Shown here: piece after piece, positions 1-53,941 of the stretch
Numbering within the stretch: position 1 is the stretch's first letter
How the letters are laid out: each line of letters starts with the position of its first letter
Source of the DNA: a virus
Lineage: Duplodnaviria > Caudoviricetes
Length of the DNA: 53,941 nt
Strand: one strand, 5' to 3'
IMG/VR virus record: IMGVR_UViG_3300024275_000010
Span: 1 to 53,941 of that record
The notes under the pieces: generated by a model
Database searches by the model: none
Told to the model about the DNA's origin: nothing
The model's input: the letters and a program-made list of their open reading frames with translations, nothing else
Translations under genes and position numbers: made by a program

Positions 1-36
1 CCAAAAAAACTTCGCAAACCACTATTTTGAGGTCCA

Positions 37-528
37 ATGACCAAGACTGCCCGTAAGCCCAGGTCCGACAGCGTCTCTAATGCTATCAGGATAATGCAGG
101 GAGCCAAGAGAGAAATAGCGCCACCGACACATATTCCGTTGCAGGATATTGATTGGCCGTTTTGGGAAAGTGTTGTCGCAGAATTCGCTCGAGCCGATTG
201 GACTGAGCATGCCCTTGAGTTAGCGGCGATGCTTGCTAGGACGATGGCGGAGGCAGAAGAGAATCAGCGGTTGATGCGCGAAGAAGGGGTGATTATCGAG
301 CGTGACACATTGAATAAAGAGGGTCAGGTCATCAGAACTGTCACAATTGAGAACCCTCGCGCGCGAGTTTGCCAGTCCCTGATGGGACAGATCCTTGCAC
401 TACGCCGCTCCCTAGCGCTCCACGCAAAAGCCAAGAGCGGATCTAATGCGGACGCAGGTAAGCAACGCGGCGCCAATAAGCGCACGGAACAAGCAGCGGC
501 AAACGAGGACGACGGCCTACTCTCATGA
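37..528 (+). CDS. terS: terminase small subunit (P27-like)
   Basis: GAGG RBS; directly upstream of terL with ATGA overlap; ENP...L motif typical of P27-like small subunits. Confidence 0.8.
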   Translation: MTKTARKPRSDSVSNAIRIMQGAKREIAPPTHIPLQDIDWPFWESVVAEFARADWTEHALELAAMLARTMAEAEENQRLMREEGVIIERDTLNKEGQVIRTVTIENPRARVCQSLMGQILALRRSLALHAKAKSGSNADAGKQRGANKRTEQAAANEDDGLLS

Positions 529-2039
529 CGCGTGGCGAGAAAGTCATTGCGTTTATTGAGAAGTATTGCAGGGTACCCTCCGGCAAGCTGGTAGGCAGAC
601 CGATCAAGCTTGACCGCTTTCAAAAGCGGTTCATTAAGAAGATTTACGACAATAAGGTTCGGACACGCCTAGCTATTTTGAGCATGGCGCGTAAGAATGG
701 TAAGACCGCCTTGATTGCGGGGTTGTGCTTAGCACACATCGTGGGACCAGAAGCCAGGCTCAATTCGCAGTTGGTTTCGGGGGCGATGTCCCGTGATCAG
801 GCGGCACTTGTGTTTGACCTGATGGTCAAGATGATCAATTTCCACCCCGAGCTGCAAGCTCGGACCAGGATCGTCCCGTCAGGCAAGCGCATTTATGGCT
901 TGAGCAAGAATGTCGAGTACCAAGCCCTAGCGGCAGAGGCCAAGACCAAGCACGGCCTGTCGCCCTGGCTGGTGATCTTTGACGAGCTTGGCCAGGTGCG
1001 CGGACCTAAAGACGATTTTGTTGAGGCGCTGGAAACTGCCCAAGGGGCATATGATGACGCTATGCAAATCGTCATCTCTACCCAGGCACCAACCGACGCG
1101 GACATGTTGTCCATCTGGATTGACGACGCGCTGGCTAGTGGCGACAAGGCCACGGTTATTGAGCTGCACACCGCGCCAGAAGACGCTGACTTGTTGGACC
1201 AAAAGGCATGGCACAAGGCCAATCCAGCCCTGGGCACTTTCCGTTCAGAAGTTGAGATGGCAAGCATGGCAGAGAAGGCTGCCAGAATGCCGAGCTTTGA
1301 GAATTCTTTCCGCAACCTTTATCTCAACCAGAGGATTGACCGTAACACCCCGTTCATCTCCAAGAATGTTTGGTTGAGCAATGGGGGTGAGACTCACGAT
1401 TGGGGACAGGCAGAGGTCCATTCCGGCCTTGACCTTTCTTCTACTTCAGATTTGACTGCCCATGTGCCGATCGCCCAGATTGACGGGCTGTGGGAGGTTA
1501 AGCCGGAATTCTGGTTGCCGGAACAGGGCTTGCGGGAAAAGTCAAAGGCTGACCGTATACCTTATGATGATTGGGTGCGCCAGGGCTTGATCCACACCAC
1601 GCCTGGCAAGGCCATTGAATATGAATATGTGGCCCACGCGCTGTACCGTTTTGATCAGACCCACAATTGGAAGAGTTGCGCTTTCGACCGCTGGGGTATG
1701 AAATACCTAAAGCCCTGGTTAGTTGCCGCTGGCTTTACCGAAGAGCGCATTGAGGAATTGTTCGTGGAGTTTGGACAGGGCTTTCAAAGCATGTCCCCCG
1801 CGCTCCGCGACACGGAATCAATGCTGCTGTCAGGCAAGGTGCGTCACGGAAATAATCCCGTGCTGCAAATGTGTGCCCAGAACGCCGTCGTGACGATGGA
1901 TCCGGCTGGCGGTCGAAAGTTGAACAAGGCTAAGTCCATCGGCCGGATTGACGGCATGGTGGCATTGACAATGGCCTTTGGAGTTGCGCCGCTTGAAACC
2001 GAAGCGGCGGAAGTGGATGTGCTCGCAATGGTAGCCTAG
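525..2039 (+). CDS. terL: terminase large subunit (HK97/cos-type)
   Basis: Walker A region ARKNGKT, Walker B VIFDELG, nuclease GLDLS..D, C-terminal RIDGMVAL. Confidence 0.97.
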   Translation: MTRGEKVIAFIEKYCRVPSGKLVGRPIKLDRFQKRFIKKIYDNKVRTRLAILSMARKNGKTALIAGLCLAHIVGPEARLNSQLVSGAMSRDQAALVFDLMVKMINFHPELQARTRIVPSGKRIYGLSKNVEYQALAAEAKTKHGLSPWLVIFDELGQVRGPKDDFVEALETAQGAYDDAMQIVISTQAPTDADMLSIWIDDALASGDKATVIELHTAPEDADLLDQKAWHKANPALGTFRSEVEMASMAEKAARMPSFENSFRNLYLNQRIDRNTPFISKNVWLSNGGETHDWGQAEVHSGLDLSSTSDLTAHVPIAQIDGLWEVKPEFWLPEQGLREKSKADRIPYDDWVRQGLIHTTPGKAIEYEYVAHALYRFDQTHNWKSCAFDRWGMKYLKPWLVAAGFTEERIEELFVEFGQGFQSMSPALRDTESMLLSGKVRHGNNPVLQMCAQNAVVTMDPAGGRKLNKAKSIGRIDGMVALTMAFGVAPLETEAAEVDVLAMVA

Positions 2040-2051
2040 AAAGGCGCGTCA

Positions 2052-2261
2052 ATGCCAACACCTCAGCTAGTTGCCAAGGCCACCTATGAGGAAATCATTC
2101 CTGGCGATTTTGTGCATCTAGCTAGTGGCGGACCAATTGGCCTGGTGCAAAAGGTTGAGAAGGGTCAAGCCACAGTGGTTTGGTTCAATGATCAGATGGA
2201 TCATTCAATGGTCCCTTGGGTTTGCTTGAGGCTGGTGCCTCGCGGAGAAATTGCCTTATGA
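2052..2261 (+). CDS. small YodC/DUF2158-like protein
   Basis: GDFVHLASGGP...V.WF pattern; AAGG RBS; ATGA overlap with next gene. Confidence 0.6.
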   Translation: MPTPQLVAKATYEEIIPGDFVHLASGGPIGLVQKVEKGQATVVWFNDQMDHSMVPWVCLRLVPRGEIAL

Positions 2262-4252
2262 CACAGGGAAAGATGGTCAACCAGATCAAATATACCGCTC
2301 GCCAGAGCGCAGAAGATCCGCTGGAGTTCATCCTTTCCGATGAGACCAAGGACCGTTATGGCGACATCATCAAGGCGGATGGCTGGGAGCTGGATAATTT
2401 CCGCCTCAACCCTATTGCCCTGTTCGGCCATGATAATGGCTTCCCCATCGGCAATTGGGAGAAGGTGCGCGTCGTCGGCAAGGAGCTGCGGGCAAGGCTG
2501 GCTCCGGCCATTGAGGGCACCTCCCAGCGCATTGATGAGATCATCTCTCTGGTCAAGCAACGGGTGTTGAAGGCAGCCAGCGTTGGCTTCAAGCCCTTGG
2601 CAGCGGAGCCATTGCCAGACGGCAGTGGCTTTCTTTATACCAAGCAGGAGCTGTTGGAGACATCAATCGTCTCGGTCCCAGCCAACCCTGCAGCCTTGGC
2701 TGTTGCCAAGCAAATGCATATTTCCGACGCTACCATTAAGGAGGTCTTTGGCGAGTCAGCCGGTAAGCCTCCGGAATTGGTGCGTCGTTCTACTGGCGTG
2801 TCCGCCACTCGTACCAACTCGAATATAGGGAATAAGAAGATGACACTGAGCAAGAGGATCGAGGACACCCAGGTACGCCTTGCTGCCCAGCAGAAGGAAC
2901 TTGAGCAGCACCTCGAAGGCATTGGCGAAGAGCCCACTGCCGAGGACAATGCCATCACGGCAGACCTCAATGAGAAGATCGGCAATACCAAGGAGAGCTT
3001 GGACAATCTGATTGAGTCCGAGCGCAACTTGGCCAATAACGTTCAGCGTGCAGTCGAGACTGGCGTTGAGCAGCGTCCGGGACAGCCCAAGGTTTGGGCC
3101 GCACCCGCCAAGAAGGTCGAGCCACTGGATTATATCTTCCGGGCTTTGACTGCCAAGGTGGTCTCTCACGTGCACAATCGCCCATTGGTTGACGCCATGC
3201 GCGCTTGTTACGGTGAGGACGTCGCCACCAAGGCGGTGATGGACCGTATCATTGGCATCAATGAGCCGTTCGGTGAGAATGGCTTCATCGAAACCAAGGC
3301 TGCAGTGGCGCCTGCCGACACAGCAACGACAGCTTGGGCCGCTGCCCTGGTGACGACCGCCATTGGCGACTTCTTTGACCTGTTGATGCCGGATTCGGTC
3401 TACCCTAGCCTTTCCAACCTGGGTGGAAGGTTCACCTTCGGCAGGAACGGTACGGTCTCGCTACCGACCCGTTCAGCCACTCCGACGATCGCGGGTTCGT
3501 TCGTTGGTGAGGGTGCGCCTATTCCGGTCCGCAAGGCTGGTTTCACCAGCGTTCCTCTGACGCCCAAGAAAATGGCGGTTATCACCACCATGACTCGGGA
3601 GATCACGGAGCGTTCAACGCCGGCAATCGAGGGGCTGCTGCGCAGCATCATCCAAGAAGACACTGCGGTTTCCATCGACAGCGTCTTGCTGGACAACAAT
3701 GCGGCGACTTCGGTCCGACCTGTGGGCCTGCGCAATGGCATCACCACGGCAGCGGGCACGGCTGGCGGTGGCTTTGCGGCGGTCACAGCCGACCTCAAGG
3801 GCATGCTGACCACCCTGGTCACCAACACCAACGGCAACATCCGTTCGCCGGCATTCCTCATGAACCCAATTCAGGCTATCGCCCTGGGCTTTGTGCAGAA
3901 TGCAGGTGGTGATCTGGTGTTCAAGGAGGAGATCGGCAACGGTCGCCTCAATGGCTACCCGGTGATCCAGTCTGGCACGGTGCCGGCTGGTGTGGTCATA
4001 TTGATCGATGCGGCGGACTTCTTCTCCGCTACGGACGACAATCCTCGCTTCGACATCAGCGACCAGACCGTCCTGCACATGGAGGACACCACCCCGTTGG
4101 CAATCGGTACTGCCGGTGCACCAGCGACGGTGGCGGCGCCAGCCCAGTCCATGTTCCAGACGGATTGCATCGCACTGCGCATGATCCTGCCGATGAGCTG
4201 GGCAATGCGTCGTTCGGGCGTTCTGGTGGAGCGCACCGCAGTCACCTGGTAA
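2258..4252 (+). CDS. fused HK97 prohead protease - major capsid protein
   Basis: Protease motifs DRYGD, NPIALFGH, ASVGF, LLETSIVSVPANP; HK97 capsid motifs VGEGAPIP, LTPKKMA, GRLNGYPVI; start moved to ATG 2258; in-frame ATG with RBS at 2840. Confidence 0.95.
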   Translation: MTQGKMVNQIKYTARQSAEDPLEFILSDETKDRYGDIIKADGWELDNFRLNPIALFGHDNGFPIGNWEKVRVVGKELRARLAPAIEGTSQRIDEIISLVKQRVLKAASVGFKPLAAEPLPDGSGFLYTKQELLETSIVSVPANPAALAVAKQMHISDATIKEVFGESAGKPPELVRRSTGVSATRTNSNIGNKKMTLSKRIEDTQVRLAAQQKELEQHLEGIGEEPTAEDNAITADLNEKIGNTKESLDNLIESERNLANNVQRAVETGVEQRPGQPKVWAAPAKKVEPLDYIFRALTAKVVSHVHNRPLVDAMRACYGEDVATKAVMDRIIGINEPFGENGFIETKAAVAPADTATTAWAAALVTTAIGDFFDLLMPDSVYPSLSNLGGRFTFGRNGTVSLPTRSATPTIAGSFVGEGAPIPVRKAGFTSVPLTPKKMAVITTMTREITERSTPAIEGLLRSIIQEDTAVSIDSVLLDNNAATSVRPVGLRNGITTAAGTAGGGFAAVTADLKGMLTTLVTNTNGNIRSPAFLMNPIQAIALGFVQNAGGDLVFKEEIGNGRLNGYPVIQSGTVPAGVVILIDAADFFSATDDNPRFDISDQTVLHMEDTTPLAIGTAGAPATVAAPAQSMFQTDCIALRMILPMSWAMRRSGVLVERTAVTW

Positions 4253-4259
4253 TTGGTTA

Positions 4260-4301
4260 GGGGCGGTGGTGGTTGTTCCCCTTTTCAGCCATTGCCGTCC
4301 C
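4260..4301 (+). terminator. long GU-rich hairpin after the capsid gene (terminator or mRNA stabiliser)
   Basis: GGGGCGGTGGTGGTTG (4260-4275) pairs with CAGCCATTGCCGTCCC (4286-4301) using G-U pairs; followed by GTTTTG. Confidence 0.5.
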
Positions 4302-4330
4302 GACGTTTTGTGTGAGTGAAAGGAAATTCA

Positions 4331-4645
4331 ATGCCCGACGAAAATGCGAACAACAAGGCAGCGGCGGAATCCGTTGAGACCAGCCGCAAGGCAGCCATCA
4401 AGTCGCGTGACGAGCAGCTGAAGGAAGAGCACAAGGCGTCCGAGGACGCCACCAAGGAGCAGCTCGACCGCGTGGCCAATTTGCGCCCCACCCCAACTCA
4501 AGAAGAGAATGATCGGGCCAAGTTGGGCCTGCATTCCGTCGAGGAGCTGGACGACAAGGAAGGCGACGGCTCTCCGGAAGAGCGTGAAGCTTCTGCCGGC
4601 AAGGGCACAGCAGGCGCACTCAACCGCTCTGTTTCGACAAAGTAA
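4331..4645 (+). CDS. hypothetical head-module protein
   Basis: AAAGGA RBS before ATG 4331; charged protein with PTPTQEEND motif. Confidence 0.65.
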   Translation: MPDENANNKAAAESVETSRKAAIKSRDEQLKEEHKASEDATKEQLDRVANLRPTPTQEENDRAKLGLHSVEELDDKEGDGSPEEREASAGKGTAGALNRSVSTK

Positions 4646-4652
4646 ATAGGTC

Positions 4653-6044
4653 TTGAGCCTATTTTCAAGGCTCCTGTCGATTTTCCGGACGCAAAATTAT
4701 GCGGAAGGACAATATCGACAGGGGCCGTACTATTTGCCCAATTCTGGTGGGTGGCTGTCCGAACAGGCTGGCCAGTATTGGAATTGGTGGCAGCTCGGTT
4801 ATAACATCGAGCAGGGTGGGCGCTCGGCCATGGTCGAGGCGTGCGTTGCAGCTTATGCCCAGACCATCGCCATGTGCCCTGGCAACCATTGGTATTGGGA
4901 AGAAGCAAAAGGTCGCTCCAGGGTCCCCACCAGCGCACTGACACGGGTCATTCGCAAGCCGAATGAATATCAGAGCATTTCTGATTTCATGCTCAACCTT
5001 GTGTACGACATGATGGGCGGCAATGCCTACGCCTTGGCTCGTCGCAACAATCGGTTTGAAATTGAAGAGCTTCACTTGTTCAACGGCACCACAAGCTTTG
5101 CCCAGGTGTCAGAAAGTGGTGAGGTGTTCTATTCCCTCAGCGGCAATGAGGTCGTCGAGCGGATGCTGGGCGGTGTTAAGTCCCTGATGGTGCCAGCCAG
5201 GGACGTATTGCACCTAAGGATGCACACTCCACGCCACCCCTTGGTCGGGGAAAGCCCGATTGTAGCGGCGGCACTGCAGATGGCGGCAGGCAATCAAGCC
5301 TTGCTTCAGCAGGTGACATTTTACGCCAATCAGGCGCGTCCCAGCTTTGTGCTGACGACCGATCAAGTGTTGTCGCGCGAGCAGGCCACCACCTTGCGTG
5401 AGCTTTGGAATGAGCAGTCCCAGGGCTTGAACCAAGGCAAGACTCCGGTGTTGACTGCGGGCTTGAAGGCCCAGCCGCTTTCCACCAATGCGGACGACGC
5501 CCAGCTGATTGAGCTGCTCAAGCTTTCAGACCAGGCTGTGGCCAATGTGTTCCGGGTTCCGCTGCAGAAGCTGGGCCTGGGCAACACAACTTATTCTTCC
5601 ACAGAAGCCCTCAACAGTGATTGGCTGGCTTCCGGCCTGGGCTTTGCTCTCAACCACATTGAAGAAGCCTTCGGCAATTTGTTCAAGCTCAAGGGCCAGC
5701 CAGACGAATATCTAGAATTTGACACATCTGCCCTGTTGCGCTCGTCCTTCAAGGAAAGGATGGAAGGCTGGACCGCAGGGACCAAGGGCGGTGTCATTGC
5801 CCGCAATGAAGCCAGGATGGAATTCGAGCTCAAGCCGGTCGAAGGTGGCGACGAGCCTTGGGTGCAGCAGCAAGATATTCCGCTTTCTGTGGCGTTTGAG
5901 AATGCCAAGAACCCGCCACCGCCACCTCCTCCACCCCCATCTCCGGCACCTGACCCTAATGCGCCAGAGCCGGACCCACAGGCAGCCGCGAAGTTTATCG
6001 CAGACTTCCGCCAGCAATTGACGGAGCATTTGGATGCAGCTTGA
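4653..6044 (+). CDS. portal protein, HK97 family
   Basis: KPNEYQS, GNAYA, DVLHLR, G.SPI, VANVFRVP, RNEAR motifs; Pro-rich C-terminus. Confidence 0.95.
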   Translation: MSLFSRLLSIFRTQNYAEGQYRQGPYYLPNSGGWLSEQAGQYWNWWQLGYNIEQGGRSAMVEACVAAYAQTIAMCPGNHWYWEEAKGRSRVPTSALTRVIRKPNEYQSISDFMLNLVYDMMGGNAYALARRNNRFEIEELHLFNGTTSFAQVSESGEVFYSLSGNEVVERMLGGVKSLMVPARDVLHLRMHTPRHPLVGESPIVAAALQMAAGNQALLQQVTFYANQARPSFVLTTDQVLSREQATTLRELWNEQSQGLNQGKTPVLTAGLKAQPLSTNADDAQLIELLKLSDQAVANVFRVPLQKLGLGNTTYSSTEALNSDWLASGLGFALNHIEEAFGNLFKLKGQPDEYLEFDTSALLRSSFKERMEGWTAGTKGGVIARNEARMEFELKPVEGGDEPWVQQQDIPLSVAFENAKNPPPPPPPPPSPAPDPNAPEPDPQAAAKFIADFRQQLTEHLDAA

Positions 6045-6975
6045 TGCCAGGGCGCTTGCCGCCGAGACCACGGACATCGTCCGTAAGCATGTCACACAGG
6101 CCACAGCGCCTTTGCTGCAGCAGATTGAAGACCTTAAGCGTAGCCAAGGGCTGGACCGTCAGGCAATGCAGGATGTGATTCTGGCAGAAATTGCCCGCAA
6201 TGAGGACTTGCGCAATGCGGAGTTCCGGGCGGCAATGGCAGAAGCCAGAGAGAAATTGTCTGGGTTGGAGCTGGAGCTCCGAGCCAAGCTTGCTGAGCTC
6301 AAGGACGGAACTGATGGCAAGGACGGCAAAGACGGTGCCCCGGGGGAAAAGGGTGAGCCTGGCGAGCAGGGCTTGCAAGGCCCACAGGGCGAGCGCGGGG
6401 AAAAGGGTGACCAGGGCCCACAAGGTGAGCGCGGCGAGCCTGGAGCACAGGGAGATCGTGGCCTGGACGGATCTACGGGCGAACGGGGCGAAAAAGGCGA
6501 CAAGGGTGAGCCTGGCGAGCATGGAGAACGGGGTGAGCCTGGAGAGCGCGGAGAGCGCGGCGAACCTGGTGCCCAGGGCGAACGGGGTGATCCCGGTGAG
6601 CGGGGCGCAGACGGCATTGACGGTAAGGACGCCTACGTAGGTGAGGCCAAGGGGCTTTACGATCCCAAGGCGGTTTACCGCGCCATGGACACGGTTTCCT
6701 TGAACGGTAGCGAATGGCGTGCCAAGCAGGACGACCCAGGGCCGCTGCCGGGAGAAGGTTGGATGCTTTCCGCCCAGCGCGGCAAGCGTGGCGAGCAGGG
6801 CTTGCGCGGCGAGCCTGGCACAGAAGGCAAGGCGGGCAAGGATGGCGCACAGGCTGTGGACATTTCCTTGCAGATGCCGGACATGAAATTGATTACCACG
6901 TTGGACAATGGCAATCAGCTTGAGGCAGATTTTTTCCCGATCGCTCGTTCTATTCAGGAGCATTTGAATGGCTAA
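6034..6975 (+). CDS. collagen-like (Gly-X-Y) fibre protein
   Basis: Long uninterrupted G-X-Y run (GEKGEPGEQG...) after an N-terminal coiled-coil-like segment. Confidence 0.85.
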   Translation: MQLDARALAAETTDIVRKHVTQATAPLLQQIEDLKRSQGLDRQAMQDVILAEIARNEDLRNAEFRAAMAEAREKLSGLELELRAKLAELKDGTDGKDGKDGAPGEKGEPGEQGLQGPQGERGEKGDQGPQGERGEPGAQGDRGLDGSTGERGEKGDKGEPGEHGERGEPGERGERGEPGAQGERGDPGERGADGIDGKDAYVGEAKGLYDPKAVYRAMDTVSLNGSEWRAKQDDPGPLPGEGWMLSAQRGKRGEQGLRGEPGTEGKAGKDGAQAVDISLQMPDMKLITTLDNGNQLEADFFPIARSIQEHLNG

Positions 6976-7429
6976 TATTGTCGCGAACATCGCCAAGGGC
7001 AGGGTGGTCGAATACTACAATCGCGTCAAGGCGAATGATCCTGCCAACTCCGCATTGATCTTGGTGCCGATCGAAACTTCCGGGTTGGAAGCGGACAGCG
7101 TCCTGATCGACAAGGATGATCTTGCCGCTTGGCTAGCGGGCACAACCAATGAGCAAACCACGATGGGTCGTAAGACCTTGACGGATGCGGACCTGGTGGC
7201 CCTGCCAGCGCCGGACGACACCAATGACCGGTATGAGGTGTCATTGCCCACCACAACTTGGACAGCAGCAACTGGCAATGCTATCTCCAAGATCCTGGTT
7301 TGTTACGACAGTGACACGACCAGCGGCACGGACAGCAACATCATCCCGCTATGCCAGTTTGACTTTGCTATCACGCCAAGCGGTGCTGATATCCAGATGA
7401 CGACTGGTGTGTTCTTCAGGGCCAGCTGA
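6968..7429 (+). CDS. putative virion structural protein
   Basis: CAGGAG RBS; beta-rich composition; inside structural operon. Confidence 0.6.
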   Translation: MANIVANIAKGRVVEYYNRVKANDPANSALILVPIETSGLEADSVLIDKDDLAAWLAGTTNEQTTMGRKTLTDADLVALPAPDDTNDRYEVSLPTTTWTAATGNAISKILVCYDSDTTSGTDSNIIPLCQFDFAITPSGADIQMTTGVFFRAS

Positions 7430-7653
7430 TGAAGGTCGGAGCTCGTTGCCAGACCTGCATTCAGTCAACCCGCAAGGGATTGCTGTGGCTGAGTGGGGAC
7501 GACTGGCTGACTTGTCCGGATTGCAATGGCACGACGGTCATTGATATGGTCGAGGAAAAGATTGCTCCTGTTGAACGGACGATCAGTATTCCTGGTGTAG
7601 GGACGGTCCAAGTCCCTAAGCACCACCCACTCGTTGAAAGGCTGCGTGCATGA
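7429..7653 (+). CDS. small Zn-ribbon protein
   Basis: CQTC...CPDC; coupled to neighbours on both sides. Confidence 0.55.
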   Translation: MKVGARCQTCIQSTRKGLLWLSGDDWLTCPDCNGTTVIDMVEEKIAPVERTISIPGVGTVQVPKHHPLVERLRA

Positions 7654-8096
7654 GCATTTATTCCTTGGCACAGGCTTCTACCTCCACAACTTCCGGCAAC
7701 TGTGCGGCGGACGTCGCCAGCCCGACCGCCAGTGGTGTTCGTCCGCGCCTCATGGAATATGGCTTGTTCCTTGGAGCAGCCACCGCCTCTATCTTCTCTC
7801 TGCGACGCATGTCCGCCTTGGGCACTCGCACCACACCTACAGCTTTGATTGCTGAGGATGTAGGCGATGAAGCATTGGCCGGCATCAAGCTAGTTGACCA
7901 GGCTGTCGCTTTCTCGGTAGAACCGACCGAGTTCACGACCAAGCTGAGGGCGATTGGCTTGCCTGGCACTATTGGCGTGGGGGTCATCTGGACATTCCCA
8001 CGCGGCATCACAATAGCTCAGCAGCTTTCAGTTGGCATCATTCACGACGGCACCAATGCGGCATCCCACTTCCACAATGTAGTTTGTGATATCTAG
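7650..8096 (+). CDS. putative virion structural protein
   Basis: ATGA coupling; beta-rich; position in operon. Confidence 0.55.
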   Translation: MSIYSLAQASTSTTSGNCAADVASPTASGVRPRLMEYGLFLGAATASIFSLRRMSALGTRTTPTALIAEDVGDEALAGIKLVDQAVAFSVEPTEFTTKLRAIGLPGTIGVGVIWTFPRGITIAQQLSVGIIHDGTNAASHFHNVVCDI

Positions 8097-8106
8097 GAGG
8101 CTCTGA

Positions 8107-10245
8107 GTGGCCTTCAGTTATTGGCGGACCGGGAACTTTGGCGGCGGCAACTTTGTAGCTTCTGCTAACCAAAGTCAAGATGCCAGCATCCGCAACAATG
8201 GCTGGGGAGAAAGTCCTGGACTTTATGCCCCAGGGGGTTGGGGTCGTCAAGACTGGAATAAGTGGCTATTTTCTGCCAGCTGCCTGAGGGTTGGTCCTGG
8301 GTCAGCCAGGGTTACGGTTCTTCTTTCCACTACCGGAGCGGGGACTTTCACCCTTCCAGGTGATGCAGATGTATCCATCTCGGCGGACGTTATCTGTATT
8401 GGCGGCGGCGCGGGTGGCCAAAGGGCTGGGAACGGCGACGGATTCGGCGCTAACGGCGGTTCGGCTGGCGCATGGTCGACGACGACCGGGCTTTCGCTTT
8501 CGGGTCTAACGTCCGGTGTCTCGTCGGTTTTTGTCAGCATCGGCGCGGGCGGCCTTGGCGGTACGACGTCGGGTAGCGGCGGCGGCGACGGCGCCGACAC
8601 ATGGCTAAACAAGACCTCGAACGCGGCGCCCTCGGCGACGACTGACGGATGCTTGGCAAAGGGTGGGCCTGGCACTCCTTACGGCAGTTCCAACCCGCTT
8701 GGCGGCGCTGCGTCAAGCTGCGTCGGAACATCGAAATTCTCCGGTGGCGCTGCTGGTGGTGGTGGCACAGGAACGGGAGCGGGCGGCGGCGGAGGCGCGG
8801 CGGCGGGCTGCTCACTTGGAGTTGGCGCCAACGGCGGCACAGCAGGAAGCCCTGCTACGGGCGACGGAGGCGGCGGCGGAGGTGGCGGGCAGAACGGAAG
8901 CACTGGCGGCGGCTCGGGTACAAGCATTAACGGCGCTGCCGGCGGTCAAACGCGGGCGGCAACAGCGGGCGGATCCGGCGGCGTTGGCGCGGATGGTGGC
9001 GCGGGTCCGACAAGCGGCGGCGGTGGTGGTGGCGGCTCCGGCCGCAACGTGAATAGCGCGGCTGCCTTTGATGGTGGCGACGGTGGTGCTGGCACTGAGT
9101 ATTTTGTTGATGCTATTGGGGCATATAGGGGTGCGGGCGGCGGCGGCGGCGGCGGCGGCGGTTCGGACAATACCGGTGCGACGTCCGGCAGGGGTGGTGA
9201 CGCTGGTTTGTACGGCGCGGGGGGTGGCGGTTGTGGTGGGGCACCGACGACAGTCCGTGGGGGCAATGGTGCTCAAGGCGCGATCTTTTTCTCCTACACT
9301 ACGTCTGTTGCGTCTGCCGCTTCAATTGCTGTGGGTCTGTCAGCGGAAACAGACACGAGCCTGGCAAGAGGCACCGCACTCGGGATCGGCCTGTCCTCGG
9401 GCACCAATACCGCTTTTGCCCTGGGCGCTTCGCTCGTTGCTGCCACAGGCCTTGCGACCGAAACTGATGCTTCGCTAGCTCTATCTGCCAAGCTGCTGCG
9501 GGCCACAGGTCTTGCGACCGAAACTGATGCCTCTTTAGCCCTAGGCGGTAAGCTGATAATTGTTGCTGGTCTGTCTCAAGAAACAGACAGCTCTTTGGCT
9601 CTAGCAGCCAAGCTTATCAGGTCCATAGGCCTATCTGCTGAGACCGACACCGCTCTTGCGTTGGGTAGTGCGAGACCAGCGGGATCGTCGGTTGAGACCG
9701 ACACTGCTCTCGCCCTGGTGCAAAAGTTAATCCGCGCTGTTGGGTTGGCCACCGAGACCGACACTGCGTTGGCCTTGCTCCAAGGGGGCTCGGCAATATC
9801 TGCTGGCCTCTCGACGGAAACCGATTCCGCCAGGGCGCTTGGGATTGCCAACGGTGCTGGTAGCTGCAGCGAAACCGACACCGCGATTGCTCGTGGTTTT
9901 GCAACCTTGGTCGGGGTGTCGCTTGAGACAGACAACTCTCAAGCCTTGCAGCCTAAGGCAGTGCGCAATGTTGGTTTGGCGACGGAAACAGACACGGCGT
10001 TTGCCAGGTCATTGGTTCAATCCAGGACTGCGGGGCTGTCGGCAGAGAACGATAATGTGTTGTCGCTCGGCACGGGGATATTGTCGGGCAGGTCTGATGA
10101 GATTGACGAGGCACTGGAGCTGCACCCTGCTTCCCCAGTGGATGTTCCTCCAAACAGAACGACCCATGCACCCAACTCGTCTAGCACTACCAAGGCCAAT
10201 GTCCGCACCAACACCACTTATGCGCCTAGGCGCTCTGCAGCATGA
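8107..10245 (+). CDS. glycine-rich fibre/appendage protein with C-terminal ETD repeats
   Basis: AGGAGG RBS; poly-Gly region, then about 14 repeats of G(L)xxETDxxxA. Confidence 0.75.
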   Translation: MAFSYWRTGNFGGGNFVASANQSQDASIRNNGWGESPGLYAPGGWGRQDWNKWLFSASCLRVGPGSARVTVLLSTTGAGTFTLPGDADVSISADVICIGGGAGGQRAGNGDGFGANGGSAGAWSTTTGLSLSGLTSGVSSVFVSIGAGGLGGTTSGSGGGDGADTWLNKTSNAAPSATTDGCLAKGGPGTPYGSSNPLGGAASSCVGTSKFSGGAAGGGGTGTGAGGGGGAAAGCSLGVGANGGTAGSPATGDGGGGGGGGQNGSTGGGSGTSINGAAGGQTRAATAGGSGGVGADGGAGPTSGGGGGGGSGRNVNSAAAFDGGDGGAGTEYFVDAIGAYRGAGGGGGGGGGSDNTGATSGRGGDAGLYGAGGGGCGGAPTTVRGGNGAQGAIFFSYTTSVASAASIAVGLSAETDTSLARGTALGIGLSSGTNTAFALGASLVAATGLATETDASLALSAKLLRATGLATETDASLALGGKLIIVAGLSQETDSSLALAAKLIRSIGLSAETDTALALGSARPAGSSVETDTALALVQKLIRAVGLATETDTALALLQGGSAISAGLSTETDSARALGIANGAGSCSETDTAIARGFATLVGVSLETDNSQALQPKAVRNVGLATETDTAFARSLVQSRTAGLSAENDNVLSLGTGILSGRSDEIDEALELHPASPVDVPPNRTTHAPNSSSTTKANVRTNTTYAPRRSAA
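9331..10110 (+). repeat. degenerate coding tandem repeats (16-22 aa period)
   Basis: GCCACAGG(C/T)CTTGCGACCGAAACTGATGC occurs twice 60 bp apart (~9442, ~9502); GAGACCGACAC recurs. Confidence 0.8.
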
Positions 10246-10251
10246 GGTGAA

Positions 10252-11025
10252 ATGATTAGGCTAGATCCCAAGCGGTCAGACGAACGACGGGCACTGGCTC
10301 ACGATTGGGCACCGTTCCTGGGCACGGACACAATTTCGTCTCAGACCACTACCAGCACTGATCTTACCATCATCTCCTCGTCCATCGTTGGTGGACCTGG
10401 TGGCAGTCAGGTGCGCTTCACAATTGATGGCGGCGTGGACGGTGAAACCGCTGAGATCGTGCAGAAGATCGTCACCGGCGGCGGCGATCACGAAACTGAA
10501 ATATTCTTGGTAGATATCAATGATGTAGAGCTGTTGTCTCTTGGTCAAGTTAAGGAATATTTGGGGGTGTTCACCAGCGACAAGGACCGCTCCTTGATGC
10601 AGATGATCACCAGGGCACGCAATTGGATTGAGGACCACAATGGCATAGCCTTGGTGCGGCGACAGTTCACCGAGCGATTGTTGCCCAACAGCAATGGCAT
10701 AATCCGTTTGGGCAAGGGTCCGTTGATCACCGTTGACAGCGTGGATTATCTTGACAGTGCCAGCCTTGCAGCAACACTCACTCCTACTGCTTATCCACCC
10801 AGCACGGAGATCTTCAATGTCGGGGGCTGGCCTGGCGTAGCTTACAATGAGAAGTTTGAGATCGCCTACACTTCTGGCATTGATGAGAAGAGTGTGGATG
10901 ACCGGTTGATCGGGGGGATGCTGTCACTGATTGAAGGGGAATTCTCGGAAGGCTATGCCTACCCTGACCGGTCCATCCAGGCTGCCAAGAATTGCTGTGC
11001 TTATCTGCAGGCGATGGTGGCGTGA
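10252..11025 (+). CDS. head-tail connector (gp6-like) with extra N-terminal domain
   Basis: LSLGQVKEYL...D...MITRARNWIE pattern preceded by a ~90-aa domain beginning LDPKRSDE; GAGGTG RBS. Confidence 0.75.
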   Translation: MIRLDPKRSDERRALAHDWAPFLGTDTISSQTTTSTDLTIISSSIVGGPGGSQVRFTIDGGVDGETAEIVQKIVTGGGDHETEIFLVDINDVELLSLGQVKEYLGVFTSDKDRSLMQMITRARNWIEDHNGIALVRRQFTERLLPNSNGIIRLGKGPLITVDSVDYLDSASLAATLTPTAYPPSTEIFNVGGWPGVAYNEKFEIAYTSGIDEKSVDDRLIGGMLSLIEGEFSEGYAYPDRSIQAAKNCCAYLQAMVA

Positions 11026-11354
11026 TCAGAGGGGCATTTGACCGATTGATAATCGTCCAGCACGCCACCGCCACTACCGATGATCATGGCGGGGAAGAGC
11101 TTACCTGGACGGAACTCGAGAAGGCTTATGCCAGGGTGAGGTTCGGTCTGGCGGATGAGAAGCGCCAAGCAGCCCAGGAGTCAGCTTCACAGAGCGCAAC
11201 ATTCGAGGTCGCACCGACCAGCACCTTGCTGACGGTGAGTCTGAAAGATAGGATTCAGTTTGATAATGACAATTGGGACATAGTTGAGGTTGCCCCATTG
11301 GCCCGCAATTTGTTGAGGTTCACTGCACTGAGGAGCAAGGGTGATGAGAGTTAA
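11022..11354 (+). CDS. head-tail adaptor (SPP1 gp16-like)
   Basis: DRLI..Q....DDHGG...W, DRI.FD...WDI..V pattern; GTGA overlap. Confidence 0.8.
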   Translation: MIRGAFDRLIIVQHATATTDDHGGEELTWTELEKAYARVRFGLADEKRQAAQESASQSATFEVAPTSTLLTVSLKDRIQFDNDNWDIVEVAPLARNLLRFTALRSKGDES

Positions 11355-11511
11355 GTCTTTGGTGGATCATTCCAATGATTATGGCGTGCGGGATGGTGGC
11401 TCTTATGACAAGAAGAAGGGCACCGTCTATGAGATCGCTGAAGAAGCGGACGCCCAGGTCTTGATTGATGCAGGCTTGGTCGAGAAGGAAAAGGCTGCAG
11501 CCAAGGAATGA
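11344..11511 (+). CDS. 55-aa neck-region protein (below ORF-track cutoff)
   Basis: MRVKSLVDHSNDYG...GTVYEIAEEADAQVLIDAGLVEKEKAAAKE; AGGAG RBS; fills the gap with overlaps on both sides. Confidence 0.65.
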   Translation: MRVKSLVDHSNDYGVRDGGSYDKKKGTVYEIAEEADAQVLIDAGLVEKEKAAAKE

Positions 11512-11966
11512 CAGTCACTGTCAAAGTCGAAGGTCTGAGGGAGCTTGACTTTGCCTTGAGCGAATTGCCCAAGGCCACAGCCAGAAATTCCCTGCAGCGC
11601 AATCTTAAGAAGGGTGCTGTCAAGGTGCAGGAGGCTTGGGAGCCAAAGGTGCCGGTGCTCACTGGTCGCCTTAAGCATTCGATCGTCGTAGGTCCGAGCA
11701 GCAAGCTCACCCCGCGCCAGAAGAAGGATGCAAAGAAAGAGGGCAAGTATTTTGCAGAGATGCACGTCGGCACTGCTGATCCGGCCGGAATTCAAACCGA
11801 GTTCGGCAATGTCCACCAGGCGGCGGAGCCAGCGGGCAGACCTGCTTGGGACGCGACCAAGGACACAGTGCTGGCGGATTTTGGTCATGACATGTGGACA
11901 GACATAGACAAAGTTAGAGCCAGGGTCGCCCGCAAGGCTGCAAGGCTAGCATCTTCAGGGGAATGA
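11508..11966 (+). CDS. HK97 gp10-like tail-completion protein
   Basis: VEGLREL, PVLTGRLKHSI, EFG...AAEP..RPAWD. Confidence 0.85.
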   Translation: MTVTVKVEGLRELDFALSELPKATARNSLQRNLKKGAVKVQEAWEPKVPVLTGRLKHSIVVGPSSKLTPRQKKDAKKEGKYFAEMHVGTADPAGIQTEFGNVHQAAEPAGRPAWDATKDTVLADFGHDMWTDIDKVRARVARKAARLASSGE

Positions 11967-11967
11967 A

Positions 11968-12366
11968 GTGGATTGGAAAGCGGCGCTGAGAGCCAGACTC
12001 ATTGACGACGGCTCTGTCGCAGCGATTGCGGACAATAGGGTGACATGGGTTGATCGTCCTCAGCTTTCCGCTTTGCCAGCGATCACTTTGCAAGTCGTGA
12101 CTGAGGACAGACCACAGAGCATGTCTGGGTTCTTGGGCCTTGATAGGGACACAGTGCAGGTCGATGTCTGGGGCGACAGCGACAAGGCAGTTTATGATTT
12201 GCAGGAGGCTGCGATTGCTGCGGTCATTGGTGTGAGCAATGCCAACGGCATCAAATTTGAAAGGGCATTCATAGACACGGTTCGTGATCTCGGTGAGCGA
12301 ACCGATACCAAGTATGTTCACCGGGCATCCATTGATATGATATTCCACCATTCGGTGGCAGCCTGA
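11968..12366 (+). CDS. tail terminator (DUF3168-like)
   Basis: RPQ..LPAI, VQVDVW motifs; position before tail tube. Confidence 0.8.
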   Translation: MDWKAALRARLIDDGSVAAIADNRVTWVDRPQLSALPAITLQVVTEDRPQSMSGFLGLDRDTVQVDVWGDSDKAVYDLQEAAIAAVIGVSNANGIKFERAFIDTVRDLGERTDTKYVHRASIDMIFHHSVAA

Positions 12367-12384
12367 GAAGGAGGGCTAAAGTAA

Positions 12385-12813
12385 ATGACCACAAACGCTA
12401 AGATTGGCTATGGCGCAACCGTCAAGATGGGCAACCCATCTACGCTTCTCGCCTTGGGTGAGATGATTGCGGTTTCGCTACCCAACTCCCAGCAAGCTGA
12501 GGTCGAGGCAACTCACTTTGGCTCGCCCAACCGTCGTCGTGAATTCATTGCTGGTCTGATTGATGATGGCGAAGGCTCATTTGAAATGAATCTTGACCCT
12601 GGCAGCACGACCGATGCGGCAATCCGGACGGCACTTACCGACGGCATTGCCAGGCCGTACGAAATCCAGATCCCCACGACTTCCGGCACCTGGAAGGTCA
12701 CAGGCAACTGGATTGTGCGTGGCTATGAGCGCAAGGTCCCCATTGACGACCGCATGACCGCTACACTTACGGTCCGGTTCACCGGCTCGGCAACTGAGGC
12801 GGTTGGTCCTTAA
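12385..12813 (+). CDS. major tail tube protein
   Basis: VEATHFGSP..REFIAGLIDDGE motif; AGGAGG RBS. Confidence 0.85.
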   Translation: MTTNAKIGYGATVKMGNPSTLLALGEMIAVSLPNSQQAEVEATHFGSPNRRREFIAGLIDDGEGSFEMNLDPGSTTDAAIRTALTDGIARPYEIQIPTTSGTWKVTGNWIVRGYERKVPIDDRMTATLTVRFTGSATEAVGP

Positions 12814-12814
12814 T

Positions 12815-13204
12815 ATGAGAGCCTTCTTCAATGAGGCTGACGTAGAGATCGCCGACAAGGAAGTCTTGCACCTGGTGCTGGATTTCCGGGCGATTGACGT
12901 CATCGAGAGCCTCACAGGCCAGTCAATGGATGTCGTTCTCAAGCAGCTGTTCAACCCTCCCCACAGCCTGGCTGCCAAGATGCTTTGGGCGATGCTGCGT
13001 GAGCGGCATGATGGTATCTCGCTAGACCAGGCGATGGGGGTGGTGGCAGACAGTAAGTACGGACCAAAGGTCGGTGCCACGATGGGCCTTCTCTTGAACC
13101 GAGCGTATGATCTCGGGGAAGCGAAGGACGAAAACCCTCGGAAGCGGTCTGGTCGGTCGAAGAGTTCCGCAGAGAGTGGATTGCAGCCGGTTTCCGGCCA
13201 ATAG
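12815..13204 (+). CDS. tail assembly chaperone (gpG-like)
   Basis: Between tube and tape measure; contains in-frame slippery heptamer at 13132-13138. Confidence 0.75.
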   Translation: MRAFFNEADVEIADKEVLHLVLDFRAIDVIESLTGQSMDVVLKQLFNPPHSLAAKMLWAMLRERHDGISLDQAMGVVADSKYGPKVGATMGLLLNRAYDLGEAKDENPRKRSGRSKSSAESGLQPVSGQ

Positions 13205-13467
13205 ACTTCTGGAAGGAAACTCCTCGCTCTTTTGTTAACGCAATGGAGGGAGCCGCCCTGGCCGCAGAACGACGGCAAGAATTTGAATATAAGTTGGCCC
13301 ACAGCAATGCTGCTTGGGTGGGAGCAGCCTTTGCGGGCAAGCTTAAGCGGTTTGATGCCTACAAAGCACCTGAGCCCTTGAGGCATCAAAGCGGCGACGA
13401 GATGATTGCCAATCTTAGGCAGCTCAAGGAGATGGGGGCACCAATGTCGATTGAGGAGGTCAATTAG
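13132..13467 (+). CDS. -1 frameshift extension of tail chaperone (gpGT-like)
   Basis: A AAC CCT fits X XXY YYZ; the -1 frame is open (EWIAAGFRPIDFWKETPR) into ORF 13243-13467. Confidence 0.7.
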   Translation, partial: KPSEAVWSVEEFRREWIAAGFRPIDFWKETPRSFVNAMEGAALAAERRQEFEYKLAHSNAAWVGAAFAGKLKRFDAYKAPEPLRHQSGDEMIANLRQLKEMGAPMSIEEVN

Positions 13468-15663
13468 ATGTCGGCATTGATTGGTGCTCTGCGGGTAAGC
13501 CTTTCTGCGGACACCGCCAATTTTGAAAAGGGGATGAAGCGAGCGGAGAGCGTTACCGCCTCTTCTGCTTCGGGCATCACTCGTACTCTTGGATCCCTCA
13601 AAGGAGCCATCGCCGGTTTCACCGCTGCCCTGACTGTGGGTGCTTTCATTCAGGCGGGCAAGCAAGCCCTTGAGTATGCCAGCCATCTGACCGAGCTAGC
13701 AGAGACCTTGGGCGTCACATCTCACGACCTCCAGACATTCAGCTATGCTGCTGGTCAGGTCGGCATCAGCCAGGAGGATCTTCAGCGAGGGCTTCAGAAA
13801 CTCACCGTCAGCATCGGCCAAGCACAGCTGGGGGCAGAGAAGCAGATCAAGGCGTTTCAAGCTCTTGGAATCACCGTTGATGAGCTCAAGGGCAAGAACT
13901 CTGGTCAGATTTTCCAGGCGATGGCTGACAAGCTTCAAACCGTCACAGACAGGTCCCAAAGAGCGGCTGTTGAAGTGGCGATCTTTGGCAAAGCTGGGGC
14001 TAAGCTGGACAATCTCCTTTCAGGGGCTGAGGGGAAACTTTCTGACTTAGCTGCTGCTGCAGAAGAACTTGGGATAGTGCTCAGCAATGAGCAGATCGCC
14101 AATGCGGACCGCACAGCGGACAAGCTGGCGGCGCTGAAGAATGTTTTGTCGGCGAACATTGCCAGTGCGGTGGCCGACAATGCGGACGCGATTTACCTCT
14201 TGGCAAATGCTCTGATCAAGTTGGTCAGCATCATCCCCCAGGCGATCAAGGGCTGGGGCCTTTTCATCAGCTACTTCAATGCAGCTGGCGGAGCAATCGC
14301 TCATGATATCGGCTCTGGCTTTCACGGAGGAACATTCGTCAATCCTCTGACTGCGATGAAGGATGCGGCCGCAGCTAGGAACAATGCTTCTCTAGCCGCC
14401 AGGTTCTCTGGCGACAGAGCGGCCATGCTTGCCTCCAAGTCTGCAGGGGTCAACCTTCCTGATTTTCTAGCCCCAAAGGGTGGCGGTGCCAAGAAGGCTA
14501 AAGAAGACCACACAGCTGAAAAGATCTTGCGAGAGAATTACCAGTTCAATCAGGATCTGAACCGTGCCCAGCAGGATGTGCTTCAAGCCCAGCAGGACTT
14601 GTCAACTGATTATGTTGAGCGGACCACCCTTAGCATCAAGATTAAGAACAAGGAAAAAGAGGCCTATGAGGCGGAGCTGAATTACAATGTCGCTCTGAAC
14701 AAGCTGACTGAAGGCAAGGAGGGCATGACAGAAACCCAGGCCGATCAGCTGCGTACCCAATTCAATATTAAGGATAGTCTTGAGCGGCAGAAGATTTTGC
14801 AGGATGAGACGGAGCAGCGCCAGAAAGACGTTCAGGACCTCACTCAGAAGGATTTCGAGCGGAAGAAAGATGTTCTTGATAGCCAGGCTCAGCTGGCAGA
14901 GACAGCGTCTGAGCGACGGAAAGTTGAGCTCCAGATCCTTGAGCTGGCCTATGAACAAAAGCGCCAGGCGCTGCAGGACATTATCGATCACGGCAAGGAC
15001 GATGCAGCTAAGGAAAATGCGCGGCGCGATCTCAACAATCTGAATAAGACATTCGCCAATGACCGGCAAGGGGTCATCAAAGGCACTCGTGGACCGCTTG
15101 AAGAGTGGGCTGCCAGCATCCCAGACACCGCCGACAAGATCAATGAGGCTCTGCAGTCAATTGAGGTAGAAGGACTTGATGGTCTGGTTGATGCAATCAC
15201 AGAGGTGATCGGCGGTACCAAGAAGCTTAAGGATGCTTTTGGAGACTTGGCTAAGTCCGTGGTTTCGGACATCTTGAAGATGTCGCTCAAGATGCTGGTC
15301 TTCCGGGGATTGACCGCAATCTTTGGCGGCTCCATCCCTGCTCCTGGTGGGTCCATCAATGTCACCAACACAAGCCTACCAGGCTTTGCCGGTGGCGGCG
15401 GATTCACCATTGGCGGGTTAGGGGGAACCGATCGGAATGTTCTCTCGATCAATGGCATACCCATGAGTAGGGTTTCCCACGGTGAACGGGTCAACATCAC
15501 CCGCGATGGAGCAAACGATGGTGGAGCGACTATCATCAATCAGCACTTTGCCCCCAACTTTGCTGGCAATGCCGCCACCAAGCAAGACCTGATCACGATG
15601 GGCCAGATCACTAAGGAGCAGACAATTGCCGCCTTGAAGGACAGAAGTAGGCGTATGCCGTGA
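13468..15663 (+). CDS. tape measure protein
   Basis: IGALRVSLSADTANF N-terminus; long Ala/Leu/Lys-rich helical body; C-terminal FAGGG..G.GG.D motif. Confidence 0.92.
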   Translation: MSALIGALRVSLSADTANFEKGMKRAESVTASSASGITRTLGSLKGAIAGFTAALTVGAFIQAGKQALEYASHLTELAETLGVTSHDLQTFSYAAGQVGISQEDLQRGLQKLTVSIGQAQLGAEKQIKAFQALGITVDELKGKNSGQIFQAMADKLQTVTDRSQRAAVEVAIFGKAGAKLDNLLSGAEGKLSDLAAAAEELGIVLSNEQIANADRTADKLAALKNVLSANIASAVADNADAIYLLANALIKLVSIIPQAIKGWGLFISYFNAAGGAIAHDIGSGFHGGTFVNPLTAMKDAAAARNNASLAARFSGDRAAMLASKSAGVNLPDFLAPKGGGAKKAKEDHTAEKILRENYQFNQDLNRAQQDVLQAQQDLSTDYVERTTLSIKIKNKEKEAYEAELNYNVALNKLTEGKEGMTETQADQLRTQFNIKDSLERQKILQDETEQRQKDVQDLTQKDFERKKDVLDSQAQLAETASERRKVELQILELAYEQKRQALQDIIDHGKDDAAKENARRDLNNLNKTFANDRQGVIKGTRGPLEEWAASIPDTADKINEALQSIEVEGLDGLVDAITEVIGGTKKLKDAFGDLAKSVVSDILKMSLKMLVFRGLTAIFGGSIPAPGGSINVTNTSLPGFAGGGGFTIGGLGGTDRNVLSINGIPMSRVSHGERVNITRDGANDGGATIINQHFAPNFAGNAATKQDLITMGQITKEQTIAALKDRSRRMP

Positions 15664-16316
15664 GCAGAGATCTCCCTGCCCCATTAGAAGCCGATATTGA
15701 GCAACCGGTAGTCAGGCCATTCTTGGCAATGCTGATAGACCTGCCCGATCCGGTTTATGTATGGACGGGGGTTGGTACCTTGACCTTTAATGATGGGTCG
15801 GGGGTATCAAGGAACTGGATTGGCGCGGGCGCCATTGGGGCCATTGATTCTATCGGAGAAGCGACCGATGGCGGTGCCACAGGCATCAAGGCTACGTTGT
15901 TCCAGATCCCTGCTGAGTTCAGGGACGACATTGCGGACCAGGCGGTGCGTGGCGTCAATATGGAGCTTCATGTTGGCTCTCTCAACACGGACTTCCAGAC
16001 CATCGTAGCTACCAAGTTGATCTGGAAGGGGCGGCTGGACCAGTATAAGATTACAGACGGTGGGGACACGCTTTCCGTTGAGGTGGTCGGGGAAAGTCGA
16101 GCGATCGATCAAAGACGCCCTGCTATCAAAAGGTTCAGCGACGAATATCAGCAGCGCAAGTTCCCAGGGGATTTGTTCTTTCAATACGTGTCACAGATGA
16201 CAGAGGTGCCGATACTCTGGGCAAAGGCGGAACAAAGCGGCACCACCGTCACTGGCGGTGGCGGTTCAGGCGGCGGTGGTGGGCTGGAAGATCGCATGAA
16301 TATAAGGCTTGTCTGA
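15660..16316 (+). CDS. minor tail protein
   Basis: After tape measure; QQRKFPGDLFFQYV motif common in siphovirus minor tail proteins. Confidence 0.7.
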   Translation: MSRDLPAPLEADIEQPVVRPFLAMLIDLPDPVYVWTGVGTLTFNDGSGVSRNWIGAGAIGAIDSIGEATDGGATGIKATLFQIPAEFRDDIADQAVRGVNMELHVGSLNTDFQTIVATKLIWKGRLDQYKITDGGDTLSVEVVGESRAIDQRRPAIKRFSDEYQQRKFPGDLFFQYVSQMTEVPILWAKAEQSGTTVTGGGGSGGGGGLEDRMNIRLV

Positions 16317-16630
16317 TGGAGCCTGACTGGTCTTTCCATTGCGCTGCCTTTTCCGCCAACCAGCTCGAGAGAGATATCTGGTCAAGCCTGGGTGGCTGTC
16401 CGAAAAATTGCCGTGAGGCTGCAAAACTTTACCGTAGGCTGGGGGTGAGGAATTTGAGGGCGGCGGTGGGTAAGGTGCTGGGTCCGGAAATTTCACCTTC
16501 CCACGCCATGCGGGGTGACATTGTCATGGCGCAAAATGCGCTTGGGGTTTGCAGGGGTGAGCTGGCAGAATTCATGGACCGTATGCTGCCGATGAAAGAG
16601 GTCGTTTGCGCTTGGAGACGTAATGGGTAA
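16316..16630 (+). CDS. tail assembly protein (degenerate NlpC/P60-like)
   Basis: HCAAF, AMRGDIV, ALGVC, AWR pattern. Confidence 0.55.
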   Translation: MEPDWSFHCAAFSANQLERDIWSSLGGCPKNCREAAKLYRRLGVRNLRAAVGKVLGPEISPSHAMRGDIVMAQNALGVCRGELAEFMDRMLPMKEVVCAWRRNG

Positions 16631-18530
16631 GACTGTTGCTGCCATTGTAGGAATTGTGGCGGCTGTAGCCATTGCGGTGGTTGCCCCGTATCTTGCCCCG
16701 TTGGCTTTGAGTGCTCTGAGCATCACAGCAACAGCAACAGCGGTAGCAATTGCCACTGCGGTGATCGGTGCTGCCCTGTCAATAGGACTGATGCTGGCAT
16801 TCAGGGCTGTCGGCATAGGCAAGCCTCCAAGCGCCAAGGATGCAGTTGGACCACCAATTGTTTTCCGTCAATCGATATCGAACAGCTTTATCATCTATGG
16901 CAAGCGTCGGGTTGGCGGATTGTTGGTGTTCTTTCACCCACGTCAATCCGGCTCTGACCACTACCGCTACTTTGTCATCGCTTGTGCCGGACACCGCTGC
17001 AAAGGCGTGGTCACCTGGATGCTCGGCGATGAGACGGTCACAGTTGGGTCCATCAGTGGAGGCTTGGCGCCTGTCACAAGTGGAAAATATGCGGGTGCCG
17101 CCTGGTTAGGGTTTCAACGGGGATTGGCGTCTGAGACTGCCAATGCTACCTTTGTAGCTGAGTGCGGAGGCAAGTGGACCTCTGCACACAAGGGCAATGG
17201 CACCGCCGCTATCTATGCTAAGTTCAAGATGACGGACGGTGTTATCCAGGCGGGAATGCCGAACATCACCGCCATAATCGAGGGCAGGGACGAGATATTA
17301 GACACGCGGGATGCCACACTGAAATACACCCGCAACGCTGCCTTGATCGCTTATGATTGGATGTCAATTCCTCGGGAAGAAGGGGGCTTTGGGGCGTACG
17401 CTGATGAGATCCCGGAAGACGCCTACATCAATGCCCAAGCCAATGTTTGCGATGAAGCCATTGACGGTGATCCGCGCTACGCCTTTGATGCGATACTGAC
17501 GACGGGCGCTGCACCCTCGGAAGTGCGGGATGCATTCATCGTCAATATGGCCGGCACTTATTCTTATTCGTCCGGCAAGCATTTGATTCGTCCCGGCTAT
17601 TGGGTGCCGGCAAGTGTGACGCTCAGTGAGGACGATTTGGCAGGGGCAATCCAGGTCTCTCCATTCTTCACTTCTGATACCACTGCCAATGAAGTCCAGG
17701 GCACCTATATCAGCCCAGAAGATGGCTACCAGGCAAAGGCCCTGGCGACGCAATCCGTGGGCTCTTCAGACATTCGGCAGATTGAAATTGACCTAGCTTT
17801 TACCACGAATTTCCATCAAGGTAATAGAGTTCTTAAGATCATGCTGAACAGGGCCCAATGTGAAAAGAGTGTGGTGTGGCCTATGAACATCATGGGCCTG
17901 GGCACAGAAGCGATGGACACTGTGGTCTGCGACACGGACCGTTACAGCCTCAGCAATTATGCATTTACAGTGGCCAATTGGTCCTTGTCTGCGGATTGGG
18001 GTGTGGTTCTGCAGATGCGGGAAGAGAATGCCGAGATCTATGACGATCCCACGCCGGTCACCCCATCAACCCCACCAACCATTGATGTTGCGCCGCCGAT
18101 CGGCACTACGACCGAAACATCACAGCTGATCGCTACATCGTCGGTCACCGGTCTGACCTTTTCCGTCAATACTTCCGGCGTGTTCAACATCAGCAATCAT
18201 TTCCGGGTGTACGCAGATAAATCGGTCAGCGTCACCGGCAATGCTTCATTCTCTACAGGTGGCGCTGCGGGCGACGTTGTGCTGGTTTATTATGATGACC
18301 CCGCCAGGGCCGGTGGAGCGGTAACCTATCATGCCCTTGTCATTGCTGGTGGCGTGGGCGACGCCAGTGGGGCTTATCCTTCTCCTACCAATCCGTATCG
18401 CCATTACGTTTGCGGAGCTACGGTTCCTGCTTCCGGCACCACTGGTGGGGGTTCGGGCGCTGGTGGCGGCGGTGGTACTGGCGGTGGCGGCGGAATTGGC
18501 GGTGGTCCTGGCATTGGAGATCTGCCATGA
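16623..18530 (+). CDS. tail tip / central tail hub protein
   Basis: Hydrophobic N-terminus, IIYGKRRVGG, PNITAIIEG, RNAALIAYD motifs. Confidence 0.8.
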   Translation: MGKTVAAIVGIVAAVAIAVVAPYLAPLALSALSITATATAVAIATAVIGAALSIGLMLAFRAVGIGKPPSAKDAVGPPIVFRQSISNSFIIYGKRRVGGLLVFFHPRQSGSDHYRYFVIACAGHRCKGVVTWMLGDETVTVGSISGGLAPVTSGKYAGAAWLGFQRGLASETANATFVAECGGKWTSAHKGNGTAAIYAKFKMTDGVIQAGMPNITAIIEGRDEILDTRDATLKYTRNAALIAYDWMSIPREEGGFGAYADEIPEDAYINAQANVCDEAIDGDPRYAFDAILTTGAAPSEVRDAFIVNMAGTYSYSSGKHLIRPGYWVPASVTLSEDDLAGAIQVSPFFTSDTTANEVQGTYISPEDGYQAKALATQSVGSSDIRQIEIDLAFTTNFHQGNRVLKIMLNRAQCEKSVVWPMNIMGLGTEAMDTVVCDTDRYSLSNYAFTVANWSLSADWGVVLQMREENAEIYDDPTPVTPSTPPTIDVAPPIGTTTETSQLIATSSVTGLTFSVNTSGVFNISNHFRVYADKSVSVTGNASFSTGGAAGDVVLVYYDDPARAGGAVTYHALVIAGGVGDASGAYPSPTNPYRHYVCGATVPASGTTGGGSGAGGGGGTGGGGGIGGGPGIGDLP

Positions 18531-19162
18531 CCGATTACACTTGGCCCGTTGATCTCATACCGTACGCCCAGACGTTCTATCTTCAGCCACATACAGGTGG
18601 CACGGAAAGTCCGTTCAGTCGCCAGACCAAAGTGTACGGATTGTCAGCTCCCAGGTGGGTTTGCTCCGTGATTTTCCGTGGTGGGTATAATGGCTTGCGG
18701 GACCAGGCAGCTTATGGTCCCAGACTTGACGCATTGCTAGCCAGGCTCAAGGGCAGACAGAATAGGGTTGCACTTTGGGACTTTCGTAGGCCGGTGTTCC
18801 GTGGTGGAGTGCCTTTGGGCATTGGCAATGTGGCAGCTTCGGCTGGTGCAAGCATCATCACCTTTACCGGCCTGGCTCCAGGCACCAAGATTTACAATGG
18901 TGATTATTTTGGGGGCGACGGTCGTCCTCATATCATCTCTTCGGGCTTGTTTGAATCAATTGCCACGGTGGCGGACGCTTCTGGCAATGCCACAGTCACT
19001 TTTGAGCCTCCGCTTGCAGCTAACATTGGCACCAATGCGGTGATCTTTGAACGGGCACCTGGATGGTTCAGAATCACAGACGATGATGCGGGCGGCACCA
19101 ATGGAGTTGAGGTCGGCACAGCAGTTGATATGAAGCTAGATTTTGTTGAAGACCTAACGTAG
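18527..19162 (+). CDS. distal-tail-like minor tail protein
   Basis: GGAG RBS and ATGA overlap; SPFS.Q..., ALLARLKG, FEPPL, FVE end. Confidence 0.65.
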   Translation: MTDYTWPVDLIPYAQTFYLQPHTGGTESPFSRQTKVYGLSAPRWVCSVIFRGGYNGLRDQAAYGPRLDALLARLKGRQNRVALWDFRRPVFRGGVPLGIGNVAASAGASIITFTGLAPGTKIYNGDYFGGDGRPHIISSGLFESIATVADASGNATVTFEPPLAANIGTNAVIFERAPGWFRITDDDAGGTNGVEVGTAVDMKLDFVEDLT

Positions 19163-19178
19163 GCTTGAGAGGGACATT

Positions 19179-19646
19179 ATGCGGTCACCTGTCTATTATG
19201 ATATCTGGGGCGATCGCGGTGTTGCCTTGAAAGAGAAGATCTCGATCGTAGGGCGAGATTTCACAGGGGCATCTTTCAGGGCGCAAGTGCGACTGTTCGC
19301 GGACGCTCCTGGCGCACCCTTGATCACCCCAACAGTGGCACTGACTTATGGCGGCACGGACACCGTAGCCAATCACATCACCGCAGGCCGTCTCACCAAG
19401 GACGTTTACAATTACATAAATGTCTCAACGGATGCCAAGTTCCAGCCCACGGATTCTGTGCCGATGAGCTTGATCGAGGTATCTGTTCCGGCAGCAAGCA
19501 TGGTTTCCCCTGGGGTGCCGGCAGCCGATGAGCTGGGGGACGACAGGCCTATGTATTGGGACTTGCTGATTGACCCCACAGGCGCGGAGCTTGAGGACAA
19601 ATGGGTATATGGTAAGTTCGTTGTTCGAGGGACTGTGACCGCATGA
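19179..19646 (+). CDS. tail fibre adaptor (BppU-N-like)
   Basis: DFTGASFRAQVR ... YWDLLI ... YGKFVV pattern. Confidence 0.55.
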   Translation: MRSPVYYDIWGDRGVALKEKISIVGRDFTGASFRAQVRLFADAPGAPLITPTVALTYGGTDTVANHITAGRLTKDVYNYINVSTDAKFQPTDSVPMSLIEVSVPAASMVSPGVPAADELGDDRPMYWDLLIDPTGAELEDKWVYGKFVVRGTVTA

Positions 19647-21919
19647 GCGACTTTGACAATCCTCCTGTACAAATTATCCCTGCCGGTTACGGCATGGCCG
19701 GAGCCACTGGTCCCACGGGACCACCTGGTGGGGCCGGAGCAAGCTTTGCCACCCGCACAGCAATGGCTGCTTACAATCCGGGCACTTTGAACAATGGCGA
19801 CCCATTCTATCTGAGCGAGAGCGGTCGTGAAGGAATGTTCGTCGTTGATACTGCCAGCAATTGGACAGCAGCAATCGCGGCGGACACAGCCCAAGGTTTG
19901 TTTGTTGTTTCCACGGCAGTGCCAAGCAAGGTCTATCGTCGGATTGTTCCCAGTGCCAAAGCACTCGCTACGTGGTGGGGCGTTTCTCCAACGGCCTCGG
20001 CTTCAGCTAATGTCACTGCGTACACTGCCGCCCTGGCCGCTCTCTATGCCATCGCTCCTGGCCTGGGCGGTAACCATTCTGGCGGTTATGGCTTCACAGC
20101 GGGTTCCATTGGGCTTCATACCCCTGCTGGGCATTACCAGATCAACGCCGAAATTCCTCTCAAACAGGGCATTGATTTTACTGGAGATGGCGGCACAGGC
20201 AGCGACGCCACGATCATCATCCAGACCAGCGCAACATCGCATGGCATTCGCCTTTACGCCCAGCCTTCCCCTGGGGTGGGGGACATGCGTGCCTATGGCA
20301 CCCGGATTGATGGCCTGTATCTTAAGGGCGCATTCAGTGGAACCCGTGGACCCTATCATGGCATCTATTTCAGTGCCGGCTGCACCATCAGCAATTGCTT
20401 TGCAGACAACTGGCCTGGTTCGGGTTTCCGGGGACATGCAAATAATGCGTCTGGGGAAAACATAAACTCCTTCCACCTGGAAAATCTCTGGGGTCAGCTT
20501 TGCGACTGGACCGTCTATGTGGACGGAGACAATGCTAATGCGGGTGTAGGTACCAATATCAAAGGTGAAGTGAACCGCTTTGGCACCGTTTTTGATGACA
20601 GCTTCCTGGGCAACACCTGGCTGGGTGGGCTGTGCGAAGGTAGTGGCACTACTACTGGTTTCCTTACCCGCTGCGAAAAGAGCGGCCACATCTACACGGT
20701 CAAGTATGGGCAGGAAACGTGGTGCTCGACCAATGCCCCAAGCGGCACCACTGCCAGCAATACTGGCTGGATTTACTGGACGGACGGTTCGCCAACCGCT
20801 TCTTGCCCGACTTGGACGACCGGTCAGACCTGGTACTTCGCCGCTGCTAATGCTTGCAACCCGGACGACCCCGGTAACACTCGCTCAGTCTTCACCGGAT
20901 TCTATCATGAGCCTGGAGTCAATCCTGTCATCATGCCAATGGGCTGCACCTACATTCCTGCCCAATTCAACGGCACGCCAATCTTGTTCTTCGATGGCAC
21001 GCCTTTCGCGGCAATCTGGACGTACAACAACACAACGGTGATGGGCAACGACGCGATTGTGGCCCGCAACTTTTATTCCTATGTTGATATGGCTTGGGGC
21101 CATGCTGCTTCTCTAAGCCCGACGCCTGCGCCAGCCGATCGTTTGATCAATTGGGAGAACACTAACTTTTATCACCAGATCCAAGCTCGCTATTGGAATG
21201 CGGGTGCGCCAACAAATATTGGCCTCCTCACTTTCGCCCGTAACTTTGGCATCCTTCTGAACTCGCAAATTTCGGGTGGCCAGGTCGGTATTCAATACAA
21301 CGGCACCACGATCACCAATACGGGGATTGACTACCATCGCCCAGGCTCTGATAATGCGATCAATCTTGGTGGTGCTGGTCAACGGTGGAAGGAAATTTTC
21401 GCCGCCAATGCGACCATCAACACCTCGGACGAGCGCGACAAACAGGCGATTGCCAAGCCGAATGACGCGATCCTGGACGCTTGGGCTGATGTAGACTGGC
21501 ACCAGTACCAGTTCAAGGACGCAGTTAAGACGAAGGGGAAGAAAGCCCGAACTCATGTTGGCTTGGTCAGTCAGCGAATTGAGGATGTCTTCAAGAAACA
21601 CAAGCTTGACCCGTTTGCTTTGGGTCTGCTTTGCTATGACAAATGGGAAGACCAAGTGGAGCCGGTGTTTGAGGAGGTCGAAGTCTTAGAGCAGGCTGCT
21701 GGCGAAGATGAAGAAGGCAATCCCAGAATGGTGCGAGTTAAGAAGCACCAACCCAAGTACGACAAGAAGGGTGTGCCGGTAACCAAGGTCAATGTCAGAG
21801 CGGGTGAACGCTATGGCATCAGATATACAGAGGCTCTGGCTTTGGAAGCTGCCCTTCAACGTCGTCGGGCGGATCGGATGGAAGCCAGGCTAGCCAAGCT
21901 GGAAGAGGCCTTGAAATGA
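19643..21919 (+). CDS. tailspike with predicted beta-helix and C-terminal S74 intramolecular chaperone
   Basis: P.GHYQI beta-helix entry; INTSDERDK autocleavage motif; GLVSQ and GIRYTEAL; terminal coiled coil. Confidence 0.88.
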   Translation: MSDFDNPPVQIIPAGYGMAGATGPTGPPGGAGASFATRTAMAAYNPGTLNNGDPFYLSESGREGMFVVDTASNWTAAIAADTAQGLFVVSTAVPSKVYRRIVPSAKALATWWGVSPTASASANVTAYTAALAALYAIAPGLGGNHSGGYGFTAGSIGLHTPAGHYQINAEIPLKQGIDFTGDGGTGSDATIIIQTSATSHGIRLYAQPSPGVGDMRAYGTRIDGLYLKGAFSGTRGPYHGIYFSAGCTISNCFADNWPGSGFRGHANNASGENINSFHLENLWGQLCDWTVYVDGDNANAGVGTNIKGEVNRFGTVFDDSFLGNTWLGGLCEGSGTTTGFLTRCEKSGHIYTVKYGQETWCSTNAPSGTTASNTGWIYWTDGSPTASCPTWTTGQTWYFAAANACNPDDPGNTRSVFTGFYHEPGVNPVIMPMGCTYIPAQFNGTPILFFDGTPFAAIWTYNNTTVMGNDAIVARNFYSYVDMAWGHAASLSPTPAPADRLINWENTNFYHQIQARYWNAGAPTNIGLLTFARNFGILLNSQISGGQVGIQYNGTTITNTGIDYHRPGSDNAINLGGAGQRWKEIFAANATINTSDERDKQAIAKPNDAILDAWADVDWHQYQFKDAVKTKGKKARTHVGLVSQRIEDVFKKHKLDPFALGLLCYDKWEDQVEPVFEEVEVLEQAAGEDEEGNPRMVRVKKHQPKYDKKGVPVTKVNVRAGERYGIRYTEALALEAALQRRRADRMEARLAKLEEALK

Positions 21920-22308
21920 GTCGCCTTATCGTCCTTGCCAATTACGCTGGCGCTCAAGGTCCTGCCGGACCAACTGGTCCAGCTGGGTCAGGCAATCCTG
22001 TCACCAGGGATGTTGCGTCAGCCGCCACAGTCACCCCTGCATTCGGGGAAGACCAAGTCAATATCACCGCCCAAGCGGTGGGACTCACACTGGCCAATGC
22101 TTCTGGCACCGCCATCCCCGCTTGGGGATTTTCCGTCCGCATCAAAGACAATGGAACAGCAAGGTCCATCACCTTTGGGTCCAAGTACCGTGGGGTGGGG
22201 TTTGCCCTGCCCACCACAACGGTAGCTGGAAAGCTTATGTATATCGGGTTCATCTACAATGCGACCGATGACAAGTTTGACGTGGTGTCGGTGGCTCAGG
22301 AAGCATAA
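21916..22308 (+). CDS. tail fibre-associated protein
   Basis: Short collagen stub; RIKDNGTARSITFG, LPTTTVAGK. Confidence 0.65.
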   Translation: MSRLIVLANYAGAQGPAGPTGPAGSGNPVTRDVASAATVTPAFGEDQVNITAQAVGLTLANASGTAIPAWGFSVRIKDNGTARSITFGSKYRGVGFALPTTTVAGKLMYIGFIYNATDDKFDVVSVAQEA

Positions 22309-22311
22309 CCC

Positions 22312-25098
22312 TTGAGACCTGGCAAGATCCTCCTCAGAGCTGGCAACCACACCGGTGGCGGTGGCGGGGGTGGCGGGGGATCTCCACCAGCAGGAGCTAT
22401 CATAGGCCAAAATATCTCCAACACCTGGAGCTGGCGCGGCACAGATTATTATGTTGATCGTAGTGCCGGTCGCAACCAGGCTAGGTACATTCCGGCCGCA
22501 TTTTCTGGTCCGATCACGGACTTGCCAGAAGCCAACATCAGCCCTTCCACGCGCTGGGCCACCTCTCTCCCCAATGCTGGTGCATATCTTATCCAGGAAT
22601 GGGTGGACAATCTCGAGCTAAACCAGCAATTCGACGTCAGCTGGAATGGCCCGATCACAAATATGTATTTTGACTCATTGGTCACCGTCATCAATGCGCC
22701 AAATTATTCAACCAAAACAGCACGGGTTCAGTCCAATCGCACTTTGAGCGATAACCCTCACTCAATCTTCTACACCTTCAGCGGGACGATCTCTAACGAT
22801 CTCAATCTAAGGATCAAGAAGGTCGGTGATAATTTTGCCGACGTCTTCAATGCCAAGCCCAAGACTGATTTTCTCCCGGTGGTTTCTTCCGGAGGCTTTA
22901 CCAGATTTGTCAATTGGATCTATTCGGTAGAGCGCAATGGTCTGCGCTCGTCAGGCGACGCAACGGGTCCGACCTGGGCCAATCGTAATAAGCCGGACGG
23001 TGGTGATTGGGTCTTTGGCGACGGGGTTCCCATTGAGAATGCCTTGGCCTGGTGCAATGCGACCAATACCAACCCCCACATCAATATCCCTTGGAATGCC
23101 CCGAACGATTGGATTGACGGTGTCGCCGGACTTATGCTGTCTGGCCTTAACCCAGGTCTCAAGGCTGCATATGCTTTGTCAAATGAGCCATGGCTGGGCA
23201 GTTATCAAGTTCGTTACCAGGCACAGACTGAGGGTTCGCTAGCTGACTATGCGCAGGCGGGCTATGGCAAGACCGCACAGTTCACAGGGTCGATATCCGG
23301 CACCACTCTTACCGTCACCTCAGTGGCTTTGGGCGTGGTCACCCCTGGACAGTATCTTGCCGGTGCAGGCCTAGCTGCTGGTTTAGGCATCGGCGGGCAG
23401 CAGCGTGTTGCCGGGCAGCTCACCGGAACCCCTGGGGGCGTCGGCACCTACCAGGTTGATGTTTCCCAGACGGTGGCCTCTACCACTATCAAGCAGTACG
23501 ATTTCAATGCCGCTATCGGACGATGGGGCGAACGGTTCAAGCAGGTCATGGCGCGGATTGATGCGGTGTATGCCGGAAATCTTTCCAAGCGTGTGCGCTT
23601 GCTGGAAGCCCAGAATGCTCAGCCAGGCATGTACAGCACTCTTTTGGCCTTCAACGACGGCACCCCGTCAGGCACCGTTCTTTCTTATACCGACGCACTA
23701 GCCTCTGCTCCTTATTTCACTCACGATGCCACCTACACCGTCGATACCGTCCTCACCGCCGGTGCATCGCTAGACGCTTTCTTTGCCGCGCTGCCGTCTA
23801 TGATGGACACAGCCCTAGACAATGCGGTGATGGTCAAAGACATAGCCACCGCCAACGGTCTTGGCTACCAGACTTATGAGGCGGGACAGCATTTCAACTT
23901 TAAGAGCCTCTCGACGCTCCAACTAGTTGAGCGTGATCCTCGCATGCGGGATGCGTATCTGATCTATATCCAAAAGTATGAGCGGAAGATCGGGCGGACT
24001 TCGCCCATGACTATGTACGGTTACACCATGGGGATTGGCGCTGATGGCACCAACCCTGGCGAGGGCTTTGGTCTCATTGAATATGCCGGACAGACCACCG
24101 GCACTGCCACTCCAAAGTGGCTTGGGGTCAAGCAGTACGTCGCCAATACCCACCGCTACCCTACCAATGTCGTCGGCAGTCTGGCGGTAGATATTGGTGT
24201 AGGCAAAGCCAATGGTTCCAGCTGCGGCACGCTGACAGAGTTTGTTCCTGGTGCGGTGGCTTCGATCGTAGCAGCTTCTGGCGGGGTCAACCCTGCCGCA
24301 TTCGCTGCTGGGGATACAAATTTAGGTCCGACCTTAGCAGTCACTGTTGCTGACATAACATTGTTGCCTAGCTCACCGCTAGATTTCACTGTGACGCTGA
24401 GACAAACGGACTCACGCTTCATACCGGTGAGTGGTGTCGATCACATTGACACGGTAGTTAACATTTCGGCAGTTGCGGTGCCGCGTGCCAACTTTGAGAG
24501 TGGGCTTCCGTCCGGTTGGGTCAGCAACCTGGATGGTCTAGCTCGTACTGGCTACACCCAAACCAACATGGCGGCGAGCGCCCCAAGTCACGACCTGCTG
24601 CTCACCAACACCAATGGCTTGGGCAATAAGAATCTGTCGTTCCTTTGGAACACAGACATTGATGTTACCAAGCCGCTGCTGAACACCCACCAGATGAAGC
24701 TGAGTGCCCTGTCGCAAGGCTCCCAGGGGATGACGTTCGGCACCCCTGGCACGGGCACTGGCGCGGTGCTCCTGATCGGCCGAACATCATCCGTGCTTTT
24801 CTTTGGGGTGGTTACTGGCGGCTCTTACGCTCCTGCGGCGGGCGACGTTGCGATAACTTTCTCTACTAACAAGCACACGCGTTGGTATCGTGACCTTTCA
24901 AATGGACACCTGGTCGTGCAAACTGCGTCATCCACCGCACCTGATCCACCCCTGGAAACGGACTATGTCACCCGCTTGAACATCCCATGGCCAGCAGGCG
25001 TACCCACCACCGGCAAGGCGGGCATGTGGGTTAGCTACGACGGTGCCCCGACAGCCGGTGATCATGCTGACTTTGCTTATTACAATAGTTCGCCTTAA
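22312..25098 (+). CDS. clan GH-A-like glycoside hydrolase / polysaccharide depolymerase
   Basis: GVPIE...CN...PHINIP, SNEPW (acid/base-like) and YEAGQH (nucleophile-like) motifs; C-terminal beta-rich domains. Confidence 0.65.
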
Positions 25099-25122
25099 CT
25101 AGTTCCAGAAGGAGAGAAGACG

Positions 25123-25254
25123 ATGCAAGACAAGCCGCACCCGGATCATCCGGACCACCCGGACCATCCAGACGTTCCACCTGGCGACACGCCTGTGCCC
25201 AATACTCCGCCAGGTGGTCCGCCGCCGCCGCCATCGAGCCCACCTGCTCCGTGA
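25123..25254 (+). CDS. 43-aa His-Pro-Asp/Pro-rich micropeptide
   Basis: AAGGAG RBS; MQDKPHPDHPDHPDHPDVPPGDTPVPNTPPGGPPPPPSSPPAP; GTGA overlap with next gene. Confidence 0.65.
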   Translation: MQDKPHPDHPDHPDHPDVPPGDTPVPNTPPGGPPPPPSSPPAP

Positions 25255-25730
25255 GCTCACCTGAGCTAATCATGCTCCTGGCAGCCGTCGTTGCTGGGCT
25301 TTCTTCCGCTTGGAAGAACCCAACAGCGGCGGCGCTGGTGCTGGCATATATTGCTTCTCAATTCTTTGAGTTGCCGCCCAAGCTTTACATCTTGCCAGAC
25401 ATCCTCACCCTGGCGATGATCTTCAGCAAGCCCCGTTATCACCCTTGCGACCCCTATTACACTTTGAGCACCTGGCAACAGCTGAAGTGTATATGGACGG
25501 AGCGCAGTCCTGCTGACAGGCTGATCATAACCAGCATGCCCTTGGCCTGGTATTTCTATGCGCCAGTGCTAACTTATCATCAGTATTGGGCGCTGTGGTG
25601 GATAGCAATATTTCAATTTGCCGTGGTCAGCATTGAATCAGTTTTCATAAGTTGGTGTCGTCACCGTCATCGTGACGGCCCTGGTGCGACGGAGTGCCCG
25701 CGTAATTGGATGGAGGTCTCGGTTGCATGA
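25251..25730 (+). CDS. multi-pass membrane protein
   Basis: About 4-5 hydrophobic segments; coupled to the micropeptide stop codon. Confidence 0.65.
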   Translation: MSSPELIMLLAAVVAGLSSAWKNPTAAALVLAYIASQFFELPPKLYILPDILTLAMIFSKPRYHPCDPYYTLSTWQQLKCIWTERSPADRLIITSMPLAWYFYAPVLTYHQYWALWWIAIFQFAVVSIESVFISWCRHRHRDGPGATECPRNWMEVSVA

Positions 25731-26094
25731 GAGCATCTTTGACAGGATTTATTCTTGGGCCACATTCACAGCCGCGATCTTCGCAGCTAACCTTGTCGCA
25801 TTGTTCAAGGCATGGCCGCTCGTCATGTCACGACTCAATGAGCGCCACAGGGACGTCGCCGCTGAAAAGGCTGGCGATTGGGAGCGCATTCGTGCAGAGC
25901 GTGATGCCGCCCGGAAAGACCGTGACCTCATGCGGGAAAGATGGGCGCTTTGCGAGGTGGAAAAGAATGATTGGATGCGGCGCGCAATAACTGCCGAGGC
26001 TACGCTGCAGGGATTTGGAGAGTGGAAGCAGATGTTGGCTGTGCGGGAAGCCGCTCGGCGTTTGGCCACTAGCAATGAGGACGAAAGCTCATGA
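25723..26094 (+). CDS. holin/antiholin-like single-TM coiled-coil protein
   Basis: GGAGG RBS before TTG 25723; one TM segment then charged coiled coil; ATGA overlap with endolysin. Confidence 0.55.
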   Translation: MHESIFDRIYSWATFTAAIFAANLVALFKAWPLVMSRLNERHRDVAAEKAGDWERIRAERDAARKDRDLMRERWALCEVEKNDWMRRAITAEATLQGFGEWKQMLAVREAARRLATSNEDESS

Positions 26095-26849
26095 GTGCTG
26101 CTGCTGACCTGTTCGACGCTGCAAGGGCGTTGAAGCGAGAGCTCACTGGCAACCCCAATATTGGCTTGGACCAGGAACAAGACGTTGATGCTTTTAATGC
26201 GATCATCTCGCGTTGGAAGCCTGTCGTTAAGACTAGCCCACCCGTGATAGATCTGACGGCAGGGACAAAGAACCCTACCGCACTGACAAACGCTGCCGAA
26301 TTTTTTGCCGTGGTGCGGGAAGCATTCGGGGCTTTGTCAGAAGAACAGGTCAAGGGCTTTGAGCGATTGCTCCAGGCGTACGGCGTGGCAGTTTGGCCAA
26401 TTGCTTATGCAGCATACGGCTTGGCCACTGGCTGGCGGGAAACTGCCAAGCAGATGAAGCCGGTGAAAGAAGCCTATTGGTTGAGTGAAGATTGGCGCAA
26501 GAACAATCTTAAATATTACCCTTGGTACGGCAGGGGTGATGTGCAGCTGACATGGCGGACGAATTATCTGCGAGCAGACAAGGAGCTGGGTTTGTGCGGT
26601 TCACTAGCCGCCAATCCTGAGCTGGCCTTGCGGCCGGACATATCCGCAAAGGTCATGGTCATGGGGATGGAAGAAGGATGGTTCGTGCCAGGCCACAGCC
26701 TGCCGATTCATCTGCCAGGGTCCGGCAATGCCAGCTTTGATCAATATAAGCAAGCCAGGCGGATCATCAATGGCACTGACGCTTGGGAAGAAATAGCAAC
26801 CAATGCGCTGAAGTTTGAAGCGGCATTGATCGCTGGAGGGTGGCGGTAA
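26091..26849 (+). CDS. endolysin, GH19-like
   Basis: AYGLAT..RET, YGRGDVQLTW..NY, ARRIING motifs. Confidence 0.85.
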   Translation: MSAAADLFDAARALKRELTGNPNIGLDQEQDVDAFNAIISRWKPVVKTSPPVIDLTAGTKNPTALTNAAEFFAVVREAFGALSEEQVKGFERLLQAYGVAVWPIAYAAYGLATGWRETAKQMKPVKEAYWLSEDWRKNNLKYYPWYGRGDVQLTWRTNYLRADKELGLCGSLAANPELALRPDISAKVMVMGMEEGWFVPGHSLPIHLPGSGNASFDQYKQARRIINGTDAWEEIATNALKFEAALIAGGWR

Positions 26850-27217
26850 TGGGCGGGATCACCAACATACTCAAAGGCATTGGCGGCGAATTCGAGGTCG
26901 TCCGCAGCTTGGGCGCATTCGGCATTTTGGCCTATGTGCTGGGGGTGCAAATATTCGTAGGCTATGAGGTATTCTATGCCGGCAAGGCATTTGACTTGGT
27001 GGCTTATTGCACCGCTTTCCCAGGGGGACTCAGCGTTGCCATTGCCGCTGTGGCGGGTTCTGCTGCCGTGAAGGACCGCCAGGTGGCCACAGCCAGGGTG
27101 ATCAATGACACAGGCGCGGTACCCGCACCGCCACCGGCTGGTCCAGAAGTGCCCGTGACGGGAGATCAGCACGTTCACAGTGGTCCAGGCATGCCCGAAC
27201 CCCCAGCAGGAACCTAG
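26849..27217 (+). CDS. putative holin (2 TM)
   Basis: GGAGG RBS; two hydrophobic helices; follows endolysin. Confidence 0.55.
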   Translation: MGGITNILKGIGGEFEVVRSLGAFGILAYVLGVQIFVGYEVFYAGKAFDLVAYCTAFPGGLSVAIAAVAGSAAVKDRQVATARVINDTGAVPAPPPAGPEVPVTGDQHVHSGPGMPEPPAGT

Positions 27218-27219
27218 CC

Positions 27220-27417
27220 ATGAAGATAGAAATCTTTCCAGGTCGCAACTTGGTTGGTGAAAGGCGCTGGTATTTCCACATCCTCGGAGGCAATGGCGAG
27301 ATCATGGCTCCGAGCGAAAGCTATGTGCGCAAGATTGATTGTGTGAAGAGTGCAGAGAAGCTGAAGGCCGAACTGCAATTTGCGGACATTGTTGTGTTAG
27401 AAGGAGAGAAGAAATGA
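27220..27417 (+). CDS. YegP/DUF1508-family protein
   Basis: WYFH...NGEIMA.SESY..K..C signature. Confidence 0.8.
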   Translation: MKIEIFPGRNLVGERRWYFHILGGNGEIMAPSESYVRKIDCVKSAEKLKAELQFADIVVLEGEKK

Positions 27418-27518
27418 CCAATATGACACAGGTGCGTGGTTGGGCCACTAGTCACCTATTGATCGCTATGGTTATCGCTGCTGCGGTAGGCTTTGGCCTG
27501 GGATTGTTATTGTCATGA
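27414..27518 (+). CDS. 34-aa single-TM peptide
   Basis: AAGGAG RBS; MTNMTQVRGWATSHLLIAMVIAAAVGFGLGLLLS; ATGA overlaps on both sides. Confidence 0.55.
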   Translation: MTNMTQVRGWATSHLLIAMVIAAAVGFGLGLLLS

Positions 27519-27931
27519 ATCCCTTGTCAGGCCTGACATGGCAGATCAAGGCCATCATTGGCTTGGTGGGGGTGCTGGTCTTCATTGGGATATTGTACGG
27601 CGCTTATTCCAAGGGCTATAGCAATGGCAGGGCCAAGGTCGAGCTGGCCAACCAGAAAGCCATCAATGCAGCCATAGTCCAAGACCGACAATCGGCGGAA
27701 CGTCGCCAGCAAGAGGAGCTGGCATCAGCCAGTATTAGAGGACAGGAGAAGGCAGCATATGAAACGGCAATTGCGTCCGCACCAGGTGGCAAGAATAGTC
27801 CCGCTGCTCATGCTCGCGCTTGCGAGCGGTTGCGACAGGCCTACGGTCCAGGGAGTGCAAACATACCCGCGTCCTGCAGACCTGCAAGCGGTAACGGCAC
27901 CCAAGCCCCTGCCAAGTCCCAACATCGCTGA
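27515..27931 (+). CDS. i-spanin (Rz-like)
   Basis: N-terminal TM, periplasmic helix, two Cys; overlapped by lipoprotein ORF. Confidence 0.75.
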   Translation: MNPLSGLTWQIKAIIGLVGVLVFIGILYGAYSKGYSNGRAKVELANQKAINAAIVQDRQSAERRQQEELASASIRGQEKAAYETAIASAPGGKNSPAAHARACERLRQAYGPGSANIPASCRPASGNGTQAPAKSQHR

Positions 27932-28067
27932 CGATCCCCAGGCGGCAGAGCGGGACAATGCTGCGGTGGACGCTTGGGGCAATAGCCTGCACGATGCAGG
28001 AGTGAGGATATGTCATTGGGCGACCGAGCGCGGCTTGGTGCTGCCATTCCAGTGTGAGAGGAAATAG
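27759..28067 (+). CDS. o-spanin (Rz1-like lipoprotein)
   Basis: Lipobox LASGC; Pro-rich; overlaps Rz in another frame. Confidence 0.75.
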   Translation: MKRQLRPHQVARIVPLLMLALASGCDRPTVQGVQTYPRPADLQAVTAPKPLPSPNIADDPQAAERDNAAVDAWGNSLHDAGVRICHWATERGLVLPFQCERK

Positions 28068-28069
28068 TT

Positions 28070-29674
28070 ATGCTGACCAGGGCCAATATTCCCAACATAA
28101 TTTTGGCATTGATCGTCTTTGCTGTAGCTGTGCTATTGTTCGCCGGTCCTGGTCATTCAGCTGCTCCGCCTCCGAGCTTTTCGGTGCCGAGCTTTTCCGC
28201 TTATGAAGATGCCGGCACTCTGCAAGTCCCTGTGACAAAGTCCAAGAAGGCGAATAGCTATTCAAAGGTACGGGTTGTCACGGTGGACGGGTCCGCGCAT
28301 GCGGGCACGGATTATCAGGCAGTCGATACCACACTGACATTCGGCAACAACGTGCTGACAATCAATGTGCCTGTGCCGGTCATCAACCGTGCAGATTACC
28401 AGCCCGACAGATCTTTCCAGATCAAGCTTATTGCAGTGCGCAATGCTGCTGTCGGTTCGCCGGGCACGATCAGCATTCAAGACCGTGGGTCCCCGCCGCC
28501 GGTCTCTGACGTTTGCCCCAATGGCACAGCCAAGCCTCCGAGTGGCCCCTGTCCAGAGGCAAATGCACCCCCTATCGCAGACAATTTCAGCATTGAGGAT
28601 TACACCGAATATACCTGGTACGGTCCCCCACCCGCTGGCTCGGGCTTGCCGCCCAACCGTGGTGGCCTGGCTCCGGTCAGTCCGGACTCAGTCGGTGCTT
28701 TCCGCTTCAACTGTGCGGCAGGGCAGGTGGCTCAGTTTGATCCGATCGTGTTCCCAGGACAGGTCAAGGCTGGTCACCTCCACCAATTCTGGGGCAATAC
28801 CTCTATCCAGCCCGACTCAAATTATTCGACCATGCGGGTCAAGGGCGGTTCTACCTGCGACAATCGCTCAAGTGGCACAGTGGCGATCAACCGCACAGGT
28901 TATTGGGCACCGGCCATGCTGGACGGAGCGGGCAATGTCGTCTTGCCCGACTATATCAATACTTATTACAAGCAAGTTCCGCACACAGACCCTGGATGTG
29001 GATTCCCAGACGCCACGACCACCCCCCCACACATCGGTATCTGCACGGACCTACCCAACGGCATCACATTCGTGTTCGGCTGGAACCCGTTGACGGGCAA
29101 GGGCGGACCTAATGATCCCAACAGTGGTGATCATTGGGTGATGTGGTATGAGTGCTGGTCAGACCTCATCGGCAGCCCTTCCGAAGTCGCTTCGGCAAGG
29201 GGACAGTTTCATTCAATTGCCCAGGTGGTGGCTGCTGGTTGTCCGGCAGGGGACGTTCTGGTCTCGCAAGGCGTCATGCCTCAGTGCTGGGACGGCAAGA
29301 ATTTGGACGTGCCAGACCACCGGTCACACTTGGCTTTTTATGGCCCTGACGCGCCTATCCGTTGTCCGACCGATCACCCCTATCAAATGGTCGGGGCGCA
29401 GTTCCGTCTTCACTACACCACGGACGCTAACTTTGTAGCGGGCAAGTGGCACTACAGCTGCGACATGGACGGTATGGAGGCTGGCACATGCCTTCACTTT
29501 GACTATATGGAGGCTTGGTCTCCGGCCGCAAAAAGCCGTTGGTTCCGCAACTGCATTGATGGCCACCTAACCGCTGCCCAGGGCGACCTTTGCGATCGTA
29601 AGCAAATGAAGGAAGCCGGTGCGCCGCCAGAAGGCTGGCCACGGCACCGACTGGTGCCTGTACCGCCGATGTGA
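28070..29674 (+). CDS. exported Calx-beta + DUF1996 protein
   Basis: Signal peptide; TVDGSAHAGTDY (Calx-beta); FDPIVFPG, HLHQFWGN, NRTGYWAP, PQCWDGKNLD..DHRSH, CP..HP, LHFDYM (DUF1996). Confidence 0.85.
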   Translation: MLTRANIPNIILALIVFAVAVLLFAGPGHSAAPPPSFSVPSFSAYEDAGTLQVPVTKSKKANSYSKVRVVTVDGSAHAGTDYQAVDTTLTFGNNVLTINVPVPVINRADYQPDRSFQIKLIAVRNAAVGSPGTISIQDRGSPPPVSDVCPNGTAKPPSGPCPEANAPPIADNFSIEDYTEYTWYGPPPAGSGLPPNRGGLAPVSPDSVGAFRFNCAAGQVAQFDPIVFPGQVKAGHLHQFWGNTSIQPDSNYSTMRVKGGSTCDNRSSGTVAINRTGYWAPAMLDGAGNVVLPDYINTYYKQVPHTDPGCGFPDATTTPPHIGICTDLPNGITFVFGWNPLTGKGGPNDPNSGDHWVMWYECWSDLIGSPSEVASARGQFHSIAQVVAAGCPAGDVLVSQGVMPQCWDGKNLDVPDHRSHLAFYGPDAPIRCPTDHPYQMVGAQFRLHYTTDANFVAGKWHYSCDMDGMEAGTCLHFDYMEAWSPAAKSRWFRNCIDGHLTAAQGDLCDRKQMKEAGAPPEGWPRHRLVPVPPM

Positions 29675-29676
29675 AC

Positions 29677-30348
29677 CTAATTCACTTCAAATTTCAATAT
29701 TGTGAAGGTGGCAGGGGCAGTTGCAAATACGCCGTGTCCATAGCCCGTGCCGCCGCCAAGTGTGAACCCTACCCTGGCGGCGTGAGCCATTGCGTCTTCA
29801 AAGGCTGCGGGATTCTTGCTCCTGTCGCTGTTCATCACTGCTGACCAATTGCCGGCCATCTTGGCGGAGACAGTGTGTTCGCCAGGCTCCAGGGGTTGTG
29901 TCGCAAATGTGGCCCACCAACGGTAGGTTTCAAATGGACCGACACCTGACCAGTCGTCTCCAGAGCGTTGGAAATAAAGTGTGATCAGTGCTGGTGCCCC
30001 TGGCAGTGGATTGGTTGATGGGAGCACAGATGCGCCTTGTGGCAGGTCAAGCCGATAAGTGAGGGTGATCTCGCTGGCGCTTGACAATGGTCCTGTGGGA
30101 CGAGTGACATAGTGAACATGGGTGTTTGGACCGAGCGGGAATGAATCCCCTGTCAAGGTCGGCGATGAGCCTGGGGAATAATTGATACCGTTGATGGTTG
30201 GCCCAATGGACCACCCCAATGAAGCTTCAACAGGCTTGGGTGGGCTGTGAGAGCTGTCATTGCTGCAAGCGGATATTGATGCCATTGCCATAGCTATGAG
30301 CACAGAGGCTGAAAGGGCTATGGCCCAGCTTAGAATGCGAGTCATCAT
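29677..30348 (-). CDS. putative lipoprotein
   Basis: Hydrophobic N-terminus ending ISAC; beta-rich body. Confidence 0.6.
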   Translation of the reverse strand: MMTRILSWAIALSASVLIAMAMASISACSNDSSHSPPKPVEASLGWSIGPTINGINYSPGSSPTLTGDSFPLGPNTHVHYVTRPTGPLSSASEITLTYRLDLPQGASVLPSTNPLPGAPALITLYFQRSGDDWSGVGPFETYRWWATFATQPLEPGEHTVSAKMAGNWSAVMNSDRSKNPAAFEDAMAHAARVGFTLGGGTGYGHGVFATAPATFTILKFEVN

Positions 30349-30647
30349 TTAAGCTCCTGCTTGAGAGCGGCGCGGGCGCAATCCATCATCGCCAACATTT
30401 CCTTGTCCCGCTTGGGGTCGATGTTCCGAGTAGGATGCCCAAACCCGTTGCTGGCAATTCGCCCAAGCGCCTCCCTCAGTGCATCAGCTCCGGTATTGAG
30501 ACGTTCGAGTTCGTCAGCGGCTTCGTATGGCGCTCTCGTGTTCCCGTGACGCATCTGGCCTTCGTGCTCAAAGATGCAGCACCATTGCTTCGGAGACCGC
30601 AGCCGCTCAATCAGGCTCGATACGTCCACAGGTGACGGACTAGTCAT
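30345..30647 (-). CDS. modular hypothetical protein (paralog A)
   Basis: Starts MTSPSPVDVSSL and ends AALKQE, both shared with 32673-33140. Confidence 0.65.
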   Translation of the reverse strand: MTSPSPVDVSSLIERLRSPKQWCCIFEHEGQMRHGNTRAPYEAADELERLNTGADALREALGRIASNGFGHPTRNIDPKRDKEMLAMMDCARAALKQELK

Positions 30648-30662
30648 GGGAGGTGTCCCCGA
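30612..30662. repeat. 51-bp direct repeat, copy 1 (copy 2 at 33105-33155)
   Basis: CAGGCTCGATACGTCCACAGGTGACGGACTAGTCATGGGAGGTGTCCCCGA identical in both copies. Confidence 0.95.
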
Positions 30663-30858
30663 CGTTCTGGGCGATACCCTTCGGGTCCGCGCTCTCGTCT
30701 TCGACGGCGCCTGTAGTCGCCGCCCGTTGGGCTTCGATCGCTTGCGCCTGCCTCGCATCCATTGCGCTGAGGCGGGCAACGCCACGCAGCGAAACAAAAT
30801 CCACATGCTCGGTCATGCCGTCGAGATCGTCCTCACACCCCTTCAGGCTCGGCGTCAT
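30640..30858 (-). CDS. hypothetical protein
   Basis: GGAG RBS inside the 39-bp repeat; starts MTPSLKGCE. Confidence 0.5.
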   Translation of the reverse strand: MTPSLKGCEDDLDGMTEHVDFVSLRGVARLSAMDARQAQAIEAQRAATTGAVEDESADPKGIAQNVGDTSHD

Positions 30859-30870
30859 TGCGGTTGCTCC
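30832..30870. repeat. 39-bp direct repeat, copy 1 (copy 2 at 33457-33495)
   Basis: CTCACACCCCTTCAGGCTCGGCGTCATTGCGGTTGCTCC identical in both copies. Confidence 0.95.
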
Positions 30871-30871
30871 T

Positions 30872-32509
30872 TCAAAAATCATCGAATGCCTCCAGAATGT
30901 CAGACAGCACCATCGCTGAAAGACCTTTCTTCTGCTTAAGATTGCGCAATATGTAGCGATCAATTGAATTGCGGGCGATGAGGTCGGTATAATTTGAGCC
31001 GCCGATCATGCCACGTCGGTCAATGCGGTCCTCACTTTGCCAGCGGTCCAGCGCATTAAAGCTATTGCTGTAGTAAAGTGCCTGGGTGCAAACGGTCTGA
31101 AGTCCGTCCGTGCCGGTGCCCGCTGATTGGGGATTGGCCAGGAACCCACGCACACTTGGGTCCATGATGAATGTCATCTTGGCATTGTGTCTGGCTTCGT
31201 CGCTGCCGGTATATTCGGAGAAATTGATCTTGGCAGAGCGCATTGCTTCGGCCAAGATTCTCCGGTCCTCGATGAACCTGGTCCACAAGACCTGCTTGCC
31301 TTCCTTAGCATCAAGATATTCCAGGGCAGCAATTGCCCTGGGATTCTTCTCCACCGGCATCAGCCTGATCGGCACACCCCGTTCGTCAATGATGAAGCCA
31401 TTGGCAATTTGCTGAACCTTTGTGAAGGCGGCGGTAACGCTGGTGACAGGCACGACTTTGCCGTCCGCCAATTCCGCAATCAGCTCTTGCTTGACCTGGG
31501 CGATCAGCCTGACCTGCTCCGTCGTCAGATCAAGCAACCAATCTGAATAATGCTTGGGGATATAGCCAATTTGCTCCTTGGTCACGCGGTAGGTGAATGG
31601 TTCCACCTTGCGCTTGAACTCATCCAAATTCTGCACACCGGTGACGCTGACCCTGGTGCCCTTGACCGTTTGCAGGCAATACTTGGCCTTGAATGTGGTG
31701 AGATATTTTATACCCAAGATGTTCTCGTCCAGCCAAACTAGCTGGGCCCATTCGTCTGTCAGATCCTTGGCGATTGGTGTGCCGGTGAGGATTGTGCGGT
31801 AAGAACTGAATGGTTTGAGCTTGAGCATCTTGTCGTGCCGGATGCTCTGGTTCATGATGTGTTGGCTCTCGTCCGCGACGATGTGAAGCTTGCCCTTGTG
31901 TGCCTGGCAGAATTCCAATACCGCTTCCCGCGCCTTTTTTCCTCTCAGCGCGTCGTAATTAACAGAGAACCATTTCAGCTCATCCCCTTGCCACTTCAAA
32001 ATTTCTGGTAGGGGCTTATTGCGCCAATAATCGCCCTTGTATAATGGGCCATGGTCTTTAGGCAATTCGGATTCAATCCATTGCCGGTGCACACCTTTTT
32101 TGGTGACGACCAGCACACCGGTGATTTCCCCAGCCAGGAACAATTGACAACTGCGGTCTATCGCTACCTTAGTCTTGCCGGTGCCCTGCTCCATGAATTG
32201 TCCAAAGAAACGCTTGCCCTGGCAGCGATTGAATGCCACCAATTGATGAGGGTCAGGCTCACGTTTGAACTGGAAATTAATGGGAATGTGAACGGACTCA
32301 AACAACTCAATATCATTGCTTGCCCCTTGGACTTCCAGGGCTGGAAAATGAGCCTTGATGTAATCAAGATTGTGCTTGGTATTCTCAAGCCTCAACCCAC
32401 CACCCTTCAGCCAATTGCGTCTGCCCTCCAGAGCTGGGAGCATAGCCAGAACGGTCGGCGTGGCCCTGGTCATCAGGGTGATCTTATCATCTTCAAGCTT
32501 GGCGATCAT
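30872..32509 (-). CDS. SNF2-family helicase
   Basis: MEQGTGKT, VADESQH, LTGTP, SAGTGTDGLQ, QSEDRIDR motifs. Confidence 0.92.
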   Translation of the reverse strand: MIAKLEDDKITLMTRATPTVLAMLPALEGRRNWLKGGGLRLENTKHNLDYIKAHFPALEVQGASNDIELFESVHIPINFQFKREPDPHQLVAFNRCQGKRFFGQFMEQGTGKTKVAIDRSCQLFLAGEITGVLVVTKKGVHRQWIESELPKDHGPLYKGDYWRNKPLPEILKWQGDELKWFSVNYDALRGKKAREAVLEFCQAHKGKLHIVADESQHIMNQSIRHDKMLKLKPFSSYRTILTGTPIAKDLTDEWAQLVWLDENILGIKYLTTFKAKYCLQTVKGTRVSVTGVQNLDEFKRKVEPFTYRVTKEQIGYIPKHYSDWLLDLTTEQVRLIAQVKQELIAELADGKVVPVTSVTAAFTKVQQIANGFIIDERGVPIRLMPVEKNPRAIAALEYLDAKEGKQVLWTRFIEDRRILAEAMRSAKINFSEYTGSDEARHNAKMTFIMDPSVRGFLANPQSAGTGTDGLQTVCTQALYYSNSFNALDRWQSEDRIDRRGMIGGSNYTDLIARNSIDRYILRNLKQKKGLSAMVLSDILEAFDDF

Positions 32510-32676
32510 GACCTACAGGGCCTGTACATACATTTCTGATGCCGGTGGCAGGAGCCGATGCGGCACGTCTCCCAATCCTCTTGGAGACATTCGGCAATCG
32601 CCCCATCGATGATTTCCTCGCGTCCCGGCATATCGGGATCGTGGATCGCTTTCGCGAGCGCGCGATGGTTCATCAT
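32506..32676 (-). CDS. 56-aa Cys/His-rich protein
   Basis: GGAGG RBS; MMNHRAL...CRIGSCHRHQKCMYRPCRS; ATGA overlaps on both sides. Confidence 0.5.
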   Translation of the reverse strand: MMNHRALAKAIHDPDMPGREEIIDGAIAECLQEDWETCRIGSCHRHQKCMYRPCRS

Positions 32677-33140
32677 TCCCCCTCCTGCTTGAGAGCGGCG
32701 TCAGCGGCCTCTAGCGCCTCGTCACAGACGCAACGGTTGCAGGTGATGGGTGCCTTGGTGCAGTCGCCGTAGTGTTCTTCGTTGCGGCAATCGTGCAGTA
32801 TCTTGGCGGCCCAACCCGCGTCGGCATCCGCCTCGGCCATCAGCCAAGCGATTGCAGCCACATTCCGATATTGCTCCCGCAGTGCATCAGCTTCGGTATT
32901 GTGGGATGCGATTGCGTAGCGGGCCTGCGCGTAATCGTCGTTTTCGAGCGCCACCTGTAGCCCGTCGAGAGCGCCCTTCACTTGCGGTAGATAGTCGTGA
33001 AGGCCGTCGATCACCTGAGCGGCAAAGTGGGCGTCGTTTCCGTCCGCATTTTCGCCAGCCTCATGCGCCATGACATTGCCAGCGATCAGACGAGCAAGCG
33101 GCAACAGGCTCGATACGTCCACAGGTGACGGACTAGTCAT
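32673..33140 (-). CDS. modular hypothetical protein (paralog B); may start upstream at 33248
   Basis: MTSPSPVDVSSL...NTEADALRE...HYGDCTKAPITCNRC...AALKQE. Confidence 0.65.
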   Translation of the reverse strand: MTSPSPVDVSSLLPLARLIAGNVMAHEAGENADGNDAHFAAQVIDGLHDYLPQVKGALDGLQVALENDDYAQARYAIASHNTEADALREQYRNVAAIAWLMAEADADAGWAAKILHDCRNEEHYGDCTKAPITCNRCVCDEALEAADAALKQEGE

Positions 33141-33244
33141 GGGAGGTGTCCCCGATGTTTTGGATGCGAGAATGCAAGCAGGATGGTGCCCGCCGCCCTT
33201 CTTTCCACACTGGTCACACGGTCCTGCATCTGCGGGGTCAGGGG

Positions 33245-33457
33245 TCATCGTCCAGTTGTCCTGATCGCAGCAGGAGCCTCGCCAAATCCACCGCCACCAT
33301 CGGTTACGCTCTCAAGCCAGCGGCGAATGTGGAACAGTTCGCCGGCGATGCTCTCCAGCGCTTCGACGATGCGCGTCTCGTTCGACTTCGGCACGGACAC
33401 GGCCTTTGGCGCCGCATCGGCAGTCTGACTCGGCCAGTGAAAATGTTCTTCCATCAC
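33245..33457 (-). CDS. hypothetical protein
   Basis: Tightly packed minus-strand ORF. Confidence 0.5.
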   Translation of the reverse strand: MMEEHFHWPSQTADAAPKAVSVPKSNETRIVEALESIAGELFHIRRWLESVTDGGGGFGEAPAAIRTTGR

Positions 33458-33479
33458 TCACACCCCTTCAGGCTCGGCG

Positions 33480-33992
33480 TCATTGCGGTTGCTCCGCTTT
33501 GACATTGCCGTGCGCCAGGTCCCAGCGCAGATCGTTCAGGCGTCCGCCCTGGGCCAAATAATCTTCCGTACTGATGCCAGGGTTGTCGATGATGATCTGC
33601 AAAGACCGATAGCCATTGCTGTTCTTGCGACGGGGATTTTCAAAGAGCAACATGTCTTCTGGGTTCAGCTTCTCCCCACCAACAACAGGCCAAAGCTTCT
33701 GACCAGCAGCGGTGCCCTTGCGGCCGCGCTTGGATGGGGCAGGAGCGATGTCGGGTTGCGGTTGCGTTGGAACGGGCTGCGGAGGCTCGGCTGTGCTCCC
33801 TGTGGCCTGTGCACTGGTCTCTGGTTTGATGAAGTAAAGCCTGGGCCCGTCTTTGACGGACGTTTCCTGCACATCCGGGTGCTTGATGGATTTATAGATG
33901 GTGCTGGTGGACTTGCCGGTCAGCCTGGCCAGCTCTTTGACAGATGTTGGGGCTTGCTCGAGAAAATAGCGTAGTTCGTTGTCCATGGTCAC
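33480..33992 (-). CDS. HTH DNA-binding protein
   Basis: SVKELARLTGKSTSTIYK helix-turn-helix; Pro-rich linker; C-terminal NPRR...DLRWD domain. Confidence 0.7.
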   Translation of the reverse strand: MTMDNELRYFLEQAPTSVKELARLTGKSTSTIYKSIKHPDVQETSVKDGPRLYFIKPETSAQATGSTAEPPQPVPTQPQPDIAPAPSKRGRKGTAAGQKLWPVVGGEKLNPEDMLLFENPRRKNSNGYRSLQIIIDNPGISTEDYLAQGGRLNDLRWDLAHGNVKAEQPQ

Positions 33993-34520
33993 TTCCTTTC
34001 GTTGTCGTAAAGGTACAATTTGATCCTGCGAGCTTGCCTAGCCACCTGGCTGGGCTGGAGGATGTAATTTTCAAGCTCATCAAGGATCTTGAACACCTCA
34101 TCTCTGGTCGGAGTTTTCATTTGTGCACGCAAAAGAGCAATATGAACACCAGGGCAAATACCGCACCGCCAATTAGCAGTCGCATATCGCGCCTGGTCTC
34201 GTCGTTCATGCCTTGAATCCTTCCATAAATGTGCTCTCTGCGAGCGGGGTGAAGCCTGTAAGGACGGCTGGCGTAGCGTGGAGCTACGTGCTGGGCACGG
34301 GTGCCGTGGCTGGTGGTGAAGGTGCTCATGATCGCGCATCTTGGATGCTACGGGTGTCACTGTCAAACCAATAGCAACCATCTTCATAGGCCTCCCATAG
34401 CATTGGGTGCCATGAGTCAGGGCATTTGATCAGACGTCCGCGCTCAGGATCTGCACAATCTTGATAGCCACGGTTCCAGAATTCATTCCACCTTGGGGAA
34501 TTGCCAGTGGCGAATTTCAT
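33989..34520 (-). CDS. three small early genes (33989-34120, 34117-34329, 34326-34520)
   Basis: Chain of 4-bp overlaps; first gene has AAGGAG RBS after the conserved promoter element. Confidence 0.55.
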
Positions 34521-34559
34521 CTTTAGGTCTCCTTTGGCTGGTCGTTCCTTACGACCACA

Positions 34560-34596
34560 AACCCCTTATCTCTCTAAATTGCCAAAAAGAAAACAA
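34560..34596 (-). promoter_or_regulatory. conserved leftward promoter element, copy 1
   Basis: 37 bp with one mismatch to 47805-47841; followed by hairpin and AAGGAG RBS. Confidence 0.7.
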
Positions 34597-34608
34597 TTAT
34601 TTTGTCAC

Positions 34609-34995
34609 TTAAGGAAAAATTATCGTCATTGGCTTGCCCTGCTTGCGGGCATAGCGGATTGTGGACCAGGTGCCCGAGCGCAGATGCTCCTGGCGGGTCA
34701 ATGGGCAAGCGATCAAGTGCTCGCATTCATCCACAATGTCACGGTTGCGCTCCAGGTAAGGCTTGGCAGGGCGGACCTCGTCGCACTTTGTGAAGGCTCG
34801 GGCTTTGGGGTTCGTAGGCGGGTGCTGGACCGTCTTGATGCCTAGCCCTGCAGCAATGGCATTCGAGGTGGCGTCGGCCCCCACACAATCGCCCTGGTGC
34901 AGCTCGGTAGCTCCCAACTCACGGAGTTTCTTACCAACGGCCTCAATTTGTTCGTCGTTGATGCCCTGACCAGTGCCGGTGAAGCCTATGCGCAT
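34609..34995 (-). CDS. SLOG-superfamily (YspA/DprA-like) nucleotide-binding protein
   Basis: IGFTGT, HQGDCVGAD, RNRDIVD, SGTWSTIRYA motifs. Confidence 0.75.
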   Translation of the reverse strand: MRIGFTGTGQGINDEQIEAVGKKLRELGATELHQGDCVGADATSNAIAAGLGIKTVQHPPTNPKARAFTKCDEVRPAKPYLERNRDIVDECEHLIACPLTRQEHLRSGTWSTIRYARKQGKPMTIIFP

Positions 34996-35336
34996 GATTG
35001 TGCCCCTTTGTTGATTGCGAGCAAGACCAAGCAAGCGTCCCAATGGCTCTCACAGGCCACGACAATGCCCCTGTCCACATGGCGACGGACGTCATTGCCG
35101 TCGGCATAGCAGTCAATGCCCGCCAATGGTTCTGACCTGGCGGCAGCCCGTAGTTCCCGGTCCTGTCGGTCCACTTATTTCCTCCAAAACAGCTTGCTGA
35201 CAATGTTGCGGCCGATGATCTTGTTGGTCAAACGGCGGACTATCGGTGTGATAGAACCGGTCTTGACCGCTTGCTTACCTGCCCTGGCATCGGCGCTGAG
35301 ACGGGCAAGCTTGAAGAGTAGGCTGGTGAGGGTCAT
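34986..35336 (-). CDS. two small genes (34986-35174; 35175-35336, 53-aa basic)
   Basis: Contiguous packing; GGAGG RBS before GTG 35174. Confidence 0.45.
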
Positions 35337-35971
35337 TTCCATTGCTCCGATCTAACAATTATCTCATTTCCTGAGCGGGGCAGCACCGACAAACCAGCAC
35401 TGAATCCTTCACTACGTATGACAACACCGTCATAGCCTTCTTCCGCATAAGCTTGTATCTCGAACTTTGGCCATGTGATCCTCTGGGCTGGTATGACCCT
35501 TCCCTGGAGATCTCCAATGTAATCAGATACGACAATTTCTCCAATTGCGCCTGTGGGTTCTCCAAAGGCCCTGCCAGCAGCTTGCTTTGATTCTTCCAGC
35601 TGCTGCTCAAGCCTGGCAATGTGATCCTTAGCGAATTTAGGGAGAACATCGAAATTGGGTTTAAACTTGGTGACTGAACGCTGCAATGTCCTGGCATCAA
35701 TAAAACGATCGCTGGCCTCTTCCAAAGAGCTAAGCACACCAGCGGTATCGATGCTCTGCAGATCGCTCAGTACCTGGTCCAGAGCGGCAATGGCGGATTC
35801 CGCAGCTGTTCCCCTGTCTGACGACTTTAGGCCTTCTGGCATAGCATTAAGATATTCCTGCTCGTCGTCCCTGATCTGCTCTACCAGACCAGATATCCTT
35901 AAGACCTGGTCAGCCAGCTGAGAAAGATCAGGAGCAAGGGCAGCGATCTCTCGCCTGCGATCTTCATTCAC
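35333..35971 (-). CDS. hypothetical two-domain protein
   Basis: GGAG RBS, GTG 35971; N-terminal NxxRR...EQEY..AMPE.L..S.RG motif seen in phage hypotheticals. Confidence 0.65.
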   Translation of the reverse strand: MNEDRRREIAALAPDLSQLADQVLRISGLVEQIRDDEQEYLNAMPEGLKSSDRGTAAESAIAALDQVLSDLQSIDTAGVLSSLEEASDRFIDARTLQRSVTKFKPNFDVLPKFAKDHIARLEQQLEESKQAAGRAFGEPTGAIGEIVVSDYIGDLQGRVIPAQRITWPKFEIQAYAEEGYDGVVIRSEGFSAGLSVLPRSGNEIIVRSEQWK

Positions 35972-36435
35972 AGTGACTTCTCCACAATCCAAATTTGCAG
36001 CACCCGCTTGGAACGCCTGATGGTCCAATCAACCATTTTGCCGTCAACGAATGCCGACACATGGCTTTCTGTGAAGATCAGCGCGTCCGGCATATTCTCC
36101 CAAGCTCGCTTAAAGCGGCGCGGGTGATGGGTGGTGACATTTTGCAGCTGGGAGTGCTTGCCTGGGTAGGTCTTGACGATCTCCATCAGCTCTTTGTGGC
36201 CAAGCTTGGTGATCTTATACCCCAGGGCCTGCAATGCCCTTTCTTGCTGCCACTTGTAGGTGCCACGTCCAGGCTTGCGTCCCTCAGCAAATAGGGCTTC
36301 CTGGACCGTTTTGCCGCTCAGGCCTGTGACTGCTGCCAGGGCGACCACGGCACAAGCTGCTCCGTCGCCCTTGATTTCTTGCCTCAGGCGGGTGTAGAGC
36401 TCTGGCACCTTGGCTGTCTTTTTGTGAGCCATCAC
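35968..36435 (-). CDS. hypothetical protein with Cys...His-x4-Asp arrangement
   Basis: ACAVVALAAVTG ... HVSAFVDG..VDW. Confidence 0.65.
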   Translation of the reverse strand: MMAHKKTAKVPELYTRLRQEIKGDGAACAVVALAAVTGLSGKTVQEALFAEGRKPGRGTYKWQQERALQALGYKITKLGHKELMEIVKTYPGKHSQLQNVTTHHPRRFKRAWENMPDALIFTESHVSAFVDGKMVDWTIRRSKRVLQIWIVEKSL

Positions 36436-37258
36436 CTTGCCTCTTTCGCTGATCGCGATCTGTTTATTTCTCGGAAGTCCGCCCCTGCCCTGACAGCAGG
36501 GTGGTCGTCAGCTTGCCCCTGCAAAATCTTGGCACGGACAGTAATTGATTTAGGATCATCTCCCCTGATGGAATTTGCACCGTCGATGCGGTCTTGTTGG
36601 GTGACTTTCTCAAGCATCACCTTGCCCCTTCCGTAAACCTGACCTCACCACCGACTGCGGGCTTGAACGTGCCGCGCAGAATCAGCGGCACATAGAGCGT
36701 CTTGAATACACCAGCGCCGTGCTCCGCGATGAAAGCGTGGAAGGGGAAACTGCCGGGGGCAGTGACGATTGCGCGGGAATCAGCGTCGGCGGCAGAGAGG
36801 CGTTGGGCCTCATCAACGTCGCGACAGAAGACCGTGATTGGGGTGATCTTGGTGGGCATTAGCCTTCCCCTCTCAAGATTGGTTCGATGACCACTTTGAC
36901 CGGGAAAGCTGGAGCACGCATGGGTCCAACTTTCTGCCTGTAGGCGGCAGTTCGGGCGTGACGCTTCCACCAAGCGGCATGCTTGCGGAATTTGGGTGCA
37001 TATGACTCATCTGCCACGGTGTAGCAAAATTTGTCACCGCACGCATCTTGGACGTAAAAAGCACAATCAGCCACGAGCTGCCTCCATAACTTGGGCAAAG
37101 GTGAAAATCCGGCCTGTGCCGTTGTCGTTGACGCGGTAGCCACGACGGGCATTCGCATACGGCATCGGCGAAGAGTGGTCGGGGATCGCATAAGGTGCGA
37201 TGACCGTGATGCCCTTGCAGGAGAGGCGGCGAAGGGTGGAGGCAGAGAAGTCGCGCAT
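36432..37258 (-). CDS. four small early genes (36432-36620, 36617-36859, 36859-37074, 37067-37258)
   Basis: Coupled ORFs with RBSs (AAGGAG before 37258, GGAGG before 37074). Confidence 0.55.
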
Positions 37259-37261
37259 AAG

Positions 37262-37478
37262 ACGCTCCTTAGAGTTGGTGGGTCGTTTCTGGCTTCCCAA
37301 TACGATCATTCTCGGCCAAATTGACAAAAAAGAAAAGAGAATTCTTTCATTATAATTCAAGCACTTAGAAGAAAGTTTCAAAAAAGATCAAAAAAACACG
37401 TTTCTTTTTGAATTGTCTTGGCCGATAAGGGATCTGGCGGTTCACCTTGTCCGCTGCAAGAAAAGGTACAATGAGATT
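37262..37478. promoter_or_regulatory. AT-rich divergent control region
   Basis: Separates - and + gene blocks; A-tracts; degenerate third copy of promoter element (AAATTGACAAAAAAGAAAA ~37318); TACAAT at 37467-37472. Confidence 0.6.
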
Positions 37479-38297
37479 ATGGCCAAGAAAGACCAAGCCC
37501 TGGTGCCCACGGGACCAGGCGACCAGTCGGTAGCGATCGCCGACGATTTCTTCCAATCACAAGCGGGTGCGGGCCTTGACAATGTCACAGCTGCTGACAT
37601 GTTGGTGCCCAGACTCACAATTCTCCAAAGCTTGTCACCTCAGCTCAAGCCACGTGACGCTGCTTATATAGAAGGCGCCAAGGTCGGCGACATCTGTGAT
37701 GTCGGCACCGGCCAATTGTTCCCAGGCACTATCCTGTTCCTACCGGTTTATTACCGCAAGGACTATCTGGAATGGGCGCCACGCTCGTCTGGTGGTGGCC
37801 TGGTAGCTATCCACAGCGATCCGGCAATTCTCGAGCGCACAACCCGCAATGACAAGAAGCAGCCCCTGTTGCCCAATGGCAACTTGGTAGCGGAAACAGC
37901 CCAATTCTACGGGTTCAACCTTTCTGCGCAGCGGCAGATGTGCTTTATTCCCATGGCAAGCACCCAACTGAAGAAGGCGCGCAAATGGATCACCATGGCC
38001 GCTGGCGAAAAGCTGCGTAGGCGTGATGGATCTGAGTTCACAGCGCCATTATTCTACCGTGCTTATGAGCTGGGCACAGCGGAAGAAAGCAATGCCCAGG
38101 GAGATTGGGCAGGGTGGAAGGTCGATCGCGGTCCTGCTCTGAATGAGATGGAGTTCGACGGCACGCCTTGGCAAACCGTTGCCCAGGCAGCGGCCGACTT
38201 CCGGCTCTCGATCATGGCTGGTGAAGCCAAGGGCGACATCTCCGACATGAACAGCGACATCGAGGGCGAAGTCAGTCACGAAACTGCGGAGATGTAA
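37479..38297 (+). CDS. putative ssDNA-binding protein
   Basis: D..VPRL.ILQSLSPQ, M.STQLK..RKW motifs; acidic C-terminal tail. Confidence 0.6.
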   Translation: MAKKDQALVPTGPGDQSVAIADDFFQSQAGAGLDNVTAADMLVPRLTILQSLSPQLKPRDAAYIEGAKVGDICDVGTGQLFPGTILFLPVYYRKDYLEWAPRSSGGGLVAIHSDPAILERTTRNDKKQPLLPNGNLVAETAQFYGFNLSAQRQMCFIPMASTQLKKARKWITMAAGEKLRRRDGSEFTAPLFYRAYELGTAEESNAQGDWAGWKVDRGPALNEMEFDGTPWQTVAQAAADFRLSIMAGEAKGDISDMNSDIEGEVSHETAEM

Positions 38298-38870
38298 ATG
38301 AGCAGTTCCTCGGAAGATTTCAGCTTCGAGGAGCAGGGGGACGTCGCCGCGTCCCCCGACGCTCTGTCCAAGTTGAACGCAAAACTGGCAGAAGCCATTG
38401 AGCTCAAGACCATCGTTGATACGATGGAAGAGGACTTGAAGGCGGCCAAGCAGCAGCTGAACAATCTCAACACCCAGGTCATCCCGGACATGATGGCCGA
38501 ATTGGGCATGGAGCAGGTCACCCAGCGTGGGTGGCAGATTAAGGTCAGCGAGTTCGTCAGTGGCTCCTTGCCTAAGGAAGCTGATAAGCGTGATCTGGCA
38601 ATCAGCTGGCTGACCATTCACGACGCTGATGACCTTATCAAGACGCACCTGGCGGTTGATTTCTCCAGGTCGCAGCACAATGAGGCGCTGAGCCTGGCGG
38701 CACAGATTGAAGAGCAGGGCTTTTTGCCAACGGTGGAAAGCACGGTTCACCCGCAGACCCTTTGCGCCTTTGCGCGGGAACGCCTCAAGAATGGCGAAGC
38801 CCTCGACACGGAAGTGTTGGGGCTGTACACTGGCAGGGTTGCAAAGTTCAAAAAGCTGGGAGAGGACTAA
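38298..38870 (+). CDS. conserved replication-region protein (coiled coil, VHPQTL motif)
   Basis: IPDMM..LG, VHPQTL..F.RE; GGAG RBS. Confidence 0.65.
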   Translation: MSSSSEDFSFEEQGDVAASPDALSKLNAKLAEAIELKTIVDTMEEDLKAAKQQLNNLNTQVIPDMMAELGMEQVTQRGWQIKVSEFVSGSLPKEADKRDLAISWLTIHDADDLIKTHLAVDFSRSQHNEALSLAAQIEEQGFLPTVESTVHPQTLCAFARERLKNGEALDTEVLGLYTGRVAKFKKLGED

Positions 38871-39396
38871 TGATTTACAAGTTGACCTTTGGGCATCAGA
38901 CGATGCTCATTGACAGTGAAACCCTGGACCCTGGCGAACTTCGTAACCTCAAGGACCTGGGCCATTGTGCACACTTCACCCTTGAGCGTAACAATCCAGA
39001 CCGTCTGCCGGGCATGGACCATGATCCGTTGGACGATATCGCTAAGGAAATAGTGGGTGGAAGAAAGTATTCCTCACCCACATTCAATCCAATTCTCAAT
39101 CAAGCCATTCATCGTGTGAATGAGCGGGGGTTGCAGTGATGGACGCGGGGTTCACACCTGGACCATGGGATATAAGCCTCCAAGGCAACGTCATCGTACA
39201 ATCCGATAGCAGACAGTTTGTTTGCGATCTGAACGGGGTTGTTGGGCATGATGCCAATCTCATCAAGACAGCTCCTGAGCTTTATGATGTGTTGGTTCTG
39301 GTCGATGAAATGTTTTCTTCCCCTGGCAGCATAAACAAGAACTCTGTTCGCGATAAGGTTCGTACCATCCTTGCACAAGTGAGAGGCGAGCGATGA
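38870..39396 (+). CDS. two small genes (38870-39139; 39136-39396 with TPGPW...ANLI..APEL motif)
   Basis: Coupled ORFs with RBSs. Confidence 0.55.
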
Positions 39397-40319
39397 CCAT
39401 CTCCATCATCGGTGCCGGCATGGCAGGGCTGTTGGCAGGAGCCATGTTCCGGCAGGAGGCGCAGATCTATGAGGCTGCCGCAAGCTTGCCGAATAATCAT
39501 CATGCCCTGCTGCGGTTCAGGTCAGACGAGATAGCTCAGCACTTGAACATTGAGTTCTCCCAAGTTGATGTGATGAAAATCGTCAAGCCCTGGCGCAATA
39601 AGATCGCTGAGGCTGTGGGCTATTCACTCAAGTGCAATGGCAAGGCGTCATTGCGGTCAATCCGCTCCGCTGAAGGCAAGGTGGACAAACGCTTCATCGC
39701 GCCGCCAGATTTCATCCATCAGCTTGAGGAGCTGCAGACCAATGAGATCAGGTTTGATGCAAAGATCGGTCGTGCATGGATCGATCAATATGATAACAAT
39801 GCTGGTCCGATCATTAGCACAATGCCGATGGGCTCGCTTATGAGTCTGTTGGAATATCCGGAGCCCCTTGAATTCAGCTACCGCCATGGCCATGTGATCA
39901 AGGCGGAACTTGAGCTGCCGAGCGACCTTTGTGCGACGGTCTATTACCCCGACCCAAACACACCAATGATCAGAGCAACCTTGACGAGTGACTTGCTGCA
40001 GGTGGAGTTGGTTGAGGAATATGACCGCAACAAATTTTCTCTAGAATATATCATGGCCCTGGTGCTGCAAGATTTTGGGCTGGAAGAATGCAAATATTCG
40101 GCCGAGCTGGTGCAGCAGAAATATGCCAAGATCACCGCAATTGATGACCGTGCCAGACGCAAGTTCATCATGTGGGCCACGGACAATTTCAACATATACA
40201 GCCTTGGCCGGTTTGCAGTTTGGAAGCCAGGGCTATTGCTAGACGACGTGTTTCATGATGTGCGCAAAATCCAAGCCATGATGCGCAATGGCACCAATTA
40301 TCATGCGAGGGTGAACTAA
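39393..40319 (+). CDS. FAD-dependent oxidoreductase, UDP-galactopyranose-mutase-like
   Basis: IIGAGMAGL Rossmann motif; IISTMP; YYPDP..P..R; IYSLGRFAVW. Confidence 0.75.
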   Translation: MTISIIGAGMAGLLAGAMFRQEAQIYEAAASLPNNHHALLRFRSDEIAQHLNIEFSQVDVMKIVKPWRNKIAEAVGYSLKCNGKASLRSIRSAEGKVDKRFIAPPDFIHQLEELQTNEIRFDAKIGRAWIDQYDNNAGPIISTMPMGSLMSLLEYPEPLEFSYRHGHVIKAELELPSDLCATVYYPDPNTPMIRATLTSDLLQVELVEEYDRNKFSLEYIMALVLQDFGLEECKYSAELVQQKYAKITAIDDRARRKFIMWATDNFNIYSLGRFAVWKPGLLLDDVFHDVRKIQAMMRNGTNYHARVN

Positions 40320-41072
40320 ATGCAAGTCTATTTGATCGATTATACCGGCAGCGGTCACTTTGACAAGCTGTATGCTGCAAGGCTCTTGGCCTACACAAAG
40401 AACACCCGCCTGGAACAATCTCCTTCCGGTCTGGGCAAGTTCATGGACATGCCGGAATCCGACCTGCTGGACGAGCTTGATTATATCAGCAAGACCCTCC
40501 GCAGCAGCTGGGAGTTTGTGGATTACACATTCCAGATCGTCGGTGTGACAAGGGCATTCACCCATCAGCTGGTGCGCACCCGCACCGCCAGCTATGCCCA
40601 ACAGGCGCAGCGCGTCGTCAACATGGGCGAGTTCGGCCACCTGGTGCCGGACACGGTGAAGGGTGACCCCATCAAAGAGGTAATTTGGGACGGGGTGATG
40701 GAGACAATCAGCTCTGCTTATCAGCAATTGCAGGGCATGGGGGTGCCCAACCAAGATTGCCGTGGCCTATTGCCGACCAACGTGTTGACCAACATCATCA
40801 CCAAGATGAATCTACGCACCCTGGCGGACCTGATCGGCAAGCGCAAGAATTTGCGTGCCCAAGGGGAATATGCGGACGTCGCCAGGGCGATGGAGCGGTG
40901 TGTGCTAGAAGTTCACCCATGGACCAAGGCCTTTCTTGATCCGGAGCGACTGCAGACGCCCAATTTGGACCAGCTGCTCAAGCAAGCCCTGGGTGACAAG
41001 TCACCGGTGGACAAGCCAGAGATCAATGGTGCCTTGAAAGAGCTGGATGGCCTGAAAGGGACTTGGGGGTGA
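40320..41072 (+). CDS. thyX: ThyX-like flavin-dependent thymidylate synthase homolog with altered active site
   Basis: SSWEF..YTF.I.GVTRAFTHQLVRTRTASYAQQAQR; QDCRGLLP; MNLRTL; AQGEY. Confidence 0.8.
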   Translation: MQVYLIDYTGSGHFDKLYAARLLAYTKNTRLEQSPSGLGKFMDMPESDLLDELDYISKTLRSSWEFVDYTFQIVGVTRAFTHQLVRTRTASYAQQAQRVVNMGEFGHLVPDTVKGDPIKEVIWDGVMETISSAYQQLQGMGVPNQDCRGLLPTNVLTNIITKMNLRTLADLIGKRKNLRAQGEYADVARAMERCVLEVHPWTKAFLDPERLQTPNLDQLLKQALGDKSPVDKPEINGALKELDGLKGTWG

Positions 41073-41385
41073 AGAAGCGCCCTTATAACCACATGCAAGC
41101 CCAGCTTGATAGGGCTATGAAAAATGCCGGTTGGCACAACTGGTATTTCTCTCGTGGCCATTTCTACGGCTCTGGAAAGGTGCTGCGGAAGCTGATGCGG
41201 CAACACAGTTGGCGGAGGAAGCATTGACAAGGCTTGAGCTGCTAGAACATGTCAACCAGCTCAACACTTTGGCCGAACCTGGCGAACGCTATTGGACGGT
41301 GACCGTGCTCTACAACACGGTGGTCTATAAAGCTGTTGGCAAAGAAGCCAAGATTTTTGAAGTTGAGAAGGGTGTGCCGGCATGA
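41069..41385 (+). CDS. two small genes (41069-41227, 52 aa; 41224-41385, 53 aa)
   Basis: GTGA and TTGA overlaps; GGAGG RBS before TTG 41224. Confidence 0.45.
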
Positions 41386-41831
41386 CCATCCCCATCATCG
41401 TCGTAGACCTCGACGGCACGCTGTGTAACTCTGCTCACAGGGAGCACTTAGCCAGGGCAGGTGACTGGGACGCATTCCATGGCGCTCTGCTGGACGATGA
41501 GCCGTGGCCCGACGTCAAGAAGCTGCTAGAAAGCTTGTTCAATGATTTCATCATGGTGGCGCTGACAGGACGCAATCAGAAATACCAGATGATGACGCTC
41601 AAGTGGCTGCAGCGCAATGAATGCGTGCTGTTTGACGAGCTGCTGATGCGGCCGGACGATTGCTATCTTTCCGACACTGAGATCAAACCTCAGTTGCTGG
41701 ACGAATTTCTCGAGCGCAATGGCAAGAGCCACAGTGATGTGCTCTTCATTCTCGAGGACCGAGACAAGATGGTGGAGACTTGGCGTAATTTAGGCCACAC
41801 TTGCTACCAGGTGAGGGCTGGAGGATATTGA
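41382..41831 (+). CDS. HAD phosphatase (T4 PNK phosphatase-domain-like, no kinase domain)
   Basis: DLDGTL, LTGR, LLMRP..., K, EDR motifs. Confidence 0.88.
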   Translation: MTIPIIVVDLDGTLCNSAHREHLARAGDWDAFHGALLDDEPWPDVKKLLESLFNDFIMVALTGRNQKYQMMTLKWLQRNECVLFDELLMRPDDCYLSDTEIKPQLLDEFLERNGKSHSDVLFILEDRDKMVETWRNLGHTCYQVRAGGY

Positions 41832-42377
41832 TGATTGAATGGCAGCCAATTCCGTCAGAGGTCGATATCTCCAAGGCTCCGTTTAATGGAGATGAGGTTC
41901 TTCTCTATGCCGATAGCGCTACCGTTAACGTGGTTCGCCTAGCGTGGTGGGACAATGGCGATGACGAAGGATTTGGCGGACCTGAAGACTTGGGCTGGTG
42001 GAGTGCTAAGCATAGCGTTACATCGGAGCATATTCACGACGCACCAGGTTGCAAATGGTCGCATTGGTCACCGTTCAGTCCTCCCGAGAATACATCATGA
42101 CATTCTGGGAGCGCGGCGGGTGCTGGTTGCTAATGGCTATGCTGTCGATTGGATTTTGGACCACACTTTTGATATGGGTGAACAAGTGAGCACGGACTTG
42201 AAAGCGGCAGAGATGGACCAGGCCTTTGAGAAAAGGTTCGGGGTCAAAGTGGAGACGGTTTGGAATATCTTTTCAAACAGTTATGTCACCACCACGATGG
42301 AAGACACCGAAGCAGGGTTGATCCCCGAGCAGGTAGGATGGCTCAAGGGTTGGAGCGATAGGAGTTCACAGGCATGA
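41831..42377 (+). CDS. three small genes (41831-42100 WQPI-type; 42097-42189 TM peptide; 42186-42377)
   Basis: GGAGG RBS; 4-bp overlaps. Confidence 0.45.
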
Positions 42378-42781
42378 GTGATTTCGTACCCAAGGCACTG
42401 GAACAGGCAGCGAGCTTATACCGTGGCCGCAATGCCCTGTACGGCGACAATTACAAGAATTTCGGCAAGCTGGTCGAGGTCCTGTTTCCGGAAGGAATAC
42501 CGTCTGGACCTATGGAATCAATGATCAGCTATCACAATCGCACAGGCGTATTGTTCATGGTGCTCAGCAAGCTGTCCCGCTACTGCGCCAACTTTGGCGA
42601 TGGTGGGCACTCTGATTCGCTGGATGATTTGGCGGTCTATGCCATGATGCTCAATGAGTTGGATGAGGAGATACGGGCAGAGCAGAAGTATCACGAAAGC
42701 CAGAACACCAACCAGGTGGAGGGCCAAACATATAGTGCAGGCCAAAATACCACCCAGGGCGGCGGGATCGATCCGGAATGA
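42374..42781 (+). CDS. DUF6378/Nmad-like all-helical protein
   Basis: R...YGDNY..F, K..RY, HSDSLDDLAVYA motifs; AGGAG RBS. Confidence 0.65.
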   Translation: MSDFVPKALEQAASLYRGRNALYGDNYKNFGKLVEVLFPEGIPSGPMESMISYHNRTGVLFMVLSKLSRYCANFGDGGHSDSLDDLAVYAMMLNELDEEIRAEQKYHESQNTNQVEGQTYSAGQNTTQGGGIDPE

Positions 42782-43314
42782 GGGCGTTCGTGTTCGACAC
42801 GGAAACGACAGGGCTCGTGAAGAATAGCCTCATACCCTTGCCATCCCAGCCCAGAATAATTGAATTTTTTGGTAACACGGTGGACGATGAAACAGGGGAG
42901 GTGATAAATGAAATCGAATTCATTTGCGACCCTGGCATTGAGCTACCGCCAGAGATCACCCGCATCACCGGCATCAAACCGGAAGACATTAAGGGTGCAG
43001 GTCCGTTTAAGCAATATGCTCCCCAGCTATGCCAGATTCTTGCGGAGGCTGATGCTGCTGTTGCTCACAATCTTAGCTTTGACAGGGTTCTGGTGGAGTG
43101 TGATTGTGCTCGTGCTGAAATTGTACCATCATGGCCTAACCGGATGATCTGCACTGTAGAGCAAACAGAGTGGATCAAGGGCCACCGGTTGAGCCTCACA
43201 GACCTACACAGTGAGCTATTTGGGGAACCGTTCAAGGGCGCTCACCGTGCCAGGCATGACGTTCAAGCCCTGACCAGGTGCTACGTTGAATTGAGGAAAA
43301 GGGGTGAGATATGA
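42778..43314 (+). CDS. dnaQ: DEDDh 3'-5' exonuclease (DnaQ/epsilon-like)
   Basis: FDTETTG, VAHNLSFD, AHRARHDV. Confidence 0.92.
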   Translation: MRAFVFDTETTGLVKNSLIPLPSQPRIIEFFGNTVDDETGEVINEIEFICDPGIELPPEITRITGIKPEDIKGAGPFKQYAPQLCQILAEADAAVAHNLSFDRVLVECDCARAEIVPSWPNRMICTVEQTEWIKGHRLSLTDLHSELFGEPFKGAHRARHDVQALTRCYVELRKRGEI

Positions 43315-44093
43315 CCAATAGTCGTAGCGACAGGGTGAGCCTTCTAGCAAAGAAGGTGATGGTCCTCAAAGAATGCAGGGGCATCACATATTCCCAAATA
43401 GCAACTGAGTGTGGTGGACTTAAGATTGGCATGGTTGCTGCGAGGATTTCTGGACTGGTAAATTGCCATTCAATCCGGCCTGATCTCGAACCCCATGTTC
43501 TGGCTTGGGTGAGGAGGCAAGGGCTGTGACCAACATCAAGGACGACCTGGAACAAGCCATGCGCCTGGTGGCGCCGGTCACTGCCAGCATCGGCTTGGCC
43601 CTGGAATGTAAGACCTTCAGACGCAGCACATTGAAAGGGTCAATCGCGGCATTGCGCAAAGCCGCAGATTTGTTGGAGGGGATCAAGTGAATGTACGGTA
43701 GGAGCTACCAAGTCACCTATTGGGACGACCCAGGGGTGAGTTATCCCGGCAAACATTGGGTGGTGCTCGAGATCACTTGGTCCTGTGCGGAACGGCACCG
43801 CGCTGAAGTCATCAGTCGCCATTCTGACCGCAAAGAAGCAGAGACGATGGCAAAGGTGCTTTGGGAGGCGCTAGGTGATTGACGCTCGTACCAAATTCAA
43901 ATTCCTCGGCAACAGATCCGTCGTTGAGGGTGCAGGGGTAGGTCTTGAATGCCATCACTGCCAGGTGAGCTGGGGCGGTTGTGCGGCTGAGTGCTGCTGC
44001 CCGCAGTGCGGAGCTCCCAAGGGCTATTGGGGTGAAGCCTTGGGCAAGTGTTTCTGTGAAGAGTGCGGTGGACTTCCAAATGCTCAAGATTAG
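43311..44093 (+). CDS. four small genes (43311-43529, 43526-43690, 43691-43882, 43875-44093 Cys-rich)
   Basis: Coupled ORFs with RBSs. Confidence 0.5.
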
Positions 44094-47019
44094 GACCGGC
44101 TATTCCTTCCGCGCTGCAGCGGGCAAGCTTGACAAGGTGCTGGACCGGTTGCAGGAGCTGGGACACACCAACGCACCGATCACCGACAGGGCATCAACCT
44201 TCGGCTTTTACCGTTGGAAGAAGGCCTGTGAAGAACGGGGCATGAAGCCATGCTTTGGTGTTGAGCTGGCGGTCACTAGCTCCATCAACGCTAAGAAGCC
44301 GTCGGTGGATTATTGGACGTTCCTGGCAAAAGACAGCATTGAACCCCTCAACTTTCTGGTCACCTTGGCCACCCAACAATTCCGCTACCAGCCATTGCTG
44401 CGGCTTGACCAGGCTCTGGAAGCTGAGGGTATATTCAAGATGGTGGGGCATCGCCCACCCAATGAGCTTTGGGAGCTAGACGCTCTGCCCGACGACACAG
44501 CCATTGGCTTGATGCCGAGCACGCCTGTAGCTGTTGTGAAGCGAGCACTCGCCAAGGGCTGGGCCTTTGCCGCCAGCAGCGATAACCGCTTCCCCAGGGC
44601 AGAGGACCAGGGCTTTTACGAGGTCGTGGCAGGACGCAATGCCGAGAGCCAGACCTATCCGCAATGGATCTTGTCTGAAGAGGAATGGCATCAGTCTATC
44701 GACCATCACAGCTTGCCCGAGATGACGGTGCGAGGGGCATTGGCCCAATCAGAGCGATGGCTCATGGCTTGCAACGCCCAGCTGCAAAAATCATCACTGC
44801 CAAAGTTCCAGGCGGACAAGACCCTCAGCGAGATGTGTCTGGACGGGGCAAAGCGCCTGGGTGTGAACCTCAAGGACAAGACCTATTCTGCCAGGCTAAG
44901 TAAGGAACTCCAACTCATCAAGGCTAAAGGCTATGAGGACTATTTTTACATCGTCGCAGACATTTGTACTTGGGCACGTAGCAGAATGCTGGTGGGACCA
45001 GCACGAGGTTCGTCCTGCGGTAGTCTGGTTTGCTATTTGCTCGGCATTACTACTGTTGATCCTATACCTTTTGGGCTGATCTTTGAAAGATTCGTAGACG
45101 TTAACCGGTCTGACATGCCGGACATTGACATTGACTTTTCTGACCAGCAAAGAAGCCAGGTGTTCCGCTACATAGAGCAAAAATATGGGCAAGAGCATGT
45201 AGCCAGGTTGGGCACGGTGGCAATGTTCCAGCCACGCTCGGCGATTGCTGAGATCGGTATGGGGTTGAACATACCCAAGTGGATGTGCGACGCCCTGGCG
45301 GAATCAATGCCTGCCTTGAGCAAGGGCGACAGCCGCTCCGGCACCGGCATCAAGATGGGCCTGCAAAGCAGCGACATCGGCAAGCGCATCATTGAAAACT
45401 ACCCAGAAGCCTGGGTGATGGCAGAAGCGGAAGACCACCCGCGCCACTACAGCCAGCACGCCGCAGGGATTGTGATTTCAGAACAGCCAATCGTCAAATA
45501 TGTAGCGGTGGACCACAGGACAGGCGCCACCATGTGCGACAAAAAGGACGCAGAAGATGGCTACAATCTACTCAAGATCGATTGTCTCGGCCTCACTCAA
45601 TTGTCTGTGTTTGAAGACACGCTCGAATTGGCTGGATTGCCAAATAACACACTGGAAGGCCTTCCCCTGGATGACCCCAAGGCCTTTGATGTTCTCAATG
45701 AGGCTCGGTGGGCGGGAATATTCCAGTTTAACGGCCAAGCACTTCAATCTATCACTAAGCAGTTCCGGGTGGATAAGTTTGACGACATTGTCTCGGTCAC
45801 CGCTCTCGGACGTCCTGGACCCTTGGCATCTGGCGGTGCTCATGAGTGGATTAGGCGTCGTAACGGCACAAATCCGGTTGCCTATCCCCATCCGATCTTT
45901 GAGCAATATTTGTCTGATACCCTGGGGATTGTGCTCTACCAGGAACAGGTGATGGAGATCGGCCGTAATGTGGGTGATCTGTCCTGGGAGCAGGTAACGC
46001 TGCTACGCAAAGCCATGAGCAAATCGCTCGGCAAGGAATATTTTGACCAATTCGGTGATCCTTGGAAAAAGGGTGCGATATCCAAAGGGGTTGACCCATC
46101 GGCTACAATTAAAATCTGGGACGACTTGTGTGCTTATGGTGCCTGGTCATTCAACAAAAGCCACTCTGTGGCGTACGGACTCATCAGCTATTGGTGCTGC
46201 TGGCTCAAGGCCTACCATCCGTTCGAATTCGCGGCCGCAACGTTAACGCACGAAAACAACCCCCAGCGCCAGATCCAGCTGCTGCGGGAAATGAAGGCTG
46301 AAGGCTATGACTACGTTCCGGTTGACGCTGAGTTATCAGGACGTAAATGGGCAGTGGGTGGACATGGCAGTGAACGTCACCTCGTTGGACCTTTGCATAA
46401 TGTCAAGGGCATTGGACCAAAGCTTGTCAATCAAATTATCGGAGCGCGGAATCGTAATGAGCCAATGCCGGACAGGGCAAAGAAGCTCCTAGAAAACCCC
46501 AAGACCGACATAGACAGTCTTTGGCCGGTGCGCGACGGGTTCCGTCGTCACCTGCCGGACCCGTTGGCTAAGAACATCGTCACCCACCCCACTCCGATCA
46601 TTGATGCCCAGCCCAATTGCAAAGACCAAGAGTTCTTGTTCTTCTGCACCCCGACCAAGATCAACCCCAGGGACGAAAATGAGATCGTCAATATCGCCAG
46701 GCGCGGTGGCAAGCGCATTGACGACGGTTCGCCTACGATCAGCCTAAACCTACAGTTGACGGACGACACCGACACTATCTTTGGCAAGGTGACCAGGTGG
46801 CAGTTTGAGAAGCTTGGGCGACCGATCGTGGATCATGGACGCATCGGTAAGGCACTTTACGCAGTGAAGGGCAAGATGAGGGCCAATGCTGGCTTCAGAA
46901 TGATAACAATCAGCAATGTGCGGTTCATCGGCGACATGGACAAGGGCGTCGGCACTGCCGAAACCCGCGACCAGGGTGGCGGCGGGTCCGACAGCAATAA
47001 TAGTGGGATTGGGGAATAG
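44080..47019 (+). CDS. dnaE: DNA polymerase III alpha subunit (family C, DnaE-like)
   Basis: GPARGSSCGSLV.YLLGIT, FERF, PDIDIDF, HAAG.VI, LLKIDCLGL, YQEQVM, FNKSHS..Y; start at ATG 44080. Confidence 0.96.
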   Translation: MLKIRTGYSFRAAAGKLDKVLDRLQELGHTNAPITDRASTFGFYRWKKACEERGMKPCFGVELAVTSSINAKKPSVDYWTFLAKDSIEPLNFLVTLATQQFRYQPLLRLDQALEAEGIFKMVGHRPPNELWELDALPDDTAIGLMPSTPVAVVKRALAKGWAFAASSDNRFPRAEDQGFYEVVAGRNAESQTYPQWILSEEEWHQSIDHHSLPEMTVRGALAQSERWLMACNAQLQKSSLPKFQADKTLSEMCLDGAKRLGVNLKDKTYSARLSKELQLIKAKGYEDYFYIVADICTWARSRMLVGPARGSSCGSLVCYLLGITTVDPIPFGLIFERFVDVNRSDMPDIDIDFSDQQRSQVFRYIEQKYGQEHVARLGTVAMFQPRSAIAEIGMGLNIPKWMCDALAESMPALSKGDSRSGTGIKMGLQSSDIGKRIIENYPEAWVMAEAEDHPRHYSQHAAGIVISEQPIVKYVAVDHRTGATMCDKKDAEDGYNLLKIDCLGLTQLSVFEDTLELAGLPNNTLEGLPLDDPKAFDVLNEARWAGIFQFNGQALQSITKQFRVDKFDDIVSVTALGRPGPLASGGAHEWIRRRNGTNPVAYPHPIFEQYLSDTLGIVLYQEQVMEIGRNVGDLSWEQVTLLRKAMSKSLGKEYFDQFGDPWKKGAISKGVDPSATIKIWDDLCAYGAWSFNKSHSVAYGLISYWCCWLKAYHPFEFAAATLTHENNPQRQIQLLREMKAEGYDYVPVDAELSGRKWAVGGHGSERHLVGPLHNVKGIGPKLVNQIIGARNRNEPMPDRAKKLLENPKTDIDSLWPVRDGFRRHLPDPLAKNIVTHPTPIIDAQPNCKDQEFLFFCTPTKINPRDENEIVNIARRGGKRIDDGSPTISLNLQLTDDTDTIFGKVTRWQFEKLGRPIVDHGRIGKALYAVKGKMRANAGFRMITISNVRFIGDMDKGVGTAETRDQGGGGSDSNNSGIGE

Positions 47020-47023
47020 GATG

Positions 47024-47768
47024 TCAGCGCGGCATGTCTTTCCAGCGCTCATCGATTTCTTTCTGCTGGCGGGAAAGCTGGCGGAAAGAAGCCATATAGC
47101 CGAGCATCGCTTGGTGAACATTGGCGGCATCAGTCCATTGCCCCAGGGATTCATGGGTCTTGCGCCAGTTGCGGCAGATCTTGGCCTGGGTGAGACAGAG
47201 TTCGCGGGAGCGACGGAGGAAATTCTTGGTGAGAGGGTGGGACATCACAGAACTCCATTCTCTTTTGCGAATTGCTCTTCTGGGGTGGGGATGTGGAGGC
47301 CATCTAGCCTGGGGATGATGGACATTGCTTCTTCAATGGCATCACACTTGCGAGACCAAAGCCCTGCCTCACGCACCATTTCACCAGTTGACCGGCGACG
47401 GATTTCACAATGCCACTGATCGCTGCCATAATAAGGACCCCGCACGATATTGGCGTGAAACCACTCGCCAGAGACCACATACCGTCCGTTAAGAACCTTT
47501 GTCGTTTTCATGGCCAATCCCCCCCTCAGTCAAGACCGACCGGCTTGTCGGCATAAACAGGACGCACAGTGGCTCGGCGCTGGCCGAACGAATTCGACCG
47601 GTAAGTGCGATAAACACCACCAAAATTTGATTCTTCGCGCCTGGTCGAGCAGCCATCGATATCGTTGTGCTCGCCAACAAACAGCTTTGCTTTGGCGATT
47701 GCTTCATCGAGATCGGAGAAAAGCTGGACCATGTCGTGGCCCTTGGCGATCTGGCGATATAAGAACAT
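47024..47768 (-). CDS. three small leftward genes (47024-47248, 47245-47517, 47526-47768)
   Basis: AAGGAG RBS before ATG 47768 and GAGGGGG before 47517; downstream of promoter copy 2. Confidence 0.55.
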
Positions 47769-47804
47769 TTCATTCTCCTTTTGGCTGGCTTCCTTCGAAG
47801 CCAT

Positions 47805-47841
47805 AACCCCTTATCTCTCTAAATTGTCAAAAAGAAAACAA
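47805..47841 (-). promoter_or_regulatory. conserved leftward promoter element, copy 2
   Basis: AACCCCTTATCTCTCTAAATTG(C/T)CAAAAAGAAAACAA on + strand. Confidence 0.7.
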
Positions 47842-47943
47842 AAAAAGCACTTTTGAGCAAGATTTTTGAAAATACCCATTTTGGATCCTTTCAAAGAAGA
47901 GCGAAAAGAAACTTTCAGCGGAACCAGTTTGTAGGGAGTTTTT

Positions 47944-50148
47944 GTGAAAATACGCGAACTGACTGACGTTCCGGCAATCAGGGATTACCTCAATAGGGTG
48001 GGGGCGCAACCCAGGAGCCTGAAGTCCGCAGTAGTCAAGCAAACAGCCGGTAAGTATTGGAAAGACCTGGCGGTAATCAGGTTCACAAAGGCCGGTGACG
48101 TTGAATGCTCCACCCTTGAGCATTCGCCCACGGACCTTGAACGGCAGTTGATTAAGGACGCGCTGAGCACCGTCACATGGCCAGAGCTCAAGAAGATGGT
48201 GCGATTGATCGACCCACCGCAGATGGTGAAAGATGCTGCGCCAGAAGATGTGTTTGAGTTCCGTGACAGGGACGGACAGATCATCATGGTGCAGGTCAAG
48301 AATGAGCTGCCGAGTGGTGACCGCTATTATGCGCCCTGGACCTATTGGGACGATAATCAGTGGCGCATGTGCGAGCCTGACGGGCCATTGCCATTGTTCA
48401 ACGCCGACAAGATCGGCGAGAACACCACCGTATTCATCCATGAAGGGGCCAAGGCAGCGCGGCAGATGCAGCGCATGGTTGATGGGGAGGACAAGGTTCA
48501 ACGGCAAAAGCTGAACGATCACCCCTGGGGACTTGAGCTCAGTGGGGCCTGCCATGTTGGGTGGATTGGCGGCGCTCTGTCGCCCTACCGCACTGACTGG
48601 TCCGTGCTCAAGGCGGCGGGCGTGAAGCGAGCCTACATAGTGGCGGACAACGACGCGCCTGGTAGATCCGCAGTTCCGGCCATATCCAAGCATTTGCGCA
48701 TGCCGACGTTCACAGTGCAATTCACAGACGAGTTTCCAGGTTCATTCGACCTGGCTGACCCATTCCCCAAGAAGATGTACAGTAATGGCGCGGGGGAAAA
48801 GGTTTATATAGGACCAAGCTTCCGCGATTGCCTGCACCCTGCCACCTGGGCCACTGACGTCATCCCACCAGCTAAGGAAGGTGGACGACCAGGCCACGCT
48901 TTGCGGGACAGCTTCAAGGGCATGTGGGCCTACATAGAAGAAGCAGACATGTTCGTCTGCACAGAAATGCCGGAGATCATGCGCAATGAATCTATCCTCA
49001 ACAAGATGCTTGCTAGCTTTAGCCATGTTAACGACACTTGCCGCCTTATCATCAAGGCGTATCAGGGCAGAAGCACGCGTGTCTGCTATCGCCCTGACGT
49101 GGTTGGTCTCAAAGTCACTTTCCGAGGTTCGAGCGCGATAAATTTGCACGTGCCTGGCAATGTCAAGTCCCAGCCTGGCGACCCCAAACCGTTCCTGGAT
49201 TTCATTGATTACTTGTTTGTGAGTGAGAGCGAGCGAGTTGAGGTGCTGCGTTGGCTGGCCACGCTGATCGCCAGGCCTGACATAAGGATGCTTTATGGAC
49301 TACTGCTTATTTCCGAGCGCCAAGGCGTCGGGAAAACTACGTTGGGGGCTAGCATCCTCGCCCCTCTCGTCGGAATTCAGAATGTGGGCTTTCCGGGTGA
49401 AAGCGATGTTACCTCCGCATTCAATGAGTGGGTGGCTCATAAAAGGCTGGCCATTGTATCTGAAATATATTCAGGACAGTCGTGGCGAGCATATCATGCT
49501 CTCAAAAGCGTCATCACTGACAGAGACATTACGGTCAACCAGAAATATATGCGTCAGTATGTCATTGAGAACTGGTGTCACATCTTAGCTTCAAGCAATA
49601 GCATGCGCGCATTGAAGATGGAAAATGACGACAGGCGATGGTTCTACCCAGAAGTGACTGAGGTGCCTTGGCCACGAGATAAGTTTGATGCACTACGCAA
49701 ATGGCTCAACTCCGGTGGCCTTGGGGTCATCAAGCATTGGGCAGAGAATTGGGGCAATTATGTGCTGCAATCAGACCGTGCGCCAATGACAGACCGCAAG
49801 CGGGAGATGATCGAGGGCAGTAGGTCTGAGGCACAGCAGGAAGCGGCAGCCCTGGCTGAAGCTCTGAAAGAGCTAGGCAGGCCGGCAGCCCTGTTGATCA
49901 AAGACGTTGTAGGTTGGTGCCGTACGCACGTTCAGGGCAGGGTGTTCGACACGGATTATGAATTGCGCAAGGCAATGGTTGAGTGCGGGGTGACCGCTTG
50001 GGGCAAGCGCATCAAGGTGGGTGGCAGGCTACAGTATGCGGTGATCAATCCGGCGCTGCTGGACCTGGCTCAACGGTCAGAGGACCAGACAAGTTGCATC
50101 CGCGAGCATTTGGTCAAGTGCACGGACATTATGGATGGGGAGATGTGA
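47944..50148 (+). CDS. TOPRIM primase - SF3-type helicase fusion
   Basis: IHEGAKAA and VADNDAPG (TOPRIM); ERQGVGKT Walker A; LKSVIT, SNS, DRRW. Confidence 0.85.
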   Translation: MKIRELTDVPAIRDYLNRVGAQPRSLKSAVVKQTAGKYWKDLAVIRFTKAGDVECSTLEHSPTDLERQLIKDALSTVTWPELKKMVRLIDPPQMVKDAAPEDVFEFRDRDGQIIMVQVKNELPSGDRYYAPWTYWDDNQWRMCEPDGPLPLFNADKIGENTTVFIHEGAKAARQMQRMVDGEDKVQRQKLNDHPWGLELSGACHVGWIGGALSPYRTDWSVLKAAGVKRAYIVADNDAPGRSAVPAISKHLRMPTFTVQFTDEFPGSFDLADPFPKKMYSNGAGEKVYIGPSFRDCLHPATWATDVIPPAKEGGRPGHALRDSFKGMWAYIEEADMFVCTEMPEIMRNESILNKMLASFSHVNDTCRLIIKAYQGRSTRVCYRPDVVGLKVTFRGSSAINLHVPGNVKSQPGDPKPFLDFIDYLFVSESERVEVLRWLATLIARPDIRMLYGLLLISERQGVGKTTLGASILAPLVGIQNVGFPGESDVTSAFNEWVAHKRLAIVSEIYSGQSWRAYHALKSVITDRDITVNQKYMRQYVIENWCHILASSNSMRALKMENDDRRWFYPEVTEVPWPRDKFDALRKWLNSGGLGVIKHWAENWGNYVLQSDRAPMTDRKREMIEGSRSEAQQEAAALAEALKELGRPAALLIKDVVGWCRTHVQGRVFDTDYELRKAMVECGVTAWGKRIKVGGRLQYAVINPALLDLAQRSEDQTSCIREHLVKCTDIMDGEM

Positions 50149-50149
50149 T

Positions 50150-52168
50150 ATGACGGAAGAAGCCAGAATATCGCTGTCAGAGTCAGAATGTGCTCGGATC
50201 ATGGCGAGCGTCAATTGGTTAATGGGGTTCGTCCAAGGCAGGGGATATGAAATCCCGGACGAAATGGTCAATCGCTTTGCGCCATTGGCCAAGCATGCCG
50301 GTTTGGAACACATGACTGGACAGATAAGGTCATGATCGCAATCCTCACCGACAGGGTCGAACGGGCAATCAGCCAGCTCAAGGCCGAGCGCACCATAGAT
50401 GAATATTCAACGACCAGGCGTAGGGGCACGTTTTGCAGCGGCAGGGAGTTTGTGGTCGTTACGCTGCCGGAACACCTGGACGGCGTGAGGCTGAAAGACT
50501 ACCGTGTGATCGGCAACGTGGACAATTTGCTGATTGACCATGCTAGAGCGAGGATGGTGGGATGAAAGCGGGCATAGCTGTTGATGATTGGAAATTACCG
50601 ATATTCCGCAAGCGCCTGACGGAAGCTGGCTTCAAATATGAGGACGCTGGTGAGATGACGCCAAACGTCACACTGCTTAAGGTCGAAACCGACAATATGT
50701 TCAAGCTCAAGAATGTGTTGGAAAAGTGCCAGGCTGAGTGTGCCAGGAGCAAAAAATGACCAGCCCACTGATTGATTGCCAGTTCACGGTGGACCAGTCG
50801 GAGCTTATTCAGCCGGTACCAGGTGGGCAATTGGCTAGGCAGCAAGGGTGCTTGTGCCCTGTGCAATATGCGGAGGACATTTATTCGTGGGTGATGACGG
50901 TGCACGAGGAATGCCCGTTGCACGGAGCAACCGTCATTTTTGAGGTGGTGTGATGTCGCGGTTTAGCAGGAGATTAGGTGATGAGGCTTGATGGCAAAGT
51001 CAATGACATAAAGCGTATTCTTGCTAGACAGACCAGGAACGGACAAGATCAAGAGGAGAAGCGTGTATATGGCTTGACGGTGCGATTGCCCGACACATCA
51101 CTGCAAGCGGATTACAATTACGGCTATGGCAGCATGAGCTTCATCCTTCACGGAAAGTCCATGAGAGATTTTGTGGACCTTGGTGGCGAAGTGGATATTT
51201 ACGTGGTTCCAAAGGGTCTAGGACAAGATGTGCCCCAAAGAGAGTTCGAAGACCTGCGGACTAGGACCTATGAGCTGGAGGGCATGGTGGAAAGCCTCAC
51301 CCAAGCCAACGAGCTATTGAAGAACAGGAACCAGATCATGCAGCAAGAGAGCCAAGCCATTCATCAAAGGTTGAAAGTGGCTATGGATGAAGTCATGCGG
51401 CTTGAAGCTAGGATAGGCATTCAACCTCCTGCTCCAGCACAATTGACAGATGAAAGGTGACGTCATGAAATTCCTCTCTTTCTTCCGTCGTAAGCCACAG
51501 TGGGTGCCTCCTGTTGGGGACGGGACCGTTTTTGGCAATTGGTCCCCTGGCGACCTGGCGGTGTGCATCATGGACGGAATGTGGGCCGATTTCAGTGATG
51601 GTCATATCTATCCTTTAGGCCCAACCAAAGGTGAGGTGCTCAAGGTGGCTGGAACAGGGTTCGTGCTTAATTGGCACGTGCTCTATTTTGAGAAATACGG
51701 GATGGAGAGCGGGTTTGTGGCGCTGAACTTCCGCAAGGCTGTGCTGGACAAAGCAGAGGCCTGTGAGGAAGATTTTGTTAAATTGCTGAAGCGGTCAAGG
51801 CAGAAGGTTGGTGTGTGATGGATCACCCAATCATCCTGAAAAAATCTGAGGTCCTTGAAGCCATTCACAATAGCCTTATCGATCTCCCCATTTCTTCATT
51901 TCAAGGACAACCTAAGCCTGGTGATGAACTTTGGGTGTGTGAAAGCTTCCGCAGGTGGCGAGGCAGTGCAAGCGGCAAGACGATTGTTTATGACGCTGAT
52001 GACCGATGGATTGATTATGGCTCAGGGGAAAACTTCATCGACAGAGTGACATGGTTGACTCCGTCTACCCCGCCCAGCAAAATGCCGAAATGGGCATCGA
52101 GATTGAGACTGAGGGTGGAACGGGTTGAAGAGCGAACAGTCAAGTGTTCGGTGGTGATTGTAGGGTGA
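50150..52168 (+). CDS. run of seven small genes (50150-50335, 50332-50565, 50562-50759, 50756-50953, 50981-51460, 51465-51818, 51815-52168)
   Basis: Mostly 4-bp-overlap coupling; last has PGDELWVCE...PS.MPKWASRL motif common in phage hypotheticals. Confidence 0.55.
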
Positions 52169-52605
52169 TTCTCTCTGAGGACGATGTCCGTGCCTATGTG
52201 CGTGAGGCGAGCGGCGGTAAAGCCAGGTGGATTGAGCCCGCTTTAGGGTCAACGCCTGGACTGCCGGATTGCTGGGTGCCGAAAGGCAAGGGGATTGGGC
52301 AGGTGCACCTTGAGCTAAAATGCGGACAGATCAAGAATGGTAGGCTAAGGTTCAAGGTCCGGCCGGAACAGAAAAAAGAGATCAAGCGGATGATCCAGGA
52401 CGGTGTGGTTGTTGGCTTCTTGGTGGGCATTCAGGACACCCATAATTGTGTGTTCATGGCGGTGACAGGCGACAGTTTGGGTGGCAATGTGGGACTTTCC
52501 GGTGATGATACCCCAAAATATTTTGCCGATGTCAGAGAAATTCGACACTATGGATTTTGGCTCGGAGTTAATTTCATCTTTTCTGACTGTGGTGAAAAAC
52601 TGTGA
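52165..52605 (+). CDS. VRR-NUC-like PD-(D/E)xK nuclease
   Basis: GLPDC, HLELK, RPEQ motifs. Confidence 0.7.
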   Translation: MILSEDDVRAYVREASGGKARWIEPALGSTPGLPDCWVPKGKGIGQVHLELKCGQIKNGRLRFKVRPEQKKEIKRMIQDGVVVGFLVGIQDTHNCVFMAVTGDSLGGNVGLSGDDTPKYFADVREIRHYGFWLGVNFIFSDCGEKL

Positions 52606-52702
52606 AATTTTTGGGTTATTTCGTCACTTTATAATGGTCTGGATGATGGGGATGGATGGATCATGGTTGGACTGAAAACATTGAAGAAATTTGGGTCGTT
52701 TG

Positions 52703-52862
52703 GGTTCGTAGTTCGGAAATTCCTTTGTAACCCAAAAGTTGGGGCCCATTTTTTTAGGTGGTTCCACTTTCTCCTTCCTTTCCCTCGTTGAGACCAAGAG
52801 AGAAGAAATTTCTAAACATGGAGTAGAGTTTTGAAACAAGTGAAAATTCCGAACTACGAACC
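52703..52862. repeat. 16-bp perfect inverted repeat with 128-bp spacer
   Basis: GGTTCGTAGTTCGGAA (52703-52718) and TTCCGAACTACGAACC (52847-52862). Confidence 0.9.
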
Positions 52863-53394
52863 TACCACGTGGGATTGCGATTGGCGTGGTAAATGGCTGG
52901 TGTTGCGTTGTGCAAACAAGAACACCACCGCCCTGGCTTCCGGCCTGGCGATCAAGGGATTGAGAGCTTGGACCCCGATGTGGGTGAGACGGGTGCGCTA
53001 TCCCAGGTCTAACAATGCGAGGTCTTTGACGTTGCCTTGCCTGCCCTCATTCGTGTTCCTGGCGGAAGCGGACGCTGTTAGGGCTTTGGACGCCGCTCAA
53101 GCTATGTTGGTGCCTGGGTTCTCGGTGATGAAGAGCTATGGCATGGTGGTAAGGATAAAGGATAATGATTTGCAAACTTTGAGAGACATCAGTGATACCA
53201 CTCCCCGTAAGGACGACAAGGTGTTATGGCCTGATATTGGCTCTGAGCAGAAGATCATTTCGGGAGCGTTTCAAGGCTTGGTAGGCAAGGTGGTAGGCAG
53301 GACCAATCGGCACTGTTTGGTAGAGATTAACGATCAGCAATTTCCGGTTGTCAAAATACCGCCTTTTCTTTTGGAGATTTTCAAGGCAGAATAA
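52831..53394 (+). CDS. NusG/RfaH-family transcription factor
   Basis: WLVLRC, AWTP, PCLPSFVF (NGN domain); IISGAFQGLVGKV (KOW). Confidence 0.8.
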   Translation: MKQVKIPNYEPTTWDCDWRGKWLVLRCANKNTTALASGLAIKGLRAWTPMWVRRVRYPRSNNARSLTLPCLPSFVFLAEADAVRALDAAQAMLVPGFSVMKSYGMVVRIKDNDLQTLRDISDTTPRKDDKVLWPDIGSEQKIISGAFQGLVGKVVGRTNRHCLVEINDQQFPVVKIPPFLLEIFKAE

Positions 53395-53579
53395 GTGCTC
53401 ACTCGTCGTTAGGTTTCCCAGAGCCTCCCCAGCCTCCAAGAAACTTAGCGACGGGTTCCGCGCTATAGCGCCAGGAAGATTGGTACGGTCGCCTAGAGCA
53501 GATCGCCCTTCCACCCTAACCGACCCAGGGCTTCCCTTGGGCGGAAGTTCTAGACCTGCTCCTTAATATAAAAGGCCAG

Positions 53580-53897
53580 ATGCGCTACCCAAAGGGCAAA
53601 CGTAACTACCCTCCCTCTTCCTTAGCTAAAAGAATAAGAGGTCATAAGGGTGTTGCCCTACGCAAGAGAAGGATGGCACGTACCAACTGGCTTTGTGAGG
53701 ATTGTTTGGCAGCCACACCCAAGAGGGTAAGACCTGCTAGCGTTGTTGATCATATCCTGCCCCTGGCTATGGGTGGCCTTGATATAGACAGTAACACCCG
53801 CAACCTTTGTGATGAATGCCACGAGATTAGGACAGCGGAACAGTTCGGTAGAGATAAGAAGCCACGCCGTGATGCTGATGGTTGGCCCATTTGGTGA
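53580..53897 (+). CDS. packaging-associated HNH endonuclease
   Basis: CEDC, VVDHILPL..GG, NTRNLCDECH; precedes terS across the genome ends. Confidence 0.9.
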   Translation: MRYPKGKRNYPPSSLAKRIRGHKGVALRKRRMARTNWLCEDCLAATPKRVRPASVVDHILPLAMGGLDIDSNTRNLCDECHEIRTAEQFGRDKKPRRDADGWPIW

Positions 53898-53941
53898 GGG
53901 GCGGGAGCATTCAAAAAGTTTTGGTGTGCGAAAGTGAAAAC

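Follow-up and report, generated by a model that had tools for sequence, protein, structure and literature searches.

A compact phage flavoprotein near-obligately linked to a His-less ThyX: a candidate pair for C5 chemistry on dUMP

In the genome of a soil phage, the gene for a compact FAD-type flavoprotein runs directly into the gene for a ThyX that has lost its motif histidines, and the flavoprotein and a distinct clade of ThyX are near-obligately linked. We tentatively propose that the two proteins form a system for C5 chemistry on dUMP, which would be the entry step to thymidine hypermodification; a two-component supply of dTMP is nearly as likely. The window, i.e., the whole stretch of DNA analyzed, is a viral record of 53,941 bp (CheckV completeness, 94%), and the stretch is present only in assembled contigs from two soil metagenome runs. 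The region is best explained as a module for nucleotide supply and replication, carried by a soil phage that is distant kin of Pbunavirus and Wifcevirus.

All of the genes named in an earlier, sequence-only reading of this DNA are found in the ORF list and its translations at positions 39393 to 47019 of the + strand, the strand of every feature given below. The co-orientation and tight packing described there hold: the TAA stop codon of the flavoprotein gene (40317 to 40319) abuts the ThyX ATG at 40320 with zero gap, GAGG lies about 10 nt upstream of that ATG, and 4-nt overlaps occur at four more junctions (41382/41385, 42374/42377, 42778/42781, and 43311/43314). Upstream lie a conserved module neighbor, a Pam3 gp34-like protein (294 aa; 37413 to 38297; PF23977, 2.3e-51; phrog_2402), and a Pam3 gp33-like/DUF7307 protein (190 aa; 38298 to 38870; PF23984, 2.8e-22; phrog_2378). 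A putative 84-aa ORF with a TTG start (41131 to 41385) has no Pfam or PHROG match and no homolog in 80 related loci; an ORFan (41955 to 42377), 140 aa as the longest ORF and called elsewhere as 85 aa, has an 85-aa protein of 99% identity as its sole match, with no Pfam or PHROG family match and no occurrence in the 80 loci; and two small ORFs within 43311 to 43882 (43311 to 43529, 72 aa; 43691 to 43882, 63 aa) match no Pfam or PHROG family and are absent from the related loci.

The linkage was followed from both genes. ThyX lies downstream on the same strand in 79 of the 80 IMG/VR loci retrieved by the flavoprotein profile, at a gap of 10 nt or less in 42 of the 79, and in the sole miss (L010) the sequence stops about 30 nt past the flavoprotein. 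Conversely, the flavoprotein is upstream in 76 of the 80 loci retrieved by the ThyX profile, and in all 47 of those whose upstream sequence reaches 4500 nt or more. The arrangement is not a product of chance, as 79 of the 80 loci from related metagenomic phages show the same order. These counts are not independent events, since most of them come from a single broad lineage of phages whose synteny is conserved. Among the 80 related loci, a Pam3 gp34-like homolog is present in 67, a Pam3 gp33-like/DUF7307 homolog in 64, and the HAD phosphatase in 72. Among GenBank phages, the flavoprotein is found in 362 records, and the ThyX is matched over 80% or more of its length in 364 of the 648 ThyX-bearing records. 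Genomes that differ in other respects carry the pair as well: Rhizobium phage RHph_Y65 (207 kb), Ralstonia phage PY059 (40.6 kb), and the Vibrio phages PVA7 and VA-RY-3 (about 41 kb).

The flavoprotein (308 aa; 39393 to 40319) has an N-terminal GxGxxG at residues 7 to 12, no Pfam or NCBIfam match, and a match to phrog_4828 at 5e-51. Its AlphaFold2 (AF2) model (pLDDT, 86.3; pTM, 0.79) has a predicted two-domain fold of the UGM/protoporphyrinogen oxidase (PPO)/amine-oxidase class: the top VIA-align match is Trypanosoma cruzi UGM 4dsg (Z, 18.8; rmsd, 3.8; 283 aligned), followed by PPO 2ivd (Z, 17.5), and the Foldseek list is headed by UGMs (UGM, 8e-10). The earlier label “UGM-like” therefore stands for the fold and fails for sequence membership, as no GLF domain is found at an E value of ≤10 in a six-frame search of the whole record and the protein is about 55 to 200 residues shorter; a true UGM by sequence was rejected. 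Given 308 aa against 363 to 510 aa in solved UGMs, the UGM helical substrate-binding domain must be missing. Of the 1860 relatives none has a name. Clustering at 50% identity gives 1134 clusters, and the 150 best of these are all 251 to 358 aa long; the closest Atlas clusters are viral. Judged from these sequences, the family, which we report as new here, is large, virus-only, and uniform in size at about 300 aa. Arg, Lys, and His account for many of the residues invariant in the family, as would suit an anionic substrate.

The ThyX (250 aa; 40320 to 41072), which appears to be translationally coupled to the flavoprotein, matches Pfam Thy1 (5.9e-33, 114.7 bits) and passes the NCBIfam equivalog for genuine thymidylate synthase, TIGR02170, scoring 97 bits where the cutoff is 87.9. 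That it is “rewired,” as had been claimed, is real: its motif is RTRTASYAQQAQR where solved ThyX structures have RHR..S....S.R, and E-F (SSWEF) stands at the site of E-H. The motif histidines are lost (RTR for RHR, WEF for EH), and the dUMP-binding arginines are kept. In the flavoprotein-linked proteins, the equivalents of Thermotoga maritima R78, R80, R90, R147, R165, and R174 do not vary, SSWEF stands in place of the E-H element, and among the 72 of 79 that fit the pattern, motif position 2 is T in 65, S in 7, and H in none; the Rhizobium and Vibrio versions have RNR and the Ralstonia version RTR. Viral ThyX proteins without the flavoprotein keep E-H and RHR in 4 of 5 sampled, and the “ThyX-like” proteins of Gordonia phages are also His-less yet lack the flavoprotein. 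By these motifs, the flavoprotein-linked ThyX is a distinct clade. Because the TIGR02170 cutoff is passed and every dUMP-binding arginine is kept, plain dTMP synthesis is entirely possible.

The remaining identities proposed earlier are borne out by profile matches. The HAD phosphatase (149 aa; 41382 to 41831), with a DLDGT motif at residues 9 to 13, is of the PNKP-phosphatase type without a kinase domain (PF25109, HAD_PNKP, 5.6e-20, 72.4 bits, cutoff 27.6; phrog_415/505). The DUF6378-like four-helix protein (135 aa; 42374 to 42781) matches PF19905 weakly, at 20.4 bits and below the cutoff of 27.1; 19 of the 34 proteins in its family have a DUF6378 match. Its AF2 model (pLDDT, 90.8) had no fold match in the structure comparison, and R19, Y23, K66, R69, D81, S82, D85, and Y89 are invariant in the family. 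The two proteins are frequent fusion partners: phrog_4889 spans both domains, the Pbunavirus “PNK” fuses them, and an Atlas cluster joins the DUF6378-like domain to HAD_PNKP. The DnaQ-like DEDDh 3'-5' exonuclease (178 aa; 42778 to 43314) matches RNase_T/DnaQ PF00929 (1.1e-18), phrog_192 (4.3e-38), and NCBIfam exonuclease/epsilon models. The DnaE-type family C DNA polymerase (1012 aa; 43981 to 47019) matches DNA_pol3_alpha PF07733 (6.4e-66), the finger domain PF17657 (1e-37), PHP PF02811 (5e-09), and phrog_405 (5e-216), and is about 35% identical to the polymerases of Luteibacter phage Pluto, Wifcevirus, and Pbunavirus.

When all 53,941 bp of the record were searched in six frames, we found no ThyA, TET/JBP, HMUDK (5-hmdU DNA kinase), ADDT, or GT1 or GT2 glycosyltransferase, and Pfam recognized no glycosyltransferase or kinase among 36 ORFs of the window. 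The earlier remark that neither a glycosyltransferase nor a nucleotide kinase is recognizable holds within this scope, and by these searches all known thymidine-hypermodification genes are absent from the record. Chemical precedent comes from the literature. In the virion DNAs of Pbunavirus F8 and 14-1, TG sites bear derivatives of thymidine with masses of 362 and 390 u; the adducts are sugar derived and replace about a quarter of T, with some three quarters staying canonical, and the available text of this 2025 preprint reports the family as having no gene previously implicated in modification (PMC12191111), which leaves the pair as the best candidate for carrying out the C5 chemistry. Moreover, 5-hmdUMP is an acid-trapped ThyX intermediate (PMC3498832), and in phage SP-15, whose base is 5-dihydroxypentyluracil, a ThyX homolog has been hypothesized to be the hmdUMP synthase (PMC5977210). 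A homolog of the flavoprotein is not detectable in SP-15. In phage PaMx11, modified thymine in DNA is the substrate of an FAD oxidoreductase (PMC8989533).

In our tentative model, the flavoprotein and the His-less ThyX would be a core two-gene unit, made in fixed proportion through translational coupling, that acts jointly in flavin-dependent C5 chemistry on dUMP. The product would be 5-hydroxymethyl-dUMP, or dUMP with a sugar-derived carbon chain at C5, and not dTMP alone. We infer that the pair performs chemistry of the Pbunavirus type and that the soil phage does likewise, this reaction being the entry to a hypermodification resembling that of Pbunavirus virion DNA. The HAD phosphatase and the DUF6378-like protein would process either the nucleotide or a sugar moiety that carries a phosphate, and the phage-encoded DnaE and DnaQ would replicate the DNA.

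Could the pair instead make only dTMP? The flavoprotein would then serve a two-component ThyX as its flavin donor or NAD(P)H-dependent reductase, and the ThyX would depend on it since the lost histidines are those around the canonical flavin/NADPH/folate site; the HAD and DUF6378-like proteins would be nucleotide-salvage or end-healing enzymes, and any DNA hypermodification of the relatives would come from other genes. The Thy1 and TIGR02170 scores and the conserved arginines suit this possibility, which we rate only slightly below our own; a reductase partner fits tight coupling equally well, and many phages (for example, RHph_Y65 and Hardycor2) carry ThyX beside dUTPase, RNR, or dCTP deaminase just to raise dTMP. 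Pbunavirus T is mostly canonical (PMC12191111), and although the adducts of F8 and 14-1 differ, their flavoproteins are 97% and their ThyX proteins 94% identical, so the pair cannot alone set the adduct type. Against dTMP alone, the Pbunavirus adduct would be left without a C5 enzyme, given that ThyA, TET/JBP, and HMUDK are absent from the window and unreported for Pbunavirus in the available text of PMC12191111. The HAD-DUF6378 partnership and an SDR in Wifcevirus and Kylevirus would go unexplained. To our knowledge, moreover, the usual flavin reductases are not GR2-type (UGM/PPO/amine-oxidase-fold) flavoproteins.

It is improbable that the HAD and DUF6378-like proteins are a PNKP-like end-healing unit for host-inflicted tRNA or DNA breaks, with no part in nucleotide modification, in what would simply be a “replication and repair” module: the PNKP phosphatase domain is the best Pfam match of the HAD protein, its relatives are annotated as polynucleotide kinase in PHROGs, and GenBank labels Pbunavirus gp57 a polynucleotide kinase/phosphorylase, but the 149-aa window protein is HAD only, the C-terminal part of the Pbunavirus PNK is DUF6378-like (phrog_4889) rather than a P-loop kinase, 14-1 PNK57 yields only HAD domains in Pfam, and no RNA ligase partner was recognized among the ORFs scanned with Pfam. 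Somewhat less probable still is a flavoprotein independent of ThyX, with adjacency reflecting co-regulation and ThyX supplying dTMP. It might be a flavin-dependent oxidase that takes thymine, or an adduct of it, as its target in DNA, with PaMx11 gp47 as precedent (PMC8989533), or a UGM-type mutase making a furanose nucleotide-sugar donor for an unrecognized transferase. UGM is indeed the best fold match, a glycosylating Rhizobium phage lists a genuine UGM among its enzymes (PMC13326640), and sugar-derived, TG-specific adducts point to DNA-level chemistry (PMC12191111). However, the missing GLF and helical substrate-binding domains and the lack of a recognizable glycosyltransferase in the ORF and six-frame searches weigh against this reading, and stop-start abutment and a near-obligate link to one ThyX clade exceed what co-regulation needs.

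The PB1-like parallel drawn in the sequence-only reading is correct: hundreds of phages from metagenomes share the gene set with Pbunavirus, Wifcevirus, and Kylevirus. The same pair is also present in therapeutic Pseudomonas phages (Pbunavirus) with sugar-decorated thymine in their DNA. The proposal that the module makes a noncanonical pyrimidine gains outside support from the Pbunavirus derivatives (PMC12191111), but TG specificity and mostly canonical T argue for a post-replicative, DNA-level enzyme, a step that the module does not obviously supply; its genes include no recognizable DNA-binding transferase. ORF70 varies most between F8 and 14-1 (57% identity) and has no homolog in the window. 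In 14-1, the gp34-like homolog (ORF51) lies downstream of the helicase, whereas in the window it lies upstream of the module. In Wifcevirus and Kylevirus the module also holds a FabG-like SDR, and in Kyle a MazG-like enzyme as well, additions that fit small-molecule tailoring.

We find that the module at 39393-47019 belongs, as a new and distant member, to a phage module that is already known and annotated, and that its leading gene pair, a flavoprotein and a ThyX that has lost characteristic histidines, is an undescribed variant of the ThyX system. Every gene that the sequence-only reading had named there was confirmed, on the + strand and tightly packed, within a longer stretch (37413 to ~50150) in which all genes run on that strand. 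The ATG of ThyX directly follows the stop codon of the flavoprotein gene, with no gap, and four further junctions of the module are 4-nt overlaps; a scan for promoters and terminators returned counts equal to the shuffle expectation. The record itself is linear (53,941 bp, GC ~55%), with a CheckV completeness of 94%, and the stretch is present in assembled (Logan) contigs of two 2018 soil metagenome runs, one of them perhaps its origin.

The flavoprotein (39393-40319, +; 308 aa) carries a GxGxxG dinucleotide-binding motif in an N-terminal beta-alpha-beta unit (IIGAGMAGLLAG, residues 5-16), and it matches no Pfam family at E<=10 and no NCBIfam family. When its AlphaFold model (pLDDT 86.3, from a 32-sequence alignment) was searched with Foldseek, UGMs came first (8e-10, TM 0.64), followed by PHBH-type hydroxylases, renalase, and PPO. 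An exhaustive VIA-align search was likewise topped by a UGM, that of T. cruzi (4dsg; Z 18.8, rmsd 3.8, 283/308 residues aligned, 18% identity), with protoporphyrinogen oxidases as runners-up at Z 16.5-17.5 (2ivd, 17.5) and many GR2 flavoenzymes at Z 14-17. Because PPO, VioD, LAAO, and renalase score nearly as high (Z 14-17.5), the resemblance to UGM is one of fold class. The motif and the overall fold are those of the FAD-dependent two-domain (GR2 / amine-oxidase-like) class, in which the model places the protein as a predicted flavin binder; matches of its profile to the FAD motif of L-amino-acid oxidase and renalase are weak (E ~0.6).

The label “UGM-like,” used in the sequence-only reading, therefore holds for the fold class, with UGM at the top of both structural searches, and does not extend to family membership. 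UGM (Glf) and the flavoprotein share an N-terminal FAD Rossmann motif, and UGM is the best structural match, whereas the GLF domain (PF03275) has no match at E<=10 in six frames of the window record, and the solved or matched UGM chains run to 363-510 aa, which leaves the flavoprotein ~55-200 residues shorter. The three-domain architecture of UGM (~360-510 aa, with a helical substrate-binding domain) is not that of a 308-aa protein, and from this length we infer that the helical substrate-binding domain is the part that is absent. Assignment to the UGM family was rejected on both counts, the absence of a GLF domain and the short chain. The relatives of the flavoprotein number 1860 at 90% clustering, none of them with a name, and clustering at 50% identity gives 1134 clusters. 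Viral proteins make up 95-100% of the nearest Atlas clusters, cellular neighbours begin with members of the amine-oxidase family, and the invariant residues of the alignment include many Arg, Lys, and His. No flavoprotein-ThyX fusion was found among proteins of 540-2000 aa, which is weak evidence, and the best 150 of the 1134 cluster representatives are all 251-358 aa.

The ThyX (40320-41072, +) scores above the curated cutoffs of both of its profiles (Thy1, 5.9e-33, 114.7 bits versus 24.8; TIGR02170, 97.0 bits versus 87.9). We take the ThyX motif to be RHRxxSxxxxSxR, a pattern that is visible in the aligned solved ThyX; an “extended ThyX motif” was reportedly described by Ulmer et al. in 2008. 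In the window protein, the motif reads RTRTASYAQQAQR, a departure from the canonical form in which His is replaced by Thr (RHR to RTR) and the second Ser by Ala. In T. maritima ThyX, the dUMP-binding residues are Arg78, Arg80, Ser88, and Arg90, as given in PMC3498832; the three arginines are invariant, and Ser88 is Ala in the window and S, T, or A across the clade. Thus, canonical ThyX (T. maritima TM0449 and the M. tuberculosis enzyme; 1o26, 2af6) shares with the window protein the Thy1 family and the dUMP-binding arginines, whereas the window clade differs in the motif His and Ser88, in the His of the E-H element (Phe in the window, SSWEF), in the equivalent of T. maritima His178 (Arg), in the Tyr that follows the motif Arg (Val), and in its near-obligate flavoprotein partner.

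Among the 79 flavoprotein-adjacent ThyX, 72 fit the motif pattern, and position 2 is T (65) or S (7) and never H (0/72), so the loss of the histidine is a property of the clade and not a quirk of a single sequence. SSWEF is found in the window and in most ThyX of the clade, against LEH/FEH in M. tuberculosis, T. maritima, and C. glutamicum; the Pbunavirus and Kyle proteins have RTR with FEF, the Rhizobium and Vibrio versions RNR, and the Ralstonia version RTR. By their sequences, the ThyX of Pbunavirus, Wifcevirus, and uncultured relatives thus form a distinct His-less clade with a near-obligate flavoprotein partner. When five viral ThyX from genomes without the flavoprotein were sampled, four kept both the E-H element and RHR (Stygiolobus SRV, Halorubrum Hardycor2, Bacillus Carmen17, and a Staphylococcus phage), and one, from Gordonia phage MoiGyank, was His-less. 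This protein, the product of MoiGyank gene 86 (245-1222 in its own locus, L169), is annotated “ThyX-like thymidylate synthase” and reads RQR and LEA. No Gordonia group occurs among the 362 flavoprotein-bearing records, and the actinophage protein may represent a second, independent divergent ThyX clade.

How firmly are the two genes tied to one another? Of 80 IMG/VR loci found with the flavoprotein profile, 79 have ThyX downstream on the same strand, and of 80 found with the ThyX profile, 76 have the flavoprotein upstream, counts that overstate independence because the loci are largely one broad lineage with conserved synteny. The one locus without ThyX ends ~30 nt past the flavoprotein, and the four ThyX loci without the flavoprotein have <1 kb of upstream sequence in three cases and 4.1 kb in the other; where at least 4500 nt lie upstream, the flavoprotein is present in 47/47. 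The gap between the two genes is <=10 nt in 42 of the 79 loci. In GenBank phages, the flavoprotein occurs in 362 records, and 364 of 648 ThyX-bearing records match over at least 80% of the ThyX. The pair nevertheless persists in genomes of quite unlike background, between 40 kb and 207 kb in size. The other module genes accompany the pair in the same 80 loci, many of which are truncated, at lower counts (HAD, 72; DUF6378-like, 65; DnaQ, 65; DnaE, 59). We conclude that the pair is coupled more tightly than co-regulation requires.

The proteins downstream of the pair are a less uniform set. The HAD phosphatase (41382-41831, +; 149 aa) has a PNKP-type HAD domain with DxDxT (PF25109, 5.6e-20, 72.4 bits versus 27.6; DLDGT at residues 9-13); it shares this phosphatase domain with T4-type PNKP and lacks the P-loop 5'-kinase domain, HAD being the only domain found with Pfam. 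In Pbunavirus, the fusion partner of HAD is likewise a DUF6378-like domain and not a kinase (phrog_4889; the fused protein is annotated “PNK”), whereas the window encodes HAD and DUF6378 in two genes, one on either side of an ORFan; the Atlas holds one cluster of such fusions. The DUF6378-like protein (42374-42781, +) scores 20.4 bits against PF19905, below the gathering cutoff of 27.1, with 19 of 34 aligned family members matching at E<=0.01, and DUF6378 is present in 10-33% of the members of its nearest Atlas clusters. Its model returned nothing at E<=0.001 in a Foldseek search of the PDB and only generic helical hairpins in a wide VIA-align search (best Z 7.7), a result that speaks neither for nor against the MazG-like and “Nmad-like” labels; papers listed in a literature search for DUF6378 were on phage annotation. 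The ORFan (41955-42377, +) may in truth be a shorter gene than its open reading frame of 140 aa, since its sole database match, encoded on a 51.8-kb contig, is a 99%-identical protein of 85 aa. A DnaQ-like exonuclease (42778-43314, +; Pfam) and DnaE (43981-47019, +) complete the module, and all DnaE domains score above their cutoffs (PHP PF02811, 37.1 bits; core PF07733, 223.1 bits, 6.4e-66; finger PF17657, 129.5 bits).

No nucleotide-level match emerged when the region was compared by Megablast with 50,697 phage records, and relatives are visible at the protein level only. A protein search with the flavoprotein reached 362 phage records at 30-35% identity, of which 292 are Pseudomonas phages; the Pseudomonas phage matches listed are all Pbunavirus-sized (about 64-67 kb). 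The other records include 27 Escherichia phages (with the Wifcevirus ECML-117 as the annotated example) and phages of Serratia, Rhizobium, Xanthomonas, Xylella, Pantoea, Vibrio, Erwinia, and Ralstonia. The parallel with PB1-like phages, drawn in the sequence-only reading, proved correct: the annotations of the Pbunaviruses phiKTN6 (gp55-gp65) and 14-1 (ORF55-ORF65), of ECML-117, and of Pantoea phage Kyle (Kylevirus) show the same order as the window, namely flavoprotein, ThyX, HAD/DUF6378 “PNK,” exonuclease, DnaE, and helicase. In 14-1, the flavoprotein is ORF65, ThyX is ORF59, and the HAD-DUF6378 fusion is ORF57. Identities between the window proteins and those of Pbunavirus, Wifcevirus, and Kylevirus are 32-35% for the flavoprotein, ~38% for ThyX, 42% for the exonuclease, and 35% for DnaE.

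The layouts also differ. The flavoprotein and ThyX genes abut in the window and are separated by five small open reading frames in Pbunavirus; Pam3 gp33/gp34-like genes lie upstream of the module in the window and downstream of the helicase in 14-1; and the window genome, at 54 kb, is smaller than the 64-73 kb of Pbunavirus, Wifcevirus, and Kylevirus. A FabG-like short-chain dehydrogenase/reductase lies inside the module of ECML-117 (11179-11862 in locus L174) and of Kyle (13104-13781 in locus L002), and a MazG-like NTP pyrophosphatase sits between ThyX and PNK in Kyle; both are absent from the window, and they are candidates for extra tailoring enzymes in Wifcevirus and Kylevirus. On the opposite strand, the window encodes an SNF2-related helicase (30872-32509, -) homologous to the 14-1 helicase ORF53 (29% identity), and after DnaE comes a 734-aa DUF5906/VapE-like primase-helicase (47944-50148, +) with a weak Toprim match, so the replication genes are arranged in two divergent blocks, as in Pbunavirus. 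Elsewhere in the record, an HNH endonuclease gene at the right end (53580-53897, +) and the small terminase subunit gene at the left end (37-528, +) look like an HNH-terminase packaging pair that the linearisation of the record has separated. A 534-aa protein encoded where the structural block ends (28070-29674, +) combines Calx-beta (5.1e-15) and DUF1996 (3.8e-26), a pairing unusual for a phage; by its domains, it is possibly a tail-associated glycan-binding or enzymatic protein.

Hypermodified DNA has been reported in these relatives. In the accessible part of Yee et al. 2025 (PMC12191111), F8 DNA is resistant to restriction enzymes with TG in their sites, and nucleoside digests of F8 and 14-1, both Pbunaviruses, yield additional species, of 362 and 390 u, in place of about a quarter of T; the Pbunavirus family had previously been thought unmodified and is without the genes earlier implicated in modification, and it is the modification that decides whether END nucleases and restriction systems stop these phages. 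That part of the paper names no biosynthetic genes for the adduct, two later papers citing it treat hypermodification only in passing, and our literature search found no paper assigning biosynthetic genes to it. One gene that sets F8 and 14-1 apart is ORF70 of 14-1 (17997-19301 in locus L087), which encodes 434 aa with no Pfam match; at 57% identity, it is the most divergent gene in a 27-gene F8/14-1 stretch in which its neighbours are 91-100% identical, and no homologue was found in the window. The HAD-DUF6378 fusion is 79% identical between the two phages, a divergence that we do not take as diagnostic because many of the differing positions fall in a low-complexity linker.

In the window DNA itself, TG/CA dinucleotides are over-represented (odds 1.27) and TA is depleted (0.53). 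Among 6-bp palindromes, CCGCGG occurs 0 times against 13 expected and AGCGCT 4 times against 18, and the 12 most avoided are all without TG/CA. This pattern suggests host restriction pressure on sites without TG, although the post hoc comparison of the two classes is not significant (16 versus 48 palindromes, p = 0.33) and 4-mers trend in the opposite direction. The EcoP1I site, AGACC, is without TG/CA; recognition of AGACC by EcoP1I was not found in the BASEL main text.

What might the pair do? These genomes encode one recognisable enzyme of uracil-C5 chemistry, the His-less ThyX, and a single recognisable redox or sugar-type enzyme, the flavoprotein, is conserved between Pbunavirus and the window phage; by elimination, the pair is the candidate for C5 chemistry. 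We tentatively favor a model in which the two proteins would carry out a flavin-dependent C5 step on dUMP as the entry to thymidine hypermodification, with HAD and DUF6378 providing the processing steps that follow. The earlier proposal of a modified-pyrimidine module is partly supported, in that its gene identities and PB1 parallel stand and T adducts are reported in Pbunavirus (PMC12191111). Three observations weigh against the hypermodification model. The score of the ThyX lies above the equivalog cutoff that marks true thymidylate synthases; the adduct is TG-specific in the relatives, which implies a DNA-level enzyme, and none is recognised in the module; and F8 and 14-1 carry different adducts while sharing 94-97% identity in the pair. 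We rank as nearly as likely, if somewhat more doubtful, that the pair is a two-component, otherwise ordinary thymidylate synthase: without histidines of its own for handling NAD(P)H and flavin, the ThyX would depend on the flavoprotein.

Could the pair instead be a novel two-component flavin enzyme whose reaction couples a carbon unit derived from a sugar straight to dUMP C5? We speculate, while considering this unlikely, that the UGM-like partner would form an iminium between flavin N5 and sugar C1, as UGM does, and that the ThyX-like partner would supply the nucleophile, C5 of dUMP, much as ThyX sets it against the flavin-N5 methylene iminium; the adduct would then arise by reduction or by closure of a ring, and the HAD phosphatase would strip the terminal sugar phosphate. 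The masses agree, since dU (228) minus H plus pentitol-1-yl (135) gives 362 and dU minus H plus hexosyl (163) gives 390. A tetritol or pentose O-linked to 5-hmdU would have the same masses, and a C-C adduct therefore cannot be told from an O-linked one by mass alone.

Whichever of these applies, the candidates are narrowed to a conserved gene pair common to Pbunavirus, Wifcevirus, and a large uncultured phage group, and the pair is a testable candidate for the source of Pbunavirus hypermodification. In phage therapy against P. aeruginosa, Pbunaviruses rank among the phages used most, and the hypermodification of their DNA is a recent discovery (PMC12191111). Should its product be a modified nucleotide, the pair would stand as the first route to a hypermodified base to be built on ThyX, and as new flavin chemistry; if direct sugar-carbon transfer were true, it would be the missing entry to thymidine hypermodification in Pbunavirus, Wifcevirus, and >1000 metagenomic phage lineages, including the window phage. 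If it makes only dTMP, it would be an undescribed two-component form of an enzyme family studied as an antibiotic target.

Known systems offer partial likenesses. TrmFO, MnmG, and RlmFO, flavoproteins that pass a flavin N5-iminium carbon to uracil C5 (PMC8989533), resemble the flavoprotein only in a possible way of working; their substrates are RNA, they are absent from its 50 best structural matches, and we claim no membership. The 5-hmdU pathways of phages M6, ViI, PaMx11, SP10, and PhiW-14 are alike in placing a thymidylate-synthase-family enzyme beside the phage's own replication genes, and partial replacement of T is also the outcome in the window's relatives (PMC8989533, PMC12191111). 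In contrast, the window synthase is of ThyX type, with a flavoprotein, and six-frame searches of the record (94% complete by CheckV; PF00303, PF18723, PF18724, and PF12851 at E<=1) found no ThyA-type dUMP hydroxymethylase, 5-HMUDK, ADDT, or TET/JBP; GT1, GT2, and GLF were also absent in six frames, and Pfam scans of 36 window ORFs gave no glycosyltransferase or kinase, as the sequence-only reading had found. In PaMx11, an FAD oxidoreductase acts on modified thymine in DNA (PMC8989533), and 5-hmdUMP is an acid-trapped intermediate of ThyX (PMC3498832). Unlike the window, Bacillus phage SP-15 carries a cluster of teichoic-acid-like sugar genes, and a weak search, the empty answer of which shows little, detected no flavoprotein homologue in it. 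Its DNA contains 5-dihydroxypentyluracil, and it has two Thy1-family genes; as in our model, a ThyX-family protein is the suspected maker of a non-thymine C5-substituted dUMP, put forward in PMC5977210 only as a hypothetical hmdUMP synthase, and the adduct is a polyol of about five carbons.
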